The notes below the pieces were generated by a model. It was given only the letters and a program-made list of their open reading frames with translations, made no database searches and was not told where the DNA came from. Positions 1-64,000 of a DNA stretch of 64,000 bases are shown piece by piece (within the stretch, counting starts at the first letter, position 1; each line of letters begins with the position of its first letter). The position numbers were made by a program, and so were the translations under genes. This stretch comes from Thermoanaerobaculia bacterium. GTDB lineage: Bacteria > Acidobacteriota > Thermoanaerobaculia > UBA5066. The stretch lies in NCBI GenBank assembly GCA_963816185.1, contig CAWFJJ010000030.1, positions 288,001 through 352,000 of the forward strand. Reading direction: 5' to 3'.

Positions 1-1227
1 GCCCTGGTCGTACCGGAGCTTCGCGACGACGGTCTGGAGGTGGCGCGTCGGGAGCTTCTCGACGACGTCGAGGGACGCCGAGACGATCTCGTTCTTCGGG
101 CCGCCGTTCAATCTCGTTTCGTACGACACCGAGGCCAGGACGAATCCCTTCTCGCCCAGCCTCGTGCCCCGTCCCGCCTTGAGCCGCACGAACGCCGTGT
201 TTCCGGCCGACCCGAGGAATTCGGGCGCGAACCCGAATCGCCCGGACAGTCCCCACCCCAGGTTGAAATCCTCCACCCTGAGATCGCGGTTCACGTAGTT
301 CAGCTTCATCAGGTCGTTCTCGGCGAGCTCGTAGCCGACGAAGACGGTGCGGAACGTGCGCGGGTCTGGAAGGAGGTCTCCCGGCCTCTCGGGAAGCGCT
401 TCGAACCGGTCCTCGACGACCTCCACGCCGCCGGAGAGCCGATGGGCTCGCGCCTCCGACCTGCTGAGGGCCCAGCCCGCCTCGAGGGTCACGCCGCGAT
501 GATCCTGGTGGTAGGCGGCGTTCACGTCTTCGTCCGCGTATGTACGCGTCGTCTGGCCGAAAACGTCCAGGGCGAACTCGTGCGACTGCGGGCTCGACAG
601 GGACGCAAACGGGTGGCTCACCTCGGCGCGCGTCCTGTGGCCGTCGGAGTCCCAGCCTTGAGAGAAGCGTCCGCTCCAGTAAGAGCCCAGGAGATACGGG
701 TCGAAGTATTCCAGGACTCGCGTGATCCGCTGGATCTCCTTGTTGTAGCCGAAGGAGAGCTCTCGTCCCCTCCCCAGGAGGTTCCTCTCGAGGAGCTGGA
801 GGCCGTACGTCGTCTGCCCGCCGTTGCTCGCGATCGGGATGCCGGGAAGCAGCGACCACGAGTCCTGCGTGACCACGAGGACGTCGACGAGCCCTTCGTG
901 CGGCGCGCCGGCGGTCACCGCCGCGGACTTGAGAAACCCGAGGTCCCTGAGGTTCTTCTCGGTCTCCTCGAGCTTCCGGGGGTCGTAAGAATCCCCCTCT
1001 CTGAAGAGCAGGAACTTCCGGATGACGGACGGCCGCGTCGTGACGTGCGCCCGGTTCATCGCGCGGTAAAGCCGGGAAGTCGCCTCCTCGGGAGAGAAGA
1101 CGTTCACGGTCTTGATCGTGATCTTGCCGATGCGGAGCGGAGGGCTCTCCGCTTCCTCGGCCCCGAGGCGGAGCGCGGTCAGGAGGACGAGGCTGAGGGC
1201 CGTCGCCGCGCTTCGCCGGAGCGGCAT
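1..1227 (-). CDS. Omp85/BamA-TamA family outer-membrane protein (POTRA plus beta-barrel), runs off the left edge
   Basis: Not in the ORF track; translated by hand from ATG at 1227: MPLRRSAATALSLVLLTALRLGA (signal peptide), then HVTTRPSVIRKFLLFREGDSYDPRKLEETEKNLRDLGFLKSAAV (POTRA-like) and DVLVVTQDSWS...LERNLLGRGREL (Omp85 barrel start). The + ORF 40..1272 is its antisense shadow. Confidence 0.8.
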   Translation of the reverse strand, partial: MPLRRSAATALSLVLLTALRLGAEEAESPPLRIGKITIKTVNVFSPEEATSRLYRAMNRAHVTTRPSVIRKFLLFREGDSYDPRKLEETEKNLRDLGFLKSAAVTAGAPHEGLVDVLVVTQDSWSLLPGIPIASNGGQTTYGLQLLERNLLGRGRELSFGYNKEIQRITRVLEYFDPYLLGSYWSGRFSQGWDSDGHRTRAEVSHPFASLSSPQSHEFALDVFGQTTRTYADEDVNAAYHQDHRGVTLEAGWALSRSEARAHRLSGGVEVVEDRFEALPERPGDLLPDPRTFRTVFVGYELAENDLMKLNYVNRDLRVEDFNLGWGLSGRFGFAPEFLGSAGNTAFVRLKAGRGTRLGEKGFVLASVSYETRLNGGPKNEIVSASLDVVEKLPTRHLQTVVAKLRYDQG

Positions 1228-1340
1228 GACGGTCTTTTCACCCTGAAGACTCTTCCCCATGCCTCGGCCTGAAGCAAGAACCCGGCCTCATGGCATGCGG
1301 ACGGGCACAACTCCGAGGAGTCTGGCACCGTAGCTCTCCC

Positions 1341-2462
1341 ATGAGACCCACTGCGAAACTTGGACTGCCGGCTCTCGCGGCCCTCGCCGCGCTGTCCGGG
1401 TGCTCGACGTTCGAGCCGCCTCCAGGCTATGCGATCTCAGAAAAGAGCTGGAACGCGCGCCTCGTGCGCCGGGGCGTCGCGCCCGCCGAGGCCCCGAACC
1501 CGATGGCCCTGACGCCCGAGATGGCGCTCGCCGCCCGCGATCTGGCAGGCGCCGGGACCGAGAGCGAGCGCCTCGGGCGCCTCCGCCAGGCGCTCCTCGA
1601 CGGGAAGACGTTCTCGTTCGAGTACGCGAAGTACTCGACATTCACGTCGACCGAGGCGTTCGAGGCCCGCCGCGGAAACTGCGTCTCCTTCACGAACCTC
1701 TTCATCGCGCTCGGGCGTTCGCTCGGCAGCCGCCTGCAGGCGGCGCTCGTCTCGACGCGCGGTTCGTCCGAGCTTCAGGGCGATCTCATCGTGACCCACG
1801 ACCACATGGTCGCGGTCCTGCCGGCGCGCGGCATTCAAACGGTTTGGGTGTACGACTTCTTCCAGGGGGTCGAGGAGCCGATCGGACAGCTCATTCCCCT
1901 CGACGATCTCGAGGTCGCCGCCATCCTCGCGAGCAACGCGGGCGTCGAGCATCTCAGGCGAGGCGAGAATGCCGAGGCGCTCCGGGAACTCGGTCTCGCG
2001 GTGAAGCTCGGCCCGAGGCGCGGCGCCATCTGGGCGAACCTCGGCCTCGCGGCGCGGCGAATGGGCGACATTCCGGCCGCGTTCGCGGCGTATCGCAGCG
2101 GGCTCGAGGTGGACGCCAGCTCTCCCCTGCTCCACCAGAACCTCGCGGCTCTCTACGTCGAGGAGGGCCGCCAGGCCGAGGCGCGCGCCGCTCTTGCCTC
2201 GATCGACACGACGCGGGCGTCCCCGTATGCCTTCCTCGTGCGCGGCGACCTCGAGATGGTGGGCAGACGTTTCGAAGGGGCGATCGCGAACTACCGGAAG
2301 GCGGCGAGGGCCGACCCGAAGCTCGTCGAGCCGTGGCTCGCGATCGCGCGGACGGAGATGATGCGGGGCCGGCCCGCCGCCGCGCGCAAGGCGGTGGAGA
2401 AAGCGCTCGAGCGCGATCCCGGGAATGCGGAAGCGCACCGCCTCCTCGACGAGATCCGCTGA
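1341..2462 (+). CDS. Lipoprotein with transglutaminase-like domain and C-terminal TPRs (copy 1)
   Basis: Lipobox LSGC after ATG 1341; RRGNCVSFTNLFIALGR...DHMVA...YDF (Cys-His-Asp); TPR-like WANLGLA and HQNLAALY. Confidence 0.8.
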   Translation: MRPTAKLGLPALAALAALSGCSTFEPPPGYAISEKSWNARLVRRGVAPAEAPNPMALTPEMALAARDLAGAGTESERLGRLRQALLDGKTFSFEYAKYSTFTSTEAFEARRGNCVSFTNLFIALGRSLGSRLQAALVSTRGSSELQGDLIVTHDHMVAVLPARGIQTVWVYDFFQGVEEPIGQLIPLDDLEVAAILASNAGVEHLRRGENAEALRELGLAVKLGPRRGAIWANLGLAARRMGDIPAAFAAYRSGLEVDASSPLLHQNLAALYVEEGRQAEARAALASIDTTRASPYAFLVRGDLEMVGRRFEGAIANYRKAARADPKLVEPWLAIARTEMMRGRPAAARKAVEKALERDPGNAEAHRLLDEIR

Positions 2463-2478
2463 CGCAGGCGGTCAGCGG
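2456..2478. terminator. GC hairpin CCGCTGAC-N7-GTCAGCGG overlapping the stop codon; also present after copy 2 (about 3693-3715)
   Basis: An 8-bp inverted repeat is visible in both copies; there is no U-tract. Confidence 0.3.
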
Positions 2479-2571
2479 CCTGCAGCGCCCCGGCCTGCAG
2501 CTTCTCTTCGAGCGCGACGGCGAGGTACTGTTGTTAGGGGTCACGGACGTGCCTGGACTATGGTGTTCTCT

Positions 2572-3699
2572 ATGTGCCCGATCGTTCAGCGCTCCCTGAA
2601 GCTTTCCGTCGCCGCGCTCGCGGCGGTCCTCACGGCCTGCGTGTCGCTCGATGCGCCGGTCGGTTTCACCATAGACCGCGAGCGGTGGAATGCGGGGGTA
2701 ATCCGGCGCGGTGTCGACCCCACTGAAGCGCCGAACCCGATGGAGACGACGCCCGCGATGCGGGCAGCGGCGAGGGAGCTCGGCGGCGTGGGAAGCGACG
2801 AGCAGACGCTCGGGCGTCTGCACGCGGCCCTCCTCGACAGCCGCGACTTCACCTTCGAGTACGAGAGGATCTCGACGTTCTCGGCCTCCGAGGCCTTCGA
2901 GAACCGGCGAGGTAACTGCGTCTCCTTCACGAACCTCCTCATTGCCCTCGCACGTTCTCTCGATATCCAGGTTCAGGCGGCGCTCGTCTCGACGCGCGGC
3001 ATTTCGGAGCGCGAGGGCGACGTCATCGTGACGTACAACCACATGGTCGCCGTCCACCCGGTCGCGGGACGTCTGGACTTCAAGGTCTACGACTTCTACC
3101 GCATGCCCGAGGAGCGTGGCCCGGCCCTCACGATCCTCGACGACTTCTCCGTGGCCGCGATCCGCGCGAGCAACGACGGGGTCGCGCACCTCGGCCGCGG
3201 CGAGTACGCGGAGGCGGAGCACGACCTCGAGATCGCCGTGAAGCTGGGGCCGCAGCTCGGATCGCTCTACGCGAACCTCGGCCTCGCGAAATGGCGCAAC
3301 GGGGACGTGGCCGGCGCCTTCGCGGTCTTCCGGAAGGGCCTCGAGGTCGAGCCCCGCTGCTCTCCCCTCCTCCAGAACCTCGCGGCTCTCTACCTCGACC
3401 AGCACAGGCCGGCCGAGGCGCAAGCCGCGCTGGCCGCGCTCGACGTGCACCGCGCCTCACCGTACGTTCTCATCGTCCGTGGGGACCTCGCGCTGCGCGA
3501 GGGCAACGTCAAGGACGCGATCCGGAACTACCGGAAGGCCGCAAGCCTCGATTCGAAGCTCGCCGACCCGTGGCTCGCGATCGCGCGCGCCGAGCTTGCC
3601 CGCGGGCGTCACGACGCCGCCCGCAAGGCCGCGCGAAAGGCGCTCAAGCGCGATCCCAAGAGCGCGGACGCGCGGCGCCTCCTCGATGAGATCCGCTGA
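2572..3699 (+). CDS. Lipoprotein with transglutaminase-like domain and C-terminal TPRs (copy 2, tandem paralog)
   Basis: Lipobox LTAC; RRGNCVSFTNLLIALAR, NHMVA, YDF; same LLDEIR C-terminus as copy 1. Start could be 2560. Confidence 0.8.
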   Translation: MCPIVQRSLKLSVAALAAVLTACVSLDAPVGFTIDRERWNAGVIRRGVDPTEAPNPMETTPAMRAAARELGGVGSDEQTLGRLHAALLDSRDFTFEYERISTFSASEAFENRRGNCVSFTNLLIALARSLDIQVQAALVSTRGISEREGDVIVTYNHMVAVHPVAGRLDFKVYDFYRMPEERGPALTILDDFSVAAIRASNDGVAHLGRGEYAEAEHDLEIAVKLGPQLGSLYANLGLAKWRNGDVAGAFAVFRKGLEVEPRCSPLLQNLAALYLDQHRPAEAQAALAALDVHRASPYVLIVRGDLALREGNVKDAIRNYRKAASLDSKLADPWLAIARAELARGRHDAARKAARKALKRDPKSADARRLLDEIR

Positions 3700-3708
3700 C
3701 GCGGACGG

Positions 3709-5169
3709 TCAGCGGCTTGACGCGAGGGAACGACCTTGTTCGAACCCGCCCCCGAGTGCCCGGACGAGGTTCACGCTCGCGATCATGTGGCGGGTGTGCA
3801 GGTCGACGGCCGTGCGTTCGTTCGCGAGGGCGACGCTCTGGGCGGTGACGACCTCGAGATACGTCGTGATGCCGCCCTGGTAACGGTTCACGGCGAGCTT
3901 GAGGGAGCGCTCGGCCGCGGCGACGGCGGCCGCCTGCTGGGTCTCCTCGAGGGCGAGAAGGCGCAGGGCGGCGAGCTGGTCCTCGACCTCCTGGAAGGCC
4001 GTGAGGGCGGTTTCGCGGTATGCGCCCACGGCCGCGTCGTACTCGGCGCGGCGCTCCTCCGTGACCGCGCGGCGGCGGCCCGCGTCGAAGAGCGTGGCGA
4101 GGGCCGAGGGGCCGAGCGACCACACGAAGGCCGGTGCCGTGAAGAGCTTCGACAACGTGGTGCTCACGAAGCCGGCGGAGGCATTGAGGGAGACGGTGGG
4201 GAAATACGCCGCGATGGCGACGCCGATGAGCGCGCTCGCGGCGGCCGCGCGGCGCTCGGCGGCGGCCACGTCGGGCCGGCGCTCGAGGAGCTCTGAGGGC
4301 AGGAGGCCGGGGATGACGGGCGGAGCCACGGCGATCTTCGCGGGCGGGATCGTCAGGTCGGCCGGCGCCTTGCCGACGAGGAATGCGATCGCGTGCTCGG
4401 TCTGGGCCCGCGCGATGCCGACGTCGATCACCTGCGCGCGCGTCGTCTCGAGCAGCGTCTCGGCCTGCGCCACGTCCACGCCCGACACGACGCCCTGGTC
4501 GTGGCGGTTTACGGTGAGCTTGAGGGCCTCCGCCTCGGCGTCGGCGTTCGTCGTCAGAAGGGCGATCTGCGCGTCGAACCCGTGGAGCTGGTACCAGTCG
4601 ATGGCGAGCTCGGCCTGCATGGAGAGCCGGACGTTCTCGAGGTCCGAGGCGGCGGCCTCGGCGCTCGCGACGCTCGACTCGACGCCCCGCCTCACGCGCC
4701 CCCAGACGTCGAGCTCCCACGACGCGTCGCCGGACGCGGCGTAGGTCGTGGCCGTGACTGGGGTCGTCGTCGTGCCGTCCGGGGCGGCGCGAGTCGCCGA
4801 CGTCCGAGCCCGGGTGACGGCAGCGGCCCCGGTCACCGTCGGATAGATGTCGGCGCGCGTCTGCCTCAGGATGGCGCGAGCGGCGCGGTAGCGGGCCTCG
4901 GCCTGCGCGATGGTCGTGTTGGCCGACGAGAGCTGCTCCTCGAGCGCGTCGAGCTCCGGATCGCCGAAGATCTTCCACCAGGCGCCGCGCGGGAAGGCAT
5001 CCGCCGGCTGGGCGACCTTCCATTCGGACGCGTCGACCGGCGCCTCCTTGAAGGCGGCGGGCTCGACGGTCGTGGGCTTCACGTAATTCGGACCCACCGC
5101 GCACCCGGGCACGAGAAGCGCGAGGGCGAGCGCGACGGCGCCGCGGAGAGGATCAGGTCGCGGGCTCAT
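3709..5169 (-). CDS. RND efflux outer-membrane factor lipoprotein (NodT/OprM family)
   Basis: GCAVGPNY lipoprotein start, WWKIFGDPELDAL, SWELDVWG, ELLERRPDV, LVRALGGG. Confidence 0.93.
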   Translation of the reverse strand: MSPRPDPLRGAVALALALLVPGCAVGPNYVKPTTVEPAAFKEAPVDASEWKVAQPADAFPRGAWWKIFGDPELDALEEQLSSANTTIAQAEARYRAARAILRQTRADIYPTVTGAAAVTRARTSATRAAPDGTTTTPVTATTYAASGDASWELDVWGRVRRGVESSVASAEAAASDLENVRLSMQAELAIDWYQLHGFDAQIALLTTNADAEAEALKLTVNRHDQGVVSGVDVAQAETLLETTRAQVIDVGIARAQTEHAIAFLVGKAPADLTIPPAKIAVAPPVIPGLLPSELLERRPDVAAAERRAAAASALIGVAIAAYFPTVSLNASAGFVSTTLSKLFTAPAFVWSLGPSALATLFDAGRRRAVTEERRAEYDAAVGAYRETALTAFQEVEDQLAALRLLALEETQQAAAVAAAERSLKLAVNRYQGGITTYLEVVTAQSVALANERTAVDLHTRHMIASVNLVRALGGGFEQGRSLASSR

Positions 5170-8100
5170 GAGACAGGTCCGGGGCCGCGGGGCGACGGCG
5201 CCGGGTTCTCTCCCAGCGCAGGCGCATGCGGTCGAGATAGAGGTAGATGACGGGCGTCGTGTAGAGCGTCAGCATCTGGCTGAAGATCAGGCCGCCCACG
5301 ATCGCGATGCCGAGCGGATGGCGCAGCTCCGCGCCCGTGCCGCCGCGAAGCGCGAGCGGCAGGCCGCCGAGAAGCGCGGCCATCGTCGTCATCGTGATCG
5401 GCCGGAACCGCAGGAGACAGGCCTGGAAGATCGCGTCCTCGGGCTTCTTGTTCTCCTTGCGCTCGGCCTCGAGCGCGAAGTCGATCATGAGGATCGCGTT
5501 CTTCTTGACGATGCCGATGAGAAGGATGATGCCGATGAGAGCGATCACGCTGAGGTCTGTCCCCGTGACGAGAAGAGCCAGGAGCGCGCCCACGCCGGCC
5601 GACGGCAGCGTGGAGAGGATCGTGACCGGGTGGATCAGGCTTTCGTACAGGATGCCGAGGACGATGTAGACGGCCACGAGCGCCGCGAGAATGAGAATCG
5701 GCTCGTTGCGAAGAGACTCCTGGAACGCCTTCGCCGTGCCCATGTAGCTCGCGCGGATCGCGGACGGAACGCCGATCTCGCTCTTGGCCTTGTCGATCTC
5801 CTTCACCGCGTCGCCGAGCGCGACTCCGGGCGCGAGGTTGAAAGAGAGCGTCACCGAGGGGAACTGTCCCTGGTGGTTGATGGCGAGCGGCGCCGTGGAG
5901 CGCTCGAACCGCGTGAAAGCCGAGAGCGGGACCTGCGTCCCGTCCTTCGCCTTCACCCAGATCGACTTGAGGCTCTCGGGATCCTGCCAGAACTTCGGGT
6001 CGACCTCCATCACGACGTGGTACTGATTCAGCGGCGTGTACATCGTCGACACCTGCCGCTGGCCGAACGCGTCGTACAGGGCGTCGTCGATCTGCTGCGG
6101 CGCGATGCCGAGGCGCGAGGCCGTCGGGCGGTCGATGACGACCGTCGCCTCGAGGCCCTTCATCTGCTGGTCGGTGTTGAGGTCCGCGAGGCCCTTGACG
6201 GACCGGAGCCTCTGAAGAACCTTCGGCGCCCAGACCTCGAGATCCTTCTGGTTGTCGGCGGAAAGCGTGTACTGGTACTGGGCGCTCGACGCGAAGCCGC
6301 CGATGCGGAGGTCCTGCACCGCCTGCAGGAACAGGCTGCCGCCGGCCACGGACCCGAGCTGCCCTCTCAGGCGCCCGATGATCTGGTCCGCGCTTTGTTT
6401 GCGCTCGCGGACGGGCTTCAGCGTGACGAACATCCGGCCCTGGTTCAGGACACCCTGTCCGCCCGCGAACGCCTGCACGTACTGGACGGCGGGGTCCTTC
6501 ATGACGACGTCCACGAAGGCCTTGACGCGCCTTCGCATCGCCGAAAAGGACGTGTTCTGGTCGCCCAGGATGGAGCCCGAAAGGCGGCCGGTGTCCTGCT
6601 GCGGGAAGAAGCCTTTCGGCACCTTGATATAGAGGAAGATCGTCGCCGCCATCGTCGCGAGAGTCACGGCGAGCGTGAGCGGCTGATGCCGCAGCACCCA
6701 GCGGAGCGACGTCTCGTAGCGGTCGAGGATCCACCGGAAGCCGCGCTCGCTCGCGCGGTACAGGCGGCCGTGCCTCTCCTCCTCTTTTCCCTTGAGCAGC
6801 CAGGCGCACATCATCGGGGTCGTCGTGAGCGAGATGAGCATCGAGACGAAGATCGCGACCGACAGCGTCACGGCGAATTCGCGGAAGAGCCGGCCCACGA
6901 TGCCGCCCATGAGGAGGATCGGAGTGAACACGGCGATCAGCGACATGCTGATCGAGAAGACGGTGAACCCGATCTCGCGCGCCCCCTCGAGGGCGGCCTC
7001 GAACGGCTTCATGCCCGCTTCGATGTGCCGCGTGATGTTCTCGATGACGACGATGGCGTCGTCCACGACGAAGCCGGTCGCGATCGTCATGGCCATGAGA
7101 GACAGGTTGTCGATGCTGTAGCCGAGGAGATACATCGCGCCGAACGTTCCGATCAGCGAAACGGGCACGGCGACGCTCGGGATGAGCGTCGAGCGGACGC
7201 TCCTGAGGAACGCGAAGACGACGAGGGTGACGAGGGCGATCGAGATCAGGAGGGTGATCTCGACTTCCCTCACGGACGACCGGATCGTCTCCGTCCGGTC
7301 GAGCATGACGGTGAGAGCGATCGTCGGCGGCAGCTCGGCCCTGGAGCTGCGGCACGAGGGCGTAGATGCGGTCGACGGTCTCGATGATGTTCGCGCCCGG
7401 CTGCCGGAAGACGATGATGAGAATCGACGGCTTGCCGTTCGCGAGGCCGGTCGTCCTCACGTCCTCGACGGAATCCGTGACTTTGGCGATGTCGGAGAGC
7501 CGGAGAGCCGCCCCGTTCTTGTACGAGACGACGAGCGGCTCGTACTGGGCGGCCTTGAAGAGCTGGTCGGTCGCCGCGATGGACCAGAGGCGGTCCCCGC
7601 GGCCGACGTCGCCCTTCGGCCGGTTCGTGTTCACGCTGAAGAGGAACGACCTCACGTCCTCGAGCCCGAGGCCGGTGCGCGAGAGGGCCGTCGGGTTCAC
7701 GTCCACCCGCACCGCCGGAAGCGCGCCCCCGCCCACGAAGACCTGGCCGACGCCCGGAACCTGCGCGAGCTTCTGCTGGAGGACGGACGACGCGATGTCG
7801 TACATCCGCGACCTCTCGACCGTGTCCGAGGTCAGGCCGATCAGCATGATCGGCGCGTCGGCCGGGTTCACCTTCCGATAGCGGGGATTGTTCGGGAGGT
7901 TCGACGGGAGCTGGCCGCGCGCCGCGTTGATCGCCGCCTGGACGTCCCTCCCGGCGGCGTCGATGTTTCGCGTCAGGTCGAACTGGATCGTGATCGACGT
8001 CGAGCCGAGCGAGCTCTGCGACGTCATCTCCGTGATCCCCGCGATCCGCCCGAACTGCCGCTCGAGCGGCGTCGCGACCGACGAGGCCATCGTCTCGGGG

Positions 8101-8264
8101 CTCGCGCCGGGCAGGTTCGCCGAGACCGAGATCGTCGGGAACTCCACCTGCGGAAGCGGCGCCACCGGGAGAAAGAAGTACGCGATGCCGCCGGCGAGCG
8201 CGAGCGCCACGGTGAGGAGGCTCGTGCCGACGGGCCGGCGGATGAACGGAGCCGAGAGGCTCAT
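5153..8264 (-). CDS. mdtC: Multidrug efflux RND permease MdtC-like (frameshift near 7340)
   Basis: N-terminus [14 protein letters not shown]...LPQVEFPTI in ORF 5166..8264; the rest ([38 protein letters not shown]) is in ORF 5153..7306. The true stop may be 5166 (ATGA overlap). Confidence 0.85.
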
Positions 8265-11200
8265 CGGCCCCCCGCCGGCGCCGGCTCGGGCACGGGCCCC
8301 GGCGCTCTCTCGTTCGTCCGGCCGCGCTTCTTCACGAGCCGGGTCGCGAGGCGGTCGAAGGCGAGGTAGATGACCGGCGTCGTGTAGAGCGTCAGGAGCT
8401 GGCTGAAGATGAGCCCGCCCACGATCGCGATCCCGAGCGGCTTCCGGAGCTCCGAGCCGGTGCCGCTCCCGAGCGCGAGAGGGATGCCGGCCAGCAGCGC
8501 GGCCATCGTGGTCATGATGATCGGCCGGAACCTCAGGAGAGCGGCCTGCGTGATCGCGTCGACGGGGGCTCTTCTTGTCGCTTGCGCTCGGCGTCGAGGG
8601 CGAAGTCGATCATCATGATCGCGTTCTTCTCGACGATGCCGATGAGAAGAATGATGCCGATGAGCGCGACGACCGTGAAGTCGTTCCGGCAGAGGATGAG
8701 CGAGAGAAGAGCCCCGACGCCCGCGGACGGGAGCGTCGAAAGAATCGTGACGGGGTGGATCGTGCTCTCGTACAGGACGCCGAGGAGGATGTAGACCGTC
8801 ACGAGCGCCGCGAGGATGAGGAGCGGCGTGTTCGTCAGAGACGCCCCGAACGCCCGGGCGGTCCCCTGGAATCCCGCCTGGATGCTCTCGGGCAGGCCGA
8901 GCTCCTTCCGCGCCTTTTCGATGGCCCTCACCGCTCCTCCGAGCGAGGCGTCCGGTGCGAGGTTGAAAGACACCGTCGCGACGGGGAACTGCCCCTGATG
9001 GTTCACGGAGAGAGGCGTCGACGCGGTCTCGATGGTCGCGAGCGAGCGCAGCGGCACCGAGCCGCCGGACGAAGAGCGCAGGTAGACGTTCTGGAGGTCC
9101 TCCGGACGGACCTGCAGCTCCGGTCGCCCTTCGAGCACGACGCGGTACTGGTTGAGCTGGGTGAACATCGTCGAGACCTGCCGCTGTCCGAACGTGTCGT
9201 AGAGCGCGTCGTCGATCTGCTGCGGCGTGATGCCGAAGCGCGACGCCGAGCTCCGGTCGATGACGACGCGCGCCTGAAGCCCCGCGTTCTGCATGTCGCT
9301 CGCGACGTCGCGCAGCTCGGGCAGGCCCTTCAGCTTCTCGACGAATCTCGGGACCCACGTGTTCAGCTCGGCGGCGTCGGCGTCCTCGAGGCTGTACTGG
9401 TACTGCGTGCGGCTGACCCGGTCCTCCACCGTGAGGTCCTGCACGGGCTGAAGGAAGAGCGTCATCCCGGCGACCTTCTGCACCTCCGGCTGGAGCCGGC
9501 GGATCAGGTCCTCCGCGCGGATCTTCCGCTCGTCGAGCGGCTTGAGGTTGATCTGGATCCGCCCGCTGTTGAGCGTCTGGTTCGTGCCGTCGACGCCGAT
9601 GAACGACGAGAGGCTCTCGACGGCGGGATCCTTCAGGATGACGGCCGCGAGCTGCTGCTGCCTCTCGGACATCGTCTCGAAGGAAGCGGACTGCGGCGCC
9701 TCGGAGATGCCGAGGAGGACTCCGGTGTCCTGAACCGGGAAGAAGCCCTTCGGGATCACGATGTACAGGAGGATCGTCGCGACGAACGTCGCGACCGCGA
9801 CGACGAGCGTCGCCGTCTGGTGCCCGAGGACCCAGTGCAGCGTGCGGTCGTAGAAGTCGATGACCCGCTTGAAGACGCGCTCGGAAGCCCGGTAGACGCG
9901 GCTCTGCTCCGACTCGGATTTGTGGTGCAGGAGGCGCGCGCACATCATCGGCGTGAGCGTGAGCGAGACCGCCGCGGAGATGAGGATCGTCACCGACAGC
10001 GTCACGGCGAACTCGCGGAAGAGCCGCCCCACGATGTCGCCCATGAAGAGGAGCGGGATGAGGACGGCGATGAGGGACACGGTCAGCGACAGGATCGTGA
10101 ACCCGATCTGCTCGGACCCCTTCAGCGCGGCGTCGAGAGGCTTCTCCCCCGCCTCGATGTACCGCGTGATGTTCTCGATCATGACGATCGCGTCGTCCAC
10201 GACGAATCCGGTCGAGATCGTCAGCGCCATGAGCGTGAGGTTGTTCAGGCTGTAGCCGAGGGCGTACATCGCGGCGAACGTGCCCACGAGGGAGAGCGGA
10301 ACCGCGACGCTCGGGATGATCGTGGCCGCGACGCTCCTCAGGAAGAGGAAGATGACCATGACGACGAGCGCGACCACGAGCATCAGCTCGAACTCGACGT
10401 CCTGGACCGACGCCCGGATCGTCGTCGTGCGGTCCGTCAGGATCGCGAGGTCGATCGCGGCCGGCAGGCCGCCCTTGAGCTGCGGGAGGAGCGCCTTGAT
10501 GCGGTCGACGACCGCGATGATGTTCGCGCCGGGCTGCCGTTGGATGTTCACGATCACGGCCGGCGTCTCGTTCATCCAGGCCGCCTGCTTCACGTTCTCG
10601 GCGCCGTCGACGACCGTCGCCACGTCGGAGAGATGAACGGGCGCGCCGTTCTTGTAGGCGACGACGAGCGGGCGGTAGTCCGCGCTCTTGAGGAGCTGGT
10701 CGTTCGCGCCGATCGTGTACGCCTGCGTGGACCCGTCGAAGCTCCCCTTCGCCTGGTTGACGTTCGCCTGGGCGAGAGCCGTCCTCACGTCCTCCATCGT
10801 GAGTCCGTAGGAGGACAGGGCCGCCGGGTTCACCTGAACGCGCACCGCCGGCTTCTGGCCGCCGCTGATCGACACGAGGCCCACTCCGGGAAGCTGCGAG
10901 ATCTTCTGGGCGAGGCGCGTGTCGGCGATGTCCTCCACCTGCGCGAGCGGCAGCGTCTTCGACGTGAGGGCGAGCGTGAGGATCGGGGCGTCGGCCGGGT
11001 TCGTCTTGCTGTAGATCGGCGGGTTCGGAAGATCGCGGGGCAGGAACGTCCCCGCGGCGTTGATCGCGGCCTGCACCTGCTGCTCGGCGACGTCGATGTT
11101 GAGCTCGAGCGTGAACTGGAGCGTGATGACCGAGGCTCCCTGCGAGCTCGTCGACGTCATCTGGTTGAGGCCGGGCACCTGCCCGAACTGCCTTTCGAGC

Positions 11201-11397
11201 GGAGCGGTGACGGAGGACGCCATCACGTCCGGGCTCGCGCCCGGGTAGAACGTCAGGACCTGGATCGTCGGGTAGTCGACCTGGGGCAGAGCCGAGACCG
11301 GCAGGAACTGGAATCCCACGATGCCGACCAGAAGCAGGCCGGCCATCAGGAGCGACGTCGCGACCGGCCGCAGGATGAACGGGCGGGAGGGGTTCAT
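8261..11397 (-). CDS. mdtB: Multidrug efflux RND permease MdtB-like (frameshift near 8575)
   Basis: [43 protein letters not shown]; the C-terminal [10 protein letters not shown]...LYTTPVIYL lies in the 8261..12688 frame. Confidence 0.88.
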
Positions 11398-12688
11398 TTG
11401 CGCGCGGCGGAAGCGGCGCCCTGGTCTGCGGTGCGGAGCGCCGGCGGCACGCGCCTTTTCCCACCTCCACCTTCGTGCCGGCCTGCAGCTTGTCGACGCC
11501 TTCGGTCACGACGGTCTCGCCCGCGGAAAGGCCCTTGGCGACGGCGGTCGTGTCTCCCTCCGTGAGCCGCACCTCGACGGGGCGCGCGTCGACGGTCTGA
11601 TCCTCTTTCACGACGTAGACGAACGTGGACTGCGTGCTGCGCTGGATCGCGGCGTTCGGCACGAGGACGACGCCCTTGAGCGTGTCGATGAGGAGCCGCG
11701 GGTTCACGAACTGGTTCGGAAAGAGCCCGTCGTCGGAGTTCGGGAAGATGGCCTTGAGCTTCACCGTGCCGGTCGCCGTGTCGATCTGGTTGTCCACCGT
11801 CGCGAGCTCACCGGTCTCGAGCTTGTGCTTGAGGTCGCGGTCGAACGCGTCGACGGGCAGCTTCCGGCCCTGGCGGAGGCGGTCGCGCACCGCGTTGAGC
11901 TGGTCCTCGGGCAGCGTGAAGATGACGGCGATGGGCTGAACCTGCGTGAGGACGACGAGCCCGTTCGGGTCCGCGGCGTGCACCATGTTGCCGGCGTCCA
12001 CGAGCCGGAGCCCGGCGCGGCCGCTGATGGGCGCCGTGATGCGCGTGTATGTCAGGTTCAGCCGCGCGGCGTCGATCTGCCCCTGATCGGTCTTGAGGAC
12101 CGCCTCGCCCTGCGCGACGGTCGCGGCCTGCGTATCGAGCTGCTGCTTCGGAATCGAGTCCTGCGCCGCGAGAACCTGATAGCGCTCGAGGTCCAGCCTC
12201 GCGTTCCGGAGGACGGCCTCGTCCTTCGCCTTCTGCCCTTCGGCCTGCGTGAGCTGCACCTCGAACGGGCGCGGGTCGATCTCGGCCAGAAGGTCGCCCT
12301 TCTTCACGGTCTGCCCTTCCCGGAAGGCCACGTTCACGAGCTGCCCGTCCACGCGGCTCCTCACGGTGACCGTGTTCAGGGCCGTGACCGTCCCGAGCCC
12401 CGTCAGGTAGACGGGCAGGTCGCCCGTGCGCGCCACCGCGGTCACGACCGACACCGCCCGAGGACGCGCTTTCGCGTCCGCCTGGCGCTGCGCACTCTTT
12501 TTGCGAGCGCCGGTCAGAAAGATGACCGCAATGACCGCGAGGACCAGGGCGCCTACGATCCAGGGCCACCGGCGTGGCTTTCCGGAGGGTTGGTCCGGCG
12601 GCTCATCTGGCGGCTTTTCGTCCCTCTCATCCCGGTTTTCTTCCGGCCGGTGCTCCTGCGGGGACGACTTCGCGGCGTTCTCCGGCAC
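11394..12688 (-). CDS. mdtA: RND periplasmic adaptor MdtA-like (frameshift near 11450)
   Basis: TM anchor, then [44 protein letters not shown] at 11394-11396 overlaps the mdtB ATG if one base is restored. Confidence 0.87.
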
Positions 12689-12942
12689 GCGTTTCTCGGG
12701 CTGCGCGGCAGCCTTCGCCGCAGGCGGGACCGGAGGAGCTTCGGTCTCGGGTGGGGCTCATTTGTTCCTCGGGACCGGGACACAACCCGGATTCTGGACG
12801 TGGGGGGGGCAAGTGCAAGTTCCGGACCCTCTCGGCGGAAAGGATTTTCAAGACGCGTAGTTTAGCGTCGCCGGCCGGGACCGTTGACTCCGGACAGCTC
12901 GAGTGTCCTATTGGTTTCAAAGCACGAGAAAAAGGAGATCCC

Positions 12943-13896
12943 ATGAGACGCTTCCTTCCTCCGCTTGCGCTGACGGCGCTCGCCCTAGTCTCTTCGTGCG
13001 CTCGCAGCCGCGGACCGCCGGATGCTCGCTCCTTCACCGTCTTCGTCGACTCTCGGCGGGGAAACGACGGGCACAACTGCGGGACCATCGCCAATCCGTG
13101 TAAGACGTTTCAGTTCGCCGTGGACTACGTCGCCGCGCTCGGGAAGGTGATCGCCGAAGGAGTCCGGCGAGTAAGGCGCGCTCAGCATCACCAAGGCCGT
13201 CACCGTAGAGGCTGCGGCCGGCGTCAAGGCTCTCATTGCGACAGCGTCGGGCACGGGGATCGACATTTACGCGCGGCGACACCGAACGGTCACGGTGAAG
13301 GGACTGACTCTCGTGTCGCAGCGTTCCCTTCCGGCCTCGGTCCAGGGCATCCACTTCGTCGGGGGCCACGCGCTGCGCGTCGAGGGGTGCATCATCGACG
13401 GATACGCGATCGGCATCTGGGCGGTCGCGCCGGCGCCCGCCCTCCTGTCCGTGAGCGACACGATCTTTCGTTCCTGTTACTTTGGGTCGAGCTTCGGCTC
13501 ACCTTCGTCAATGATGCACGGCTCGTTCGACCATTGTCGCTACGAGGACGGCATCTCCGGTTTCCTCCTGCAGGAGAACGGAGTCGGCGTGGTGTGGGAC
13601 TCCGTCTTCACTGGGATGCAGGCGGCGGGTCTCGGGGCGTCGGCGGGGCCCCCGGAACCAGAGTTGAGCTGAATCTGGAGAACTGCCTCATCGCCCACAA
13701 CGGAGACACCGGCATCCTTTCTTCCGGCAGAAACGGGGGATCGGCGACGATTCGAATCTCCGGCTGCACGATCGCCGATAAAGGCAACGGCGTAGTCGCG
13801 TCCCAGGGCGGGGTCGTCCTCTCGCGTGGCAACAACAGGATCGAAGGGAATGGGAAGGACGTCGTAGGAACTCTGGGAAATTACGCGGGGAAGTAG
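12943..13896 (+). CDS. Exported right-handed beta-helix (pectin-lyase-like) protein, broken by two or more frameshifts
   Basis: AAGGAG RBS, signal/lipobox (VSSC), GNDGHNCGTIANPCKTFQFA motif, beta-helix-like repeats across ORFs 13295..13672 and 12574..13896, ending SRGNNRIEGN. Confidence 0.6.
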   Translation: MRRFLPPLALTALALVSSCARSRGPPDARSFTVFVDSRRGNDGHNCGTIANPCKTFQFAVDYVAALGKVIAEGVRRVRRAQHHQGRHRRGCGRRQGSHCDSVGHGDRHLRAATPNGHGEGTDSRVAAFPSGLGPGHPLRRGPRAARRGVHHRRIRDRHLGGRAGARPPVRERHDLSFLLLWVELRLTFVNDARLVRPLSLRGRHLRFPPAGERSRRGVGLRLHWDAGGGSRGVGGAPGTRVELNLENCLIAHNGDTGILSSGRNGGSATIRISGCTIADKGNGVVASQGGVVLSRGNNRIEGNGKDVVGTLGNYAGK

Positions 13897-13907
13897 CCGC
13901 CGCGCGC

Positions 13908-14282
13908 TCAGTAAGGCATCTCGTCGTCCTCGAGCCCGAAGTAATGCCCGAGCTCGTGGACGAGCGTGTCCTTGATCTCCTTCACGGCTTCCCGATTGCT
14001 CCTCGTGTTGCGCAGGATCGGGCCGCGGAAGACGACGGCCTGCGGCGGAAGAGCCGGGAGCATGTCCCACGACATCTCCGTGCGCATCGGCCCGCGGAAG
14101 ATGCCGAAGAGATCCTCGTCGTCGGGCGTCCCCGTGAGCTCGTAATCCTCGTCGGTCGGCTCGTCCTCGACCGCGATGACGACGTTCTCGAGGCGCGACC
14201 GGAAGAGCTCCGGAAGCTCTTCGATCGCCTTTTCGACCAGCGTCTCGAACTCGGCGCGGGAGAGGCGCGGCGGGCGAGCCAC
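13908..14282 (-). CDS. Zincin-like metallopeptidase family protein (DUF1025-type)
   Basis: GTG start with AGGAG RBS; FETLVEKAIEELP...LENVVIAVEDEP; TLVHELGHYFGLEDD. Confidence 0.85.
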   Translation of the reverse strand: MARPPRLSRAEFETLVEKAIEELPELFRSRLENVVIAVEDEPTDEDYELTGTPDDEDLFGIFRGPMRTEMSWDMLPALPPQAVVFRGPILRNTRSNREAVKEIKDTLVHELGHYFGLEDDEMPY

Positions 14283-14293
14283 GAGAACCTCTC

Positions 14294-15118
14294 CTACTGC
14301 ACCCGGAACAGCCGCCTGAAGTTGTCCGTCGTGACGCGTGCGACCTCTTCGACGGGCAGCTGTTTCAACTCGGCCAGCTTCGCGGCCGTGCGCGGCAGGA
14401 ACGACGACTCGTTCGGTTTGCCCCTGAACGGCGTGGGCGCGAGATAGGGCGCGTCCGTCTCGAGAAGCATCGACGCGAGCGGCAGAGCGGCCGCTGCGTC
14501 CCGGACGTTCTCCGCTGACTTGAACGTGAGCATCCCCGAGAAGCTGACGAGGTAGCCGACCGCGAGCGCCCGCTGCCCCGTCACCGCATCCGCACAGAAG
14601 GAATGGAAGACGCCGCACAGATTCTCGGGATCTCCGGGCGCGAGGTGCTCGAGGATCGGGAGGAGGTCCTGCTCGGATTCGCGGTTGTGAAGGAGGACGG
14701 GCAGCCCTTTCTCCCGCGCGAAGCGCAGCTGCGCCTCGAGGGCGTAGCGCTGCGCTTCCTTCGGCGAATGGTCGTAGTGGTAGTCGAGGCCGATCTCCCC
14801 GACCGCGACGACCTTCTTCGATGCCGAGAGCTCCTCGAAGAGCTTCAGATCCACGTCCTCGTCGAACTCCTTCGCCTCGTGCGGGTGGATTCCGACGGCC
14901 GCGAAAACGCCGTCGTACTGCTCGGCGATGTCGACGGCCAGGCGCAGGTCGTCGCGATGGGTTCCGGGCACGAGGATGCGCGTGACGCCAGCGTCCTTCG
15001 CGCGGGTCACGAGCTCCTTCACCTCGGCCGCGGTCGGCGCCCGCGGAGCGCCCTTCATCTCGCCGCCCTCGAACACCATCGTGAGGTGCCCGTGCGAATC
15101 CGCGTATTCGGCTGTCAT
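14294..15118 (-). CDS. tatD: TatD family hydrolase
   Basis: DSHGHL, GIHPH, VGEIGLDYHY, LHNRE, ETDAPYLAP. Confidence 0.92.
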   Translation of the reverse strand: MTAEYADSHGHLTMVFEGGEMKGAPRAPTAAEVKELVTRAKDAGVTRILVPGTHRDDLRLAVDIAEQYDGVFAAVGIHPHEAKEFDEDVDLKLFEELSASKKVVAVGEIGLDYHYDHSPKEAQRYALEAQLRFAREKGLPVLLHNRESEQDLLPILEHLAPGDPENLCGVFHSFCADAVTGQRALAVGYLVSFSGMLTFKSAENVRDAAAALPLASMLLETDAPYLAPTPFRGKPNESSFLPRTAAKLAELKQLPVEEVARVTTDNFRRLFRVQ

Positions 15119-15131
15119 TCCGGGAGCGCCA

Positions 15132-15955
15132 TCAGCGCAGGCGCGAGCCGGGCGAGGCCGGATGCCGTGCGTAGTAGTCCACGATCGCGTTCCACGCCTC
15201 GGCGCCGCCCTCGGCCCAGGAAATGAGATCCAGATCCTCGCGCGCGATCCCGCCCTCGTCGACGAGGAGCTGCCAGTTGATGAGCTTCTCCCAGTACGCG
15301 CGGCCCACGAGGACGATCGGGACGCGCTTCATCTTCCCGGTCTGGACGAGCGTGAGCGTCTCGAAGAGCTCGTCCAGCGTGCCGTAGCCGCCCGGGAATG
15401 CGACGAGCGCGCGGGCGCGCATGAGGAGGTGCATCTTGCGGATGCCGAAATAGTGGAACCGGAAGCAGAGCGACGGCGTTATGTAGGCGTTCGGCCACTG
15501 CTCGTGCGGAAGCTGGATGTTGAAGCCCACGGTCTTGGCGCCGGCGTCCCAGGCGCCGCGGTTCGCGGCCTCCATCGCGCCCGGGCCGCCGCCCGTCGTG
15601 ATCACGAAGTCGCTCATCCCGTCCACCTGGCAGCTCGTAGAGGCGATGCGCCCCAGCTCCCGCGCCTCCGCGTACCACCGGTCTCCCTCCTTGAGACGCG
15701 CGCCGCCGAAGACGACGATCGTCGTCCGGATCCCCTGCTGGTCCAGCTGGAAGTCCGCCTTCTCGAGCTCGAGCATGAGCCGCACGCCGCGCAGCTCGCG
15801 GCGCGCGAGGAACGCGAGGTCCTCCTGCGCCAGCGCGTACGTCGGCGACGCGAGGATGGCGTCGAGATTCGCCTTCGCCGAAGGGTCGGCCGGGACCGGG
15901 GGCGTGGGCGGCGGCGGCCGGTGCGTGTTGTCGTCGTGCCGTTGCGGTTTGACAC
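15132..15955 (-). CDS. LOG family (TIGR00730-type) nucleotide phosphoribohydrolase
   Basis: ITTGGGPGAMEAANRGA and FPGGYGTLDELFE; start uncertain (possible 5' frameshift). Confidence 0.85.
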
Positions 15956-18087
15956 TTACTTGACCTTCGACCCCGAGGGGACGGCCGCGTCGACCATGAG
16001 AAGCGAAGCCTCGCCCGTCTCGGGGAAAGTCGCGGCGAGGATCATCCCGTTCGACTCGACGCCCATGAGCTTCGCGGGCTGGAGGTTCGCGACGAAAACG
16101 AACTTCCGGCCGACGAGCTGATCGGCCGTGTACGCCGTCGCGATGCCGCCGACGATCGTTCGCACTTCCTCGCCGAGCTTCACGGTCATCTTCATCAGCT
16201 TCTTCGACTTTTCGACCTTCTCGGCCGCGATCACCTCTCCCACGCGGAGATCGATCTTCATGAAGTCGGAGATTGAGATTTTGCTTTCGGACGGGAGTGG
16301 GCGAGGCCGAAGTCATTGCTTGCTGCGCAGGAGTGGCAGGTGATGGTGGATTTTGCTTAGAAGGTAAATATCCCGAGCCGTCGGGCGCTGTCAGCGCGCC
16401 CGTGCTCCGCCGGCCGCCGGCCGCCCGCGGCGGCGCCTGCCAAGACACGCCCTTCGAAGAATCTTCCTTCACGTTTTCGGAAGCCACTGACCTCTCCTTC
16501 TTGGCGCTGCCCTCGCCCGCGCCTCTGGAAGCAAAATATTCTCTCGCGTCCGCCCTCGGAAAGAGGGGCGGCGCGGATGGAAGCGGGGCGCTCAGAGGAA
16601 GCTGGCCCCATGCGAGGTCGCTCGGGCGCAAGTCCTCCGCATGCCTGTCGATGCCGAGTCGGCGAAGCACTTCAGTCGCGGTGCTCGGGGTGATCGGTGC
16701 GAGCATCACGGCCGCGAGGCGAAGGCCTTCGAGGCAGTCGAAGAGAATGCCGGACCGGAAATCGGAGGTTTTTCGAATGAGTGTTCCGCCGGGCGCGCCA
16801 CGGCTCGTTCGTCGTGATGTAGCTGTCGATCGCGCCGAGGAGCGCGCGAATCTCCCCCGCGGCGTCCTGCAGCCGATAGCCCTCGAACGCCGCCCGCCAG
16901 CGGGAAACCGACGACGCGGCAGTCTCCGGCCATTCGAAGGAATTCTTCTTCGTGCTCTTTCTCGGCGGCGTCTTGCCCTCGAAGAAATCCCTCGACATCT
17001 TCACGGCACGCGAGAGCGTGTTGCCGAGGCCGTTCGCGAGGTCCGCGTTGTAGCCGGCGAGGAAATCCTCGTCGGAGAAGCTCGCGTCCTGCCCGAACGA
17101 CATCGCCGAGACGAGGTGCCAGCGCAGGGCATCCACGCCGAACGCAGCGACGAGATCGTCGGGGCGCACGACGTTGCCCGTGGATTTGGACATCTTCCTC
17201 GCGTCGCGGAGCCACCAGCCGTGGCTCACGACCTGCCGCGGGACGTCGAGGCCGGCCGACATGAGGAAGGCGGGCCAGTAGACCGCGTGGAACCGCAGAA
17301 TGTCCTTCCCGATGACGTGGATGCCAGGCCAGTAGCGCTCGTAGAGCGACTCGTCTTTCGAGCCGAAGCCGAGCGCGGTGATGTAGTTCACGAGCGCGTC
17401 GAGCCACACGTAGACGACGTGGCCCGGCCGGCCCGGGAACGGGATGCCCCACTTGATGGACGTCCGCGAGACCGAAAGGTCCTTGAGCCCGGACCCTACG
17501 AACGAGCGAACCTCGTTGAGGCGGCTTTCGGGGTAGACGAAAGGCTGACCGTCGGCGCCTTTCGCCCGGTACAGCTCGAGCAGGCGGTCGCCGTAGCGCG
17601 AGAGGCGGAAGAAGACGTTGTCCTCCTTCTGCAGCTCGAGCGTCGTGCCGTGGACGGGACACTTTCCCTGCACGAGGTCCTTCTCCGGGTAGAACGCCTC
17701 GCAGGGCGCGCAATACCAGCCCTCGTGCGAGGCCGTGTAGAGGTCGCCCGCCGCGTCGATGCGCCGGATGATCTCCTCGACGCCCACGCGGTGCCGCGGC
17801 TCGGTCGTCCGGATGAAATCGTCGTTCGCGACCCCGAACTCTTTCCAGAGATTCCGGAAGGTCGGCGCGTGGCGGTCGGCCACGACGATCGGGGCGACGC
17901 CCTCTTTCTTGGCGACCTTCTCGATGTTCTGGCCGTGCTCGTCGGTGCCGGTCAGAAACCGCACGTCCTCGCCCGCGAGGCGGAAATATCGGGCAAGCGT
18001 GTCCGTGACGACCGTCGTGTAGAGATGCCCGATGTGAGGCCGGTCGTTGACGTAGTAGATCGGGGTCGTGAAGTAGCGGCGCGCCAT
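15956..18087 (-). CDS. metG: Methionyl-tRNA synthetase (frameshifted in this assembly)
   Basis: TTPIYYVNDRPHIGH, GTDEHG, YVWLDAL, KMSKS in 16672..18087; anticodon-binding part in the 15132..16709 frame; C-terminal tRNA-binding OB domain in 15956..16261. Confidence 0.93.
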
Positions 18088-18189
18088 GAAGAATCGAGGA
18101 TACCGCGGGTGTTGGTGTGAGTGGTGAGAGAGTGGTAGGAGTTGGGTGGGTTGAGGTAGTCTCCCTAGAAGAAGATAGAACGGATAGAA

Positions 18190-20898
<2,709 letters not shown>

Positions 20899-20923
20899 GC
20901 TCTGGAGTCGAGAGGCCGGGCGC

Positions 20924-21049
20924 TCAGGCCCGCATGGCCGTCACGGCCTCGGCAACGCGGCCCCCGATCGCGAGAGAGGCCGTGGACGCGGGCGAGGGCG
21001 CGTTCAGGACGTGGACGATCTGCCCGTGGGGAACAAGGACGAAGTCGTT
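20924..21049 (-). pseudogene. Diverged duplicate of the lhgO 3' end
   Basis: Minus strand reads [41 protein letters not shown], versus lhgO [42 protein letters not shown]. Confidence 0.85.
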
Positions 21050-21085
21050 CGAGCATGAAGTGCGGGCAGCGCGGATGGGGGAAGG

Positions 21086-23761
21086 CTACTTCTCCACGTC
21101 GGACGGCCAGTTGACGACGACGCTCAGGGGAAGCTCGTCGGCCAGCTTTTCCGGGACCACGGCTAGGAAACGCTTGCCGTCCGGGGAGACATCGAAAGCG
21201 ATCCAGCTCAACCGCCCCTTCAGCTCGAAAAGCGGCTTCGGCGCACCCAGCTGGAGCGACGGGTAGGTCTTGACCGGGACCGACGTCATGTGCCGGTCGC
21301 CGGCCAGGTAGAGGAGCTCGTGACCGTCGCGGCTCCAGCGCACGATTCTCGCGCCTCCCGTCGACACGCGCGTCTTCTCCCCGGGCCCCGGAAACGGCAT
21401 TACATAGGCCTCGGGCTGCCCCGACTCGCCGGAGACGAACGCGAGGAAGCGGCCGTCGGGCGAAAATCGTGCATCGTCCTTCAAGGAAGCCGCTTCGAGG
21501 AGCCGGCGCGGCTTTCCCTCTCCCGAGAGCGGAAGCGCCCACATGTCGAACGAGCCCCTGTCCCGCCTCTCGAAGTACACGAGCGTCCGGCCGTCCGGCG
21601 AGATGTCACCGACGACCTGAAAGCCACCCTCCGGGAGGAGCTCTTTCTCCGTGCCGGTCGCAAGGTCCCGACGCACGAGACGAGGGGGCGACCCCTTCAC
21701 CGCCGAGAAAAGAACGCTCTTTCCGCCGGGAAGCCAGATTGCCGCGAACTCGCTGTCCGGTGAAGACGTCACGCGGGTCTCGACGTTTCGCTCGACGTCG
21801 TACGACCAGACGTCGAACGTCCCGAGATCGGCTCGGGCGCGATCGAAGAGAACGGGGCGGCCGTCCGCCGGGATCCGGACGCCGAGATATTCGGCGGGCA
21901 TCCCGATCGTCCCGAGCTCACGGCCCGTCCGGTCGAACCACACGAGGCGATAGACGTCGTCTTGCGGCTGAAACGCGAGGGCACCCCCACGGGACGTGGT
22001 GAACGAACCCGCGGCCGTCGACATGAAGTATCGGACGTGGTCCGCGATCGAAAACGGCCGTCCCGACAGACGCCCGCTACCCGCGTCGAACGGCTGGCCG
22101 AGGAGAACGCCGTCTTTCACGAAAACGAGATAGCCCGGATCGGAGTACTGAACCATCGAGGCCGCGGCCAGCACGAGACGAGCTGGCCGTCCGGGCTCCT
22201 TCAGCATGACTTTTCCTCCGCCCACGACGCGCGCGTAGAAAAGGAACCTCTCGCCGTCCGGCAGGAACCAGGGCCAGACGACCCGCGTTTCGCCGACCGA
22301 GGCGTCGGGTTTCAGAATCGCGGCCGGGGTGCCGCCGGACGCGGAGACGCGATAGATCGCATCGCCTTGGGCGCTGGCGAAAAGGATGTCGCCACCGCGT
22401 CCCCAGGTTCCCGACTTGCCGCTTCCACCGGCGACCTCGCAGACCGAAACGGGCGCACCTCCCGGAACGTCGAGACGCTTCAGGTTGTTCGCGGCGAAGA
22501 ACCCGATCGACACTCCATCGGGGGACCAGAAGACCGACCGGGCTCCCTCAGTGCCCGCCAGCGGTCGCGGCTCGAAGCCGGACAGGGCCCGGAGCCAGAC
22601 GCGCCGCCCTCCTTTCGGATCCGAGGCGATGTACGCGAGCTTCGATCCGTCCGGTGAGAAGGCGAGGCTCGTCGACTCGAGGTCAAATGAGAAGGACCCA
22701 TTCTCAGGGGGCGGGATCGTGAAGCGGATGGACTTCGCGGGCGCGACGCGCGAGGGGCTTCTCAGCAGAAAAGCGGCCGAGGCGGCGAGAACAAGGCCGG
22801 CGACGCAGGCTCCCGCGACCGTCCAGACGACGCGGCGACGCGGGCGGCGGCCCGTAACAGCCGCCGCCGAAAGCGAAGCCCCCGACGACATTTCGAGGCC
22901 GAAGGCGAGGTCCTCCGCCGACTGAAAGCGCTTTTCCGGCCTCTTGTCGAGGCAGCGCGCGACAATCTCCGAGAGCGCCGGCACCACGGCGAGCGGCGGC
23001 TCCGAAAGCGGCGAGGGCTCGTGCCTGAGGATCGCCGTCATCGTCTCGGCGGACGTCGCGGACCGGAAGGGGTTCGTCCCCGAGAGCAGCTCGTAGAGGA
23101 TCGTCCCGAAGGTGAAGATGTCGGAGCGCCCGTCGACGGGCTCTCCGAACACCTGCTCCGGCGACATGTAGCTTACGGTCCCGAACACGGTTCCCGCTTC
23201 CGTGAGAAGCGACCGCGTCCCGGCCGACGTGGGGTCGTCACCGGCGGTGGCCTGCGGCAAGAGCTTCGCGAGGCCGAAGTCGAGGATCTTGACCCGGCCG
23301 TCTCTCGACAGGACGATGTTCTCGGGCTTGAGGTCCCGGTGGACGATCCCTTTCTCGTGCGCGGCGGCCAGGCCCTTCGCGATCTGAACTGCGATCTCCA
23401 CGGCCTTGCGTACCGGCAGCGCCCCGTCTCGCATCCGCTCGCGCAGCGTGTCGCCCGCCACGAGCTCCATGACGAGCAGGTGACGGCTGGAGGAACCAGG
23501 AGACCCCGGAGAACCAGGGATTTCTTCGAATGAATAGATGGCCGCGATGTTCGGATGATTCAGCGCCGCAAGCAGCTTCGCTTCTCTTTCGAAGCGGGTG
23601 ACCCGTTCCTTGTCTTCGAAGAATTCCTCCGGCAGGACCTTGACCGCAACCTCGCGGCCAAGCCGCGCGTCACGGGCTCTGTAAACCTCTCCCATCCCGC
23701 CGGCACCGAGGGGCGAGAGGATCTCGTACGGGCCGAGCTTCGAACCTGGTGCGAGCGTCAA
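21086..23761 (-). CDS. Ser/Thr protein kinase, TM helix, TolB/PD40 beta-propellers
   Basis: [31 protein letters not shown]; one TM helix; repeated SPDG motifs. Confidence 0.93.
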   Translation of the reverse strand: MTLAPGSKLGPYEILSPLGAGGMGEVYRARDARLGREVAVKVLPEEFFEDKERVTRFEREAKLLAALNHPNIAAIYSFEEIPGSPGSPGSSSRHLLVMELVAGDTLRERMRDGALPVRKAVEIAVQIAKGLAAAHEKGIVHRDLKPENIVLSRDGRVKILDFGLAKLLPQATAGDDPTSAGTRSLLTEAGTVFGTVSYMSPEQVFGEPVDGRSDIFTFGTILYELLSGTNPFRSATSAETMTAILRHEPSPLSEPPLAVVPALSEIVARCLDKRPEKRFQSAEDLAFGLEMSSGASLSAAAVTGRRPRRRVVWTVAGACVAGLVLAASAAFLLRSPSRVAPAKSIRFTIPPPENGSFSFDLESTSLAFSPDGSKLAYIASDPKGGRRVWLRALSGFEPRPLAGTEGARSVFWSPDGVSIGFFAANNLKRLDVPGGAPVSVCEVAGGSGKSGTWGRGGDILFASAQGDAIYRVSASGGTPAAILKPDASVGETRVVWPWFLPDGERFLFYARVVGGGKVMLKEPGRPARLVLAAASMVQYSDPGYLVFVKDGVLLGQPFDAGSGRLSGRPFSIADHVRYFMSTAAGSFTTSRGGALAFQPQDDVYRLVWFDRTGRELGTIGMPAEYLGVRIPADGRPVLFDRARADLGTFDVWSYDVERNVETRVTSSPDSEFAAIWLPGGKSVLFSAVKGSPPRLVRRDLATGTEKELLPEGGFQVVGDISPDGRTLVYFERRDRGSFDMWALPLSGEGKPRRLLEAASLKDDARFSPDGRFLAFVSGESGQPEAYVMPFPGPGEKTRVSTGGARIVRWSRDGHELLYLAGDRHMTSVPVKTYPSLQLGAPKPLFELKGRLSWIAFDVSPDGKRFLAVVPEKLADELPLSVVVNWPSDVEK

Positions 23762-23779
23762 GTTAGGAGGAGTCTCATT

Positions 23780-24544
23780 TTATGATCGACCGGGCCGGCG
23801 GACCGCCGATCTCGTCGTGGCGCTTCGCGGCGACATCCGAAAAACGAGCGCGACTTCGCCCAGGAGGATCAGGTCGCGGTCCGCGAGCGGGGTTGGAGCG
23901 CCAATGCGCATGCCGCGCACGAACGTACCGTTCTTGCTCCCGAGATCCTCGAGCACCGCGGTATCCCCTGTCAGAAGGATCCGCGCGTGCCGGCGGGAGA
24001 CGGTGTCGAGGTCGACCTGGAACGACGCATCCGGATCCCTTCCCACGACGTTTTCGCCCTGGGCCAGCCGGAACTTCTCGCGAGCGCGGTGAAGGTAACA
24101 CTCGCCAAGCTCCTCCTGCGACCGGATCGAGCCGCCGGGGCGCGGCAGCCGCCTCACGGCGCCGACGAAGCGATAGCCGACGCGCGGCACCGTCTCGATG
24201 AGCTCGCCGCCCTCGCTCGCGTCTCCGAGCGCCTTTCTGAGGAGCCAGATCGTCTGGGTCAGCGTCGCATCGGTGACGATCGTGCCGGACCAGAGCTCCC
24301 TGAGCAGCCCCTCGCGATCCAGCAGCTCCCCGGAGCGCCGGACCAGTAGCACGAGCGCATCGAACACCTTCGGGGTCAGGGAGATTTCGGTCCCGGCTCT
24401 GAGAAGAACGTGCTCTCTCTCGTCCAGGCGAAAGGCCCCGAACTCCCAGATCGAATCGTCGGAAGCCTTCATCTCCTCTTCCGGCATCGATTCTTGCTCT
24501 GACGAAGGCCCCAAGTAAACGTGATCGAAACGTGAGTCCGCCAT
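23780..24544 (-). CDS. OmpR/CadC-type winged-helix regulator with C-terminal FHA domain
   Basis: FGAFRLD...LTPKVFDAL...LRKALGD...IETVPRVGYRF, then VVGR, VSRRHARI, EDLGSKNGTFV. Confidence 0.88.
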   Translation of the reverse strand: MADSRFDHVYLGPSSEQESMPEEEMKASDDSIWEFGAFRLDEREHVLLRAGTEISLTPKVFDALVLLVRRSGELLDREGLLRELWSGTIVTDATLTQTIWLLRKALGDASEGGELIETVPRVGYRFVGAVRRLPRPGGSIRSQEELGECYLHRAREKFRLAQGENVVGRDPDASFQVDLDTVSRRHARILLTGDTAVLEDLGSKNGTFVRGMRIGAPTPLADRDLILLGEVALVFRMSPRSATTRSAVRRPGRS

Positions 24545-24602
24545 AGAGGCGCGCGGGCGATCCGGGCGCCAGATTCCGGTGCATGGTCGAAAGGAGAACA
24601 AA

Positions 24603-25409
24603 ATGAGAATCTCGTTCGGGAAGAAAGTCATGATGGCGTTCGCGGCGGTATTGACGCTGGCAACAAGCGTCGCGCGCGCCCAGGCCGATGGCGACGGCTG
24701 CTCCGACGCCACATTGACCGGTTCTTATGCTTTCCGGGTTTCCGGGCAGATCTTCGGACCCAACGGCACCGTCATCCTGCGCGAAGGCGTCGCGATGACC
24801 TCCTTCGATGGTCAGGGCAGGCTCACTCAGGCCGACTTCGTCATGGCCAACGGCGTGCCCCTTTCCGGCCCGACCGATCCCGTCACCGGCTTCCACATTG
24901 ACGAAACGGGGACGTATCACGTCAATTCCGACTGTACCGGCAATGCCGAAATCGATCTCGCTGCACCTCCCGGCTCGACCGGTGCGGTGATCAAGCTCAT
25001 GTTCGTTCTCAGCGACCAGGGCCGCAAGATCCACACGATCGTTTCCGAGCTCATCCCGCCCGGATCGACGCAGCCCGTGGCCGTATCGATCCACAGCGAT
25101 GCGGAGAAACTCATCGAGCCGCAGCTCCACGCGCCGACCGCCTTGTCGAAGGAAGCGCCTCCGAGCAGGAATCTCGGCTGGACGCCGCCGGACAATCTCA
25201 CATCCGGGGACGCCGTGACTTACAACCTGTCGCTGACAGGAGGAAACGGTTCCTGCACGTCAGGATGTCTGATCCACCCGGGAGCACCGTCGTGGTACTC
25301 GATCGGCGCTTCGGTGGGATCCGGCAGCTTTACGTGGACCTTGCAGGCGGTCTCCGCGTCACGGCCGTATGCAGCACCGGTAGCTGGGCCGAACTTCACA
25401 CTGCCATAG
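24603..25409 (+). CDS. Secreted hypothetical protein with a possible FN3-like C-terminal domain
   Basis: AAGGAG RBS, signal peptide ending ARA-QA, CSDATLTGSYAF and VNSDCTG Cys pair; tail LGWTPP...VTYNL...WTLQAV. Confidence 0.65.
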   Translation: MRISFGKKVMMAFAAVLTLATSVARAQADGDGCSDATLTGSYAFRVSGQIFGPNGTVILREGVAMTSFDGQGRLTQADFVMANGVPLSGPTDPVTGFHIDETGTYHVNSDCTGNAEIDLAAPPGSTGAVIKLMFVLSDQGRKIHTIVSELIPPGSTQPVAVSIHSDAEKLIEPQLHAPTALSKEAPPSRNLGWTPPDNLTSGDAVTYNLSLTGGNGSCTSGCLIHPGAPSWYSIGASVGSGSFTWTLQAVSASRPYAAPVAGPNFTLP

Positions 25410-25442
25410 TCCGCGCGATCGAGGTGTACCGGGACAGGGCTC

Positions 25443-26651
25443 CTAGGGCCGCCGCATCGCGAGAACGCGGTCGGCGATCCTCTCGCCGATCGCGAGCGAG
25501 GCCGTGGCCGCCGGCGACGGGGCGTTCAGGACGTGGAGCACGCGGCCGTGCGCGACGATCCTGAAATCGTCCTCGAGGCGACCGTCGGGGCGCACCGCCT
25601 GCGCACGCACTCCGGATCCGCCGGTCTCGAGGTCCTCCGCCTTGAGGTCGGGCATGAGGCGCTGCAGGGCCTTCACGAACGCCCGTTTGTTGACGGCGCG
25701 GTACATCTCGCCGAGACCCATGCCCATGTACCGCGCGGCGAGACGCCAGAAGCCCGGGTACGTGAACGACTCCCACGCGTCGCGGAGGTCGAACGACGTC
25801 TTCGCGTAACCCTCGCGCGCGAGGGCCAGCACGGCGTTCGGACCCGCTTCGGCGCCGCCGCCGATCATTCTCGTGAAATGGACGCCGAGAAACGGAAAGC
25901 GCGGGTCGGGCACGGGATAGATGAGGTTCTTGACGAGGCCGGCGCGCGAGGGGATCAGCCGGTGATAGTCGCCGCGGAACGGCACGATCCTGAGGCCCGG
26001 GTCGGCCCCGTTCAGCCGCGCGAGCCGGTCCGACTGGAGGCCCCCGCAGTTCACCGCCAGGTCGGCCTCGATCTCCTCGCCGCCCGCGATGATCCTCACG
26101 GCGGATTCCGACGACGACAGCGTCGTGACGCGCGCGCCCGTCCGCACGCGGCCGCCGGCGCCAGCGATCAGCTCCGCGAGCTTCGCGCACACCGCGCGGT
26201 AGTCCACGATGCCCGTCTCCGGGACGTGCAGCGCGCGGATGCCCGCGGCTTGCGGCTCGATCTTTCGGTACTCCTGAGGTGCGAGCGTTCGCACGCCCAT
26301 CAAACCGTTCTCCGCCGCGCGGCGCTCGAGGTCTGCGAGGGCCGGGAGCTCGGACTCGGACGTCGCGACGACGAGCTTGCCGCAGATCTCGTGCGGAACG
26401 GAGTGCTTCTCGCAGAACTCGACGAGCAGGCGCCGCCCCTCCACGCACGTCTTCGCCTTCTCAGAGCCCGGCCTGTAGTAGAGGCCGGAGTGGATGACGC
26501 CGCTGTTGTGGCCCGTCTGGTGCGCGGCGATCCTGTCCTCCTTCTCGAGGACCACGACGGAAAGCGCCGGCGCGCGCTCGAGGAGCTTGAGGCCCGTGGC
26601 CAGGCCCACGATTCCGCCGCCGGTGATGGCGACCTCGACGCGCGACGCCAT
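25443..26651 (-). CDS. lhgO: L-2-hydroxyglutarate oxidase
   Basis: GGGIVG, HQTGHNSGVIHSGLYY, YPVPDPRFPFLGVHFT, SGVRAQA, NAPSPAATASLAIG. Confidence 0.92.
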   Translation of the reverse strand: MASRVEVAITGGGIVGLATGLKLLERAPALSVVVLEKEDRIAAHQTGHNSGVIHSGLYYRPGSEKAKTCVEGRRLLVEFCEKHSVPHEICGKLVVATSESELPALADLERRAAENGLMGVRTLAPQEYRKIEPQAAGIRALHVPETGIVDYRAVCAKLAELIAGAGGRVRTGARVTTLSSSESAVRIIAGGEEIEADLAVNCGGLQSDRLARLNGADPGLRIVPFRGDYHRLIPSRAGLVKNLIYPVPDPRFPFLGVHFTRMIGGGAEAGPNAVLALAREGYAKTSFDLRDAWESFTYPGFWRLAARYMGMGLGEMYRAVNKRAFVKALQRLMPDLKAEDLETGGSGVRAQAVRPDGRLEDDFRIVAHGRVLHVLNAPSPAATASLAIGERIADRVLAMRRP

Positions 26652-26653
26652 CG

Positions 26654-27377
26654 TCAGCGCCCGAGGAGCCCGCGCTCGTGGAACGACACGACGCTCCCGC
26701 GGCCGACGATGAGGTGGTCCTTCACCTCGATGCCGATCTCGCGGCCGGCCGAAGCGAACCGCTGCGTCGTCGCGAGGTCCTCGGGCGAAGGCTCGGGGTC
26801 GCCCGAGGGGTGGTTGTGGTACAGGATGACGCCCGCTGCGCCGGCGAGAATCGCCTGGCGGAAGAGCGGAGCGGGCGCGACCGCAGCATGGGACAGCGTG
26901 CCGCGAAACAGCGGAGCGTCCTTCACGAGCCGGTTCTTCGAGTCGAGAAGCAGACCGCCCATGACCTCCTGCGTCTCGCCCGCGAGGCGCTCCAAGAGGT
27001 AGCGGCCCACGGAGGAAGGGTCGGAGAGAAGATTTTTCTTCGAAAGTGAATCGTGTGAGAGCCTCCGCCGCGATCTCGAGGACCGCCTCGATTCGGGTCG
27101 CCTTCGCGGGGCCGATTCCAGCGGCGAGACCCGCGAGGTCACTCGCTCCGCGGGCGAAGAGGCCCGGGAAGCCGCCGTCTCTCAGGAGGTCCCGGGCCGT
27201 CTCGAGGACGGGCCTCGCGGCGGTTCCCGTGCCGAGGAGAATCGCCAGGAGCTCCTCGTCGTCGAGTGCCTCGGGACCCTTTCTGAGCATCTTCTCTCTC
27301 GGTCTCTCTTCCTTCTTCCTCTCGGCGAGTCGGCCGACCTGCGGGCCGGGCAGCCGCCGCGGGCGCCGCTCGCTCAC
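26654..27377 (-). CDS. radC: RadC/JAB-domain protein (frameshift near 27070)
   Basis: ERPREKML...ELLAILLGTG, GIGPAKA, then HNHPSGDPEPSPED and DHLIVG; GTGA overlap with the cobB stop. Confidence 0.9.
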
Positions 27378-28126
27378 GGGATGCTCTTCACGAGCGCCCT
27401 CGCGATCGCCGGCAGGACTTCCGCGGCTTTCGAGCGGAAGACGCCCGCCGCGAGCGGCGCGAGCGGCGTCTCCTCGATGTTGATCTCGAACACGTACGCT
27501 CCGCGGCGAGCCGCGAGAAGCGCGAGGGACGAAGCAGGCGCCACGACGGAAGACGTCCCGACGACGAAGAAAACGGCGCATTCCTCGGCCGCGCGCGCCG
27601 CGGCCGCCCAGACCTCCGGCGCGAGGGCTTCCCCGAACCACACGACGTCGGGCCGGAGGAGCCCGCCGCACGCGCAACGCGGAAGGGGCGGGATCTCGCC
27701 CTCGGGCGCCGCCGACCTGCGCCCGCACTCCGTGCAGCGCGCGTAGAGAAGGGTGCCGTGCAGCTCGAGCAGGTTCCGGCTTCCCGCGGCCGCGTGCAGG
27801 CCGTCCACGTTCTGCGTCACGAGCGTCATGCGAGGCAAAATGCGCTCCATGCGCGCGAGCGCGAGGTGTCCTTCGTTCGGTCGAGCGTCCCGCAGCTTCG
27901 CGAGGCGCCACGCGTAGAATCGCCAGACCTTTTCGGGGTCTTCCGCGAAGGCGTCGGGCGTCGCGAGATCCTCCGGACGATTCCCCTCCCACAGACCGCC
28001 GGGGCCCCGGAAAGTCGGAAGGCCGCTTTCGGCGGAGATGCCCGCGCCCGTCAGCACGGCGAGCGGGCGCCCGGACAGAAGCTGGGGCAGAAGGTCGAGG
28101 AGCGGCGTGAGGGACGGCTCGCTCAC
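27374..28126 (-). CDS. cobB: NAD-dependent protein deacylase (sirtuin)
   Basis: TGAGISAESGLPTFRG, TQNVDGLH, ELHG, CxxC...CxC, RPDVVWFGE, GTS. Confidence 0.92.
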   Translation of the reverse strand: MSEPSLTPLLDLLPQLLSGRPLAVLTGAGISAESGLPTFRGPGGLWEGNRPEDLATPDAFAEDPEKVWRFYAWRLAKLRDARPNEGHLALARMERILPRMTLVTQNVDGLHAAAGSRNLLELHGTLLYARCTECGRRSAAPEGEIPPLPRCACGGLLRPDVVWFGEALAPEVWAAAARAAEECAVFFVVGTSSVVAPASSLALLAARRGAYVFEINIEETPLAPLAAGVFRSKAAEVLPAIARALVKSIP

Positions 28127-28986
28127 GGCATCTCGCGTTCTCGAACGAGGCGGTCGAGACCGCGCGTCTTGAAATCCTCCGGGACGGACACGAGCGCCTC
28201 GTCGCCCCGAACTCCGGGCCGCACGACGAGATTGCGTACGCGGCGCACGGCCGTCGAACGTGCGCTCGCGGGTTTCGGCGGGGCCTCTGTCCCCGAAGGC
28301 ATTCCAGGCATCTCGGTGCTCGACGTCGACGTGACGGTGATCTCGGCGAACACAGGCAGGCCCGTCACCTTCGCGAGCTCCGCCTCGAGAGCCTCGCGCG
28401 CCTCTCCCCGCGCGGGCAGGAGGCGCGCGAGCGAGTCGAGCGGAGAAAGGGCCTCGGGCAGCTTTGCCGTCTCGACGACTCCGGTCGCCTCGGTCTTCAC
28501 GCGCGTGATGCGCCCCGGCGCCGAGAGGACGACGATCCACCCGGCCTTCAGCCGGAAGCGCGATGTCGGCCGGTCCTGGAAAGCACGCCCTTTGCCGTCG
28601 GGCCGGACGGCGACCTTCACGTCTCGGACCGCCGGCGCCGTCGCGCCCGTGTCCGAGGGCCGGCCCGAAAAGAGCGCGACGAAATCCGCGGCCGACCCGT
28701 CGGCCGCGAGCTTCTCCTGGCGGTCGAGCAGCGTGATGCCGTCCGTGCCGGAGACGACGGATGACGCGGACGAACGCGGGAACGTGCCGTGCGTAAGATC
28801 CCAGCGCGCGCGAGAGTCCCGCACGACCACCGTTCCGCCGGTCGAGACGCCTCTTTCGCCGGCGGGCGTCATGCTCCGCGTGGACTCGATGAGCTCGTAC
28901 GTGACGACCGGAGGGAATGCGGTTTTCGGCGGGACGTCGACGGCCGCCACGAGAGCTGCGGCGAAGAGGGCGAGGCGGGCCAGCAT
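28123..28986 (-). CDS. Exported hypothetical protein
   Basis: Signal-like MLARLALFAAALVAA, beta-rich body, coupled to the cobB start (GTGA). Confidence 0.65.
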   Translation of the reverse strand: MLARLALFAAALVAAVDVPPKTAFPPVVTYELIESTRSMTPAGERGVSTGGTVVVRDSRARWDLTHGTFPRSSASSVVSGTDGITLLDRQEKLAADGSAADFVALFSGRPSDTGATAPAVRDVKVAVRPDGKGRAFQDRPTSRFRLKAGWIVVLSAPGRITRVKTEATGVVETAKLPEALSPLDSLARLLPARGEAREALEAELAKVTGLPVFAEITVTSTSSTEMPGMPSGTEAPPKPASARSTAVRRVRNLVVRPGVRGDEALVSVPEDFKTRGLDRLVREREMP

Positions 28987-29051
28987 CTCGGAGGATGATC
29001 TCACGTCCCGCGCGGTGGACGCGGCTCGAAGCGGCGGCGAGAATGTGAGCC

Positions 29052-30767
29052 ATGGAACCGATCAGCGGGATCACCGCGCGCTCCGACCGCGATGGAATCC
29101 TGAGGAGGATCAAGCTCGTGGGCGAGCCTGAGGCGATGGCCTGGGTGGCCCGAACCCTGTCGGCCGGGGGCCTCCTCGTCGAGCGGCACGACGAGAAGGA
29201 GATCACCGACCCGGACTTCTTCTCGCACTGGCCCCTCGTCTGGGTGACGAGACCCGAGGCCTTCGGGCGCGGCTTCGTCGGGGAGAGGCCGGCGATCCTC
29301 GACATCGCTCCCCACCCTCCCCCCTGCCTCGTCGTGGTGCCGCCCGGCGCCGAGATCACGGATCAGCTCGTACGGCGCATCCGGCTCGAGTCCTTCGAGC
29401 TCGTGCGCGAACGCGACGAAGGGCCTCTTCTCGCGATGCGGCTCGAACGGCTTCTCCTTCTCCAGCGTCGCCGCTCGCAGGAGCACGAGGACGCGTTCAA
29501 GGAGCGGCTCCGCGCCGAAGCGAAACGCAACGACATTCTCGCGTCGATCGCCCTCGCCTCCAGGGACTCGCTCAACCTCGAGGAGGTGCTCGGCGCCGCG
29601 ACATCGCTCCTCGGCACCCGGTTCGCCGCGAATTCGGTCGAAATCTGGTTCCTGAACGAGGATGCGACCTCGTGCACGGTTTTCATGGACTGGCGGCACG
29701 GAGACGCCGGGTCGTCCCTCGTCGGATACGAGCGTCCGCTGCCCGACAGCGAGCCGTTTCGGGCGCTCGTCTCGTCGCGCCAGCCGTACGTCGTCTCCGA
29801 CCGGAACGAGCTCGATCCCGCGTCGTTCGAGTTCGCCGCTCTCGAAGCGCTCGGCGCGACGAGCCTCGTGGGCATCCCGATTCACCGCGAGAGCGAGATG
29901 ATCGGCGTCCTCGGCATGTCGTGGGTCGACCCCCGCGCCTTCCCGCCCGACGAGATCGTTTTCTTCGGGCGCGTCGCCGACCAGCTCGCCCTCGCGATCC
30001 GCGCGGCGCGCCTCTACGGAAACCTGCAGAGCCAGCTCGAGGCTCTCGCTCTGGAGCAGCGGCGCCGCGAGCTCGCCGACCATGACCGGAGCCGGCTCAC
30101 CGCGATGCTCGTGCACGACATGAAGAACCCGCTCTCGGCGCTCTCGGCCGCGCTCGAGCTCACGCGCGACAAGGAGCGGCGGACGGGCGACGTCCGGCTC
30201 GCGAAGATGCTCGACGGCTCGCTGGCTTCGGCGCGCGGCCTGCAGGGGCTGATCGAGGATGCCCTCCTGGTCTACCGCCCCGCGGACGCCCCGGAGACCG
30301 AAAAGCGCCCGACCTCTCCCGCCGATGCGCTCGCGCTGCCGCTCGAGGAGGCTCGTTGGCTCGCGGTCGCGCGCCACGTGACCGTCGAAGCCGACGTGCC
30401 GAAGGGACTCCCGAACGTGCCGCTCGATCTCGCGATGTTCCGGCGCGCCGCGGCGAATCTCCTCGGAAACGCCGTGAAGTTCAGCCCTCCCGGGGGCGTC
30501 GTGCGCGTGAAGGGCGAAATCGTCCCGGACGAGGGCCGGCCTTTCCTGCGCATCTCCGTCACGGACCAGGGCCCGGGCTTTCCCGCGGCGGAGAAGTCGC
30601 GCATCGCGACGCCCTATCTGAGGTTCCAGGGCAGCGAGAAGGTGCCCGGCACCGGCCTGGGCCTCACCGTCGTCCAGAAGGTCCTGCAGGCCCACCGGGG
30701 CCGCCTCGACGTCGCGAACAACGACGACGGCCCCGGCTCGACGTTCACGCTCTGGATTCCGGCCTGA
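29052..30767 (+). CDS. GAF-domain sensor histidine kinase
   Basis: GAF region; H-box VHDMKNPL; NLLGNAVKF, DQGPG, GTGLGL. Confidence 0.9.
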   Translation: MEPISGITARSDRDGILRRIKLVGEPEAMAWVARTLSAGGLLVERHDEKEITDPDFFSHWPLVWVTRPEAFGRGFVGERPAILDIAPHPPPCLVVVPPGAEITDQLVRRIRLESFELVRERDEGPLLAMRLERLLLLQRRRSQEHEDAFKERLRAEAKRNDILASIALASRDSLNLEEVLGAATSLLGTRFAANSVEIWFLNEDATSCTVFMDWRHGDAGSSLVGYERPLPDSEPFRALVSSRQPYVVSDRNELDPASFEFAALEALGATSLVGIPIHRESEMIGVLGMSWVDPRAFPPDEIVFFGRVADQLALAIRAARLYGNLQSQLEALALEQRRRELADHDRSRLTAMLVHDMKNPLSALSAALELTRDKERRTGDVRLAKMLDGSLASARGLQGLIEDALLVYRPADAPETEKRPTSPADALALPLEEARWLAVARHVTVEADVPKGLPNVPLDLAMFRRAAANLLGNAVKFSPPGGVVRVKGEIVPDEGRPFLRISVTDQGPGFPAAEKSRIATPYLRFQGSEKVPGTGLGLTVVQKVLQAHRGRLDVANNDDGPGSTFTLWIPA

Positions 30768-30824
30768 GCGGCCGCACGGCGTGAACCCCTAAGGGCCTCT
30801 CTGCGTACTTAAGCTCGAAGCCTC

Positions 30825-32084
30825 ATGTCGAAAAAGCTGAAGATCACCCTTCTCGTCGCCGGCGGGCTCGTCGTCGTTGGCGGAGGCGTGGCGGCCTACT
30901 CCTCCCGGAACCGAGGGGTCGTCCCCGTCATCGCGGCGAAGGTGGAAACCCAGGACATAGTCGCCAAGGTCACCGCGAACGGCAAGATCCAGGCGGCGAA
31001 CAGGGTCGAGCTCTCCGCCCTGGTCATGGGCCAGATCGTCAACCTGAGGGTCAGGGAGGGGGACCGCGTCAAGAAGGGAGACTTCCTCCTCCAGATCGAC
31101 CGGAACCGGGCGGCGGCCGACGAGGCCGGCTCGGCAGCCGCGCTCCTGGCCAGCGGGAACGACCGCGATTCGGCGAAGACCGCGATGGAGCAGGCCGAGC
31201 GCGACTTCCAGCGGACCCGCGTCAACTACGAGGGCAAGATCGCCTCGGAATCCGACTTCGAGAAAGCCCGTTCGACCCTCGAGGGCGCGCGCGCGGCGTA
31301 CGCGGCGGCGCGCAACCGGGTCGATCAGACCCGCGCGGGCCTCACGGCGAACCGCGACACCCTGTCGAAGACGACGGTCCTCTCCCCGATCGACGGGATC
31401 GTGACGACCCTGAGGGTGAAGGCGGGAGAGGTCACGGTGATCGGCACGATGAACAACGCCGGCACCCAGCTGATGACGATCTCCGACATGTCGATCGTCC
31501 AGGCGGTCCTGATGGTGGACGAGACCGACACGACGGCCGTCCAGCTCGGCCAGAAGGCGCTCCTGACGATCGACGCCTACCCCGACAAGACGTTCGAAGG
31601 GATCGTCACGGAGGTCGGGAACTCGCCGATCCTGAAGGACGACGCTGACCTCCAGGGGCTCACGACTACCTCCGACGCCATCAACTTCAAGGTGAAGGTG
31701 AACCTAGTCCAGCCGCCGCCGCGCATCAGGCCCGGCTTCTCGGTGACGGCCGACATCATCACCGGGAACAAGGCCAAGGTGACCGCGGTCCCGCTCGCCG
31801 CCGTCGTCGTCCGGGACTCGCCCAAGGGGGAGAAGACCGGCTCCGGGAAGCTGAAGACCGAGCAAGGGGTCTACGCGATCAAGGATGGGAAGGTCTCCTT
31901 CGTCCTGATCAGGACCGGCCTGACCGGCGAGCTAATGGTCGAGGTGGACGGGGTGAAGCCCGGGCAGCAGATCGTCACGGGGCCGTTCAAGGCCCTTCGG
32001 CAGGTCAAGGAAGGAGACCGGGTCAAGGTGATGTCCGAGAAGGAGAAGAAGGCCGCCGAGGCGCAGGGACCGGGGACGACGTAG
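30825..32084 (+). CDS. MacA/HlyD-type periplasmic adaptor
   Basis: TM anchor, VREGDRVKKGD, SPIDGIV, VDETD, RPGFSVTA. Confidence 0.9.
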   Translation: MSKKLKITLLVAGGLVVVGGGVAAYSSRNRGVVPVIAAKVETQDIVAKVTANGKIQAANRVELSALVMGQIVNLRVREGDRVKKGDFLLQIDRNRAAADEAGSAAALLASGNDRDSAKTAMEQAERDFQRTRVNYEGKIASESDFEKARSTLEGARAAYAAARNRVDQTRAGLTANRDTLSKTTVLSPIDGIVTTLRVKAGEVTVIGTMNNAGTQLMTISDMSIVQAVLMVDETDTTAVQLGQKALLTIDAYPDKTFEGIVTEVGNSPILKDDADLQGLTTTSDAINFKVKVNLVQPPPRIRPGFSVTADIITGNKAKVTAVPLAAVVVRDSPKGEKTGSGKLKTEQGVYAIKDGKVSFVLIRTGLTGELMVEVDGVKPGQQIVTGPFKALRQVKEGDRVKVMSEKEKKAAEAQGPGTT

Positions 32085-32095
32085 CGGGGCGAGGC

Positions 32096-33310
32096 GTGAC
32101 CTTCTCCGAGCTCTTCTCGATCGTCTTCGACGCGCTCCACCTCAACAAGCTGAGGTCGGGGCTGACCCTTCTGGGCGTGATCATCGGCGTCACGACGGTC
32201 GTCTCGGTCCTGTCGATCATTACCGGCCTGAACGACTACGTGATGAGCAAGGTGATCAACCTGAACCCGGACGTCATCGTCTTCACGAAGTACGGAATCA
32301 TCCGGAGCCGGCAGGAGTTCATCCTGGCACAGAAGCGCAAGCCGATCACGATGCGTGAGATGAAGCTCGTGAAGTCCGAGTGCCTCTCCTGCGGGGCCGT
32401 CGGGGCTCAGGGCGATCAGATCGCGAACGTGAAATCGGGCGGCCGGAAGCTCTCCGGCGTACCCGTGACCGGCTACACCGCGAACACGCTCACGCTCCTG
32501 AACATCGACCTCGAGGCCGGCCGCTTCTTCACGCCCGCCGAGGAGGACCACTCGGCCGCGGTCGCCGTCATCGGGTACGACGTGAAGGACCAGCTTTTCC
32601 CAACGCTCGATCCGCTGGGCCGCACGATCATGCTCAACGGCTACCCCCTGCGCGTCATCGGCCTGCAGAGCAAGCTCGGCAACGTGCTCGGGCAGAACCG
32701 CGACAAGGTCGTCCTCGTCCCCCTTTCGTTTCTCCAGAAGGTGATGACGTCGAACCAGGGGATCTCGATCCTCGTCCGCCCGGTCACCGGCATGAAGGGG
32801 CTGGATGAGGCCGAGAGCGAGGTCAGGACCATCCTTCGCTCGCTGCGCAGGACCCCGTTCCGCACCGAGGACCCGTTCGGCGTGGTCGGCGCCGAGGCGA
32901 TCCAGTCGCTCTGGCGCTCCATCTCGGCGGGAGCGTTCGCGCTGATGGTCCTGATCTCGGGCATCTGCCTCGTCGTCGGCGCGATCGTGATCGCGAACAT
33001 CATGTTCGTATCGGTCGTCGAGCGAACGAAGGAGATCGGCCTGAGGATGGCGCTCGGGGCCCGGCGGCGTGACATCCGCCGGCAGTTCCTCCTCGAGTCG
33101 GCCGTTCTCGCGACGCTCGGCGGAGCCGTCGGCGTTCTCGGGGGCGCGCTGGTGGCTCTGGCTGTGAGCCAGATCTTCCCGGCGGAGGTGAAGCTCCACT
33201 TCGTGCTCCTCGGGCTCGTCACCTCCACGCTCACGGGCGTGCTGGCGGGGCTCGCTCCCGCCTCGGCGGCCTCCAAGCTGACGCCGATCGACGCTCTCCG
33301 GTATGAGTGA
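32096..33310 (+). CDS. MacB/FtsX-family ABC permease
   Basis: NKLRSGLTLLGVIIG, NIMFVSVVERTKEIGLRMALGA, PIDALRYE. Confidence 0.92.
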   Translation: MTFSELFSIVFDALHLNKLRSGLTLLGVIIGVTTVVSVLSIITGLNDYVMSKVINLNPDVIVFTKYGIIRSRQEFILAQKRKPITMREMKLVKSECLSCGAVGAQGDQIANVKSGGRKLSGVPVTGYTANTLTLLNIDLEAGRFFTPAEEDHSAAVAVIGYDVKDQLFPTLDPLGRTIMLNGYPLRVIGLQSKLGNVLGQNRDKVVLVPLSFLQKVMTSNQGISILVRPVTGMKGLDEAESEVRTILRSLRRTPFRTEDPFGVVGAEAIQSLWRSISAGAFALMVLISGICLVVGAIVIANIMFVSVVERTKEIGLRMALGARRRDIRRQFLLESAVLATLGGAVGVLGGALVALAVSQIFPAEVKLHFVLLGLVTSTLTGVLAGLAPASAASKLTPIDALRYE

Positions 33311-33319
33311 GGCGGTGCC

Positions 33320-34591
33320 GTGAACTTCCTGATGGCCGTCCTGAGGCGCGGTTTCGGCTCGAACGTCCGGTTCGCGGCGAGCTCCATCCTGGAGCACAAG
33401 CTCCGGTCGGGGCTGACGATCCTCGGGATCGTGGTCGGCGTGACCACGGTCATCGCCATGGTGGCGATCGTGACGGGCTTCAACAACAACGTGATCGGGA
33501 ACTTGCAGGCCTTCGGCGCGAACCGGGTCGAGTTCCAGAAATACGAGGACCGTTTCGGCCCCGGCGGACCTCTGAACGACGAAGAGCGGCGGCGACGGAA
33601 CCTGACGGTGGAGGACGCCGAAGCGCTGCGCAAGGAGGTGCCCGAGGCCAAGGCGGTCTCGACGCTCTGCGCCTACGATGACGCCGAGGTCAAGGTGAAG
33701 AACGGCAATCTCCTGGCCAACAGCCCCTACGTCCTCGCCTCGGACGAGTTCTACCCCGCCGCCACCGCGTACGAGGTCGGCAAGGGCCGCTTCTACACGT
33801 CGACGGAGGTCGCGCACAACGCGCCCGTGGCCGTGCTGGGTTCGGACGTGGAGGAGGCGATCTTCCCGAGCGAGGACCCGATCGGCAAGGACATCACGGT
33901 GAACGGAACCCGGTACCGCGTGGTGGGCATCCTGGCAAAGAAGGGGGCGCAGTTCGGCTACTCGCCCGACAACAAGATCGTCCTGCCGACGGGAACGTTC
34001 GCGCGGCAGTTCGGCTTTCGGCTGAAGCGCGACGGCGTAAGGCTCTGGGTCTTGCCGAGGCGCACTGAGGACCTCGAGAAGGTCATCGACAAGTGCGTCT
34101 CGGTCCTTCGGATGCGCCGGAAAGTGCCCTTCAACAAGCCGAACGACTTCGCCATCATCACGCCCGACCAGCTCATCTCGCAATTCCGGGCCATCACCGG
34201 AGGCGTGACGGGGGCGATGGTCTTCATCGCGCTGATCTCGCTCGTCATCGGGGGCGTCGGCGTGATGAACATCATGCTCGTCTCGGTGACGCAACGGACT
34301 CGGGAGATCGGCATTCGAAAGGCCGTCGGCGCGCTGAAGCGCGACATCGTTCTCCAGTTCCTCGTGGAGGCGATCACGCTCACGAGCGTGGGCGGCGCCA
34401 TCGGTGTGGCCCTGGGAGTCCTCATCTCGGTGGGGGTCAAGGCCCTCGTTCCTTCCCTCCCCACCTCCGTTCCCCTTTGGTCCCCGATTCTGGGCCTGGC
34501 GGTCTCGATGAGCGTCGGGATCTTCTTCGGCGCCTACCCGGCGGTGAAAGCCTCGCGGCTCGACCCGATCGAGGCGCTCCGGTACGAGTAG
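33320..34591 (+). CDS. MacB/FtsX-family ABC permease
   Basis: HKLRSGLTILGIVVG, GGVGVMNIMLVSVTQRTREIGIRKAVGA, DPIEALRYE. Confidence 0.92.
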   Translation: MNFLMAVLRRGFGSNVRFAASSILEHKLRSGLTILGIVVGVTTVIAMVAIVTGFNNNVIGNLQAFGANRVEFQKYEDRFGPGGPLNDEERRRRNLTVEDAEALRKEVPEAKAVSTLCAYDDAEVKVKNGNLLANSPYVLASDEFYPAATAYEVGKGRFYTSTEVAHNAPVAVLGSDVEEAIFPSEDPIGKDITVNGTRYRVVGILAKKGAQFGYSPDNKIVLPTGTFARQFGFRLKRDGVRLWVLPRRTEDLEKVIDKCVSVLRMRRKVPFNKPNDFAIITPDQLISQFRAITGGVTGAMVFIALISLVIGGVGVMNIMLVSVTQRTREIGIRKAVGALKRDIVLQFLVEAITLTSVGGAIGVALGVLISVGVKALVPSLPTSVPLWSPILGLAVSMSVGIFFGAYPAVKASRLDPIEALRYE

Positions 34592-34609
34592 AGGCGTCTC
34601 TTCGGCATC

Positions 34610-35644
34610 TCAGGCCACCTTCAGCACGATCTTCCCGAAGGCCGCCCCCGAAGCCATTCGTTCGTAAGCCTTGCGGGCGTCGGCGAGCGGAAACACGCTG
34701 TCGACGACGGGATCGATCCGGCCGGCCTCCACCGCTTTCAGCATCGCCGAGAATTCCGCGTCCGTGCCCATCGTGGACCCGAGGATCGTGAGCTGCTTCC
34801 AGAAGATGATGCGAATCTCCTCCTCGGGATTCGGGCCCGAAGTCGCCCCGCACGTGACGATTCGCCCCTTCTTCGCGGCCGCGGTGAGCGAGTGCCGCCA
34901 CGTGGCCGCGCCGACCGAGTCGACGACGACGTCCACGCCGCGCTTCCCCGTCAGCTCGCGGATCGCCTTGCCGACGTCCGCCGTCCTGTAGTCGATCGTC
35001 TCGTCGGCTCCGAGCTCGCGCGCCTTCTTGAGCTTCTCCTCCGAGGAGGACGTCACGAAGACGCGGGAGGCTCCGCACAGCTTCGCGATCTGCACGGCGA
35101 AAGTCGAGACGCCTCCGCCGACTCCGTGCACGAGCACGGTCTCCCCCGGCCGGAGGGCGGCGCGCGTCACGAGCATGCGCCACGCCGTGAGCCCCACGAG
35201 CGGAAACGCGGCGGCCTTCTCGGGAGAGAGGCGGCTCGGCGCCGGGTAGACGTTCGCCCGCGGCACGGCGATCTTCTCGGCGAACGTGCCGGGGACGTGC
35301 TCGCCGAGGATCCGGAAGCTCACGCACAGGCTGCGCTCGCCGGCAAGGCAGAACTCGCAGGTCCCGCATGAGAGACCGGGCTGCAGGACGACCCGAGACC
35401 CGGGCGCGGGGCCTTTCACGCCGGCTCCGAGCGCCTCGACGACTCCCGTCCCGTCCGCGCCCGGCACGTGCGGAAAAGTCACGGGCACTCCGGGGATGCC
35501 GTTCCTCACGAACACGTCGAGGCCGTTGAGAGCGGCCGCTTCGATCCTCACGAGCACCTCGCCGGCGCCCGGTACGGGGTCGGGCCGCTCGCCGAAGGTG
35601 AGGACGTCGTTGCTGCCGTGCGCGGTCAAGAAGACTGCTTTCAT
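34610..35644 (-). CDS. Zn-binding alcohol dehydrogenase / MDR family oxidoreductase
   Basis: CGTCEFC...C structural Zn site, HGVGGGVS, AFGKIVL. Confidence 0.9.
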   Translation of the reverse strand: MKAVFLTAHGSNDVLTFGERPDPVPGAGEVLVRIEAAALNGLDVFVRNGIPGVPVTFPHVPGADGTGVVEALGAGVKGPAPGSRVVLQPGLSCGTCEFCLAGERSLCVSFRILGEHVPGTFAEKIAVPRANVYPAPSRLSPEKAAAFPLVGLTAWRMLVTRAALRPGETVLVHGVGGGVSTFAVQIAKLCGASRVFVTSSSEEKLKKARELGADETIDYRTADVGKAIRELTGKRGVDVVVDSVGAATWRHSLTAAAKKGRIVTCGATSGPNPEEEIRIIFWKQLTILGSTMGTDAEFSAMLKAVEAGRIDPVVDSVFPLADARKAYERMASGAAFGKIVLKVA

Positions 35645-35733
35645 CGCTGCCTCCGCTCGGTCGAGATTAGCCGATGGCCGCGTCGGTCATAATGCAAGGC
35701 TCCGGCGCTCTCTCGCGCCCGGAAAGGAGCCGC

Positions 35734-36057
35734 ATGAGGGCCTGGGAAATCCGTCAGAAAAGAGCGCAGAAGCGGGCCCGCGAGCTCGCTCGTAAGGAGA
35801 AGAACAAGCACACGAAGGAGACGTCGACCTTCCGGCTGGTCGTGGCGGGGCGCGGGGGCGAGCCAGCAGTCGTCGAGTCGGTCATCGTGAAGAACCCCGA
35901 CGAGTCCGTCGCCGAGGCGACGTTCGAGGAGATCGAACCGGGCATTACCCTGATCGTCGAGGGCGAGCGCGGCCTCATTCAGCGCGTCGTCGTCGAGGAG
36001 AAGCTGGAGCTCGACGAGCCCGAGCCGATGCGCGAGGTGCGCGTCCGGGTCCTCTAG
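35734..36057 (+). CDS. Small hypothetical protein (basic N-terminus, acidic C-terminus)
   Basis: AAGGAG RBS before ATG 35734; typical GC3-rich codons. Confidence 0.6.
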   Translation: MRAWEIRQKRAQKRARELARKEKNKHTKETSTFRLVVAGRGGEPAVVESVIVKNPDESVAEATFEEIEPGITLIVEGERGLIQRVVVEEKLELDEPEPMREVRVRVL

Positions 36058-37229
36058 CCCTTCCGCCGGGGAGCCGCGCGACGACGGCGTCGCCCGCCTC
36101 GGCGGTCGAGAGCTTTCCCCCGAGGTCGCGCGTCGTCTCCCCCGCCGCGACGCACGCGGCCACGGCGCGTTCGACGAGCCCGGCGAGATCCGCGCGGCCG
36201 ACGTGCCCGAGCAGCATCCCGAGGCTCCGGATCGACCCGAACGGGTTCGCGATTTCTCTGCCCGCGAGGTCGGGAGCCGAGCCGTGGACGGGCTCGAAGA
36301 CGGACGTCCTGCCCGGGTGCACGTTCCCGGACGGGGCGAGGCCGAGGCCTCCCTGCAGGGCGGCGCCGAGATCGGAGAGCACGTCGCCGAAGAGGTTGTT
36401 CGTGACGACGACGTCCAGCGAGGCCGGGTCGACCACCATCTCGTGCGCGAGAGCGTCCGCGAACATGTGCCGGCTCTCGCAGGACGGGAACTCCGCCGCC
36501 ACCTCGCGAAACACGCGATGCCACAGGCCGCCGCCGCGCTTCTGGACGTTGTGCTTGTCCGCCATGAGGACACGGGGGCGCCGTCCGAGGCGTCGGGGCT
36601 TCTCGAAGGCCTGTCGCGTACGCGAAAGCCGCGCGGCAGATCCGCTCGACTCCGCGCCGGGTCGTCACGTCCTCCTCGACCGCTTCCTCGCCGGGCGTGC
36701 CGGCTCCCGCGACGCGTCCGCGCCCCGAGTAGGCCCCTTCGGTGTTCTCGCGGAAGAGGACGAAGTCTACGTCGGAGGCGTGCGCCTTTCGAAGCGGGAC
36801 GAGAGAGTCGTCGAGCGCGTGCACGGGACGGATGTTCGCGAAAAGATCGAGCCGGCGGCGCATGCCGAGCAGGATCTCGTCCGCGTGCCGCCCGTCCGGA
36901 ACGCGTGGGTCGCCGAAGGCGCCCGCGAGGACCGCGTCGAAATCGCGCGCGAGCATGTCGAATGCGCCCGCGGGGATCGTTTCTCCGGTCTTCAGGAAGT
37001 GATCAGCACCCCAGGGGAATAAAGAAATTTCTATGGATGGACCCGAGCCAGGGGCGGGGCCTCTCCGACGCCCGAGCGTGCTGTTTGAGCGAAGCGAGTT
37101 CACGCGAGTAGGAGGAGAGGTCCCGCCCCGGGCGAGGGCGCCGTCTGAGCGAAGCACGTCGAGCACTTTCAGAGCCTCGCGCGTCACCTCGGGGCCGATG
37201 CCGTCGCCGGGCACGACCGCGATCCGCAT
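36054..37229 (-). CDS. Isocitrate/isopropylmalate/tartrate dehydrogenase family (frameshift near 36570)
   Basis: IAVVPGDGIGPEV, LFANIRP, FRENTEG, then NNLFGDVLSDL, GLAPSGN, FEPVHGSAPD. Confidence 0.88.
   Translation of the reverse strand: MRIAVVPGDGIGPEVTREALKVLDVLRSDGALARGGTSPPTRVNSLRSNSTLGRRRGPAPGSGPSIEISLFPWGADHFLKTGETIPAGAFDMLARDFDAVLAGAFGDPRVPDGRHADEILLGMRRRLDLFANIRPVHALDDSLVPLRKAHASDVDFVLFRENTEGAYSGRGRVAGAGTPGEEAVEEDVTTRRGVERICRAAFAYATGLREAPTPRTAPPCPHGGQAQRPEARRRPVASRVSRGGGGVPVLREPAHVRGRSRARDGGRPGLAGRRRHEQPLRRRALRSRRRPAGRPRPRPVRERAPGQDVRLRARPRLGSRPRGQRNREPVRVDPEPRDAARARRPRGSRRARRTRRGRVRRGGGDDARPRGKALDRRGGRRRRRAAPRRKG
37047..37133. repeat. Palindromic (REP/RPE-like) element, in frame within the dehydrogenase gene
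   Basis: GGGGCGGGGCCTCTCC (37051-37066) pairs with GGAGAGGTCCCGCCCC (37114-37129); inner GCGTG/CACGC stem around TGTTTGAGCGAAGCGAGTT. Confidence 0.65.
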
Positions 37230-37242
37230 CGGGCGCCTCGCC

Positions 37243-40053
37243 CTACGCTTCGAGCGCGAGAAGCGCCGCGAGCAGCTCGCCGCCGTCCGGGAAGCGGTCC
37301 GGGCGGTGCCGCGCCAGCGTCCGCATGAGGACCGAGACCTCCCCCTCGCTCAGGAACGGGGCGTACGGGCGCGGGTCGTCGGGGTCGCGCTCGAGCCGCG
37401 CGACGAGAACGTCGTCGCCGACGTATGGCCACCGCCCCGTCGCGAGCGTGTAGAACGCGGCGCCCAGCGAGTACACGTCCGAGGCCGGGCTCGGCATCTC
37501 GCCGCGGAGGACCTCGGGCGGGAAGAAGGCCGGGCTGCCGATGAGCTTGGACGTGCCGCCCGCGTCGGCCTGGGGAAGCGCGAGGCCGAAGTCGAGGATG
37601 CGCAGCGTCTCGTGCTCGTCGAGAATGAGGTTCGCGGGCTTGAGATCCCGGTGCAGGATGCCCTTCGCGTGGGCCGCCGCGATGCCGCGGGTCGCCTGCA
37701 CGAACCAGGTTCTCCAGTTCTTCTGCACTCTCTCCGAGTCCTTCTTGATGAGCTTCTGGAGATTCGGCCCCTCGAGGTACTCCATCGCGAGATACAGGCT
37801 GCCGAACCCCTCGCCGTAGTCGTAGAGCGCGACGACGTTCGGATGCTTGAGAGCGGCGATCGCCTTGGCCTCGCGCTTGAAGTAGCGCATCGCGGTCTCG
37901 TCGCCGCGGAGCTGCCACGGCAGGATCTTCAGCGCCACGAACCGGTCCAGCTTCTTGTCGAGCGCCTTGTGCACGACGCCCATGCCGCCGCGCCCGAGCT
38001 CGGCGAGGATCTCGTAGCGCGACTCGGGAGTCTCGGGAAGGCCGAAACCCATCGTGGGCTTCGCCGGCGCCGGAGACGCCGGCATCGCGATGCGCAGCGG
38101 CGGCGGCTTCGCGGGCGGCGGCGGAGCGGGCCGCGTGAAAGCCGCGTAGGGCCCCGACTTGTGCACCGCCGGCGTCCGGATGAGGGCTGCGGGCATGGGG
38201 TCGTCCGGCTCGACGTCCGAGAACGGCAAGGGCTGCACCGCGGCGCCCTGGAGCACGGAAGGATCGAAAGCCGCGATCCGCCCCAGCTCCACGCCTTCCT
38301 CGGAGTCGTCGGATGCACGGAGCGCCTCGAGCAGCGTCATGTGGAGCGGAAGGTTCTCGCCGTCGACCTTGCCGCGCCCGAGCAGCTCCCGCAGGATGTG
38401 AACGGCGTCCTTGCTTTCGCCGGCGGCCATGTGCGCGCGCGCGAGCTCGTGAAAGACCTCGGCAAGCCCCGGCTCGCTGCGCGGCACTCCGGTGAGGTAT
38501 TCCCACGCCTTCTCGCGGCGCCCTCCCAGCAGCGCGCACCGCGCTGCCTCGAGGCCGCGGCCCGTGCGGAGAAAGAGCTGGGCTGCTTCGTCGAATTTCC
38601 CTCCGGCCTGAAGCGCAGCCGCCGCGGCCGGCAGGCGGCCGGCGCCGCGAAAGAGAGCTGCAGCCCTGTCGTAGTTCTTCAGCTCGGTGAAGAGCGCCGC
38701 CGCCTTCTCGACCTGTCCCGCCGCCGCGTAGGCGTCCGCCGCCGCCTCGCGATTCCCGCCGCGCTGGTAGAGGGGCGCGGCCTTCTCGAGACGCCCCGCC
38801 TCCTTCCAGGCGTCCGCCGCACGGACGAAATCACCTGCCTTCTCGAAGAGGCCCGCGGCGCGCAGCGCCTGCCCGGCCCGGCGCCACGCGTCGGCCGCGG
38901 ACACGAGGTCGCCCCGGCTCTCGGCCTCGCGTGCGAGAAGCTCCTGCGCACCCTTCTCGTCGCCCGCTCGTGCCGCCGCGAGGGCGGCCTTCGTGAGGGC
39001 GCCGCTCCTTTCGAAGGACTGGACCGCTTCGACGGGGCGGCCGCTCTCCACGAAGAGCTCGCCCGCGAGGAGGAATTCCTGCGCGTTCCGGTACGCCTCG
39101 GCGGCTTCGCCGGGTTTTCCCGCGTTGCGGTAGGCGTCCGCGGCCCTCTTCCACAGCGCCGCGCGGACGGGCCCCTGCGGCGTCCCCTCGGCGAGCCGCC
39201 GGCACCCCTCCGCGAGAGACGCGTGGTCACCGAGCGCCTCGGCGATCTCGGCGAGCCGGTCCCAGCGCGACCCCGCTCGCGCCAGCAGAAGCGCCTTCTT
39301 GCCCAGCTCCTCGGCAACACCGGACTCGCCGGCGGCGTCCCACGCGCGGGAGGCTTCCCACACGTAGCCGTCGCCGGCCTCGTCATACAGGCGCGCCGCC
39401 TCCCGAGCTCTTCCGTCGCGTTGCTCGAGCGCGGCCAGCCGGGGCCAGGCCTTTGCCTTCTTGAACATCCGGCGCGCGCGCTTCGTATCGCCTGCCTTCA
39501 GGTATGCCTCGCCGGCGTGGACCCAGTCGCGCGTGTCCTGGAAGACCTGCGCGGACGAAGCCTCGGGATGTCCGGGCTGTCCGAGCCGGATCGCGAAGAG
39601 ACAGACGAGAAGCCCCACGATGTCGATGGCATACCGCAGCGTGGCCGTGCGCCCGAGGAGCTGGAAGAACGGCGAGGCCGCCAAGTCACGCGAGGCGGTG
39701 TCGAGCCAAGGTTGGCGCACGAGGAGAGAGAGAACGTCGACGATCTGGTCGAGATGCGCGGTCACGAGGAAGCCGACGCCCACCACGAGGACGAGAATCG
39801 AGGAGCGCAGCCATTCGCCGATCGCGACTCCGCGCAGGTTCAGGGCCTTCACGATGAGCCGCACCAGGATGAGGACGACGACGACCGCCCCGATCTGGGG
39901 CGCGAAGTAGAAGCGCTCCGCCACGAGCCGCCGGGCGAGGTCGCTCGACTCCGTATTGGTGCGCGCCCAGTCCACGGCGCGCACGAGACCGAGCTGAGCG
40001 GCGAGCGCGAGAACCAACGTCGGAAGGTCGTCTTTCCAGTTTCTGGACGCCAC
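37243..40053 (-). CDS. Membrane-anchored TPR-like/alpha-solenoid protein with C-terminal Ser/Thr kinase
   Basis: About four N-terminal hydrophobic segments, many AAxxY/FxxAG repeats, Pro-rich linker, LGRGGMGVV, VALK, HRDLKPAN, DFG. Confidence 0.88.
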   Translation of the reverse strand: MASRNWKDDLPTLVLALAAQLGLVRAVDWARTNTESSDLARRLVAERFYFAPQIGAVVVVLILVRLIVKALNLRGVAIGEWLRSSILVLVVGVGFLVTAHLDQIVDVLSLLVRQPWLDTASRDLAASPFFQLLGRTATLRYAIDIVGLLVCLFAIRLGQPGHPEASSAQVFQDTRDWVHAGEAYLKAGDTKRARRMFKKAKAWPRLAALEQRDGRAREAARLYDEAGDGYVWEASRAWDAAGESGVAEELGKKALLLARAGSRWDRLAEIAEALGDHASLAEGCRRLAEGTPQGPVRAALWKRAADAYRNAGKPGEAAEAYRNAQEFLLAGELFVESGRPVEAVQSFERSGALTKAALAAARAGDEKGAQELLAREAESRGDLVSAADAWRRAGQALRAAGLFEKAGDFVRAADAWKEAGRLEKAAPLYQRGGNREAAADAYAAAGQVEKAAALFTELKNYDRAAALFRGAGRLPAAAAALQAGGKFDEAAQLFLRTGRGLEAARCALLGGRREKAWEYLTGVPRSEPGLAEVFHELARAHMAAGESKDAVHILRELLGRGKVDGENLPLHMTLLEALRASDDSEEGVELGRIAAFDPSVLQGAAVQPLPFSDVEPDDPMPAALIRTPAVHKSGPYAAFTRPAPPPPAKPPPLRIAMPASPAPAKPTMGFGLPETPESRYEILAELGRGGMGVVHKALDKKLDRFVALKILPWQLRGDETAMRYFKREAKAIAALKHPNVVALYDYGEGFGSLYLAMEYLEGPNLQKLIKKDSERVQKNWRTWFVQATRGIAAAHAKGILHRDLKPANLILDEHETLRILDFGLALPQADAGGTSKLIGSPAFFPPEVLRGEMPSPASDVYSLGAAFYTLATGRWPYVGDDVLVARLERDPDDPRPYAPFLSEGEVSVLMRTLARHRPDRFPDGGELLAALLALEA

Positions 40054-40130
40054 GGGTACACGATTATGAGCGATTCACGGCCGCGCGCGCCGGACGCGAG
40101 GACTCGGGCCGCGGTACAGTCTCTTTCTCC

Positions 40131-40703
40131 ATGCGACGGCCCGCCTCGATTCTCCTCGCCGTGGGACTCGTGGCGGCCCACTCCGCCTCCGCACAGTCGT
40201 ACTCGGACCCCGGAACGGGCTATGGCGTCGACGCCGGATACGCGCGCGGACGTGACGCCGAGTCGGGCGGCGCCACGGGCGGAGTCCACGCCCGTCTGCG
40301 CCTCACCGGCGGGGTCGGCCTGGACGTGTCGGCCGGATATCGGCGCGACGCCTTCGCGACGGACGGTGTGCGCGCCTTGACGGTCGACGAGATCCCCGTC
40401 GCGGCCTCCCTCCTCGTTTTCTTCCCGTACGCCGGGCGCGTGCAGCCGTACCTTCTCGCGGGCATCGGCTACACGTGGGCGAAACCGAGGGGCTTGGGAC
40501 CGAACGCCGGCACGTCATATCCCGCGGAGAACCTCTTCGCGCTGCACGGCGGCGCAGGAGTGGACGTCAGGACGAGCTTCAGGACGTCCGTGTTCCTCGA
40601 CGGCCGCTTCGTCTTTCTCGACGTGGATGCGGTCAAGGCGCTTGCGAACCAGCCGAAGTCCGACTACGTCCGCGTCGCGGCCGGCTTCAACGTCTACTTC
40701 TAG
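40131..40703 (+). CDS. Small outer-membrane beta-barrel (OmpA/OmpW-like)
   Basis: Signal peptide, QPYLLAGIGY, HGGAGVD, C-terminal AGFNVYF. Confidence 0.82.
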   Translation: MRRPASILLAVGLVAAHSASAQSYSDPGTGYGVDAGYARGRDAESGGATGGVHARLRLTGGVGLDVSAGYRRDAFATDGVRALTVDEIPVAASLLVFFPYAGRVQPYLLAGIGYTWAKPRGLGPNAGTSYPAENLFALHGGAGVDVRTSFRTSVFLDGRFVFLDVDAVKALANQPKSDYVRVAAGFNVYF

Positions 40704-41683
40704 ACGGCGTCGGGGCCGAGGCCGGAAACGAGCCGGCCGAATGTCTCGGGGTCGATGTTGCCGCCCGACAGCACGACGCCCACGCGCTTGCCCGAAAGAT
40801 CCTCCACGCGCCCCGACAGAACGCCGGCGAAGGCCGCGGTCGCCCCCGGCTCGACGACGAGCTTCATGGCCGTGAACAGCAGCGACATGGCGCGCCTGAG
40901 CTCGAGGTCGCTCACGGTGACGACCCGCTCGACCAGGGCGGACACGAGCGCGAACGTGTGGACGCCCGGCTTCGTCGTTTGAAGGCAGTCCGCGATCGTG
41001 GCGGGCACCGGGATGGAGACGGGATGTCCCGCGGCGAGTGACCGGACGAAATCGTCTCCCGCCTCCGGCTCGACACCGAAGACGCGGGCCGAGGGCAGGA
41101 GCGCCTTCACGGCGACCGCGACGCCGGAAAGGAGCCCGCCTCCGCCGAGGGGCGTCAGGACGGCGTCGAGGTCCGGCACGTCCTCGAGAAGCTCGAGCCC
41201 GGCGGTCCCTTGCCCCGCGATGACGGCGACGTCGTCGAACGGCGGCACGAGGACTCGGGCCTCGTTCGCGACGATCTCCGCGGCGATCTTCTCGCGGCTC
41301 TCCTCGGCGCGATCGTAGAGGCGCACTTCGGCGCCGTACCCGCGCGTGGCGGCGAGCTTGAGGGCCGGCGCGTCGCGCGGCATGACGATGACGGCCGAGA
41401 CGCCGAGCTCCCGGGCCGCAAGCGCGACGGCCTGAGCGTGGTTGCCGGAGGAAAACGCCACGACACCACGCCTGCTTTCCTCGGGCGTCAGCAGCGACAG
41501 GCGCGAGAACGCACCGCGCGCCTTGAACGCGCCCACTCGCTGGAACGTCTCGCATTTGAAGTAAAGGCGGCAACCCGCCCGCGCGTCGAGGCGGCGCGAG
41601 GTCATGACCGGGGTGCGGTTCACGTGCCGCGCGATCCGCCGGCGCGCGGCCTCGACGTCGACGAGCGTCACGGGCAAGGTCAC
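40700..41683 (-). CDS. PLP-dependent threonine/serine dehydratase family
   Basis: KCETFQRVGAFKARG, SSGNHAQA, GGGGL, SGGN. Confidence 0.9.
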   Translation of the reverse strand: MTLPVTLVDVEAARRRIARHVNRTPVMTSRRLDARAGCRLYFKCETFQRVGAFKARGAFSRLSLLTPEESRRGVVAFSSGNHAQAVALAARELGVSAVIVMPRDAPALKLAATRGYGAEVRLYDRAEESREKIAAEIVANEARVLVPPFDDVAVIAGQGTAGLELLEDVPDLDAVLTPLGGGGLLSGVAVAVKALLPSARVFGVEPEAGDDFVRSLAAGHPVSIPVPATIADCLQTTKPGVHTFALVSALVERVVTVSDLELRRAMSLLFTAMKLVVEPGATAAFAGVLSGRVEDLSGKRVGVVLSGGNIDPETFGRLVSGLGPDAV

Positions 41684-42342
41684 GTCGCCTTCTCCCTTTC
41701 ACGCGGGGCATTCTTCACGCCGCACAGGCGGTCGGCCTCGGAGGTCACGGCGTCGATCGCGACCTCCGCACGCGCGAGGAACGAGTCCTCGCTCTCGCCA
41801 TGGGTGCGCTCGAGCGCGGGCGCGAAGACGACGACGCAGCGCGAGAGCGGGAGCGGGAGGAGAAACCGGTCCCAAGAGCTGAGGAACTTCGGGCGGCTCG
41901 ACGACGACGACGACGGCAGGACGAGCCCGTTCCCCTGCTCGGCGAGCGCGAGGATTCCGCGCTTGCAGCGGCGCGCGGGCCCGCGGGGTCCGTCGGGAGT
42001 GAGCGCGCCGCCGGGAGCGTCCTTCAAGGCCTCGAGGAATTCCAGCGTGGCGAGGTCCCCGGCCTTCGAGGACGATCCGCGCGCGGCCTTGAAGCCCCAG
42101 AACTTCAGGAACGTGGCGATGATCTCGCCGTCACGGCTCTTCGACGCCATCGTGACGTAGCCCTCTCCGCGGTGGGCGAGGATCCCGCCCACCATCCTCT
42201 GGTGCCAGATCGCGTGGAGGGGCTTTTTTCCGCGCGCGCGGACGGCCGCGCGGTGCTCCTCGCCGACGATCGAGAGGCGCAGCGTCAGGCGGTAGACGGA
42301 AATCGCGAGGAAGACGAGAACGCCGAGAAATCGCTGGAGCAC
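41680..42342 (-). CDS. DUF374 / lysophospholipid acyltransferase-like protein
   Basis: WHQR, ASKSRDGEII, RGSS, TPDGPRGP, SWDRFLLPLP. Confidence 0.85.
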   Translation of the reverse strand: MLQRFLGVLVFLAISVYRLTLRLSIVGEEHRAAVRARGKKPLHAIWHQRMVGGILAHRGEGYVTMASKSRDGEIIATFLKFWGFKAARGSSSKAGDLATLEFLEALKDAPGGALTPDGPRGPARRCKRGILALAEQGNGLVLPSSSSSSRPKFLSSWDRFLLPLPLSRCVVVFAPALERTHGESEDSFLARAEVAIDAVTSEADRLCGVKNAPREREKAT

Positions 42343-42349
42343 GCCCGGA

Positions 42350-45058
42350 TTATGACGGCGGGTACCACCCGCGGCCCTCGAACCAGTACGTCGTCTGCTT
42401 CGCGAACGGCGACCTCGGGTAACGCCGGTGCAGATGCTCGAAAGCGGCTTTCGACAGCGCCCGCGTCTGGGCGTCCGCGCAGCCCTCGCGCGTCGCGCGC
42501 ACGGCGCGCGCGAGAAACTCGGGCGCGCGCGGGTCATCGGGGTGGCGCTTCGTGAACGCGAGCGCTTCGCGGCAGAACCACGTGGCGGCCGCACCCTCTT
42601 TCACGAACGCGTCGACCTCCTTCGCCGCCTCTTCCCGCTCGGCCGCCGTGAGGAAGGAGGGCGGGGGCACCGGAGGCGGGGGCACCGGGGGCTTCTGAAC
42701 CGGCGCTGAGCACCACCAGGCGATCGAAAAATCGGCATCGAGCACCACGTACGGGCGCATCTGGGAGTCCTCGAGCAGGACGGCGAGGGCCGCGTCGACG
42801 CGCCACTCCGGCCCGCCGAGCCTCGGCGCGCCATTCACGAGCGCCGCCATGCGCTGCGCGACGTCCAGTCGGCCGAGGAGAATCGCGCGCGTAAGGACGA
42901 CCTTGCGAAGTTTCTCCCGGGCAACAGGTTCGAGCGAGGACTCCTCGAAGAACCTGACGAGGCGATCGAGCGGAAACCAGGTGTTCAGGACCGTCTGGCC
43001 CGCTTCGTCGAAGAGGTCCTCCTTCCCTGCAATCTCCCCGTAGAGGTAGGCCGCGCGCCGAGGAGCCGCCAAAATGAACTCCTCGAACGTCGTCGCGTTC
43101 CTGAGCTCGAGGTCGAGGAACAGGTTCGTCGCCGACGACCCTGCGGCCTGCGCCTTCGCGATCGTCTCCGCGACAATCTTCCGCGCTTCGGCGCGCCGAC
43201 CGGCTTTCGTCTCGAGGTCCGCGAGATGGTACGCAAAATGGACGCGGCCGGGCGCGTTCCGGGGGAGTCGCCGGACGGCTTCCGCGATCTCCGCATAGCG
43301 GGGATGATCCGGCGAGATCTTCGCGACGACGGCGGCGAGCCAGTGGTTCGCGCGCGTCCGTGTCCAGCCCTCGAGCGCCCGGTCGAGCCCGGACGGCCCC
43401 TTCGTCTGAAACGCCACGATCCAGCTCGTCAGGTCGTCCTGAGGGTCGGGCACGTAGCGTTCGCCTTGGGGGTCGCCCGGCCCCAGGCCGAGCACCCGGG
43501 CCAGGAGATCACGGTAGTGGACGAAGGAGACCGCGAACTCGGCCTCGTCCTGCGGCTTCAGGACTCGCGCGGCGGCGGAGGCCACATGCGAGTCCGGTTC
43601 GAGATGCAGCTCGACGAACCTGAGGAGGTCCTCCGACCAGCGCCGGAGCTCCGGGGTCTTTGCACCGTCCCGAACTGCGATGAACCGCGCGCGCGCCTCG
43701 GCGAGAAGCCGGAGGTAGTCTGTCTTCTCGCCGGAGCCGAGCGTCGCCTGCCGAAGAACTGCCCGTGCCGCGAGGTAAGGAGCGATCTCGCGCCAGGGAG
43801 AAGACGCATCGTTGGCGATCTCCTCGAAGCCTTTCTGCGCCAGTTCGAGGCGCCCCGCGTAGAAGCTCGCCGACGCGAGCTGGTAGGCGCGGTCGGCGCG
43901 GAGCGGCGCCGGAGCCGAGGCGGGGAGGTATTCCGGGAAAGAAGGTTTCTCGTCGGAGCAGTTCGCGAACACGGTCTCCTGCGCCGCGAGCCAGCCCCGC
44001 GTCTCGGGAGAGTCCTTGCCATACCGTCCGACGTAGCTTTGGAGCGTTTTCGCCGCGCGCTGGAAGGCATCGTCCCCGCAGTTCAAATAGGAGGAGTAGC
44101 CGACCCAGCGATCCTTGGCGACCCCCGGCCCTTTTGCCCCAGTCGCCGCCTCGCGTGTCGCCATCCACGCATCCGCACCGGGCGAGCCCGGTTCCTGCCC
44201 CTTCCAGTAGGCGAGCGCGGCAGCCTGCTCTCCAGGGCCGAGCGGGATGCCGGCGAGGTAGCGGTACGACACGACGAGGTAGGCACGGATCCACGTCGGC
44301 TGGAGGACGCCCAACTCGCCGGCGGCTTCGAAACGCGGTTCCGTCCACCCCACGGCCGAGAAGAGGTACACGCGGCCGAAGGTCCGCACGAAAGGTTCGT
44401 CCGTCGCGAGCCCCGTCGCCGCCCGGCACTCCGTCGCGAAGCCGTCCGCCGTCGCGCGTGCTCGGATCGCGGCGGCGTCGGGCCCCATCTGGAAGAGCAT
44501 CGGGACAACCTCGTCGACACGCAGGGCTTCGAGCCATCGGTCCCCCACGCACCACGACGCGAGCGCCGTGAACGACAGGCCGAGGCGCTGGTCGAGCCGC
44601 CCGCGCAGCTCGGTGAGCACGGCGCGGAAGAATTTGCGCTCGGAAAGAGTCGCGTCGCCGTCGATCTGGACGGCCGAGACACGCGGGAGGCGCGCAGCAG
44701 AGAGCGCAGCCGCGACGACGGCCTCGCGCTGCGAACCCGACAGGGCGGCCCGGCGACCGCGGGAGATTTCGACTCGCACCACGGCCATGACCGGAGTCGT
44801 CTCATCCACGAGGAGAGGCTGACGCCGGCGGACGACGTGCGCCGCGTCCCCCGAAAGCCGGACGGTCGCCGCGAGAAACGCGACGCCCGCGTCCCGTCCC
44901 GCCAGAAAGCGCAGGTCTTCGGGGCGCTCCCAGGCCCAGATTACGGTCCGAGGGAAGTCGCCGAACGGGGAACCTCCGAAGAGAGAACTTCTTAGAAAGA
45001 GAAGAGCGAGCGCCGCGGCGATCATGCTCCGCGGGAGTGCGAACGGGTTGCCAGCCAT
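42350..45058 (-). CDS. Exported DUF3142-like domain fused to a large helical hypothetical domain
   Basis: WAWERPEDLRFL, QIDGDA, TALASWC, DEVVPMLFQMG, then LGVLQPTWIRAYLVVSYRYL...LHRRYPRSPFAKQTTYWF. Confidence 0.7.
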   Translation of the reverse strand: MAGNPFALPRSMIAAALALLFLRSSLFGGSPFGDFPRTVIWAWERPEDLRFLAGRDAGVAFLAATVRLSGDAAHVVRRRQPLLVDETTPVMAVVRVEISRGRRAALSGSQREAVVAAALSAARLPRVSAVQIDGDATLSERKFFRAVLTELRGRLDQRLGLSFTALASWCVGDRWLEALRVDEVVPMLFQMGPDAAAIRARATADGFATECRAATGLATDEPFVRTFGRVYLFSAVGWTEPRFEAAGELGVLQPTWIRAYLVVSYRYLAGIPLGPGEQAAALAYWKGQEPGSPGADAWMATREAATGAKGPGVAKDRWVGYSSYLNCGDDAFQRAAKTLQSYVGRYGKDSPETRGWLAAQETVFANCSDEKPSFPEYLPASAPAPLRADRAYQLASASFYAGRLELAQKGFEEIANDASSPWREIAPYLAARAVLRQATLGSGEKTDYLRLLAEARARFIAVRDGAKTPELRRWSEDLLRFVELHLEPDSHVASAAARVLKPQDEAEFAVSFVHYRDLLARVLGLGPGDPQGERYVPDPQDDLTSWIVAFQTKGPSGLDRALEGWTRTRANHWLAAVVAKISPDHPRYAEIAEAVRRLPRNAPGRVHFAYHLADLETKAGRRAEARKIVAETIAKAQAAGSSATNLFLDLELRNATTFEEFILAAPRRAAYLYGEIAGKEDLFDEAGQTVLNTWFPLDRLVRFFEESSLEPVAREKLRKVVLTRAILLGRLDVAQRMAALVNGAPRLGGPEWRVDAALAVLLEDSQMRPYVVLDADFSIAWWCSAPVQKPPVPPPPVPPPSFLTAAEREEAAKEVDAFVKEGAAATWFCREALAFTKRHPDDPRAPEFLARAVRATREGCADAQTRALSKAAFEHLHRRYPRSPFAKQTTYWFEGRGWYPPS

Positions 45059-45155
45059 GTCTCCCGCATTCTCTTACCTTTCTACGCTCTTCTTGCTCCA
45101 TTCCGGATCCGCGCATCCGCCGAGGATCAGCGCCTTGCGGTTATCCTCAGGCGCA

Positions 45156-45782
45156 ATGCGCCTCGTCGCCGACAACCTCTCGCGCTCCTTCGGGCGCCGT
45201 GCCTTCGGGCCGGTCTCGTTCAGCGTCGAGACGGGTCGGGTCCTCGGCATCGCGGGAGAGAACGGGAGCGGAAAGACGACTTTGCTGAAGACCCTCGCAG
45301 GCTTGATTCGGCCAAGCGGAGGGCGCGCGAAGATCTTCTTAGATGATGAAAAGGCAGGGGATGGCCATGAGCCGCGCGATATTCCCTGGCGCATCGGGTG
45401 GGTGGCGCCGGATCTCGCCCTGTACGGAGAGCTGACGGCCGAGGAGAACCTGACCTTTTTCGAAAGGGTCCGCGGCCTCGTGTCGGATCCCGATCGGGTA
45501 CGCGCGCGGCTCGAGGGCGTCGGCCTACCGCTCGAATCCCATTCTCAGAAATCTCTCTCCTCTCTCTCCACGGGCCAACGCCAACGGGTCAAGCTCGCCT
45601 TTGCGACGCTGCACGAGCCCGACCTTCTCCTCCTCGACGAGCCGGGCGCGAATCTCGACGAGGCAGGGCGCTCCATCGTTCAGAAGGTCGTCGCGGGGCA
45701 GCGGATCCGGGGCATCACCGTGATCGCCTCGAACGACCCGCGCGATCTCGCGCTCTCGGATGAGAGAGTGACTCTCTCGTGA
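45156..45782 (+). CDS. ccmA: Heme exporter ATP-binding subunit CcmA
   Basis: GENGSGKTT, LTAEENL, LSTGQRQR, LLDEP; overlaps ccmB. Confidence 0.85.
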   Translation: MRLVADNLSRSFGRRAFGPVSFSVETGRVLGIAGENGSGKTTLLKTLAGLIRPSGGRAKIFLDDEKAGDGHEPRDIPWRIGWVAPDLALYGELTAEENLTFFERVRGLVSDPDRVRARLEGVGLPLESHSQKSLSSLSTGQRQRVKLAFATLHEPDLLLLDEPGANLDEAGRSIVQKVVAGQRIRGITVIASNDPRDLALSDERVTLS

Positions 45783-46480
45783 GCGCGCCGCGCGCGGCTG
45801 CCGGAACCGTGCCGGCGGCCATCGCCGTGCTCCGGCGGGAGCTCCTCGCGGAGTGGCGGACGCGCGTGGCCGTGAACTCGCTCTTCCTCTTCGCCTTCGC
45901 CGTGCTCGTCCTCGTCGCCTACGCCGTGGGCCCGACGCGCCTCTCGCCGGAAGACAGGCCCACCGTGAACGCCGTCCTCCTCTGGATCGTCCTTTTCTTC
46001 TCGGCGATGACGGGTCTCTCGCGCACGTTCGTTCACGAGGAGGACGCCGGCACCGCCGCGGCCCTGCGGCTGTCGGCGCCTCCATCCGGAGTCCTCCTCG
46101 GAAAGCTGCTCGCGAACGTGGCGCTGCTCGGCGCGGTGACCGCCTTCATCGTGCCTCTCTTCGTCGTCCTCATGGGCTTCGAGATCAAGGATCCGCCGCT
46201 CTTCGTCGTCCTGCTCCTGCTCGGGACATTCGGACTCGCTTCGGCGTCCACGTTCACGGCGGCTCTCGTTTCGAAGGCGAGCGCCAAAGGCGCGCTCTTC
46301 GCCGTGCTGGCGATCCCGCTCCTCCTCCCGCCTCTCGTCGGCGCCGTCCTCGCGACGCGGGTCGCGGCGACGCAGGCGGAATTCTCGGCCGGGCTCGATT
46401 TCGCGCGGCTCCTCGTCGCTTACGACGGCGTCGTCACGACGGCCTCTTTCCTGCTCTTCGACGCCGTCTGGCGCGAGTGA
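45779..46480 (+). CDS. ccmB: Heme exporter permease CcmB
   Basis: About six TM helices; RELLAEWRTR, RTFVHEEDAGT, LLGKLLAN, VLAIPLLLP. Confidence 0.88.
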   Translation: MSAPRAAAGTVPAAIAVLRRELLAEWRTRVAVNSLFLFAFAVLVLVAYAVGPTRLSPEDRPTVNAVLLWIVLFFSAMTGLSRTFVHEEDAGTAAALRLSAPPSGVLLGKLLANVALLGAVTAFIVPLFVVLMGFEIKDPPLFVVLLLLGTFGLASASTFTAALVSKASAKGALFAVLAIPLLLPPLVGAVLATRVAATQAEFSAGLDFARLLVAYDGVVTTASFLLFDAVWRE

Positions 46481-46483
46481 TCC

Positions 46484-47737
46484 GTGGCTGAAGCCGGCGC
46501 CCTTCCCGGCCTCCTCGAAGTGGCCACGATGGTCCACCTCGTTCTCGGGATGCTGCGCGCCGTCCTCGGCTCCCGCGGCACCAAGGCGAAGATCGCTTCC
46601 TTTCCGTCGTTCCTCGCGGCGACGACACCGTGGATCTTCCCGGGGACCGTCGCGGTGCTCGCCGTCGTCCTCGCCGACCTTTTCTGGTACGCCGCAGCCG
46701 GCTTTCTCCTGCGCGGCCGTGAAACCGCCCCGCCGGCGCGGCGCCCGACGCCGACGACGACGCTGCGCGTTCTCGGCGTGCGGCGCGAGACCGACGAGAT
46801 CCGGACCTTCCGGCTCGAGCGCCCGCCGGGCTTCGACTTCCAACCCGGGCAGTACCTTACGGTCGTCGTGCCCGTCGAGGGCAAGCTCGTCTCGCGCTGC
46901 TACTCGATCTGCTCTGCGCCGGACGAGACCGGGCACCTCGAGATCTCCGTGCGGCGGCAGGGCCTCGTCTCGGCGGCGCTGCACGAGAGCGTCCGCTCGG
47001 GGGGCGCGATCGCGGCGCGTAAGCCGGCCGGAAAATTCGTCTACCCGGGAGACAGCCAGCGGCCGATCGTCCTGCTCGGCGGCGGAGTCGGGATCACGCC
47101 GCTCCTCGCGATGCTCCGGCACGCGGCCGCCGCCGATCCCGGCCGTGAGGTCACGCTCCTCCTCTCCGTCCGCACGGGCATGCAGATTCCCTTCAAGGCC
47201 GAGCTCGACGACCTAGGCCGGCGCCCCGGACTGCGTGTCGTCGTCACGGCCACGCGGGGCGGCGCCGTGCCTCCCGTCCGTTCGGGCCGGCTGGACCTCG
47301 ACTTCGTGAAGCGCGAGATCCGCGACCCGGCAGCCTGCGTCTTCTGTATGTGCGGCCCCGGGGAGATGATCGAAGGTTTCAAGAAAGGCCTCCCGACGCT
47401 CGGCGTGCCGCCCGGACAGGTGCGAGCCGAGGCGTTCGAGGCAGCCAAGCACGGGCCGGGAGCGCACACGGCGGCCGGGCCCTTCACGCTCGAGCTGACG
47501 GTGAGCGGAAAGACCGTGATTGTCGCCCCCGGGGCGACGCTTCTCGAGGCGGCCGAGGCGGCGGGGGCTGACATCCCCTCGTCCTGCCGCGCCGGCGTCT
47601 GCCAGACCTGCCGGACCAGAGTGGTCTCGGGCGACGTCGACTGCCCCGCCGACTGCACCGACGACGCGGACCGGCGCGACGGCTGGATCTACCCGTGCGT
47701 CGCCTGGCCGAAGTCGAACTGCACGCTCGAAGCCTGA
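46484..47737 (+). CDS. FAD/NAD(P)H oxidoreductase with C-terminal 2Fe-2S ferredoxin and hydrophobic N-terminal extension
   Basis: FQPGQY, RCYSI, GGGVGITP, MCGP, then CRAGVCQTC...YPC. Confidence 0.88.
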   Translation: MAEAGALPGLLEVATMVHLVLGMLRAVLGSRGTKAKIASFPSFLAATTPWIFPGTVAVLAVVLADLFWYAAAGFLLRGRETAPPARRPTPTTTLRVLGVRRETDEIRTFRLERPPGFDFQPGQYLTVVVPVEGKLVSRCYSICSAPDETGHLEISVRRQGLVSAALHESVRSGGAIAARKPAGKFVYPGDSQRPIVLLGGGVGITPLLAMLRHAAAADPGREVTLLLSVRTGMQIPFKAELDDLGRRPGLRVVVTATRGGAVPPVRSGRLDLDFVKREIRDPAACVFCMCGPGEMIEGFKKGLPTLGVPPGQVRAEAFEAAKHGPGAHTAAGPFTLELTVSGKTVIVAPGATLLEAAEAAGADIPSSCRAGVCQTCRTRVVSGDVDCPADCTDDADRRDGWIYPCVAWPKSNCTLEA

Positions 47738-47746
47738 TTCGTGATC

Positions 47747-47761
47747 TGAGACACAGTCTCA
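47747..47761. promoter_or_regulatory. Palindrome TGAGAC-ACA-GTCTCA, candidate activator (bEBP) site
   Basis: Perfect 6-bp inverted repeat about 100 bp upstream of a sigma54-like element. Confidence 0.45.
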
Positions 47762-47856
47762 ACGTTAGGCTCGGACACTTTGAGATAAAGCCGAGCCGAG
47801 GCTCGGACTGTCCGGTACGTACGCTTCGGCGTCCCATTTGCCCATCGGCTGCATCT

Positions 47857-47874
47857 CGGGAACAGATCTTGCTT
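47857..47874 (+). promoter_or_regulatory. Putative sigma54 -24/-12 promoter
   Basis: GGAACAGATCTTGCT: GG at 47859-60, 10-nt spacer, GC at 47871-72, versus consensus TGGCACGNNNNTTGCW. Confidence 0.5.
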
Positions 47875-47924
47875 TTCGGGAGCAGATTCCGGATTTTTGA
47901 AAGGAGTACAGGGGATTGGACTAC

Positions 47925-48902
47925 GTGGCGAACCCGAAGAAGGGTACCCGTCGGATCTCCGCCTCGCCTCCAACATTCCTCGGTCCCTCCTCCGTCGTCC
48001 CGACGCTCACTGCCGCACGCGCCGCCTCCGCGAAGGTGAAGCGCGACGCCTGGCTTCCGATGGCCTCCCTCTCGCACGCCCTCGCCCTCGCATTCCTCGT
48101 GAGCCTCGGCCTCGTCGCCTTCGTGTTCGTGAAGCTGGGCGGATGGCAGTACTACTTCGCTCCGGAGGCGACACGCGGCTACATCCCGGCACACAAGCTC
48201 CTACACCCCGCCGGGCGCGCCGGCGAGATGTTCGGGATCGCGGGCCTCCTCATCATGTGCATGACCCTCGTCTACGCCGCGCGCAAGAAGTTCCGCGGCC
48301 TCTCGAAGATCGGCACGACGAAGACCTGGCTCGAGATCCACATCTTTTGCGGCCTCGTGGGTCCCGTGCTCGTGACGCTCCATACCGCGATGAAGTTCAA
48401 CGGCGTCGTCTCGATCGCGTACTGGTCGATGATCCTCGTCGTCCTGTCCGGCTTCATCGGGCGCTATCTCTACGTGCGGATCCCGAAGACGCTTCGCGGG
48501 ACCGAAATCTCTCTCGAGGAGCTCGACGCGCGCGCCATCGAGCTCAAGGGCCAGCTCGCGGCCGAAGGTCTTGCGACCGTCCTTCTACGCCGGATCGAGG
48601 AGCTCGAGCAAGGTTCACGCTCGGGGGGCTTCATCCTCGGGGACTTCAGGCTCGGACGAGGACTCGCTCAGCTCCACAAGGAGCTCGCTCAGGCCGGTAT
48701 TTCGCCTACGCGCCTCGTCGCCGCCGACCGGCTCATCCGCGAGCGGGTGACGCTTCTCAGGCGCATCGCGACGCTCGACACCTCCAAGAAGCTCTTCCAC
48801 CTCTGGCACGTCTTCCACAAGCCGTTCGTCTACGTGATGCTCGCGATCGCCGCGGTCCATGTCGCGGTCGCGCTGTACTTCGGCTACGCGGGCCACTGGT
48901 GA
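47925..48902 (+). CDS. Inner-membrane protein, putative di-heme cytochrome b (ferric-reductase-like TM domain)
   Basis: About five TM helices with two H-x13-H pairs (HIFCGLVGPVLVTLH and HKPFVYVMLAIAAVH); GTGA overlap with the cytochrome gene. Start uncertain. Confidence 0.7.
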   Translation: MANPKKGTRRISASPPTFLGPSSVVPTLTAARAASAKVKRDAWLPMASLSHALALAFLVSLGLVAFVFVKLGGWQYYFAPEATRGYIPAHKLLHPAGRAGEMFGIAGLLIMCMTLVYAARKKFRGLSKIGTTKTWLEIHIFCGLVGPVLVTLHTAMKFNGVVSIAYWSMILVVLSGFIGRYLYVRIPKTLRGTEISLEELDARAIELKGQLAAEGLATVLLRRIEELEQGSRSGGFILGDFRLGRGLAQLHKELAQAGISPTRLVAADRLIRERVTLLRRIATLDTSKKLFHLWHVFHKPFVYVMLAIAAVHVAVALYFGYAGHW

Positions 48903-51900
48903 GGGCACGCCTCCTCGGGCTCGCGTCGGTCCTCGCTTCGCTCGTGCTGGCGGCACACGCGGACGCGCAGGGCCTCGGGACCCTCGTCTCCCCTGGCAAG
49001 CTCTCGAAGGCGCACGCGAACCTCGAAGGCCTCGACAAGTGCCAGACCTGCCACGAGCCGGGCCGCCAGGTCACCGCCGCCAGGTGTCTCGCCTGCCACA
49101 AGCCCGTCGCCGAGCGCATCAAGGCGAAGAAGGGAGTCCACCGGAACGCCACGGGCGACGACTGCGCGAGCTGCCACGTCGAGCATGCAGGTCTCGACGG
49201 AGACCTCCGTCACTTCACGCCGAAGGGCTTCGACCACACGGGCGAGGCCGGGTTCGCTCTCGACGGCCTCCACGCGCCGCTCGAGTGCAATACCTGCCAC
49301 AAGACACGCTCGTACCTCGGCCTCTCCGCGTCGTGCGCCTCCTGCCACAAAGACGTCCACAACGGGACTCTCGGCGCAACGTGCCAGACGTGCCACGCGA
49401 CGAGCGTCGCCTTCAAGGACACGCGAAAGGGGTTCGACCACTCCCGGACGAAGTACCCGCTGACCGGCGCCCACACGAAGACTCCCTGCGAGAGCTGCCA
49501 CAACGTCAAGGGCGAGTACCGAATCGCGCGCTTCGCCGTCTGCGAGGGCTGCCACAAGAACCCCCACCAGCCGGCGCTCGGGACGTGCACGACGTGTCAC
49601 GTCACGACGAGCTTCAAGGAGCCCGCTGAGGGCCGGAGGTTCGACCACGCGAAGACGGGCTATCCGCTCCGCGGCCGCCACGCGAGCGTCGCCTGCCAGA
49701 CGTGCCACGTGAAGCCGGCGACGGTCGTGCGCCTCAGGTACGCGCGCTGCGCCGACTGCCACCAGGACGTCCACAAGGGCCTCTTCCCCCGCGAGGATTG
49801 CGCGTCCTGCCACACGGAGAGCGGGTTTGCGCCCGCGAAATTCGATCATGGGACGCGCACGAAGTTCCCCCTCGACGGCAAGCACGCGGCCACGCCTTGC
49901 CTTGCCTGCCATAAGCAGGCGGGAGCACAGGTGCGTGCTCCCCGCGCGCAGCGGGTCGTCGACTTCCGCGGCGCGAAGGCGGCGTGCGCCTCCTGCCACA
50001 AAGACGCCCACAAGGGGAAGCTCGGCTCGAGCTGCCAGACCTGTCACGGAACGACCTCCTTCAAGGTTTCGGAGTTCCGGCACCCGCGCCAGCCCGAGTT
50101 CTTCGAGGGCGCGCATGCGGGCGTCGCGTGCGAGAAGTGCCATCTCCCGGAGCCGGCGTCCCGAACCGACCTCGCGAAGGGCGCCGCGGCACCCGCGGCC
50201 GCGCGGCAGTACAGAGGCGTGTCGTTCCAGTGCGCGAGCTGCCACAAGGACCCGCATCTCGGGCAGGTGGGTCCGGACTGCGCGGCGTGCCACAGCCTCG
50301 CGACGAAGGGCTACAAGCCCGACCTCTTCGTCCACACGCGCGCGAAGTTCGCGCTCACGGGCAAACATGAGACGGTCCCTTGCGCGAAGTGCCACGCGAA
50401 GGAGACCGGGACGTTCCCCGCGGGCAAAGGCACGGCGGTCCGCCTCACGGGCCTCTCGACGGAGTGCCGAACCTGCCACAAGGACCCGCACCTCGGGCAG
50501 CTTTCGCCGCGCTGCGAGACGTGCCACGACGCCGCATCGTTCCGGATCGCGAAGTTCACGCATCCCGCGAAGAAGGAGACCGAGGGCTTCTTCGTCGGCA
50601 AGCATGCGGCGATCGCATGCGCCGAGTGCCACCCGAAGGAGACGATGGATTACCCCGCGGGCCGCGGAACCGCCGTTCAATATTCGGTCCCGGTCGATTG
50701 CGCGCACTGCCACGAGGACGCGCACAAGGGCGCCTTGGGGCGCGACTGCGCGTCCTGCCACAACGCGAACCAGTGGCGGACCGCCTCGCGCGCCTTTCAC
50801 AAAACAGCCGCCTTCTCGCTCGAGGGCAAGCACATCTCGGTCCCGTGCGCGTCCTGCCACCTGAAAGGCGTCCTCAAGGGCACGCCCACGGGCTGCTACG
50901 ACTGCCATTGGATCCGCAAGCCCGACGACCGCTTCAAGACGAAGCTCGGGAGCGACTGCCAGACGTGCCACCGGCCGATCGGCTGGACCGCCGTCACGTG
51001 GAGCCACACGTCCGCGACGGGATTCACGCTCGAGACGCCCCACAAGACGCTCGACTGCGAGTCCTGCCACAAGAGTCAGGTCTTCCCGGGGACGCCCCGG
51101 GACTGCTACTCCTGCCATCGGGCGGACTACGAGCGCGTCCAGAACCCGAACCACGTCGCAGGCGGCTTCCCGACGGATTGCACCGGTTGCCACAAACCGA
51201 CTGCCCCGACGTGGCGGGGCGCGACGTTCACCCACGCGACCTTCCCGCTCGCCGGCGTCCACGCGACGCAGGCCTGCGCCTCGTGCCACGTGAACAACAT
51301 CTACAAGGGAACGCCGCGCGACTGTTTCTCCTGCCATCGGACGGACTACCAGAATTCGAAAAACCCGCCCCACGCTGCCGCCGCGTTCCCGACCACGTGC
51401 GACTCGTGCCACAAATTCTCCGATCCGAACTGGCAGGGCGCGGGTTTCAACCACAACTCGGCGACGACGTTCCCGCTGGTCGGGCCGCACGTCACGGCGC
51501 CGTGCGCAAGCTGCCACGTCAACGGCAACTACACGACCGTCCCGACGACCTGCTACGGCTGCCACCAGAAGGACTCGGCGGGCGCCACGACTCCGGTGAA
51601 CCATTCCGGCCTGCCGACGACGTGCGAGAGCTGCCACAAGAACACGGACACGACCTGGCTGCTGGCGACGGCCTTCAACCACTCGACGTACTTCGCGCTG
51701 GCCGGCGCCCACGTCACCGCAGCTTGCGCCCAGTGCCACACGAACGGCAACTTCACGACCCTGCAGTCGACCCCGACGCCTTGCGCGACCTGCCACCAGA
51801 ACGACTACAACACGGCGAAGACGCCCGTGGACCACGTCGCGTCAGGCTTCTCGACCACCTGCGACTCGTGCCACAAGTTCTCCGACACGACGTGGATGCA

Positions 51901-53931
51901 GGCGACGTTCAGCCATACGACCTTCCCGCTGGTCGGCGTGCACGCGACGACGCCCTGCGCGACGTGCCACAACCCCCCGTATGCCCCTTCAGCCAACAAC
52001 TACACGACCGTCCCGACGACCTGCTACGGCTGCCACCTGAAGGACTCGGCGGGCGCCACGACTCCGGTGAACCATTCCGGCCTGCCGACGACGTGCGATT
52101 CCTGCCACAAGAACACGGACGCGACCTGGTCGCTGGCCACGGCCTTCAACCACTCGACGTACTTCGCGCTGGCCGGCGCCCACGTCACCGCAGCTTGCGC
52201 CCAGTGCCACACGAACGGCAACTTCACGACCCTGCAGTCGACCCCGACGCCTTGCGCGACCTGCCACCAGAACGACTACAACACCGCGAAGACGCCCGTG
52301 GACCACGTCGCGTCAGGCTTCCCGACCAACTGCGACTCGTGCCACAAGTTCTCCGACACGACGTGGATGCAGGCGACGTTCAGCCATACGACCTTCCCGC
52401 TGGTCGGCGTGCACGCGACGACCGCCTGCGCGAGCTGCCACGTCAACAACAACTACACGACCGTCGCGACGACCTGCTACGGCTGCCACCAGAAGGACTC
52501 GGCGGGCGCCACGACTCCGGTGAACCATTCCGGCCTGCCGACGACGTGCGATTCCTGCCACAAGAACACGGACGCGACCTGGTCGCTGGCCACGGCATTC
52601 AACCACTCGACGTACTTCGCGCTGGCCGGCGCCCACGTCACGGCGCAATGCGCCCAGTGCCACACGAGCGGCAACTTCGTCAGCGTGCCCAAGAGCCCGT
52701 GCTCGGCGTGCCACCAGAACGACTACAACAACGCGAAAACGCCGGTGAACCACATCGCGTCGAGCTTCCCGACCACCTGCGACTCGTGCCACAAGTTCTC
52801 CGACGCGACGTGGATGCAGGCGACGTTCAGCCATACGACCTTCCCTCTCGTCGGCGTACACGCGACGACCGCCTGCGCGAGCTGCCACGTCAACAACAAC
52901 TACACGACCGTCGCGACAACCTGTTACGGCTGCCACCAGAAGGACTCGGCGGGCGCTACGACTCCGGTGAACCATTCCGGCCTGCCGACGACGTGCGACA
53001 GCTGCCACAAGAACACGGACGCCACCTGGCTCTTGGCCACGGCCTTCAACCACTCGACGTACTTCGCGCTGGCCGGAGCCCACGTCACGGCGGCCTGCAC
53101 CCAGTGCCACACGAGCGGGAACTACGTCAGCGTGCCCAAGAGCCCGTGCTCGGCGTGTCATCAGACGGACTACAACAACGCCAAGACGCCCGTGAACCAC
53201 GTCGCGTCGAGCTTCCCGACCACCTGCGACTCGTGCCACAAGTTCTCCGACGCGACGTGGATGCAGGCGACGTTCAGCCATACGACCTTCCCGCTGGTCG
53301 GCGTGCACGCGACGACGCCCTGCGCGAGCTGCCACGTCGCCAACAACTACTCCACCGTCCCGACGACCTGTTACGGCTGCCACCAGAAGGACTCGGCGGG
53401 CGCCACGACTCCGGTGAACCATTCCGGCTTGCCGACGACGTGCGACAGCTGCCACAAGAACTCGGACACCACCTGGCTGCTGGCGACGGCCTTCAACCAC
53501 TCGGCATACTTCGCGCTCGCTGGCGCCCATGTCACGGCGGCCTGCACCCAGTGCCACAACCCCCGAAGCGCGAAAACTACGTCAGCGTGCCCACGAGCCC
53601 GTGCTCGGCGTGCCACCTCCCCGCCTACCAGACCGCGACGACTCCCGTGAACCACATCGCGGCGGCCTTCCCCACGACCTGCGACACGTGCCACAAGTTC
53701 TCCGACACGACGTGGCTGCAGGGCGTCTTCAACCACACGTACTTCCCGCTGGTCAGCAATCACAACGTGCCGTGCAACCAGTGCCACACCACCGCCGGCA
53801 CCTACGCGGTCTTCAACTGCATCAGCTGCCACACGGCCGCCAAGACAAACGGGGATCACTCGGGCGTCAAGGGCTATGTGTGGGCGTCGACGGCCTGCTA
53901 CTCCTGCCACCCGAACGGACGAGGCGGCTGA
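48899..53931 (+). CDS. Giant multiheme cytochrome c, 66 CxxCH, about 1677 aa (one frameshift at 53560-53564)
   Basis: GTG start, Sec signal ending ADA-Q; 61 CxxCH counted in the 47897..53650 frame plus 5 in the 50380..53931 frame; C-terminus CYSCHPNGRGG. Confidence 0.92.
51467..53745 (+). repeat. Five tandem near-identical hexaheme-coding repeats (447-471 bp)
   Basis: GGACTCGGCGGGCGC recurs at 51571, 52042, 52495, 52942 and 53389; boundaries approximate. Confidence 0.92.
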
Positions 53932-55217
53932 TGCGCCGCCGCCTCGCGATTCTCGCGGCCCTCCTAGTCCTGAGGGCCCCGGCCGCGGCGCAGTCCGCCC
54001 TCGACCTCGGCCGCATCGCCGTGTTCGGCCAGGTCCTGCGGTCGAAGAACGACGACGGGACGACGACGGCCTACAACGAGCTGACCGCTTCGGTCACGCT
54101 CCACACGCCGCCGCGCGACACAGACGGGGTCGAGTTCTCGATCGACGCGCGCGGCTCTGAGTACCCGTCCGTCGCAAACCGCGATCCGCACCTGACCGTC
54201 TATGACGCCTGGGTCGGCGGGCATCTCGCGGGCGGCCACCTGGCCGTGCGGCTCGGTCAGATGTACCTGAACGACCTCGGTGCCCTTGGAGGCGTGGGCG
54301 GTGCCGCGCTCGAAGGCCGAACCGGTAAGGTCCGGTTCGGCCTCTTTGGCGGCCTCGAGCCGAAGGGTTTCGACGCGGGCTACGTCGCGGATGTCAGGAA
54401 GGGCGGTGCGTACGTCGCTTATGACGGGGAGCGCGGCTGGCACGACGCCCTCGGTTTCGTCACGATCCGCGACCAGGGACTCGTTGAGCGGAATGTCCTC
54501 TCGACGACGAACTTCATCCCGGTCGGCAAAGAGTTCTTTCTCTACCAGGCCGCCGAGTACGATCTGACCGGGCCGGGAGGCGTCGGGAGCGGCGGCCTCG
54601 CCTACGTCTTCGCGACGGCCCGCTGGGCCCCTGCCAGGACGTTCGAGATCCAGGGCCAGTACCAGCACGGGCGCTCGATCGACGCGCGCTCGATCACGCA
54701 GGACCAGCTCGCGGGCCGCCCGGTGGACGCGAAGAGCCTTCAAGGTTTTCTCTTCGACTCGATGGGCGGGCGCGCGACCGTGGAGTTTGCCCGCGGCTGG
54801 CGGGTCTGGGGCGGCTACTACCAGGACAAGAACAATCGCGACGACATCGCGTCGAACCGCTGGCAGTTCGGCCTGTCCGCGATGAACGTCCTCGGGTCGG
54901 GGTTCGATGCATTCGCCTCGGACAACCGGACGATCCGCCCGGGAAGCTCCAGCTACGACGCGTGGTACTTCTCTCTCGGGCGCAGCCTCGGCTCCCGTCT
55001 CTACCTGACCGTGGACTACTCGACCTCGCTGTCCGTGCTGCAGCTGACCGATTCGGGGGGCCTCACGGTCGTGAACCGGCCCTCCTCGAGACGCTACAGC
55101 CTCTCGGGAACGTTCAACGTCACTCGCGCGTTCTCCGTCTTCGTGACGGCCGAGCAGCTCGTCGACGACACGTCGAAGGAGAACCGGGGCCTCTTGGGCC
55201 TATCGTTCCGTTTTTGA
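53931..55217 (+). CDS. Outer-membrane beta-barrel, putative porin partner of the cytochrome
   Basis: TGATG coupling to the cytochrome stop; signal peptide; alternating aromatic/Gly beta-strands; C-terminal GLSFRF. Confidence 0.8.
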   Translation: MRRRLAILAALLVLRAPAAAQSALDLGRIAVFGQVLRSKNDDGTTTAYNELTASVTLHTPPRDTDGVEFSIDARGSEYPSVANRDPHLTVYDAWVGGHLAGGHLAVRLGQMYLNDLGALGGVGGAALEGRTGKVRFGLFGGLEPKGFDAGYVADVRKGGAYVAYDGERGWHDALGFVTIRDQGLVERNVLSTTNFIPVGKEFFLYQAAEYDLTGPGGVGSGGLAYVFATARWAPARTFEIQGQYQHGRSIDARSITQDQLAGRPVDAKSLQGFLFDSMGGRATVEFARGWRVWGGYYQDKNNRDDIASNRWQFGLSAMNVLGSGFDAFASDNRTIRPGSSSYDAWYFSLGRSLGSRLYLTVDYSTSLSVLQLTDSGGLTVVNRPSSRRYSLSGTFNVTRAFSVFVTAEQLVDDTSKENRGLLGLSFRF

Positions 55218-55244
55218 TACGGAGTCTCTGAAGCAAGCAGACTA

Positions 55245-55946
55245 ATGGGGAGCGGGCATCCGGGCGTTATGATCCTCGCCGTGAAGACCCTCGGTTTCGC
55301 CGGCAAGTGGTTCCTGGGACTCGGGATGGCTGTGATTTGCTGGGCCGCCTTCCTCTGGGCCCGTCCCGCCCAGAACTTCGTCGGCGAGTCCTCGAGGATC
55401 GTCTTCTTCCACGTGCCGATGGCGTGGGTATCCACGCTCGCTTTCTTCCTCGCCGCCTGGCATTCGGCCGTCTATCTGAAGAACCGCCGGATCGAGAACG
55501 ACGACGCCGCGGCCGGCGCGGCGCGGCTCGGTTTCGTGTTCTGCGTTCTGGCCACGGTCACCGGCTCGATCTTCGCCCGCGTGATGTGGAACTCGTACTG
55601 GAACTGGGACCCCCGCGAGACGTCCATCGTGCTCCTGCTCCTCGTGTACGGCGCGTATCTCGGCCTGAGAGGCGCGCTCGAGGACCCCGAACGTCGCGCG
55701 ACGCTCTCGGCGGCGTACGCGCTCGTGGCGGTCGTGACCGTTCCTTTCCTGACTTTCGCCGTCCCCCGCATGTACCAGTCGCTGCATCCCGACACCGTCC
55801 TCAACGCGCGAGGAAAGGTCGAAATGTCCGCGGACATCCAAACCGTTTTCTTCTCCTCCATGGTGGCTTTCATGATCTTGTTCTTCTGGATGTGGAATCT
55901 CGACCGGCGGGTGTCCCGTATCGTCCGCGAGAGGGCGACGGCGTGA
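55245..55946 (+). CDS. ccmC: Heme exporter / cytochrome c biogenesis protein CcmC
   Basis: FFHVPMAW, WNSYWNWDPRET (WWD motif), SLHP; start may be 55269 or 55281. Confidence 0.9.
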   Translation: MGSGHPGVMILAVKTLGFAGKWFLGLGMAVICWAAFLWARPAQNFVGESSRIVFFHVPMAWVSTLAFFLAAWHSAVYLKNRRIENDDAAAGAARLGFVFCVLATVTGSIFARVMWNSYWNWDPRETSIVLLLLVYGAYLGLRGALEDPERRATLSAAYALVAVVTVPFLTFAVPRMYQSLHPDTVLNARGKVEMSADIQTVFFSSMVAFMILFFWMWNLDRRVSRIVRERATA

Positions 55947-56071
55947 GCGGGGCTCTCGGGTACGTCGCGGCGGTCAACATCGTGATCTGGGCCGGAATCT
56001 TCGGCTACCTCGTCTATCTCGACCGGAAGGTCCGGGCCGCCTCGGGGCCCGGGCAGGAGAAACCCCGATGA
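55943..56071 (+). CDS. ccmD: CcmD-like small membrane protein (42 aa)
   Basis: MSGALGYVAAVNIVIWAGIFGYLVYLDRKV..., overlapping the ccmC stop and the ccmE start. Confidence 0.75.
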   Translation: MSGALGYVAAVNIVIWAGIFGYLVYLDRKVRAASGPGQEKPR

Positions 56072-56466
56072 AACGTGCTTACTGGGCCGGCGCCCTCCTC
56101 GTCGTCGGCTTTCTCGCCCTCGGTCTGTCCACGTTCACGCGCTCGATGACGCCTTACGTCTCCTTCGCCGAGGCGAAGGCCGCGCCGCGCACGGTCCAGG
56201 TGATGGGCGCCCTCGAAAAGGGCACGTCGCGTTACGACACAGCCTCGAAAACGCTCTATTTCACGCTCCTCGACCCGAAATCGCACGAGTCGATTCCCGT
56301 CTCCTACACGGACGTGAAGCCCGCGAATTTCGAGGACGCCGTGTCCATCGTGGCGATCGGCCGGTACGAGGGCGGCGTCTTCGCCGCAGAGAAGCTTCTC
56401 GTCAAGTGCCCGTCCAAGTACCAGGGCGAGGAAATCGAAAAACAGTACGGCGCCAAAAAGGCCTGA
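56068..56466 (+). CDS. ccmE: Heme chaperone CcmE, CxxxY variant
   Basis: TM anchor, KPANFE, LLVKCPSKY. Confidence 0.9.
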   Translation: MKRAYWAGALLVVGFLALGLSTFTRSMTPYVSFAEAKAAPRTVQVMGALEKGTSRYDTASKTLYFTLLDPKSHESIPVSYTDVKPANFEDAVSIVAIGRYEGGVFAAEKLLVKCPSKYQGEEIEKQYGAKKA

Positions 56467-56475
56467 GGACACCCC

Positions 56476-58929
56476 ATGAACAATCTCCCCGGAATTCTCG
56501 GCTTCGCGCCGGGCACGCTCGCGATTTGGGCGGCCATGCTCTTCGGCGTCACGTGCATGCTCGCCTACCTGCGTTCGATGCGCAGCACGGGATTCGCAGC
56601 CGGGGATTTTCTTAGAAAGGGTAAGAGGGGCTCCCGTGCGGTCGCAGCAACGGCCGATCCGGGCGACCTATTACCATTCGAAGAAAATTCTCTTTCTCCT
56701 AATCTCTTCTTCGCCCGGCGCCTGTATTACGCCTACGTCTTCTCGGTCCTTCTCGCGTCGTTCCTCCTTCTGACGCGGCTCCTCTCGCACGACTTCCGCA
56801 TCTCATACGTGGCGTCGTACTCGGGGCGCGACCTGCCGTTCTATTACCTCTTCTCGACGTTCTGGGCAGGGCAGGAGGGCTCGTTCCTGCTCTGGCTCTT
56901 CTGGGGCGCGCTCATCGGGCTGTTCGTTCTGAGGTCCGCGAAGGAGCAGGAAGCTCCCGTGATGGTGATCTACGTCGCGTCGTTCCTCGGAATCGTCGCG
57001 ATCCTCGTCAAGCAGTCGCCGTTCCGGTTCCTCGCGCAGATCCCGCCGGACGGCCAGGGCCTGAACCCGCTCCTGCAGGACCCGTGGATGGTCATCCACC
57101 CGCCGGTCATGTTCTCTGGGTTCGCGTCCCTCTCGGTGCCGTTCGCGTTCGCGATCGGCGCGCTCTGGATGAAGCGCTGGGACGGCTGGGTCGTCCGCGC
57201 CATGCCGTGGGCGCTCTTCACGTTCGTCACGCTCGGCACCGCGATCCTGATGGGCGGGTATTGGGCCTACAAGACGCTCGGCTGGGGCGGCTACTGGGGC
57301 TGGGATCCGGTCGAGAACACGTCCCTCGTGCCATGGCTCGCGACGGTCGCGCTCGTGCACGGAATGTTCCTCCAGAAGATGCGCGCCAAGCACCGCAAGA
57401 TCAACATCATTCTCGCGATCCTCGCTTTCTGCTGCATCCTGTACGGCACGTTCCTGACTCGCTCCGGAGTTCTCGCGGACTTCTCCGTTCACTCCTTCAT
57501 CGATCTCGGGATCACCGGGTGGCTCGTCGGGATCATCGTCGTCTTCCTCGTCGGCGGCCTCGCCCTCCTCGCATGGCGCTGGAAGGAGATCCCGGTCGTC
57601 TCCGACCTGGACGCGACGACCGGCAAAGAGAAGGAAGAGCCGTTCCTGTCACGGTCGGTCCTCTTCATCCTCTCCGTGACGCTCTTCTGCGCCTCGGGCC
57701 TCGTCATCCTCCTCGGGACCTCGGCTCCGATCCTGACGCGTGTCCTGGGCAAGCCCTCGCAGGTCGCGACGAGCTTCTACAACGTCACGCACCGGCCGAT
57801 CGCGGGTCTCATGGCCCTGCTTCTCCTTCTCGTGCCGTACCTGTCATGGCGCGGCGAGAACGGAAAGGGCGTCCTGAGAAAGGCCCTCGTCCCGGGCGCC
57901 GTGGGACTCCTCAGCGTCGGAGTCTTCTTCTCGGCGGGCGTGCGCGGGGCGGGCGACCTCCTGATCCTCGCTCTCGCGGTGGCCGGGTTCGTCGCGAACG
58001 CCGAGACCGCGGTCCTCTTCGTGAGGCGCAGGGCCGTCAAGACCATGGGCGGATATCTCGCGCACATCGGCATGTCGATCATGCTCGTGGGCATCCTCAT
58101 CTCGGGCGTCTACGAGAAGAAGACGACGGTGAACCTCTTCAAGAACCAGCCGGTCACCGTCGGGAGCAACACCTTCACGTTCACGCGCACCGTCTTCGTC
58201 ACGGACAGCGGCGAGGTGAAGCGTTTCGAGGAGCTCAACGCGGCCGACCCCTCCGACCGCCGCGCCAAACAGGCGATGGAGGTCGAGGTTTCGTCGCCCG
58301 GGCGCAGCGTCTGGAAGGCCTATCCGAAGCTCTACACGAACACGCGCACGAACCAGATGATGGCGAACCCCGACGTGAAGTCGTCGCCGCTCATGGACCT
58401 CTACGTCTCCCCGCAGGCTTACGACCCGGGGCGATCCGCGCACATCGAGGGCACGACGCTCGCCCTGAGGAAGGGCGAGTCGAAGACCGTCGACGGCGTC
58501 AAGGTGAAGTTCCTCGACTTTTCCGCCGACCGCTCGCAGGTGTCGTCGGACCGGCCGCGAGTCACCGTGACGGGCAATTTCCTCGTGACGACCGCCGAAG
58601 CCTCCGAGGAGAAGACCGCCCGGCTCGTCATGTACTTCGGCGGAGCGTCGGCGGAGTCCGCGACGGAGTCACCGGAGACGCCTCTTCCCGGAAAAGGCCG
58701 CTTGAAGATTCTCAAGGTGTCGCCGAACGAAGGCACATGCGAGATCGAGCTCCTCGGTGTCGCTCCGGGCGGAGACCTCAAGCCGGCGACGGCCGAGACC
58801 TTGTCCGTCGACCTCACGACGAAGCCGCTGATCTCCCTCGTGTGGGGAGGCTTCTACGTGATGATGGCGGGCGGCCTCCTGGCGCTCGTGCGCCGCGCCC
58901 GCGATTCGCGCCAGGCGGCGATCGCCTAG
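56476..58929 (+). CDS. ccmF: Cytochrome c heme lyase CcmF
   Basis: WAGQEGSFLLW, GLNPLLQDPWMVIHPP, WGGYWGWDPVEN, SVHSF, YLAHIG, KPLISLVWGG. Confidence 0.93.
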   Translation: MNNLPGILGFAPGTLAIWAAMLFGVTCMLAYLRSMRSTGFAAGDFLRKGKRGSRAVAATADPGDLLPFEENSLSPNLFFARRLYYAYVFSVLLASFLLLTRLLSHDFRISYVASYSGRDLPFYYLFSTFWAGQEGSFLLWLFWGALIGLFVLRSAKEQEAPVMVIYVASFLGIVAILVKQSPFRFLAQIPPDGQGLNPLLQDPWMVIHPPVMFSGFASLSVPFAFAIGALWMKRWDGWVVRAMPWALFTFVTLGTAILMGGYWAYKTLGWGGYWGWDPVENTSLVPWLATVALVHGMFLQKMRAKHRKINIILAILAFCCILYGTFLTRSGVLADFSVHSFIDLGITGWLVGIIVVFLVGGLALLAWRWKEIPVVSDLDATTGKEKEEPFLSRSVLFILSVTLFCASGLVILLGTSAPILTRVLGKPSQVATSFYNVTHRPIAGLMALLLLLVPYLSWRGENGKGVLRKALVPGAVGLLSVGVFFSAGVRGAGDLLILALAVAGFVANAETAVLFVRRRAVKTMGGYLAHIGMSIMLVGILISGVYEKKTTVNLFKNQPVTVGSNTFTFTRTVFVTDSGEVKRFEELNAADPSDRRAKQAMEVEVSSPGRSVWKAYPKLYTNTRTNQMMANPDVKSSPLMDLYVSPQAYDPGRSAHIEGTTLALRKGESKTVDGVKVKFLDFSADRSQVSSDRPRVTVTGNFLVTTAEASEEKTARLVMYFGGASAESATESPETPLPGKGRLKILKVSPNEGTCEIELLGVAPGGDLKPATAETLSVDLTTKPLISLVWGGFYVMMAGGLLALVRRARDSRQAAIA

Positions 58930-58952
58930 ACTCTCCCTCTCGAGGAGAACCC

Positions 58953-61001
58953 ATGAAATCAGTCTCGTCCGCTCTCGCTGTCTTCGCGTTGGCTGCCCTC
59001 GCCGTCCCGCTCGCCGCCCTCGCCCAGCCCGCCGCGCCCGCGAAGCCGAAGGCGCTCGATCCCGCGAACTTCGACACGTCCGTCAAGCCGTGCGAGGACT
59101 TCTACGAGTATGCGAACGGCGCGTGGCTGAAGACTCATCCCATCCCCGCCGACCGCGCGCGCTACGGATCCTTCGACGAGGTCTCGGACCGCAACCGCGA
59201 GGTCCTCAGGAAGATCCTCGAGGAGACCTCGGCGAAGAACGACTGGCCGAAGGGATCGAACGAGCAGAAAGTCGGCGACTTCTACGCCGCCGGGATGGAC
59301 GAGGCCGCGATCGAGAAGGCGGGGACGAAGCCTCTCGCGCCGTTTTTCGCCGCGATCGACAAGCTGAAGGCTCCGGGCGACCTTCCCGCGGTGCTCGCGG
59401 AGCTCCATACCCGGGGCCTCGAGGCCGGATTCAACTTCCGCGTCGCCCAGGACGCCCGGAAGAGCACGCGGTACATCGGCATCCTGAACCAGGGTGGCCT
59501 CGGCCTTCCCGACCGCGACTACTACACGAAGGACGATGCGAAGTCGAAAGGCCTCCGCGAAGCCTACCGGAAGCACGTCGCGAAGATGTTCGAGCTCTCC
59601 GGAGACTCTCCCGAGAAGGCGAAAGAGTCCGCGGACGTCGTGATGGCGCTCGAGACGAAGCTCGCGGAGCCCGCGCTCACGCGCGTCGAGAACCGCGATC
59701 CGCAGAGGACCTACAACAAGAGGACGCTCGCCACGCTCGTCTCCGAGGCGCCGGGCTTCGACTTCCCGCGCTTTTTCACCGACCTCGGCGCGTCCTCCGC
59801 CACCGAGGTGAACGTCAGGCAGCCGCGCTTCTTCGTCGCGTTCGGCGAGCTTGCGCGCACGGTTCCCGCCCAGACGTGGCGGACGTACCTGAGATGGCAC
59901 GTTCTCCGGCAATCCGCGCCTTATCTTGCGAAAGCCTTCGAGGAGGAAGCCTTCGCGTTCAGCGGGAAGACCCTGATGGGCGTTCCGGAGCAGGAGCCGC
60001 GCTGGAGGCGAGTCCAGGCCGCGACGGACCAGGCTCTGGGCGAGGCCCTGGGGCCTCTCTACGTGGCACGCGCCTTCACCCCGCGCGCGAAAGAACGGAT
60101 GCGCGTCCTCGTCGAGAACCTGCGCGCCGCGCTCATGGAGCGGATCGATGCCCTGCCGTGGATGAGCGCCGAGACGAAGAAGCAGGCCCAGCGAAAGCTC
60201 GCCGCCTTCAACGTGAAGATCGGGTATCCCGACAAATGGCGAGACTACTCGTCCCTCCCGATTTCACGCGCGTCGTATCTCGAGAACGTGTGGAACGCCC
60301 GCACCTTCGAGACGAGGCGCAACCTCGCGAAGCTCGGCAAGCCCATCGACCGGACGGAGTGGGGCATGACGCCCCCGACGGTGAACGCCTACTACAACTC
60401 CACGATGAACGAGATCGTCTTCCCAGCGGGGATTCTCCAGCCTCCTTTCTTCTCCGAGGACGCCGACGACGCCGTGAACTACGGCGGGATCGGCGTCGTC
60501 ATCGGCCACGAGATGTCCCACGGCTTCGACGACTCCGGCAGCCAGTACGACGCGGACGGGAACCTCAAGAACTGGTGGACGCCCGCCGACCGGAAGGCTT
60601 ACGACGCCCGCACGGCTCTCGTCGTGAAGCAGTTCGACTCCTACAAGCCGCTCCCCGACCAGGCCATCAACGGCAAGCTCACGCTCGGAGAGAACATCGG
60701 CGACCTTGGCGGCATCAAGATCGCCTACGCGGCGCTCCAGAAGGCGCTCGCAGGGAAGCCGCACACCGCGATCGACGGTTTCACGCCGGAGCAGCGCTTC
60801 TTCCTCTCGTTCGCGACGATCTGGCGAAACCACTCGCGAGACGAGGCCCTTCGTGTCCAGCTCAACACGAACCCGCACAGTCCCGGCAAGTGGCGCGCCA
60901 TAGGCCCCACCTCGAACCTGCCGGAGTTCTACGACGCGTTCGGCTGTGCGGAGGGGGCTCCCATGCGCCGCGCGGAGGCCGAACGGCCGAGCATCTGGTG
61001 A
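58953..61001 (+). CDS. M13 family metallopeptidase (neprilysin/ECE-like), exported
   Basis: GAGGAG RBS, signal peptide, PCEDFYEYANG, VNAYY, GHEMSHGFD, GENIGDLGG. Confidence 0.93.
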   Translation: MKSVSSALAVFALAALAVPLAALAQPAAPAKPKALDPANFDTSVKPCEDFYEYANGAWLKTHPIPADRARYGSFDEVSDRNREVLRKILEETSAKNDWPKGSNEQKVGDFYAAGMDEAAIEKAGTKPLAPFFAAIDKLKAPGDLPAVLAELHTRGLEAGFNFRVAQDARKSTRYIGILNQGGLGLPDRDYYTKDDAKSKGLREAYRKHVAKMFELSGDSPEKAKESADVVMALETKLAEPALTRVENRDPQRTYNKRTLATLVSEAPGFDFPRFFTDLGASSATEVNVRQPRFFVAFGELARTVPAQTWRTYLRWHVLRQSAPYLAKAFEEEAFAFSGKTLMGVPEQEPRWRRVQAATDQALGEALGPLYVARAFTPRAKERMRVLVENLRAALMERIDALPWMSAETKKQAQRKLAAFNVKIGYPDKWRDYSSLPISRASYLENVWNARTFETRRNLAKLGKPIDRTEWGMTPPTVNAYYNSTMNEIVFPAGILQPPFFSEDADDAVNYGGIGVVIGHEMSHGFDDSGSQYDADGNLKNWWTPADRKAYDARTALVVKQFDSYKPLPDQAINGKLTLGENIGDLGGIKIAYAALQKALAGKPHTAIDGFTPEQRFFLSFATIWRNHSRDEALRVQLNTNPHSPGKWRAIGPTSNLPEFYDAFGCAEGAPMRRAEAERPSIW

Positions 61002-61047
61002 CGCCGGTCGGCACGCCGGCGCTCATGAGTCCACGCGGCGGTCCGTG

Positions 61048-61500
61048 ATGCGCCGCGTCGCTCTCATCCTCTTCCTCGTCCTCCTCACCGCCTCCGCCTG
61101 TCACCGTGCGCCGCGGGATCCGGTGATGGCATGCCTGACGAGCGCCATCGCGAGCCGCCGAGTCGCGCGACGCCGACGGCGTCATGAGCCGCTGTGGCGG
61201 AAGGCTTCCGCGATGCCGAGGGCGGCGGCAAGGCGGACGCGGCCGCGCTCGTGCGTCGGACGCCTCGCCGCCTACGAGTCGCTCTCGCTCACGCTCTCGG
61301 GCGTCGCGATCGAGCGCGGCCCGGCCGCGGCGCAGGCGAAGTTCAAGGTGCGAATGTCGGGCAGGCCGCGGGCCGTGGGCGGGCTCGAAGGGCTCCTCCC
61401 CCGCTCGTCGAACTGGAGCTTCGACGTGCGCCTCGAGGCGGGAACGGGTGGATGGAAGATCACGTGGGCCTCCTGGACGCGCCTCGAGGACGGGGACTGA
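61048..61500 (+). CDS. Small lipoprotein, possibly NTF2-like (internal frameshifts likely)
   Basis: MRRVALILFLVLLTASAC lipobox; C-terminal FDVRLE..GGWKITWASW. Confidence 0.55.
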   Translation: MRRVALILFLVLLTASACHRAPRDPVMACLTSAIASRRVARRRRRHEPLWRKASAMPRAAARRTRPRSCVGRLAAYESLSLTLSGVAIERGPAAAQAKFKVRMSGRPRAVGGLEGLLPRSSNWSFDVRLEAGTGGWKITWASWTRLEDGD

Positions 61501-61529
61501 TGCCTCCCGCGGTTCGGCCCCTTCCAGAG

Positions 61530-63420
61530 TCACCACCCGATCCCGTAGTCCTCCCCGTGGTCGCTCGACCCGCCCCACATCGTGCCGTGCTCGCGGTCGA
61601 GGTAGATCGCGTTGATGGGGCCGGACGTCTTCGCGTGCGGCTCGAGCTTGTAGCCCATCTTCACGAGCTCGCCGCGCACCCAGGCGGGAAGCGAGGCAGG
61701 AATCATCATGGCGCCCGGGCGCGACTCGTGGGCGCCGAAGGAGCTCCTCATCTGGTAGCTGTTGATGTTTGCGGCCTCGGTGGCTTCCTGGACCGTCATC
61801 CCGAACTCCACGACGTTCAGGAAGAACTGGAGGAGGTTCTGGTCCTGCGAATCGCCGCCCTGGACCGAGAAGACAGAGATACGGCTTGCCGTCCTTGAGC
61901 GCGAGCGTCGGCGTGAGCGTGACGCGCGGGTGCTTGCCGGGCTCGAGCACGTTGAACGGGTTTTCCGCGGGGTCGAGGACGAAGCTCTGCATGCGCTGGC
62001 TCATGCCGATGCCGGTCTTCCCCGCGATGACCGCCGGGAGCCAGCCGCCCGACGGCGTGACGGAGACGACCCATCCCTCCGCGTCCGCCGCCTCGACCGA
62101 CGTCGTGCCGGCGTAGAAGGACTCGAAGAAGGAGATTCTTCGAAAGTGATGCGGCGCGCGCGAGCGCGACGGGCGCGTCGGCGGTGCCTGCGGCCGCGCG
62201 GCTTCGGCCGTCGTCCACCTTTCGAAGAAATCCGAAACGGGTTCTTTTCGCCCTGAAACGGATAGGGGTCCCCGGGCTTCACGTTCGGATCGTTCTTCGC
62301 CCAGTCGATCGCCGCCGCGCGCTGCTTCGCGTATTCCTTCGAGAGAAGTCCCTTCGTCGGCTCGGCGGGCGGGAAGTACGGGTCGCCGTAGTAGAAGTCG
62401 CGGTCCGCGAACGCGAGGTTCATCGCCTGGTAGAGCGCGTGGATGTAGCGCGCGCTGTTGTAGCCCATCGCCTTGAGGTCGATGCCCTCGAGGATGTTCA
62501 GGGCCTGGAGCATCGCGGGCCCCTGCGTCCAGACGTCGAGCTTGTAGACGTCGATGCCCTTGTACGTCGTCTTCACCGGCTCCTCGATGCGGACCTTCCA
62601 GTTCGCGAGGTCCTCGAGCGTGTGGAGGCCGCCGACCTCGCGCGAGCCGCGCACGAACTCCTGCGCGATGTCGCCCTTGTAGAAGCGGTCGTACGCCGCG
62701 AGGATCGCGTCCTTCCGGCTCTTCCCCGAGGCGAGCGCCTGCTTCTCCGCCTCGACGAGCTTGCGGAGCGTCGCGGCGAGATCCGGCTGCCGGAAGATCT
62801 CGCCCGCCTGCGGCGGCTGGTCGCCCGGACGCGGCAGGAGGACGCGCCTCGACTCGGGCCACTTCAGGAGCCAGTCGCGCTGCCTCTGCGCGGTCGAGAC
62901 GTGCTGCTGCTCGACCGGGTAGCCGTCCGCCATGTCGATCGCGGGCGCGAGGACGTCGGCGAGCGAGAGCGTTCCGTACTCGGCGAGCATCACCATGATT
63001 CCGCCCGGCGTTCCGGGCGTCACCGCGGCGAGCGGGCCGTACTCGGGCGGATACGCCATGCCCTTCGACCGGAAGAACTCCGGCGTCGCTCCGGTCGGCG
63101 CGACGCCGAGCGCGTTGATGCCGACGACCTTCCCGGTCTTCGGGTTGTAGATCGAGCGCCTGCGTCTCGCCGCCCCAGGACAGCGTGTCCCACATCGTGC
63201 AGGTGGCGGCGATCATCGCGGCCGCCGCGTCCACGGCGTTGCCGCCTTTCTGGAAGATCATCGCGCCCGCGGTCGCCGCGAGCGGCTTGCCGGTGATCGC
63301 GAGCCACTTCTTCGCGTGAAGAGGCGGCTTGTTCGTGGCCGCCCGGGAAAGCAGCCCGAGAGCGCCCGAGAGGGCGACAACGGCGAAACCGACTCGCAGA
63401 AACCGGCCGAACGCTGTCAT
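61530..63420 (-). CDS. Gamma-glutamyltransferase family protein (several frameshifts)
   Basis: GGNAVDAA, TPGTP, QPDLAATL, NLAFADRDFYYGDP, nucleophile GTTSVEAAD, PGKHPRVTLTP. Confidence 0.87.
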
Positions 63421-63525
63421 CGAAGCCTCCTCGCCGTTCGCGAGGAGATTATGGGAATGAGAATCAGAGACCGAAGAAAAATCTGCTCAGAAAACAAATC
63501 GGGCTGGCCGCCAACCCGAAGCTCA

Positions 63526-63999
63526 TTAGTGATGCACCTCCGCATGCTCCACGCGCGGCGCGACGGCGGACGCGGAGCCTGTCGGCTGCGAGACTTCCTT
63601 GACGACCTCTCCCGCTTTGTCGGCGATGCGGCGCGCGATGTCCGCCTGCGAGACGATCCCACAGCAGAATCCGTCCTGATCCACGACCACGAGGCGGCGG
63701 ACCCGGTTCTCCTCCATCGTTGTGCAGGCGACGTCCAGCCGGGTTCCCGGCGTGACCGTCACGCACGGGCTCGACATGCAATCGCCCGCGGTCATCTCGC
63801 GAGGGTCCTTCCCGGCGGCGAACACGCGGCAGACGATGTCGCGATCGGTGAGGATCCCGACCGGCTTCTTCGAGTTTTCGCTCTTCAGGACGGGAATCGC
63901 GCCACAGTCGTGATTGACGAGCATCTTCGCGATCTCTTCGAGGGTCGTCTCGGGAGTGGCGGTCACGACGTGTTCGGTCATGATGTCCTTGGTCTTCAT
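63526..63999 (-). CDS. CBS-domain pair protein
   Basis: DCGAIPV, GILTDRDIV, VRRLVVV, GIVSQADIA. Confidence 0.88.
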   Translation of the reverse strand: MKTKDIMTEHVVTATPETTLEEIAKMLVNHDCGAIPVLKSENSKKPVGILTDRDIVCRVFAAGKDPREMTAGDCMSSPCVTVTPGTRLDVACTTMEENRVRRLVVVDQDGFCCGIVSQADIARRIADKAGEVVKEVSQPTGSASAVAPRVEHAEVHH

Positions 64000-64000
64000 G

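Follow-up and report, generated by a model that had tools for sequence, protein, structure and literature searches.

The window analysed here is a stretch of 64,000 nt from a Thermoanaerobaculia genome. All features described below lie on its forward (+) strand. Profile searches placed ccmA, encoding an ABC ATPase (45024..45782; PF00005 (ABC_tran), E 1.2e-27), and ccmB (45779..46480; PF03379 CcmB, E 4.8e-22) upstream of four co-oriented genes, and ccmC (55245..55946; PF01578, E 2.9e-27), a small ccmD-like ORF of 42 aa (55943..56071; PF20077 CcmD_alt, E 9e-4, under its cut-off), ccmE (56068..56466; the sole CcmE match in the genome) and ccmF (56476..58929; PF01578 and PF16327) downstream of them. 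The ccmA start is probably located near 45156, because tblastn alignments to relatives begin at residue 44. The System I cytochrome c maturation set ccmA-B-C-D-E-F is complete and in order, and the position of the four genes between ccmAB and ccmCDEF, as described in the first-pass annotation, is borne out by ORF and profile evidence. Apart from the cytochrome gene, every gene of the operon appeared intact in the profile search.

The first of the four genes (46484..47737) begins 3 nt past the ccmB stop codon and encodes an FNR-like reductase with FAD_binding_6, NAD_binding_1 and a C-terminal plant-type 2Fe-2S domain (Fer2) as identified by Pfam. N-terminal hydrophobic segments are present and, together with the Cys motif, conserved among homologues, in agreement with the membrane-tethered FAD/NAD(P)H/2Fe-2S reductase suggested at first. 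The NCBIfam matches were PaaE/NADH-oxidoreductase-like and all fell far under the equivalog cut-offs. A spacer of 178 nt (47738..47915) follows, in which an Rfam search retrieved no family; a hairpin at 47875-47893 weakly resembles a terminator (fold z -0.29, not significant), and an AAAGGAG Shine-Dalgarno sequence lies 9 nt 5' of the TTG at 47916.

Gene 2 starts at this TTG or at an alternative ATG at 48060, ends at 48902 and accordingly encodes a membrane protein of 280-328 aa, the residues of which are numbered here from the alternative ATG. It carries the motifs W90x3H94x13H108, S130GxxG134 and W249x3H253x13H267. The four histidines, which form the two H-x13-H helices initially noted (H94-x13-H108 and H253-x13-H267), as well as the W and SGxxG are invariant across 34 aligned homologues. 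Of the best 150 representatives listed from 4061 matches, 109 are full-length, and 94 of these carry both motifs. The protein has five hydrophobic segments, and its model (pLDDT 80.5) exhibits five long membrane helices with a helical insert of ~100 residues before the last. On the basis of the motifs, the invariant histidines and the model, we designate it as a PCC3-type inner-membrane protein and putative di-haem cytochrome b. No Pfam family was matched above cut-off; sub-threshold matches were to Ferric_reduct, DUF4405 and Ni_hydr_CYTB, and among the 34 family members Ferric_reduct (PF01794) was weakly matched by 24 (best E 8.4e-4) and Ni_hydr_CYTB by 20. A Foldseek search with the model matched no solved fold (best E 0.47), and VIA returned only generic helical matches. 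A ~30%-identical paralogue in genome G003 is one protein of 746 aa that combines a 4Fe-4S dicluster, a Pyr_redox_3/2 flavoprotein and a membrane-protein-like domain, a Rosetta-stone fusion that points to a partnership between flavoprotein and membrane protein.

The giant cytochrome, its reading frame and the adjacent barrel

Gene 3 starts with a GTG at 48899 that overlaps the stop codon of gene 2 (GTGA) and encodes a multihaem cytochrome with a signal peptide. Its main frame (48899..53650) encodes 61 CxxCH, the last 30 or so residues before its end being out of frame, while the final five CxxCH and the stop codon overlapping the start of the barrel gene are found in a different frame (53551-53931). 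The total of 66 haem-binding motifs originally counted is therefore correct as the sum of 61 and 5, but they are not located in a single open frame, because a frameshift occurs at about 53,560-53,575 (site delimited to 53555..53580 by comparison with relatives). The proposed translational coupling of the last three genes is affected in the same way: the GTGA overlap stands, whereas the TGATG coupling to the barrel gene holds only in the shifted frame, since the last five CxxCH and the stop are off the main frame.

Pfam recognized Cytochrome_C7 in 16 stretches of the protein (E 2.3e-73), and about 25 residues are available per haem. In NCBIfam, the nanowire_3heme domain scored 18.4 bits (cut-off 40). 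Residues 2-621 are 47-51% identical to the products of separate 24-haem genes elsewhere ('periplasmic' MHC), and the sequence from about residue 611 on is 45-46% identical to that of a second separate cytochrome gene. Between the N-terminal part and the repeat part, the proportion of charged residues drops from 21-24% to 7%; the repeat part is rich in Thr, Ser, Ala and Gly (TSAG 42-43%), and the gene contains a tandem array (51464..53754) with 5.0 copies of a 447-nt unit (149 aa, 6 haems; 89% matches). Judged by these identities, two cytochromes encoded independently in other loci have been fused into this giant protein, and the earlier idea of one polypeptide acting as both the periplasmic and the outer cytochrome fits such a fusion. 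Neither a lipobox nor any secretion signal besides the Sec signal peptide was seen. The C-terminal five-haem module (53575..53931, shifted frame) is conserved, with 28 invariant columns among 27 aligned sequences, and directly precedes the barrel gene in all 56 loci for which our script located it.

Because of the frameshift, the copy in the window is possibly not intact, and we regard the chances for and against its integrity as about evenly balanced. At the critical spot, the window has 10 nt fewer than five relatives in the orthologous segment, which codes for NPPYAPSANN in the latter, and several substitutions neighbour this net difference. This would be expected if the frameshift were real and the cassette decaying, with the C-terminal module lost and the conduit inactive, a reading that concerns this copy only and is compatible with any view of the intact system. 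The cassette is dispensable within the genus, being absent in 12 of the 24 genomes searched, and relatives exhibit other rearrangements of the cytochrome gene, i.e., splits into two genes. However, the site is located in the last copy of the 89%-identical array, where assembly or consensus errors are to be expected, the other genes of the operon are undamaged, and genome G006 of the same genus has many frameshifts, even in ccmC and ccmF, and therefore assembly-type errors do occur in these data. The public contigs that were checked do not decide between a real frameshift and an error. Overall, decay appears a serious possibility, though a somewhat less than even one; a genuine frameshift would cost the cytochrome both its conserved C-terminal module and the coupling to the barrel.

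Gene 4 (53931..55217) starts within the TGATG overlap. The encoded protein has a signal peptide, ends with ...SFRF and was modelled by AlphaFold2 as a 22-strand barrel, as anticipated for an outer-membrane beta-barrel ending in Phe. The best structural matches were the barrels of TonB-dependent transporters (Cir, Z 17.3, 340 residues aligned, rmsd 4.6), the plug of which is absent here. Its closest counterparts being 22-strand barrels, the protein is not too narrow, a point on which the conduit hypothesis might have failed. Residues 252-272 form a conserved loop modelled with low confidence. No Pfam family was found at E <= 0.01 and no NCBIfam family at E <= 0.1, including those of MtrB/PioB.

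Conservation of the gene set and its place in the ccm operon

For an analysis of synteny, we used the best 80 of 413 genome stretches encoding a relative of the membrane protein, all of them Acidobacteriota loci. Within this sample, the reductase gene is located directly upstream of the membrane protein gene in 80 of 80 loci, at a median distance of 99 nt, 77 of 80 have an ORF with four or more CxxCH motifs downstream, and the barrel gene is present in 45 of the 52 loci with at least 7.5 kb of downstream sequence, a 46th lying just past the flank. No further neighbouring gene is conserved around these loci. The synteny on which the original suggestion depended is thus found, and the gene order, which recurs in 80 independent loci, is more than chance. 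Gene-order conservation supports the notion that the four genes belong together functionally as one conserved module. The named relatives found are all Acidobacteria, and the Atlas neighbours belong to the Acidobacteriota and Gemmatimonadota.

The nesting within the ccm operon has to be seen differently. As judged from the genomes compared, it is a genus-specific, present/absent cassette inserted between ccmB and ccmC; ccmABCEF are contiguous in five of the five cases checked. The packaging with haem-ligation genes assumed at first is a matter of this insertion within the genus and does not belong to the system itself. Among 11 long loci from the genus, of which the frameshift-ridden L014 and two non-ccm copies (L016 and L026) were left out of the comparison, reductase and membrane protein genes occur beside those for the cytochrome and the barrel only in the window and in G008. 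A Ni_hydr_CYTB-type cytochrome b is encoded at four loci, in G008 alongside the reductase pair and in L017, L018 and L020 replacing it, and four others (L013, L015, L019 and L022) offer no gene-sized room between ccmB and the cytochrome gene. Most relatives in the genus retain cytochrome and barrel without an adjoining reductase and b-type protein, and NAD(P)H input is therefore not required by the outer part.

Relation to known systems

The layout, which the first-pass annotation did not recognize as a characterized system, matches the PCC3 porin-cytochrome gene cluster type predicted by He, Barco, Emerson and Roden (He et al. 2017, Front Microbiol, PMC5566968), the type clusters of which are those of Sideroxydans or Leptothrix; the assignment refers to the features described for PCC3. 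The literature consulted reports no experimental functional characterization of PCC3 clusters. Their signature is an inner-membrane protein of ~300 aa with five helices, SGxxG in helix 4 and Wx3Hx13H in helices 3 and 5 (PMC5566968), and the protein described here, with 280-328 aa, five helices and both motifs, conforms to it. The PCC3 'periplasmic' cytochrome with 21-27 haems corresponds to the fused N-terminal 24-haem part (residues 2-621), the repeat-rich, Thr/Ser/Ala/Gly-rich PCC3 cytochrome with its very low residue-to-haem ratio resembles the remainder in composition and repeats, and the adjacent porin gene has its counterpart in the 22-strand barrel gene directly downstream of the cytochrome gene (PMC5566968). 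On the other hand, PCC3 was described in Proteobacteria, and Acidobacteria are not mentioned in the text and supplement of He et al. (2017); that account makes no mention of a reductase gene, which is a constant partner here, and treats the two cytochromes as products of separate genes, whereas here they are one polypeptide (PMC5566968). In Sideroxydans CL21, the order is also reported to be another one, with the extracellular MHC first, followed by porin, periplasmic MHC and membrane protein. New with respect to PCC3 are the constant NAD(P)H/FAD/2Fe-2S partner, the fused cytochromes, the plug-less 22-strand barrel and the ccm nesting. The ptdABCDEFG operon, seven genes of unknown function in marine Proteobacteria, Nitrospirales and Planctomycetes, encodes small cytochromes with 5, 4 and 10 haems (Elbon, Stewart and Glass, bioRxiv 10.1101/2023.11.21.568154) and, when the two descriptions are compared, resembles PCC4 of He et al., the membrane protein of which has no significant sequence homology to that of PCC3 according to these authors (PMC5566968).

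MtrCAB of Shewanella and MtoAB/PioAB are alike in idea, electrons being passed across the envelope by a multihaem cytochrome seated in a barrel of the outer membrane. The gene 4 model aligns with the solved Mtr barrel 6r2q_B (Z 13.6), but the MtrB barrel has 26 strands instead of 22 and the MtrB/PioB models of Pfam and NCBIfam do not match; Mtr/Mto-type cytochromes carry ten haems (61+5 here), and electron input in Mtr is provided by the quinol oxidase CymA, not by a flavoprotein. The c7-type trihaem polymers of Geobacter (GSU1996 type) consist of tandem Cytochrome_C7 units as in our protein, with 12 haems versus 61+5. With regard to the Geobacter Pcc systems (OmbB-OmaB-OmcB, ExtABCD), the porins of which have partners with 8 and 12 haems, NCBIfam gave only weak ExtN/ExtO-type matches (53-54 bits, cut-off 200). 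In the NADPH oxidase/ferric reductase superfamily (NOX, FRE and MsrQ with Fre), electrons pass from NAD(P)H via flavin to two stacked b haems across the membrane, as proposed here, and helices 3 and 5 of the membrane protein each bear an H-x13(12)-H pair typical of ferric reductases and NOX. The protein reaches only 14.4 bits for PF01794 against a gathering cut-off of 28, so that any relationship would be distant. Differences from that group are that the FAD/NAD domain, fused to the haem domain in ferric reductases and NOX, is separately encoded here, that the flavoprotein is of the FAD_binding_6/NAD_binding_1 type with an extra 2Fe-2S domain, that the membrane protein has five helices with the ~100-residue insert before the last, and that the acceptor would be a multihaem cytochrome. 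The fused paralogue of the membrane protein carries a flavoprotein of a different type.

Proposed electron route

Gene content, cofactor motifs, gene-order conservation, the cytochrome fusion and the size of the barrel lead us to propose a porin-cytochrome module of the PCC3 type that has an electron entry of its own on the cytoplasmic side, an interpretation to which we give an even chance. NAD(P)H would be oxidized in the cytoplasm by the membrane-anchored FAD/2Fe-2S reductase, the 2Fe-2S cluster of which would reduce a predicted cytoplasm-side haem b (H94 and H253) of the five-helix protein; the electron would cross the membrane to a second haem b (H108 and H267), reach, in the periplasm, the 24 haems at the N-terminal end of the cytochrome, proceed through the repeat part without leaving the polypeptide and arrive at the C-terminal five-haem module. 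This module may be seated in the plug-less 22-strand barrel and expose haem to outside acceptors, e.g., Fe(III)/Mn(IV) minerals or humics. We infer the protein-protein contacts along this route, the direction of flow and the surface exposure, and the same applies to the suggestion that the cytochrome threads the porin and projects outward. The mechanism offers no explanation for how a haem-loaded polypeptide enters or crosses the barrel, which counts against it.

Electron flow could also be coupled to the quinone pool and/or be directed inward, from a donor outside the cell, e.g., Fe(II), via barrel, cytochrome and membrane protein to quinone, with the reductase as an accessory that, for example, re-reduces or poises the b haems. 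He et al. (2017) proposed this direction for PCC3 and PCC4, their PCC3 model including a quinone-linked membrane protein and electrons from Fe(II) (PMC5566968). The quinone-type Ni_hydr_CYTB cytochrome b that fills the same slot in relatives, and the weak matches to this family among the membrane protein homologues, are consistent with it. Nevertheless, we judge it rather unlikely: an NAD(P)H-type flavoprotein adjoins the membrane protein throughout the best 80 of 413 stretches and, together with the fused paralogue, suggests that the partner is a pyridine nucleotide of the cytoplasm, a quinone-site motif was not identified, the reduction of NAD(P)+ by Fe(II) is strongly uphill, and electrons moving inward work against the membrane potential. 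Confinement to the periplasm, with the cytochrome as an electron store or a reductase for soluble substrates, the barrel as a diffusion pore and no surface exposure, is quite improbable, as an extended wire of at least 66 haems, estimated from ~25 aa per haem, would far exceed the dimensions of the periplasm, the barrel has the size of a TonB transporter but is plug-less, and the position of its gene directly 3' of the C-terminal module, invariable in the loci where this module was located, suggests that the pore is filled with protein and not open, even though the cytochrome shows no export signal beyond the Sec signal peptide, the 'extracellular' localization of the PCC3 cytochrome is a prediction only (PMC5566968) and a capacitor role was raised by Hoover et al.

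If the PCC3-type module with cytoplasmic input operates as proposed, its route bypasses quinones, and it would therefore dispose of reducing equivalents while energy would not be conserved. With three homologues of COX1 and three loci encoding NuoD homologues, the genome does not depend on such an electron sink, which counts against the proposal. Owing to its location between ccmB and ccmC, the cassette would share transcription with the only System I operon of the cell.

A four-gene module between ccmB and ccmC

All genes from 45,024 to 58,929 in the window are co-oriented on the forward strand and form a single string in the order ccmA, ccmB, reductase, spacer, membrane protein, cytochrome, barrel, ccmC, a 42-aa CcmD-like ORF, ccmE and ccmF. 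Gene calls and domain matches thus bear out the claim of the first-pass annotation that four co-oriented genes lie between ccmAB and ccmC-F. These encode an FNR-like reductase (46484-47737, +; FAD_binding_6, NAD_binding_1 and Fer2), a membrane protein that starts at 47916 or 48060, ends at 48902 (+) and matches no Pfam family above the cut-off, a multihaem cytochrome that begins with the GTG at 48899 (+) in a GTGA overlap, and a barrel protein (53931-55217, +) with a signal peptide and a C-terminal Phe. The reductase and the membrane protein, here termed the input pair, are separated by a spacer of 178 nt (47738-47915, +), in which sigma-70-like promoters were looked for and none found, fold stability was no better than in shuffles (z -0.29) and terminator-like sites were in no clear excess (13 versus 8.5 +/- 2.5 in shuffles). 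No Rfam families were found in the window, and CcmE has a single match in the window's genome. Of the genes nearby, a divergently oriented one for a 902-aa protein with only a weak DUF3142 match (42350-45058, -; E 9.8e-5, below the cut-off) is not kept beside the module in relatives, and an M13-family metallopeptidase encoded directly 3' of ccmF (58959-61001, +; Peptidase_M13_N, E 6.6e-129) appears unrelated to the module.

In a search with the barrel protein, 12 of the 24 genus genomes had a match, as did 3 of 16 genomes from other families of the order. Eleven long loci were fetched from the genus. In nine of them, from nine genomes, the cytochrome and barrel genes lie between ccmAB and ccmCEF, while the other two are extra copies without ccm flanks in one 53%-complete genome. 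Besides the window, the input pair is also present at the ccm locus in a single one of the eleven, that of genome G008. The ccmA-B-C-E-F genes are contiguous in all five barrel-negative genus genomes checked, so that in this genus the module is a cassette either present or absent at the ccmB-ccmC junction. In the cassettes of four relatives, a Ni_hydr_CYTB-type cytochrome b is encoded between ccmB and the cytochrome gene (PF01292; locus L017 12361-13233, -, E 1.2e-11; also L018, L020, L021 and L016). Three of these cassettes lack the reductase pair and that of G008 has both, which suggests that the inner-membrane input modules are interchangeable.

Beyond the genus, the reductase, membrane protein, cytochrome and barrel genes are syntenic at 40-58% identity in the three genomes from other families, with no ccm genes within 19.5 kb. 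A profile search with the membrane protein in a one-genome-per-species collection retrieved 413 encoding stretches. In the best 80 of these 413 loci, the reductase gene lies directly upstream of the membrane protein gene without exception (80/80) and an ORF with at least four CxxCH motifs follows downstream in 77; two of the three misses end at the contig end and the third is a true exception. Among the 52 loci whose downstream sequence extends for 7.5 kb or more, 45 have the barrel, and one of the seven misses has a barrel just past the flank. No further conserved neighbour genes were found around the module in the 80 loci. The proposed packaging with haem-ligation genes accordingly holds in the window, but represents a genus-specific insertion into ccm: among the 80 loci, ccm genes flank only that of G008. 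The titles of the 80 loci name Thermoanaerobaculia, Vicinamibacterales/Vicinamibacteria, Holophagales/Holophagae, Terriglobia, Candidatus Sulfomarinibacteraceae and unclassified Acidobacteriota, plus one "uncultured bacterium" and three apparently mislabelled entries. The latter (L068, L071 and L085) are titled as Bifidobacterium breve or Bifidobacteriaceae MAGs, yet their contigs bear the acidobacterial-type module, and the bins are probably mislabelled. Five loci (L040, L049, L051, L068 and L096) represent a subtype in which the reductase and membrane protein are accompanied by a single 23-haem cytochrome and no barrel could be recognised in the 8-10 kb downstream.

Reading frames and architecture of the cytochrome

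The first-pass annotation had described a 66-haem cytochrome translationally coupled to its neighbours. The total of 66 CxxCH motifs stands, but not the single open frame: 61 motifs belong to the frame that runs from 48899 to 53650, and five more to another frame. The GTGA at the cytochrome start is present, as is the TGATG at the barrel start, but the stop in the latter belongs to the frame of the last five motifs and not to that of the 61. At the frame break, CTQCH in the window gives way to the out-of-frame tail, whereas five relatives encode NPPYAPSANN at the same site and have 10 nt more than the window. The break falls within a tandem array of a 447-nt unit (5.0 copies, 89% matches), in its final copy. 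It may be a real mutation or an assembly or consensus error; comparison of public contigs from four runs with window 53300-54300 yielded no near-identical contig spanning the site. The closest public contig record begins at 53580. A divergent contig is shorter by 8 nt at the frameshift and may stem from a paralogous repeat or a relative. The sequencing runs listed comprise six DNA holders and no RNA holder. Locus L014 (G006:C4) has many frameshifts, ccmC and ccmF included, that look like assembly-quality errors rather than biology. Selenocysteine insertion or readthrough at the in-frame stops of relatives' cytochromes is rejected, because these stops include both TAG and TGA and are followed by a new start and a separate signal peptide.

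The window cytochrome is a fusion of two cytochromes. Residues 2-621 carry 24 haems, are 21-24% charged and share 47-51% identity with a 24-haem cytochrome that has its own gene in Vicinamibacterales loci; the remainder is 7% charged, consists of 42-43% Thr/Ser/Ala/Gly and shares 45-46% identity with the second cytochrome gene of those loci. Single frames with at least 45 motifs occur in at least 19 of the 80 loci, and some genus relatives have the cytochrome split elsewhere into two genes, of which the second encodes a signal peptide too. The last ~118 residues, with five haems, are conserved as a module, with 28 columns invariant across 27 sequences; this module directly precedes the barrel gene in all 56 loci where our script found it. 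The number of CxxCH motifs ranges from ~36 to 63 in barrel-bearing loci and up to 72 in genus relatives and reaches 137 in one single frame, and this size variation is driven by tandem repeats. The frame with 137 motifs lies in another acidobacterial genome with the same four-gene module (L116, G041:C24:86000-101500, reverse strand; also L048 8434-18480). It is uninterrupted over 3434 codons from stop to stop and consists of 17.2 copies of a 441-nt unit (88% matches). The text of He et al. 2017 (PMC5566968) gives 85 as the most haems known to its authors.

Input pair and outer-membrane barrel

The reductase contains the RxYS, GxGxxP and CG motifs as well as a C-x4-C-x2-C...C 2Fe-2S motif, which is retained in 68 of 72 homologues. 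N-terminal hydrophobic segments are present in 60 of the 72. Most homologues have conserved His motifs in these segments (window 46484-46720), TTxH in the first and HxxW in the second, the latter His being lost in the window's genus; these residues could coordinate a further haem or contact the membrane protein.

The membrane protein belongs to a large family without a name: its 327 homologues are all annotated as hypothetical, and the family comprises 4061 representative clusters at 50% identity. Both H-x13-H pairs reported from the first reading are present and, counted from the alternative ATG at 48060, H94, H108, H250, H253 and H267 are invariant. An AlphaFold2 model (pLDDT 80.5) shows five long helices in the membrane, the last of them preceded by a helical insert of ~100 residues. 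By the positive-inside rule, H94 and H253 would lie close to the cytoplasmic face and H108 and H267 close to the periplasmic one, a predicted placement with the geometry of a two-haem transmembrane relay. Foldseek comparison of the model with the PDB gave no match at E <= 0.001 (top rows cytochrome b561/Dcytb, E 0.5), and the wide structure search with VIA gave generic helical matches only (Z <= 10). Of 34 family members, 24 matched Ferric_reduct, 24 DUF4405 and 20 Ni_hydr_CYTB, all weakly and below the cut-off. A 746-aa fused paralogue (L027 6216-8456, G003:C7), whose architecture was checked in genome G003, combines an N-terminal helix, a 4Fe-4S dicluster and a Pyr_redox_3/2 flavoprotein with a membrane domain ~30% identical to the window protein, and has no adjoining cytochrome genes. 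Paralogue matches of ~30% identity occur in 9 of 12 barrel-positive versus 0 of 12 barrel-negative genus genomes, which are kin and not an independent test; similar matches with ~745-aa open frames were seen in several of the barrel-positive ones.

The barrel model (pLDDT 78.3) has 22 strands. Its best structural matches are 22-strand TonB-dependent transporters, aligned without the plug (Cir, Z 17.3, 340 residues, rmsd 4.6), compared with Z 13.6 for the Mtr barrel 6r2q_B; Foldseek returned generic barrels only (FimD/PapC ushers and AlgE, TM about 0.5). TonB-dependent-transporter barrels hold a globular plug of roughly 150 residues, and because of this the lumen of the modelled barrel should fit the ~118-residue haem module. 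Complex prediction with barrel residues 23-428, the C-terminal five-haem module and four haems scored 0.22 and 0.15, short of the 0.32 mark, and speaks neither for nor against the pairing. Conservation in the barrel is highest at residues 252-272 (about 54684-54746; D251, R253, I255, G262, D266 and G272 invariant), which are modelled as a loop with pLDDT under 50 and are a candidate cytochrome contact.

Relation to PCC3 and a possible route for electrons

The annotation had not recognised the layout as a characterised system. It matches, however, the signature of PCC3, a porin-cytochrome cluster type that is itself predicted and, as stated by Hoover et al. 2023 and a 2025 study of Sideroxydans CL21, functionally unverified. 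In the description of He et al. 2017 (PMC5566968), PCC3 comprises a porin, a periplasmic cytochrome (median 21 haems), a second, "extracellular" cytochrome that is repeat-rich and Thr/Ser/Ala/Gly-rich (median 34 haems, up to 85), and an inner-membrane protein of ~300 aa with five helices, of which helix 4 bears SGxxG and helices 3 and 5 bear Wx3Hx13H. The window membrane protein has exactly the same SGxxG and Wx3Hx13H motifs. The proposed link to the proteobacterial proteins rests on this signature and not on alignment, because remote relatives (Atlas; profile of the 23 most divergent representatives) bore only the names Acidobacteria/Terriglobia and Gemmatimonadota. The main text and part of the supplement of He et al. 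name no reductase partner and no Acidobacteria; in that part of the supplement, the terms "Acidobacteria", "oxidoreductase", "ferredoxin" and "FAD" are absent. As outlined in a preprint (bioRxiv 10.1101/2023.11.21.568154), the ptd operon resembles the module in that a porin-cytochrome cluster includes an FAD/NAD(P) oxidoreductase together with a membrane protein described as "ferric reductase-like", but it is a different cluster with small cytochromes. Literature searches found no paper on the reductase-membrane protein-cytochrome-barrel module in Acidobacteriota, and a 2026 preprint on peat Acidobacteriota (10.64898/2026.05.27.727921) deals with other clusters, whose cytochromes have 8-13 haems. 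New relative to PCC3, a known but uncharacterised type, are the constant NAD(P)H-type input pair, the fused cytochromes and the genus-specific ccm insertion. Overall, the earlier observation is partly confirmed and its interpretation partly supported.

The reading we prefer, to which we give about an even chance, is an outward route from NAD(P)H to an external acceptor. The FAD/2Fe-2S reductase would oxidise NAD(P)H and pass electrons to two b haems of the membrane protein, from where they would reach the 24-haem periplasmic part of the cytochrome, travel through the repeat part to the C-terminal module seated in the barrel and finally arrive at the external acceptor; the steps between the proteins are putative. 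Against this stands the PCC3 model which, as presented by He et al. 2017 (PMC5566968), assumes quinone coupling and Fe(II) oxidation. Further points against the outward route are that haem-copper oxidases and complex I subunits are encoded in the genome, that most genus genomes keep the outer part without an adjacent input pair, and that the Ni_hydr_CYTB cytochrome b occupies the input position in four loci. An extended form of the outward route, which we consider unlikely, is that a single gene-encoded haem wire (66 haems here, 137 in a relative) threads a plug-less 22-strand outer-membrane barrel and reaches tens of nanometres beyond the cell, charged directly by cytoplasmic NAD(P)H via a split NOX-like flavoprotein and di-haem b pair, with neither quinones nor subunit polymerisation involved.

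Acidobacteriota are among the most abundant bacteria of soil, yet little is known about the way in which they pass electrons to and from minerals and humics. The module is common, with 413 stretches in one-genome-per-species collections and its thousands of family clusters. With the reductase as a constant partner and a fused paralogue at hand, the question of PCC3 input becomes directly testable by biochemistry, and the size range of the cytochrome offers a natural series for asking what effect haem number has. If the outward route is true, it would be an NAD(P)H-to-outside route independent of quinones and would supply the missing cytoplasmic end for the PCC3 model predicted in 2017; if the cytochrome acts as such an extended haem wire, it would be a third way to build a microbial "nanowire", widespread in soil Acidobacteriota.

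Follow-up and report, generated by a model that had tools for sequence, protein, structure and literature searches.

Gene Content of the Locus

A putative four-gene electron-transfer set lies on the forward strand of the analyzed window (the whole 64-kb stretch of DNA examined here), between genes for cytochrome c maturation:

45156–45782, forward strand: ccmA-like ABC ATPase that opens the System I cluster for cytochrome c maturation (NCBIfam)
45779–46480, forward strand: ccmB, heme exporter permease (Pfam CcmB, E = 4.8e-22; NCBIfam ccmB, E = 1.8e-12, below cutoff)
46484–47737, forward strand: membrane-anchored FNR-like reductase with FAD-binding, NAD(P)H-binding, and C-terminal 2Fe-2S ferredoxin domains (Pfam)
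47916–48902, forward strand: inner-membrane protein, 328 aa (start uncertain), five predicted helices (helix prediction, conservation)
48899–53557, forward strand: multiheme cytochrome, main frame, with signal peptide and hemes 1–61 (motif count, Pfam)
53575–53931, forward strand: C-terminal piece of the cytochrome in a second frame, with hemes 62–66 (five CxxCH) and a conserved nonrepeat tail
53931–55217, forward strand: predicted outer-membrane β-barrel, 428 aa, with signal peptide and C-terminal RF (AlphaFold2 model)
55245–55946, forward strand: ccmC (Pfam Cytochrom_C_asm, E = 2.9e-27; NCBIfam ccmC, E = 1.5e-32, below cutoff)
55943–56071, forward strand: possible ccmD, a small ORF with one hydrophobic segment (translation only)
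56068–56466, forward strand: ccmE (Pfam CcmE, 68.4 bits, the sole match in the genome)
56476–58929, forward strand: ccmF/nrfE-family heme lyase, 817 aa (Pfam Cytochrom_C_asm and CcmF_C)

The best NCBIfam match of the ccmA-like gene, TIGR01189 (E = 5.9e-33, 114 bits), falls below the cutoff of 131.6, as do the CcmE models on ccmE (E down to 3.2e-12) and nrfE on the heme lyase gene (E = 1.7e-83) relative to their own cutoffs. The reductase, membrane protein, cytochrome, and barrel share one strand, and stops and starts overlap: the GTG start of the cytochrome at 48899 and the stop of the gene before it share 4 nt, and the barrel start overlaps the cytochrome stop by 1 nt.

A 66-Heme Cytochrome Built from Triheme Modules

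A regular-expression search of all six reading frames of the window located 61 C..CH motifs within 49040–53557, in the frame of the ORF 48899–53650, and a further five in the next frame, within 53602–53910; that second frame stays open up to the stop at 53929–53931. The sum of 66 is the number given in the original prediction. The sole further C..CH of these two frames lies in ccmF at 57833, and the other four frames hold none anywhere in the window, which rules out a chance origin of the 66 motifs. The first piece (1553 aa), which begins with a signal-peptide-like N-terminus, contains 122 Cys (exactly two per motif), 125 His, and five Met; 64 His lie outside the motifs, compared with 61 hemes. 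Pfam Cytochrome_C7 matches 17 stretches of the cytochrome (E = 1.3e-71, 236.8 bits, cutoff 24.8), and Cytochrom_CIII (142.8 bits) and Cytochrom_c3_2 (126.1 bits) also score above their curated cutoffs. Scores of this kind on the class III cytochrome c models tested (PF14522, PF02085, and PF14537) place the protein in the c3/c7 superfamily. With the additional match of MtrC-MtrF_II-IV, Pfam yields only c7-, c3-, and MtrC-type heme domains, in keeping with the earlier claim that a catalytic domain is lacking. The C-terminal piece at 53575–53931 aligns with the C-termini of four relatives (P0004, P0007, P0010, and P0011) and is present at 50–86% identity in 15 of 15 related loci. Judged from its sequence, the gene for a 66-heme protein is real.

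Laid out motif by motif, the chain resolves into the 22 triheme units originally proposed. Each begins with approximately 32–36 aa containing F-x-H and G-x-H followed by C..CH, continues with 15–29 aa and a second C..CH, and ends with 16–26 aa containing one His and a third C..CH. The idea of a single chain of triheme modules is thereby borne out, and the chain is predicted to be secreted from its signal peptide. An alignment of 79 four-module segments, taken from 13 related loci as well as the window, shows each of the twelve C..CH motifs to be invariant or at least 90% conserved across the rows. The same level of conservation holds for the G-x-H and P-x-x-H histidines and for three of the four F-x-H histidines, the first F-x-H histidine falling below 90%. 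Three spare His per three hemes, as had been counted before, are thus conserved in each module, so that bis-His ligation of all hemes is potentially allowed throughout the cytochrome.

The ligand order in all 22 units is His, His, CxxCH, CxxCH, His, CxxCH, which differs from the c7-type order of His, His, CxxCH, distal ligand, CxxCH, CxxCH. The third distal His sits between the second and third CxxCH, as the original prediction stated, whereas in GSU1996 (3ov0), as aligned, the third ligand precedes the second CxxCH and none lies between the second and third. By our reading of the sequences, no cyclic shift of the module would equate its ligand order with that of c7. An AlphaFold2 model of four modules was of low confidence (mean pLDDT 69.6, pTM 0.39); compared with solved structures, this model gave no Foldseek match at E ≤ 0.001 and no VIA-align match with Z ≥ 2 among 48 161 chains.

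Frame Break, Repeat Array, and Fusion

Four features within the cytochrome gene bear on its integrity and origin:

53558–53577, forward strand: frame break (comparison with relatives, contigs of runs)
51464–53754, forward strand: tandem DNA repeat with a 447-bp unit (six hemes), 5.0 copies, 89% matches (Tandem Repeats Finder)
48899–50761, forward strand: N-terminal part, residues 1–621, hemes 1–24, rich in charged residues (alignment to separate genes)
50771–53931, forward strand: C-terminal part, residue 625 to the end, hemes 25–66, repetitive, poor in charge, and rich in Thr, Ser, Ala, and Gly

The frameshift mentioned in the original prediction is real in the window assembly, where the main frame runs out of register after 53557 and then reaches a stop at 53650. 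The break lies between CTQCH (53543–53557) and NYVSV (from 53575), with 17 nt separating the CAC (His) and AAC TAC codons; relatives have either 27 nt (NPPYAPSAN) or 9 nt (TSG) at this site. Contigs of runs X1 and X2 bridge 53558–53577 with ten extra letters, giving a single open frame, and a contig of run X3 joins 53119 to 53575 in frame. The broken frame raises the question of whether, in this genome, the cytochrome is a pseudogene or its assembly is misstated by a frame error or a wrong number of repeats. Several observations agree with such a reading: the cytochrome is also split over frames in six of 14 complete related loci, and contigs of at most 760 nt do not bridge the repeat array, where the bin 52211–52394 is uncovered. 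The window's own 17-nt version is seen in none of the contigs placed there. Against it, the break is absent from close relatives and falls exactly where near-identical strains carry two in-frame variants, which suggests that it is a consensus error. Eight related loci hold one intact ORF of 51–72 motifs, the repeat units differ from each other by approximately 11%, and contigs identical to single units were placed at 51688–52098 and 52612–52799. Pseudogenization or misassembly is accordingly considered unlikely.

The two halves of the chain correspond to separate genes elsewhere. The first cytochrome ORFs of three related loci (L066, L067, and L104) align to window residues 2, 3, or 11 through 621 at 45–51% identity, and the second cytochrome ORFs of six (L066, L067, L088, L104, L127, and L073) align from residue 611–625 onward at 45–49% identity. 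A 24-heme gene followed by a second cytochrome gene is found in 28 of 80 related loci, and in the three loci with both genes aligned each carries its own signal peptide. Composition changes along the chain as well: Lys, Arg, Glu, and Asp make up 23% of residues 22–690 versus 8% of residues 691–1553, of which 42% are Thr, Ser, Ala, or Gly. The alignments identify the predicted 66-heme chain as a fusion of two cytochromes that are encoded by separate genes in other lineages, a point absent from the original prediction.

Reductase, Inner-Membrane Protein, and Barrel

The reductase carries FAD_binding_6, NAD_binding_1, and Fer2 domains, all above the Pfam cutoff, behind an N-terminal stretch of approximately 90 aa with two to three hydrophobic segments, including those at residues 6–24 and 44–62. 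Its H18, P49, W50, and W68, together with the cluster cysteines, are invariant in 12 sequences. The adjacent inner-membrane protein displays Wx3Hx13H on helices 3 and 5 and SGxxG on helix 4; W138, H142, H156, W297, H301, and H315 are invariant in 40 sequences, as are H298, S178, G179, and G182. The positive-inside distribution of Lys and Arg places one His pair near each membrane face. No Pfam family scores above cutoff on this protein (Ferric_reduct, E = 0.047; DUF4405, E = 0.051; Ni_hydr_CYTB, E = 0.69). Assignment to the Ferric reductase domain/NOX family (PF01794) was rejected, given a score of 14.2 bits against a cutoff of 28 and five helices instead of six; the two Hx13H pairs of the Ferric reductase/NOX type are nonetheless present. 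An hhalign comparison with two PF01794 (MsrQ-type) proteins of relatives returned a probability of 2.5%. From its invariant histidines and topology, the protein is probably a di-heme b transmembrane electron carrier.

Five same-genus genomes without split reductase and membrane genes at the cytochrome site were tested for this membrane domain. Four contain it fused to a 4Fe-4S and pyridine-nucleotide flavoprotein (~745 aa), and in L033 this fusion adjoins the cytochrome; the fifth (G014) yielded no copy of the membrane domain.

The barrel matched no Pfam family even at E = 10. Its AlphaFold2 model (mean pLDDT 88.7, pTM 0.78) has 24 strands by DSSP and no plug. The top Foldseek matches are the FimD usher barrel, OprB, AlgE, and Occ porins (E = 1e-9 to 1e-7), whereas the top VIA-align matches are SusC-like and TonB-dependent transporter barrels (Z = 19.1, 333–358 residues aligned); the best structural matches of the model are barrels of 22–24 strands.

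Conservation of the Four-Gene Set

The reductase gene lies directly upstream of the membrane protein gene in all 80 related loci, and a CxxCH run begins just past the latter in 77, two of the three misses being contig ends. A barrel is present in 54 of the 80 loci. Of the 26 loci without one, 21 have a truncated flank and another has its barrel a short way outside the flank, so that 55 of the 59 loci with enough sequence have a barrel after the cytochrome. In 15 of 15 fetched loci, a heme-rich ORF sits directly upstream of the barrel. Exceptions include three loci (L057, L075, and L116) with a reductase, membrane protein, and 23-heme cytochrome and no barrel within 10 kb, and one (L065) with the membrane gene and no cytochrome after it. 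The barrel was seen in only 22 of 61 relatives, and most same-genus genomes have the cytochrome–barrel pair without split reductase and membrane genes. The loci are labeled as Thermoanaerobaculia, Vicinamibacterales, Holophagales, and Terriglobia, and the four-gene set is conserved in at least 262 species-level genomes. By this gene order, the four genes form one predicted module that is conserved across Acidobacteriota. Relatives of the cytochrome contain 41–97 CxxCH motifs and one ortholog contains 137, orthologs overall spanning 23–137. The rarity implied for the 66-heme protein does not hold, given a family of hundreds of members with 41–137 motifs.

Comparison with Known Systems

PCC3, as described in Proteobacteria by He, Barco, Emerson, and Roden (2017, Front Microbiol 8:1584, PMC5566968), the main text of which does not contain the word “Acidobacteria”, comprises an outer-membrane barrel and two repetitive cytochromes of very high heme number (median 21 and 34, maximum 63 and 85) in which Thr, Ser, Ala, and Gly abound. 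The PCC3/PCC4 inner-membrane protein is given in that article as approximately 300 aa with five helices, the fourth carrying SGxxG and the third and fifth each carrying Wx3Hx13H, and is likened to di-heme FRD/cytochrome b; the PCC3 model presented involves Fe(II) oxidation, a quinone link, and an inward direction. The 328-aa protein of the window displays the same signature (five helices, SGxxG, and both Wx3Hx13H), and a 24-strand barrel likewise adjoins the cytochrome, an adjacency found in 15 of 15 loci. The two PCC3 cytochromes, one periplasmic and one extracellular, are matched by the two halves of the window chain, whose locations are predicted only. The differences are that one fused chain replaces two cytochromes, which 28 of 80 related loci encode separately, and that an FNR-like 2Fe-2S reductase is invariably adjacent, while the parts of the article (PMC5566968) that describe PCC3 mention no NAD(P)H reductase. 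The gene set thus matches a PCC3 cluster with an added reductase, a likeness drawn from the published description.

A similar type of operon content is known from ptdABCDEFG/PCC4 (Elbon, Stewart, and Glass, bioRxiv 10.1101/2023.11.21.568154; PMC5566968), which occurs in marine Proteobacteria, Nitrospirales, and Planctomycetes and is described as encoding a porin and multiheme cytochromes together with an Fe–S protein, an oxidoreductase that binds FAD/NAD(P), and a membrane protein resembling ferric reductases. Its three cytochromes are small (5, 4, and 10 hemes), in place of a giant repetitive one. In NADPH oxidase, ferric reductase, and MsrQ, as summarized in PMC5566968, two stacked b hemes, with Hx13H pairs as ligands, receive electrons from a flavin dehydrogenase and carry them outward across a membrane. 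The components here differ in being separate proteins with a 2Fe-2S cluster between them and in having five helices instead of six, and the proposed acceptor is a heme c chain rather than O2, an Fe(III) chelate, or MsrP.

GSU1996 of Geobacter sulfurreducens (3ov0) is also a single chain of tandem triheme units with approximately 25 aa per heme. Its profile similarity to the window cytochrome is weak (E = 4.3e-4 over 176 profile positions), and it has 12 hemes in c7 ligand order, whereas the window cytochrome has 66 in a different order. One heme per domain of GSU1996 has His-Met ligation, in contrast to the window cytochrome with its five Met in 1553 aa. GSU1996 is a periplasmic c7-type polymer, for which we know of no dedicated barrel or membrane partner. 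The best profile matches among solved structures are the Desulfovibrio nine- and sixteen-heme cytochromes c (1ofw, 19hc, and 1z1n; E = 1.7e-4 to 1.5e-3), which align CxxCH-CxxCH-His-CxxCH in the order of the module over only ~50 matched positions. These Desulfovibrio proteins are built compactly from c3-like tetraheme domains.

With MtrCAB of Shewanella and the Geobacter porin–cytochrome complexes, the module shares the concept of an outer-membrane barrel that insulates a chain of hemes. The MtrC domain II/IV model is a weak match to the cytochrome. Membership of the module in the MtrA or MtrB families was rejected because no family cutoff was reached, the MtrA/DmsE decaheme model TIGR03508 scoring 72.8 bits against a cutoff of 192.2, and MtrB does not appear among the Foldseek and VIA-align matches listed for the barrel model. 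MtrCAB and the Geobacter complexes are fed from quinol dehydrogenases, whereas the window module is proposed to be fed by an NAD(P)H flavoprotein.

Proposed Function and Alternatives

We consider it fairly probable that the product of the 66-heme gene is the c-type cytochrome of a trans-envelope electron conduit of the PCC3 type. In the proposed scheme, the membrane-anchored flavoprotein would oxidize cytoplasmic NAD(P)H and pass single electrons on via FAD and 2Fe-2S, and the five-helix protein would carry them over the inner membrane on two b-type hemes held by its two Hx13H pairs. The 66 potentially bis-His c-type hemes would conduct electrons onward: the charged N-terminal part, with the first 24 hemes, may bridge the periplasm, and the low-charge, Thr/Ser/Ala/Gly-rich 42-heme part may lie in or beyond the plug-less ~24-strand outer-membrane barrel. 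Final acceptors would be insoluble or polymeric, for example Fe(III)/Mn(IV) oxides or humic matter, and the many hemes could also buffer charge. Heme b binding, the electron partners, the direction of flow, the location of the cytochrome parts, and the shape of the cytochrome are what we infer in this scheme. Flow through the conduit is most likely outward and would regenerate NAD(P)+ without the quinone pool and without energy being conserved at that step. The host genome also encodes three members of the heme-copper oxidase family and a bd oxidase, indicating that the host does not depend on such a conduit.

Neighbors that the original prediction missed, namely the reductase, the membrane protein of di-heme type, and the barrel, favor a conduit across the envelope over a free capacitor in the periplasm. 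A chain that is folded back or compact, storing charge in the periplasm while the barrel serves anchoring or solute passage, would be compatible with 66 bis-His-type hemes lacking a catalytic site, and with the three loci that pair a 23-heme cytochrome with reductase and membrane protein and have no barrel within 10 kb. We give this version little credence, since the barrel gene overlaps the cytochrome stop codon and follows the cytochrome in 15 of 15 loci and in 55 of 59 with enough sequence. Charged residues, moreover, amount to 8% in the 42-heme part compared with 23% in the N-terminal part, a low-charge C-terminal composition that fits the description of extracellular PCC3 cytochromes by He et al. 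(PMC5566968).

Electrons could also move inward, from extracellular Fe(II), Mn(II), or reduced humics via the membrane protein to quinone or to the reductase. He et al. found PCC3 in Fe(II) and Mn(II) oxidizers and drew their model inward to the quinone pool (PMC5566968), and the oxygen reductases of the host could accept such electrons. The NAD(P)H/FAD/2Fe-2S partner, invariable in 80 of 80 loci, argues against this direction. Moreover, reduction of NAD(P)+ by Fe(II)-level electrons traveling inward against the membrane potential is energetically uphill by established bioenergetics, a point that we apply to the present system by our own reasoning; an inward conduit is therefore held to be quite improbable. 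Less probable still, and in our view very unlikely, is a nonrespiratory NOX/FRE-like reductase sending NAD(P)H electrons outward for iron acquisition, detoxification, or reactive oxygen species. The architecture does parallel NOX, ferric reductases, and MsrQ systems as published, and carriers include Vicinamibacterales-labeled lineages and a host with oxygen reductases, but a chain of 23 to 137 hemes far exceeds the need of such a task, and the module showed no genes for siderophores or iron uptake.

Building on the favored outward conduit, a bolder and rather doubtful version would have one polypeptide wire the whole envelope. The 24-heme part would dock on the di-heme b protein and bridge the periplasm, the chain would thread the plug-less barrel, and the 42-heme part would project tens of nanometers, fed by NAD(P)H without quinones. 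Such a protein would amount to a monomeric nanowire anchored on the cell, with a length that evolves as three- or six-heme units are gained or lost, and, were this true, the 137-heme ortholog could project more than 100 hemes’ worth.

Significance

Published cytochromes already reach 63 and 85 hemes (PMC5566968) and, according to the literature, more than 100. Genome studies have reported such giant cytochromes and gene sets before; taken purely as sequence, the 66-heme gene is no longer a surprise, and its gene context is the more useful result. A preprint states that no structure has been solved for any single-chain cytochrome with more than 16 hemes. The four-gene system makes three ideas testable, namely the exit of electrons from NAD(P)H bypassing the quinone pool, the use of a single polypeptide as a wire over the periplasm and outer membrane, and the tuning of wire length by repeat number (orthologs of 23–137 motifs). 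To our knowledge, experiments on PCC3-type clusters are yet to be reported. Because the system is carried by abundant Acidobacteriota of soil and sediment, most of them uncultured, it may matter for the redox cycling of iron, manganese, and humic matter.

A cytochrome of 66 heme motifs

The cytochrome gene is the third of four genes in a module read from the + strand:

46484-47737, +: reductase
47916-48902, +: membrane protein
48899-53931, +: cytochrome (main frame 48899-53557, second frame 53575-53931)
53931-55217, +: barrel

The original prediction of 66 hemes in 22 triheme modules proved right in its motif count, coordinates and module description. Across all six frames of the window (G+C 64-72%), C..CH occurs 61 times in one + frame, between 49040 and 53557, and five further times in the adjacent + frame, between 53602 and 53910; one additional motif falls in ccmF, and the remaining four frames contain none. 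The first cytochrome frame starts at a GTG at 48899 that overlaps the stop of the upstream gene, and its product has a signal-peptide-like N-terminus; this piece of 1553 residues includes 122 Cys, 125 His and 5 Met. The second frame ends in a stop at 53929-53931, overlapping the ATG of the next gene by one base. Laid out motif by motif, the chain consists of 22 three-heme units, each with three extra His at fixed places, namely in F-x-H, in G-x-H and between the second and third motif. Aligning 79 segments of four units each, taken from the window and from 13 related loci, showed the heme motifs and extra His to be invariant or at least 90% conserved, except for the first F-x-H His. The last third of the gene corresponds to a 447-bp tandem repeat (5.0 copies, 89% identity).

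Judged from its heme domains, the predicted protein belongs to the c3/c7 superfamily, yet its repeating unit is not a c7 domain. Its profile matches solved structures at best weakly, the top ones being nine-heme cytochrome c, GSU1996 and HmcA (E 1e-4 to 1e-3). A four-module model (window 51413-52345) built on the 79-segment alignment reached low to middling confidence; queried with this model, Foldseek gave no match (best rows HAO, E 3.7, and MtrA, E 4.3), and VIA-align found nothing at Z >=2 among 48,161 chains.

Heme counts in related proteins

A cytochrome with 66 hemes is not very unusual. A protein search gave 1319 matches at E 0.001 or better among 8000 candidates scored, and the 120 of these that were listed are all cytochromes, of 1039-2440 aa and with 41-97 motifs; those with names bear Thermoanaerobaculia, Acidobacteria, Holophagales or Ignavibacteriaceae labels. 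The largest ortholog, at a related locus in another genome (L058 with L133; genome G061, contig C24; L058:8434-18477), has 137 CxxCH in one uninterrupted ORF of 3434 codons, in units of strict 33/16/25 and 32/16/25 spacing; the reductase and membrane-protein genes precede it, and the barrel gene comes after. Published work reports 63 and 85 motifs in cytochromes of the porin-cytochrome cluster PCC3 (He et al., 2017, Front Microbiol 8:1584, PMC5566968), more than 100 hemes in Bacteroidota (Wasmund et al., 2024), and, in a 2025 preprint, more than 100 hemes by genome mining, with 16 in the largest solved structure. Proteins with 24 and 49 hemes that precede a porin are called possible wires or capacitors by Arbour et al. 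(2020). Within its own genome the cytochrome is an outlier, as none of its 22 other ORFs with four or more motifs exceeds 11. A second cytochrome cluster of that genome (contig C1, ~519.9-538.1 kb) comprises ORFs with 10, 4, 6, 11 and 5 CxxCH, and a third Cytochrom_C_asm-family gene (296-codon frame) is situated ~10 kb upstream of it.

The frame break and the number of repeats

In the window assembly, 17 nt separate CTQCH at the end of the first frame from NYVSV in the second. Four homologous database proteins (P0004, P0007, P0010 and P0011) cross this site in a single frame, several of them with NPPYAPSANN there. Contigs from two soil-metagenome runs, X1 (605 nt) and X2 (321 nt), span the site at ~97-98% identity with ten extra letters, which yield one continuous open frame. 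In a further metagenome run, X3, identity to the window is at least 99% for 16 of the 27 aligned contigs, and one contig connects 53119 to 53575 in frame, giving the short TSG form. The window's own 17-nt version was seen in none of the contigs aligned from four metagenome runs. The break is read as a consensus error at a length-variant site or as a strain-specific lesion. Programmed frameshifting was considered and set aside, since relatives cross the site in a single frame despite differing lengths there. The heme count of the intact cytochrome is unaffected by the break.

Cytochrome genes split over frames recur in three of seven homologs examined and in six of 14 complete related loci. Frame breaks in the repetitive part are common in public assemblies (loci L031, L032, L036, L039, L043, L044) and called proteins (P0005, P0006, P0012), so that database entries often understate the heme count of such genes. 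The metagenome evidence, consisting of short contigs (<=760 nt) from four runs, decides the frame break in relatives and not the number of repeat units, which is given as assembled. One bin of the repeat region is without contig cover, a lack that is not informative, and contig joints skipping 1.5-3 kb were disregarded, their sides being just 21-28 letters. Independent assemblies from the same genus have 57-81 motifs in the cytochrome.

A conserved gene set and a fusion of two cytochromes

Of 61 related genomes, 22 carry the barrel, among them 14 of the 28 other members of the genus, and a heme-rich ORF lies immediately upstream of it in all 15 loci fetched. A search of one-genome-per-species contigs by membrane-protein alignment located 262 relatives, the best 80 of which all come from metagenome-assembled genomes labeled Thermoanaerobaculia, Vicinamibacterales/Vicinamibacteria, Holophagales/Holophagae, Terriglobia, Sulfomarinibacteraceae or plain Acidobacteriota. 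Two of these 80 (L088, L103), with a full Acidobacteriota-type module, carry Bifidobacteriaceae/Bifidobacterium breve labels, probably through a binning or labeling error. Among these best 80 of 262, the reductase is directly upstream of the membrane protein in every locus, and in 77 a run of CxxCH begins 150-250 nt past the membrane gene; of the three loci without one, two stop at a contig end. A barrel comes next in 54 loci; among the 26 where none was seen, the flank is cut in 21, and one other has its barrel just past the flank. Three loci (L057, L075, L116) hold the reductase, the membrane protein and a 23-heme cytochrome with no barrel within 10 kb, and another (L065) has the reductase and membrane protein but lacks a downstream cytochrome.

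Exactly 24 motifs are found in the first cytochrome ORF of 28 of the best 80 loci, where a second cytochrome ORF follows; 14 of the 80 have one uncut cytochrome ORF with at least 37 motifs. In three related loci (L066, L067, L104) the first ORF matches window residues 2/3/11-621 at 45-51% identity, while the second has a signal peptide of its own and matches from residue 611-625 on at ~46%. In the window, the two halves are joined by a three-residue link following heme 24. Charged residues make up 23% of the N-terminal half versus 8% of the C-terminal half, and Thr+Ser+Ala+Gly 34% versus 42%, a pairing that has its counterpart in the periplasmic and the extracellular cytochromes of PCC3. By Rosetta-stone logic, their fusion here implies that the two cytochromes work end to end.

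The barrel, membrane protein and reductase

The barrel protein (428 aa) has a signal peptide, a C-terminal RF and no plug domain, and its family is small, with 188 representatives reaching E 0.001 or better in a set of 1.84 billion. A confident AlphaFold2 model (pLDDT 88.7, pTM 0.78) predicts 24 strands; the 24-strand FimD usher barrel tops the Foldseek ranking, followed by porins, and VIA-align places SusC-like and TonB-dependent transporter barrels on top (Z 19.1, 333-358 residues aligned).

The membrane protein (328 aa) has no Pfam match, nor does any of its 513 relatives bear a Pfam domain. Five hydrophobic segments were recognized, with the Lys/Arg-rich loops on one side. Across 40 sequences, W138, H142 and H156 in helix 3, S178, G179 and G182 in helix 4, and W297, H298, H301 and H315 in helix 5 are invariant. 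Pfam Ferric_reduct, DUF4405 and Ni_hydr_CYTB each scored below cut-off, and hhalign against two MsrQ-type proteins was not significant (probability 2.5%). The protein's profile retrieved from the solved structures coiled-coil designs only, matching its cytoplasmic loop, and the ESM Atlas returned only unnamed clusters.

The reductase (417 aa) contains FAD-, NAD- and 2Fe-2S-binding domains with the usual FNR-type motifs and four cluster cysteines, behind an N-terminal stretch of ~90 residues that includes two or three hydrophobic segments and in which H18, P49, W50 and W68 are invariant. A complex predicted from the reductase, the membrane protein, two hemes and one 2Fe-2S cluster scored 0.01 (mark 0.32), which says nothing either way.

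Among same-genus genomes without split reductase and membrane genes at the site, four of five tested have the membrane domain fused to a flavoprotein. This protein of ~745 aa (L128-L131; L033:12882-15179, - strand) combines an N-terminal helix, a 4Fe-4S dicluster, a pyridine-nucleotide-disulphide-oxidoreductase domain and a five-helix Wx3Hx13H domain; its membrane part matches PepSY_TM weakly (E ~1e-3, below cut-off). At L033 the fusion adjoins the cytochrome, and the window's genome has the split form only. The best argument for cytoplasmic pyridine-nucleotide input is that the membrane domain comes with two different NAD(P)H-type heads, each found next to the cytochrome.

Nesting in the ccm operon

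Within window 45156-58929 the module lies between ccmB and ccmC, the + strand order being ccmA, ccmB, reductase, membrane protein, cytochrome, barrel, ccmC, possible ccmD, ccmE and ccmF. The flanking genes might have formed a second maturation system dedicated to the cytochrome. This was ruled out, since the CcmC, CcmE and CcmF beside the module are the sole copies found in the genome (94.9% complete), in which no ResB was found either; the four genes are thus nested in the housekeeping cytochrome-maturation operon. The nesting is seen in nine of ten same-genus loci and in none of five loci of other genera; CcmA stands upstream of ccmB in eight of 15 loci, and ccm genes were seen in two of the best 80 of the 262 relatives. 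The machinery that attaches heme and the substrate that demands the most of it may therefore be carried on one shared transcript.

Two further observations concern the 3' end of the operon. The CcmF homolog (56476-58929, +) has 817 aa, and family models reach only to about residue 575, leaving the last ~240 residues without a match. Directly 3' of ccmF (58950-61000, +), the translation resembles an M13-type metallopeptidase with a signal peptide and HExxH.

Relation to PCC3 and proposed function

He et al. 2017 (PMC5566968) describe the inner-membrane protein of PCC3 and PCC4 as a five-helix protein of ~300 aa that carries Wx3Hx13H on its third and fifth helices and SGxxG on the fourth, and argue that it holds two b hemes in the manner of FRD/NOX or cytochrome b. 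Compared by this published description, the window membrane protein is an exact fit. By context, the cytochrome and its neighbors are a PCC3-type system; the ptd operon/PCC4 is a related system. No paper found by literature searches on Acidobacteriota or Vicinamibacter multiheme cytochromes describes the module. Three features were not found described in the main-text literature searched: the constant presence of an NAD(P)H/2Fe-2S reductase, the fusion of two cytochromes into a single chain, and, in this genus, the location inside the ccm operon.

Cofactor-binding motifs, domain content, gene order and its conservation, and the fusion are established, and the barrel fold is predicted. In the working model, NAD(P)H would reduce FAD in the reductase, whose 2Fe-2S cluster would pass single electrons to a b heme on the cytoplasmic side of the membrane protein; a second b heme would then deliver them to the first hemes of the cytochrome. 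GSU1996 reportedly spans about 12 nm with 12 hemes, and on this scale 24 hemes would approximate the width of the periplasm in length. The 24-heme part would cross the periplasm, with the 42-heme part located in and beyond the barrel. We infer outward electron flow from the pyridine-nucleotide input and energetics, whereas He et al. drew PCC3 with inward flow.

The cytochrome is a real feature, and the system is of an already known kind. The host has oxygen reductases, which would make the module one option among several, perhaps serving redox balance under fluctuating oxygen.
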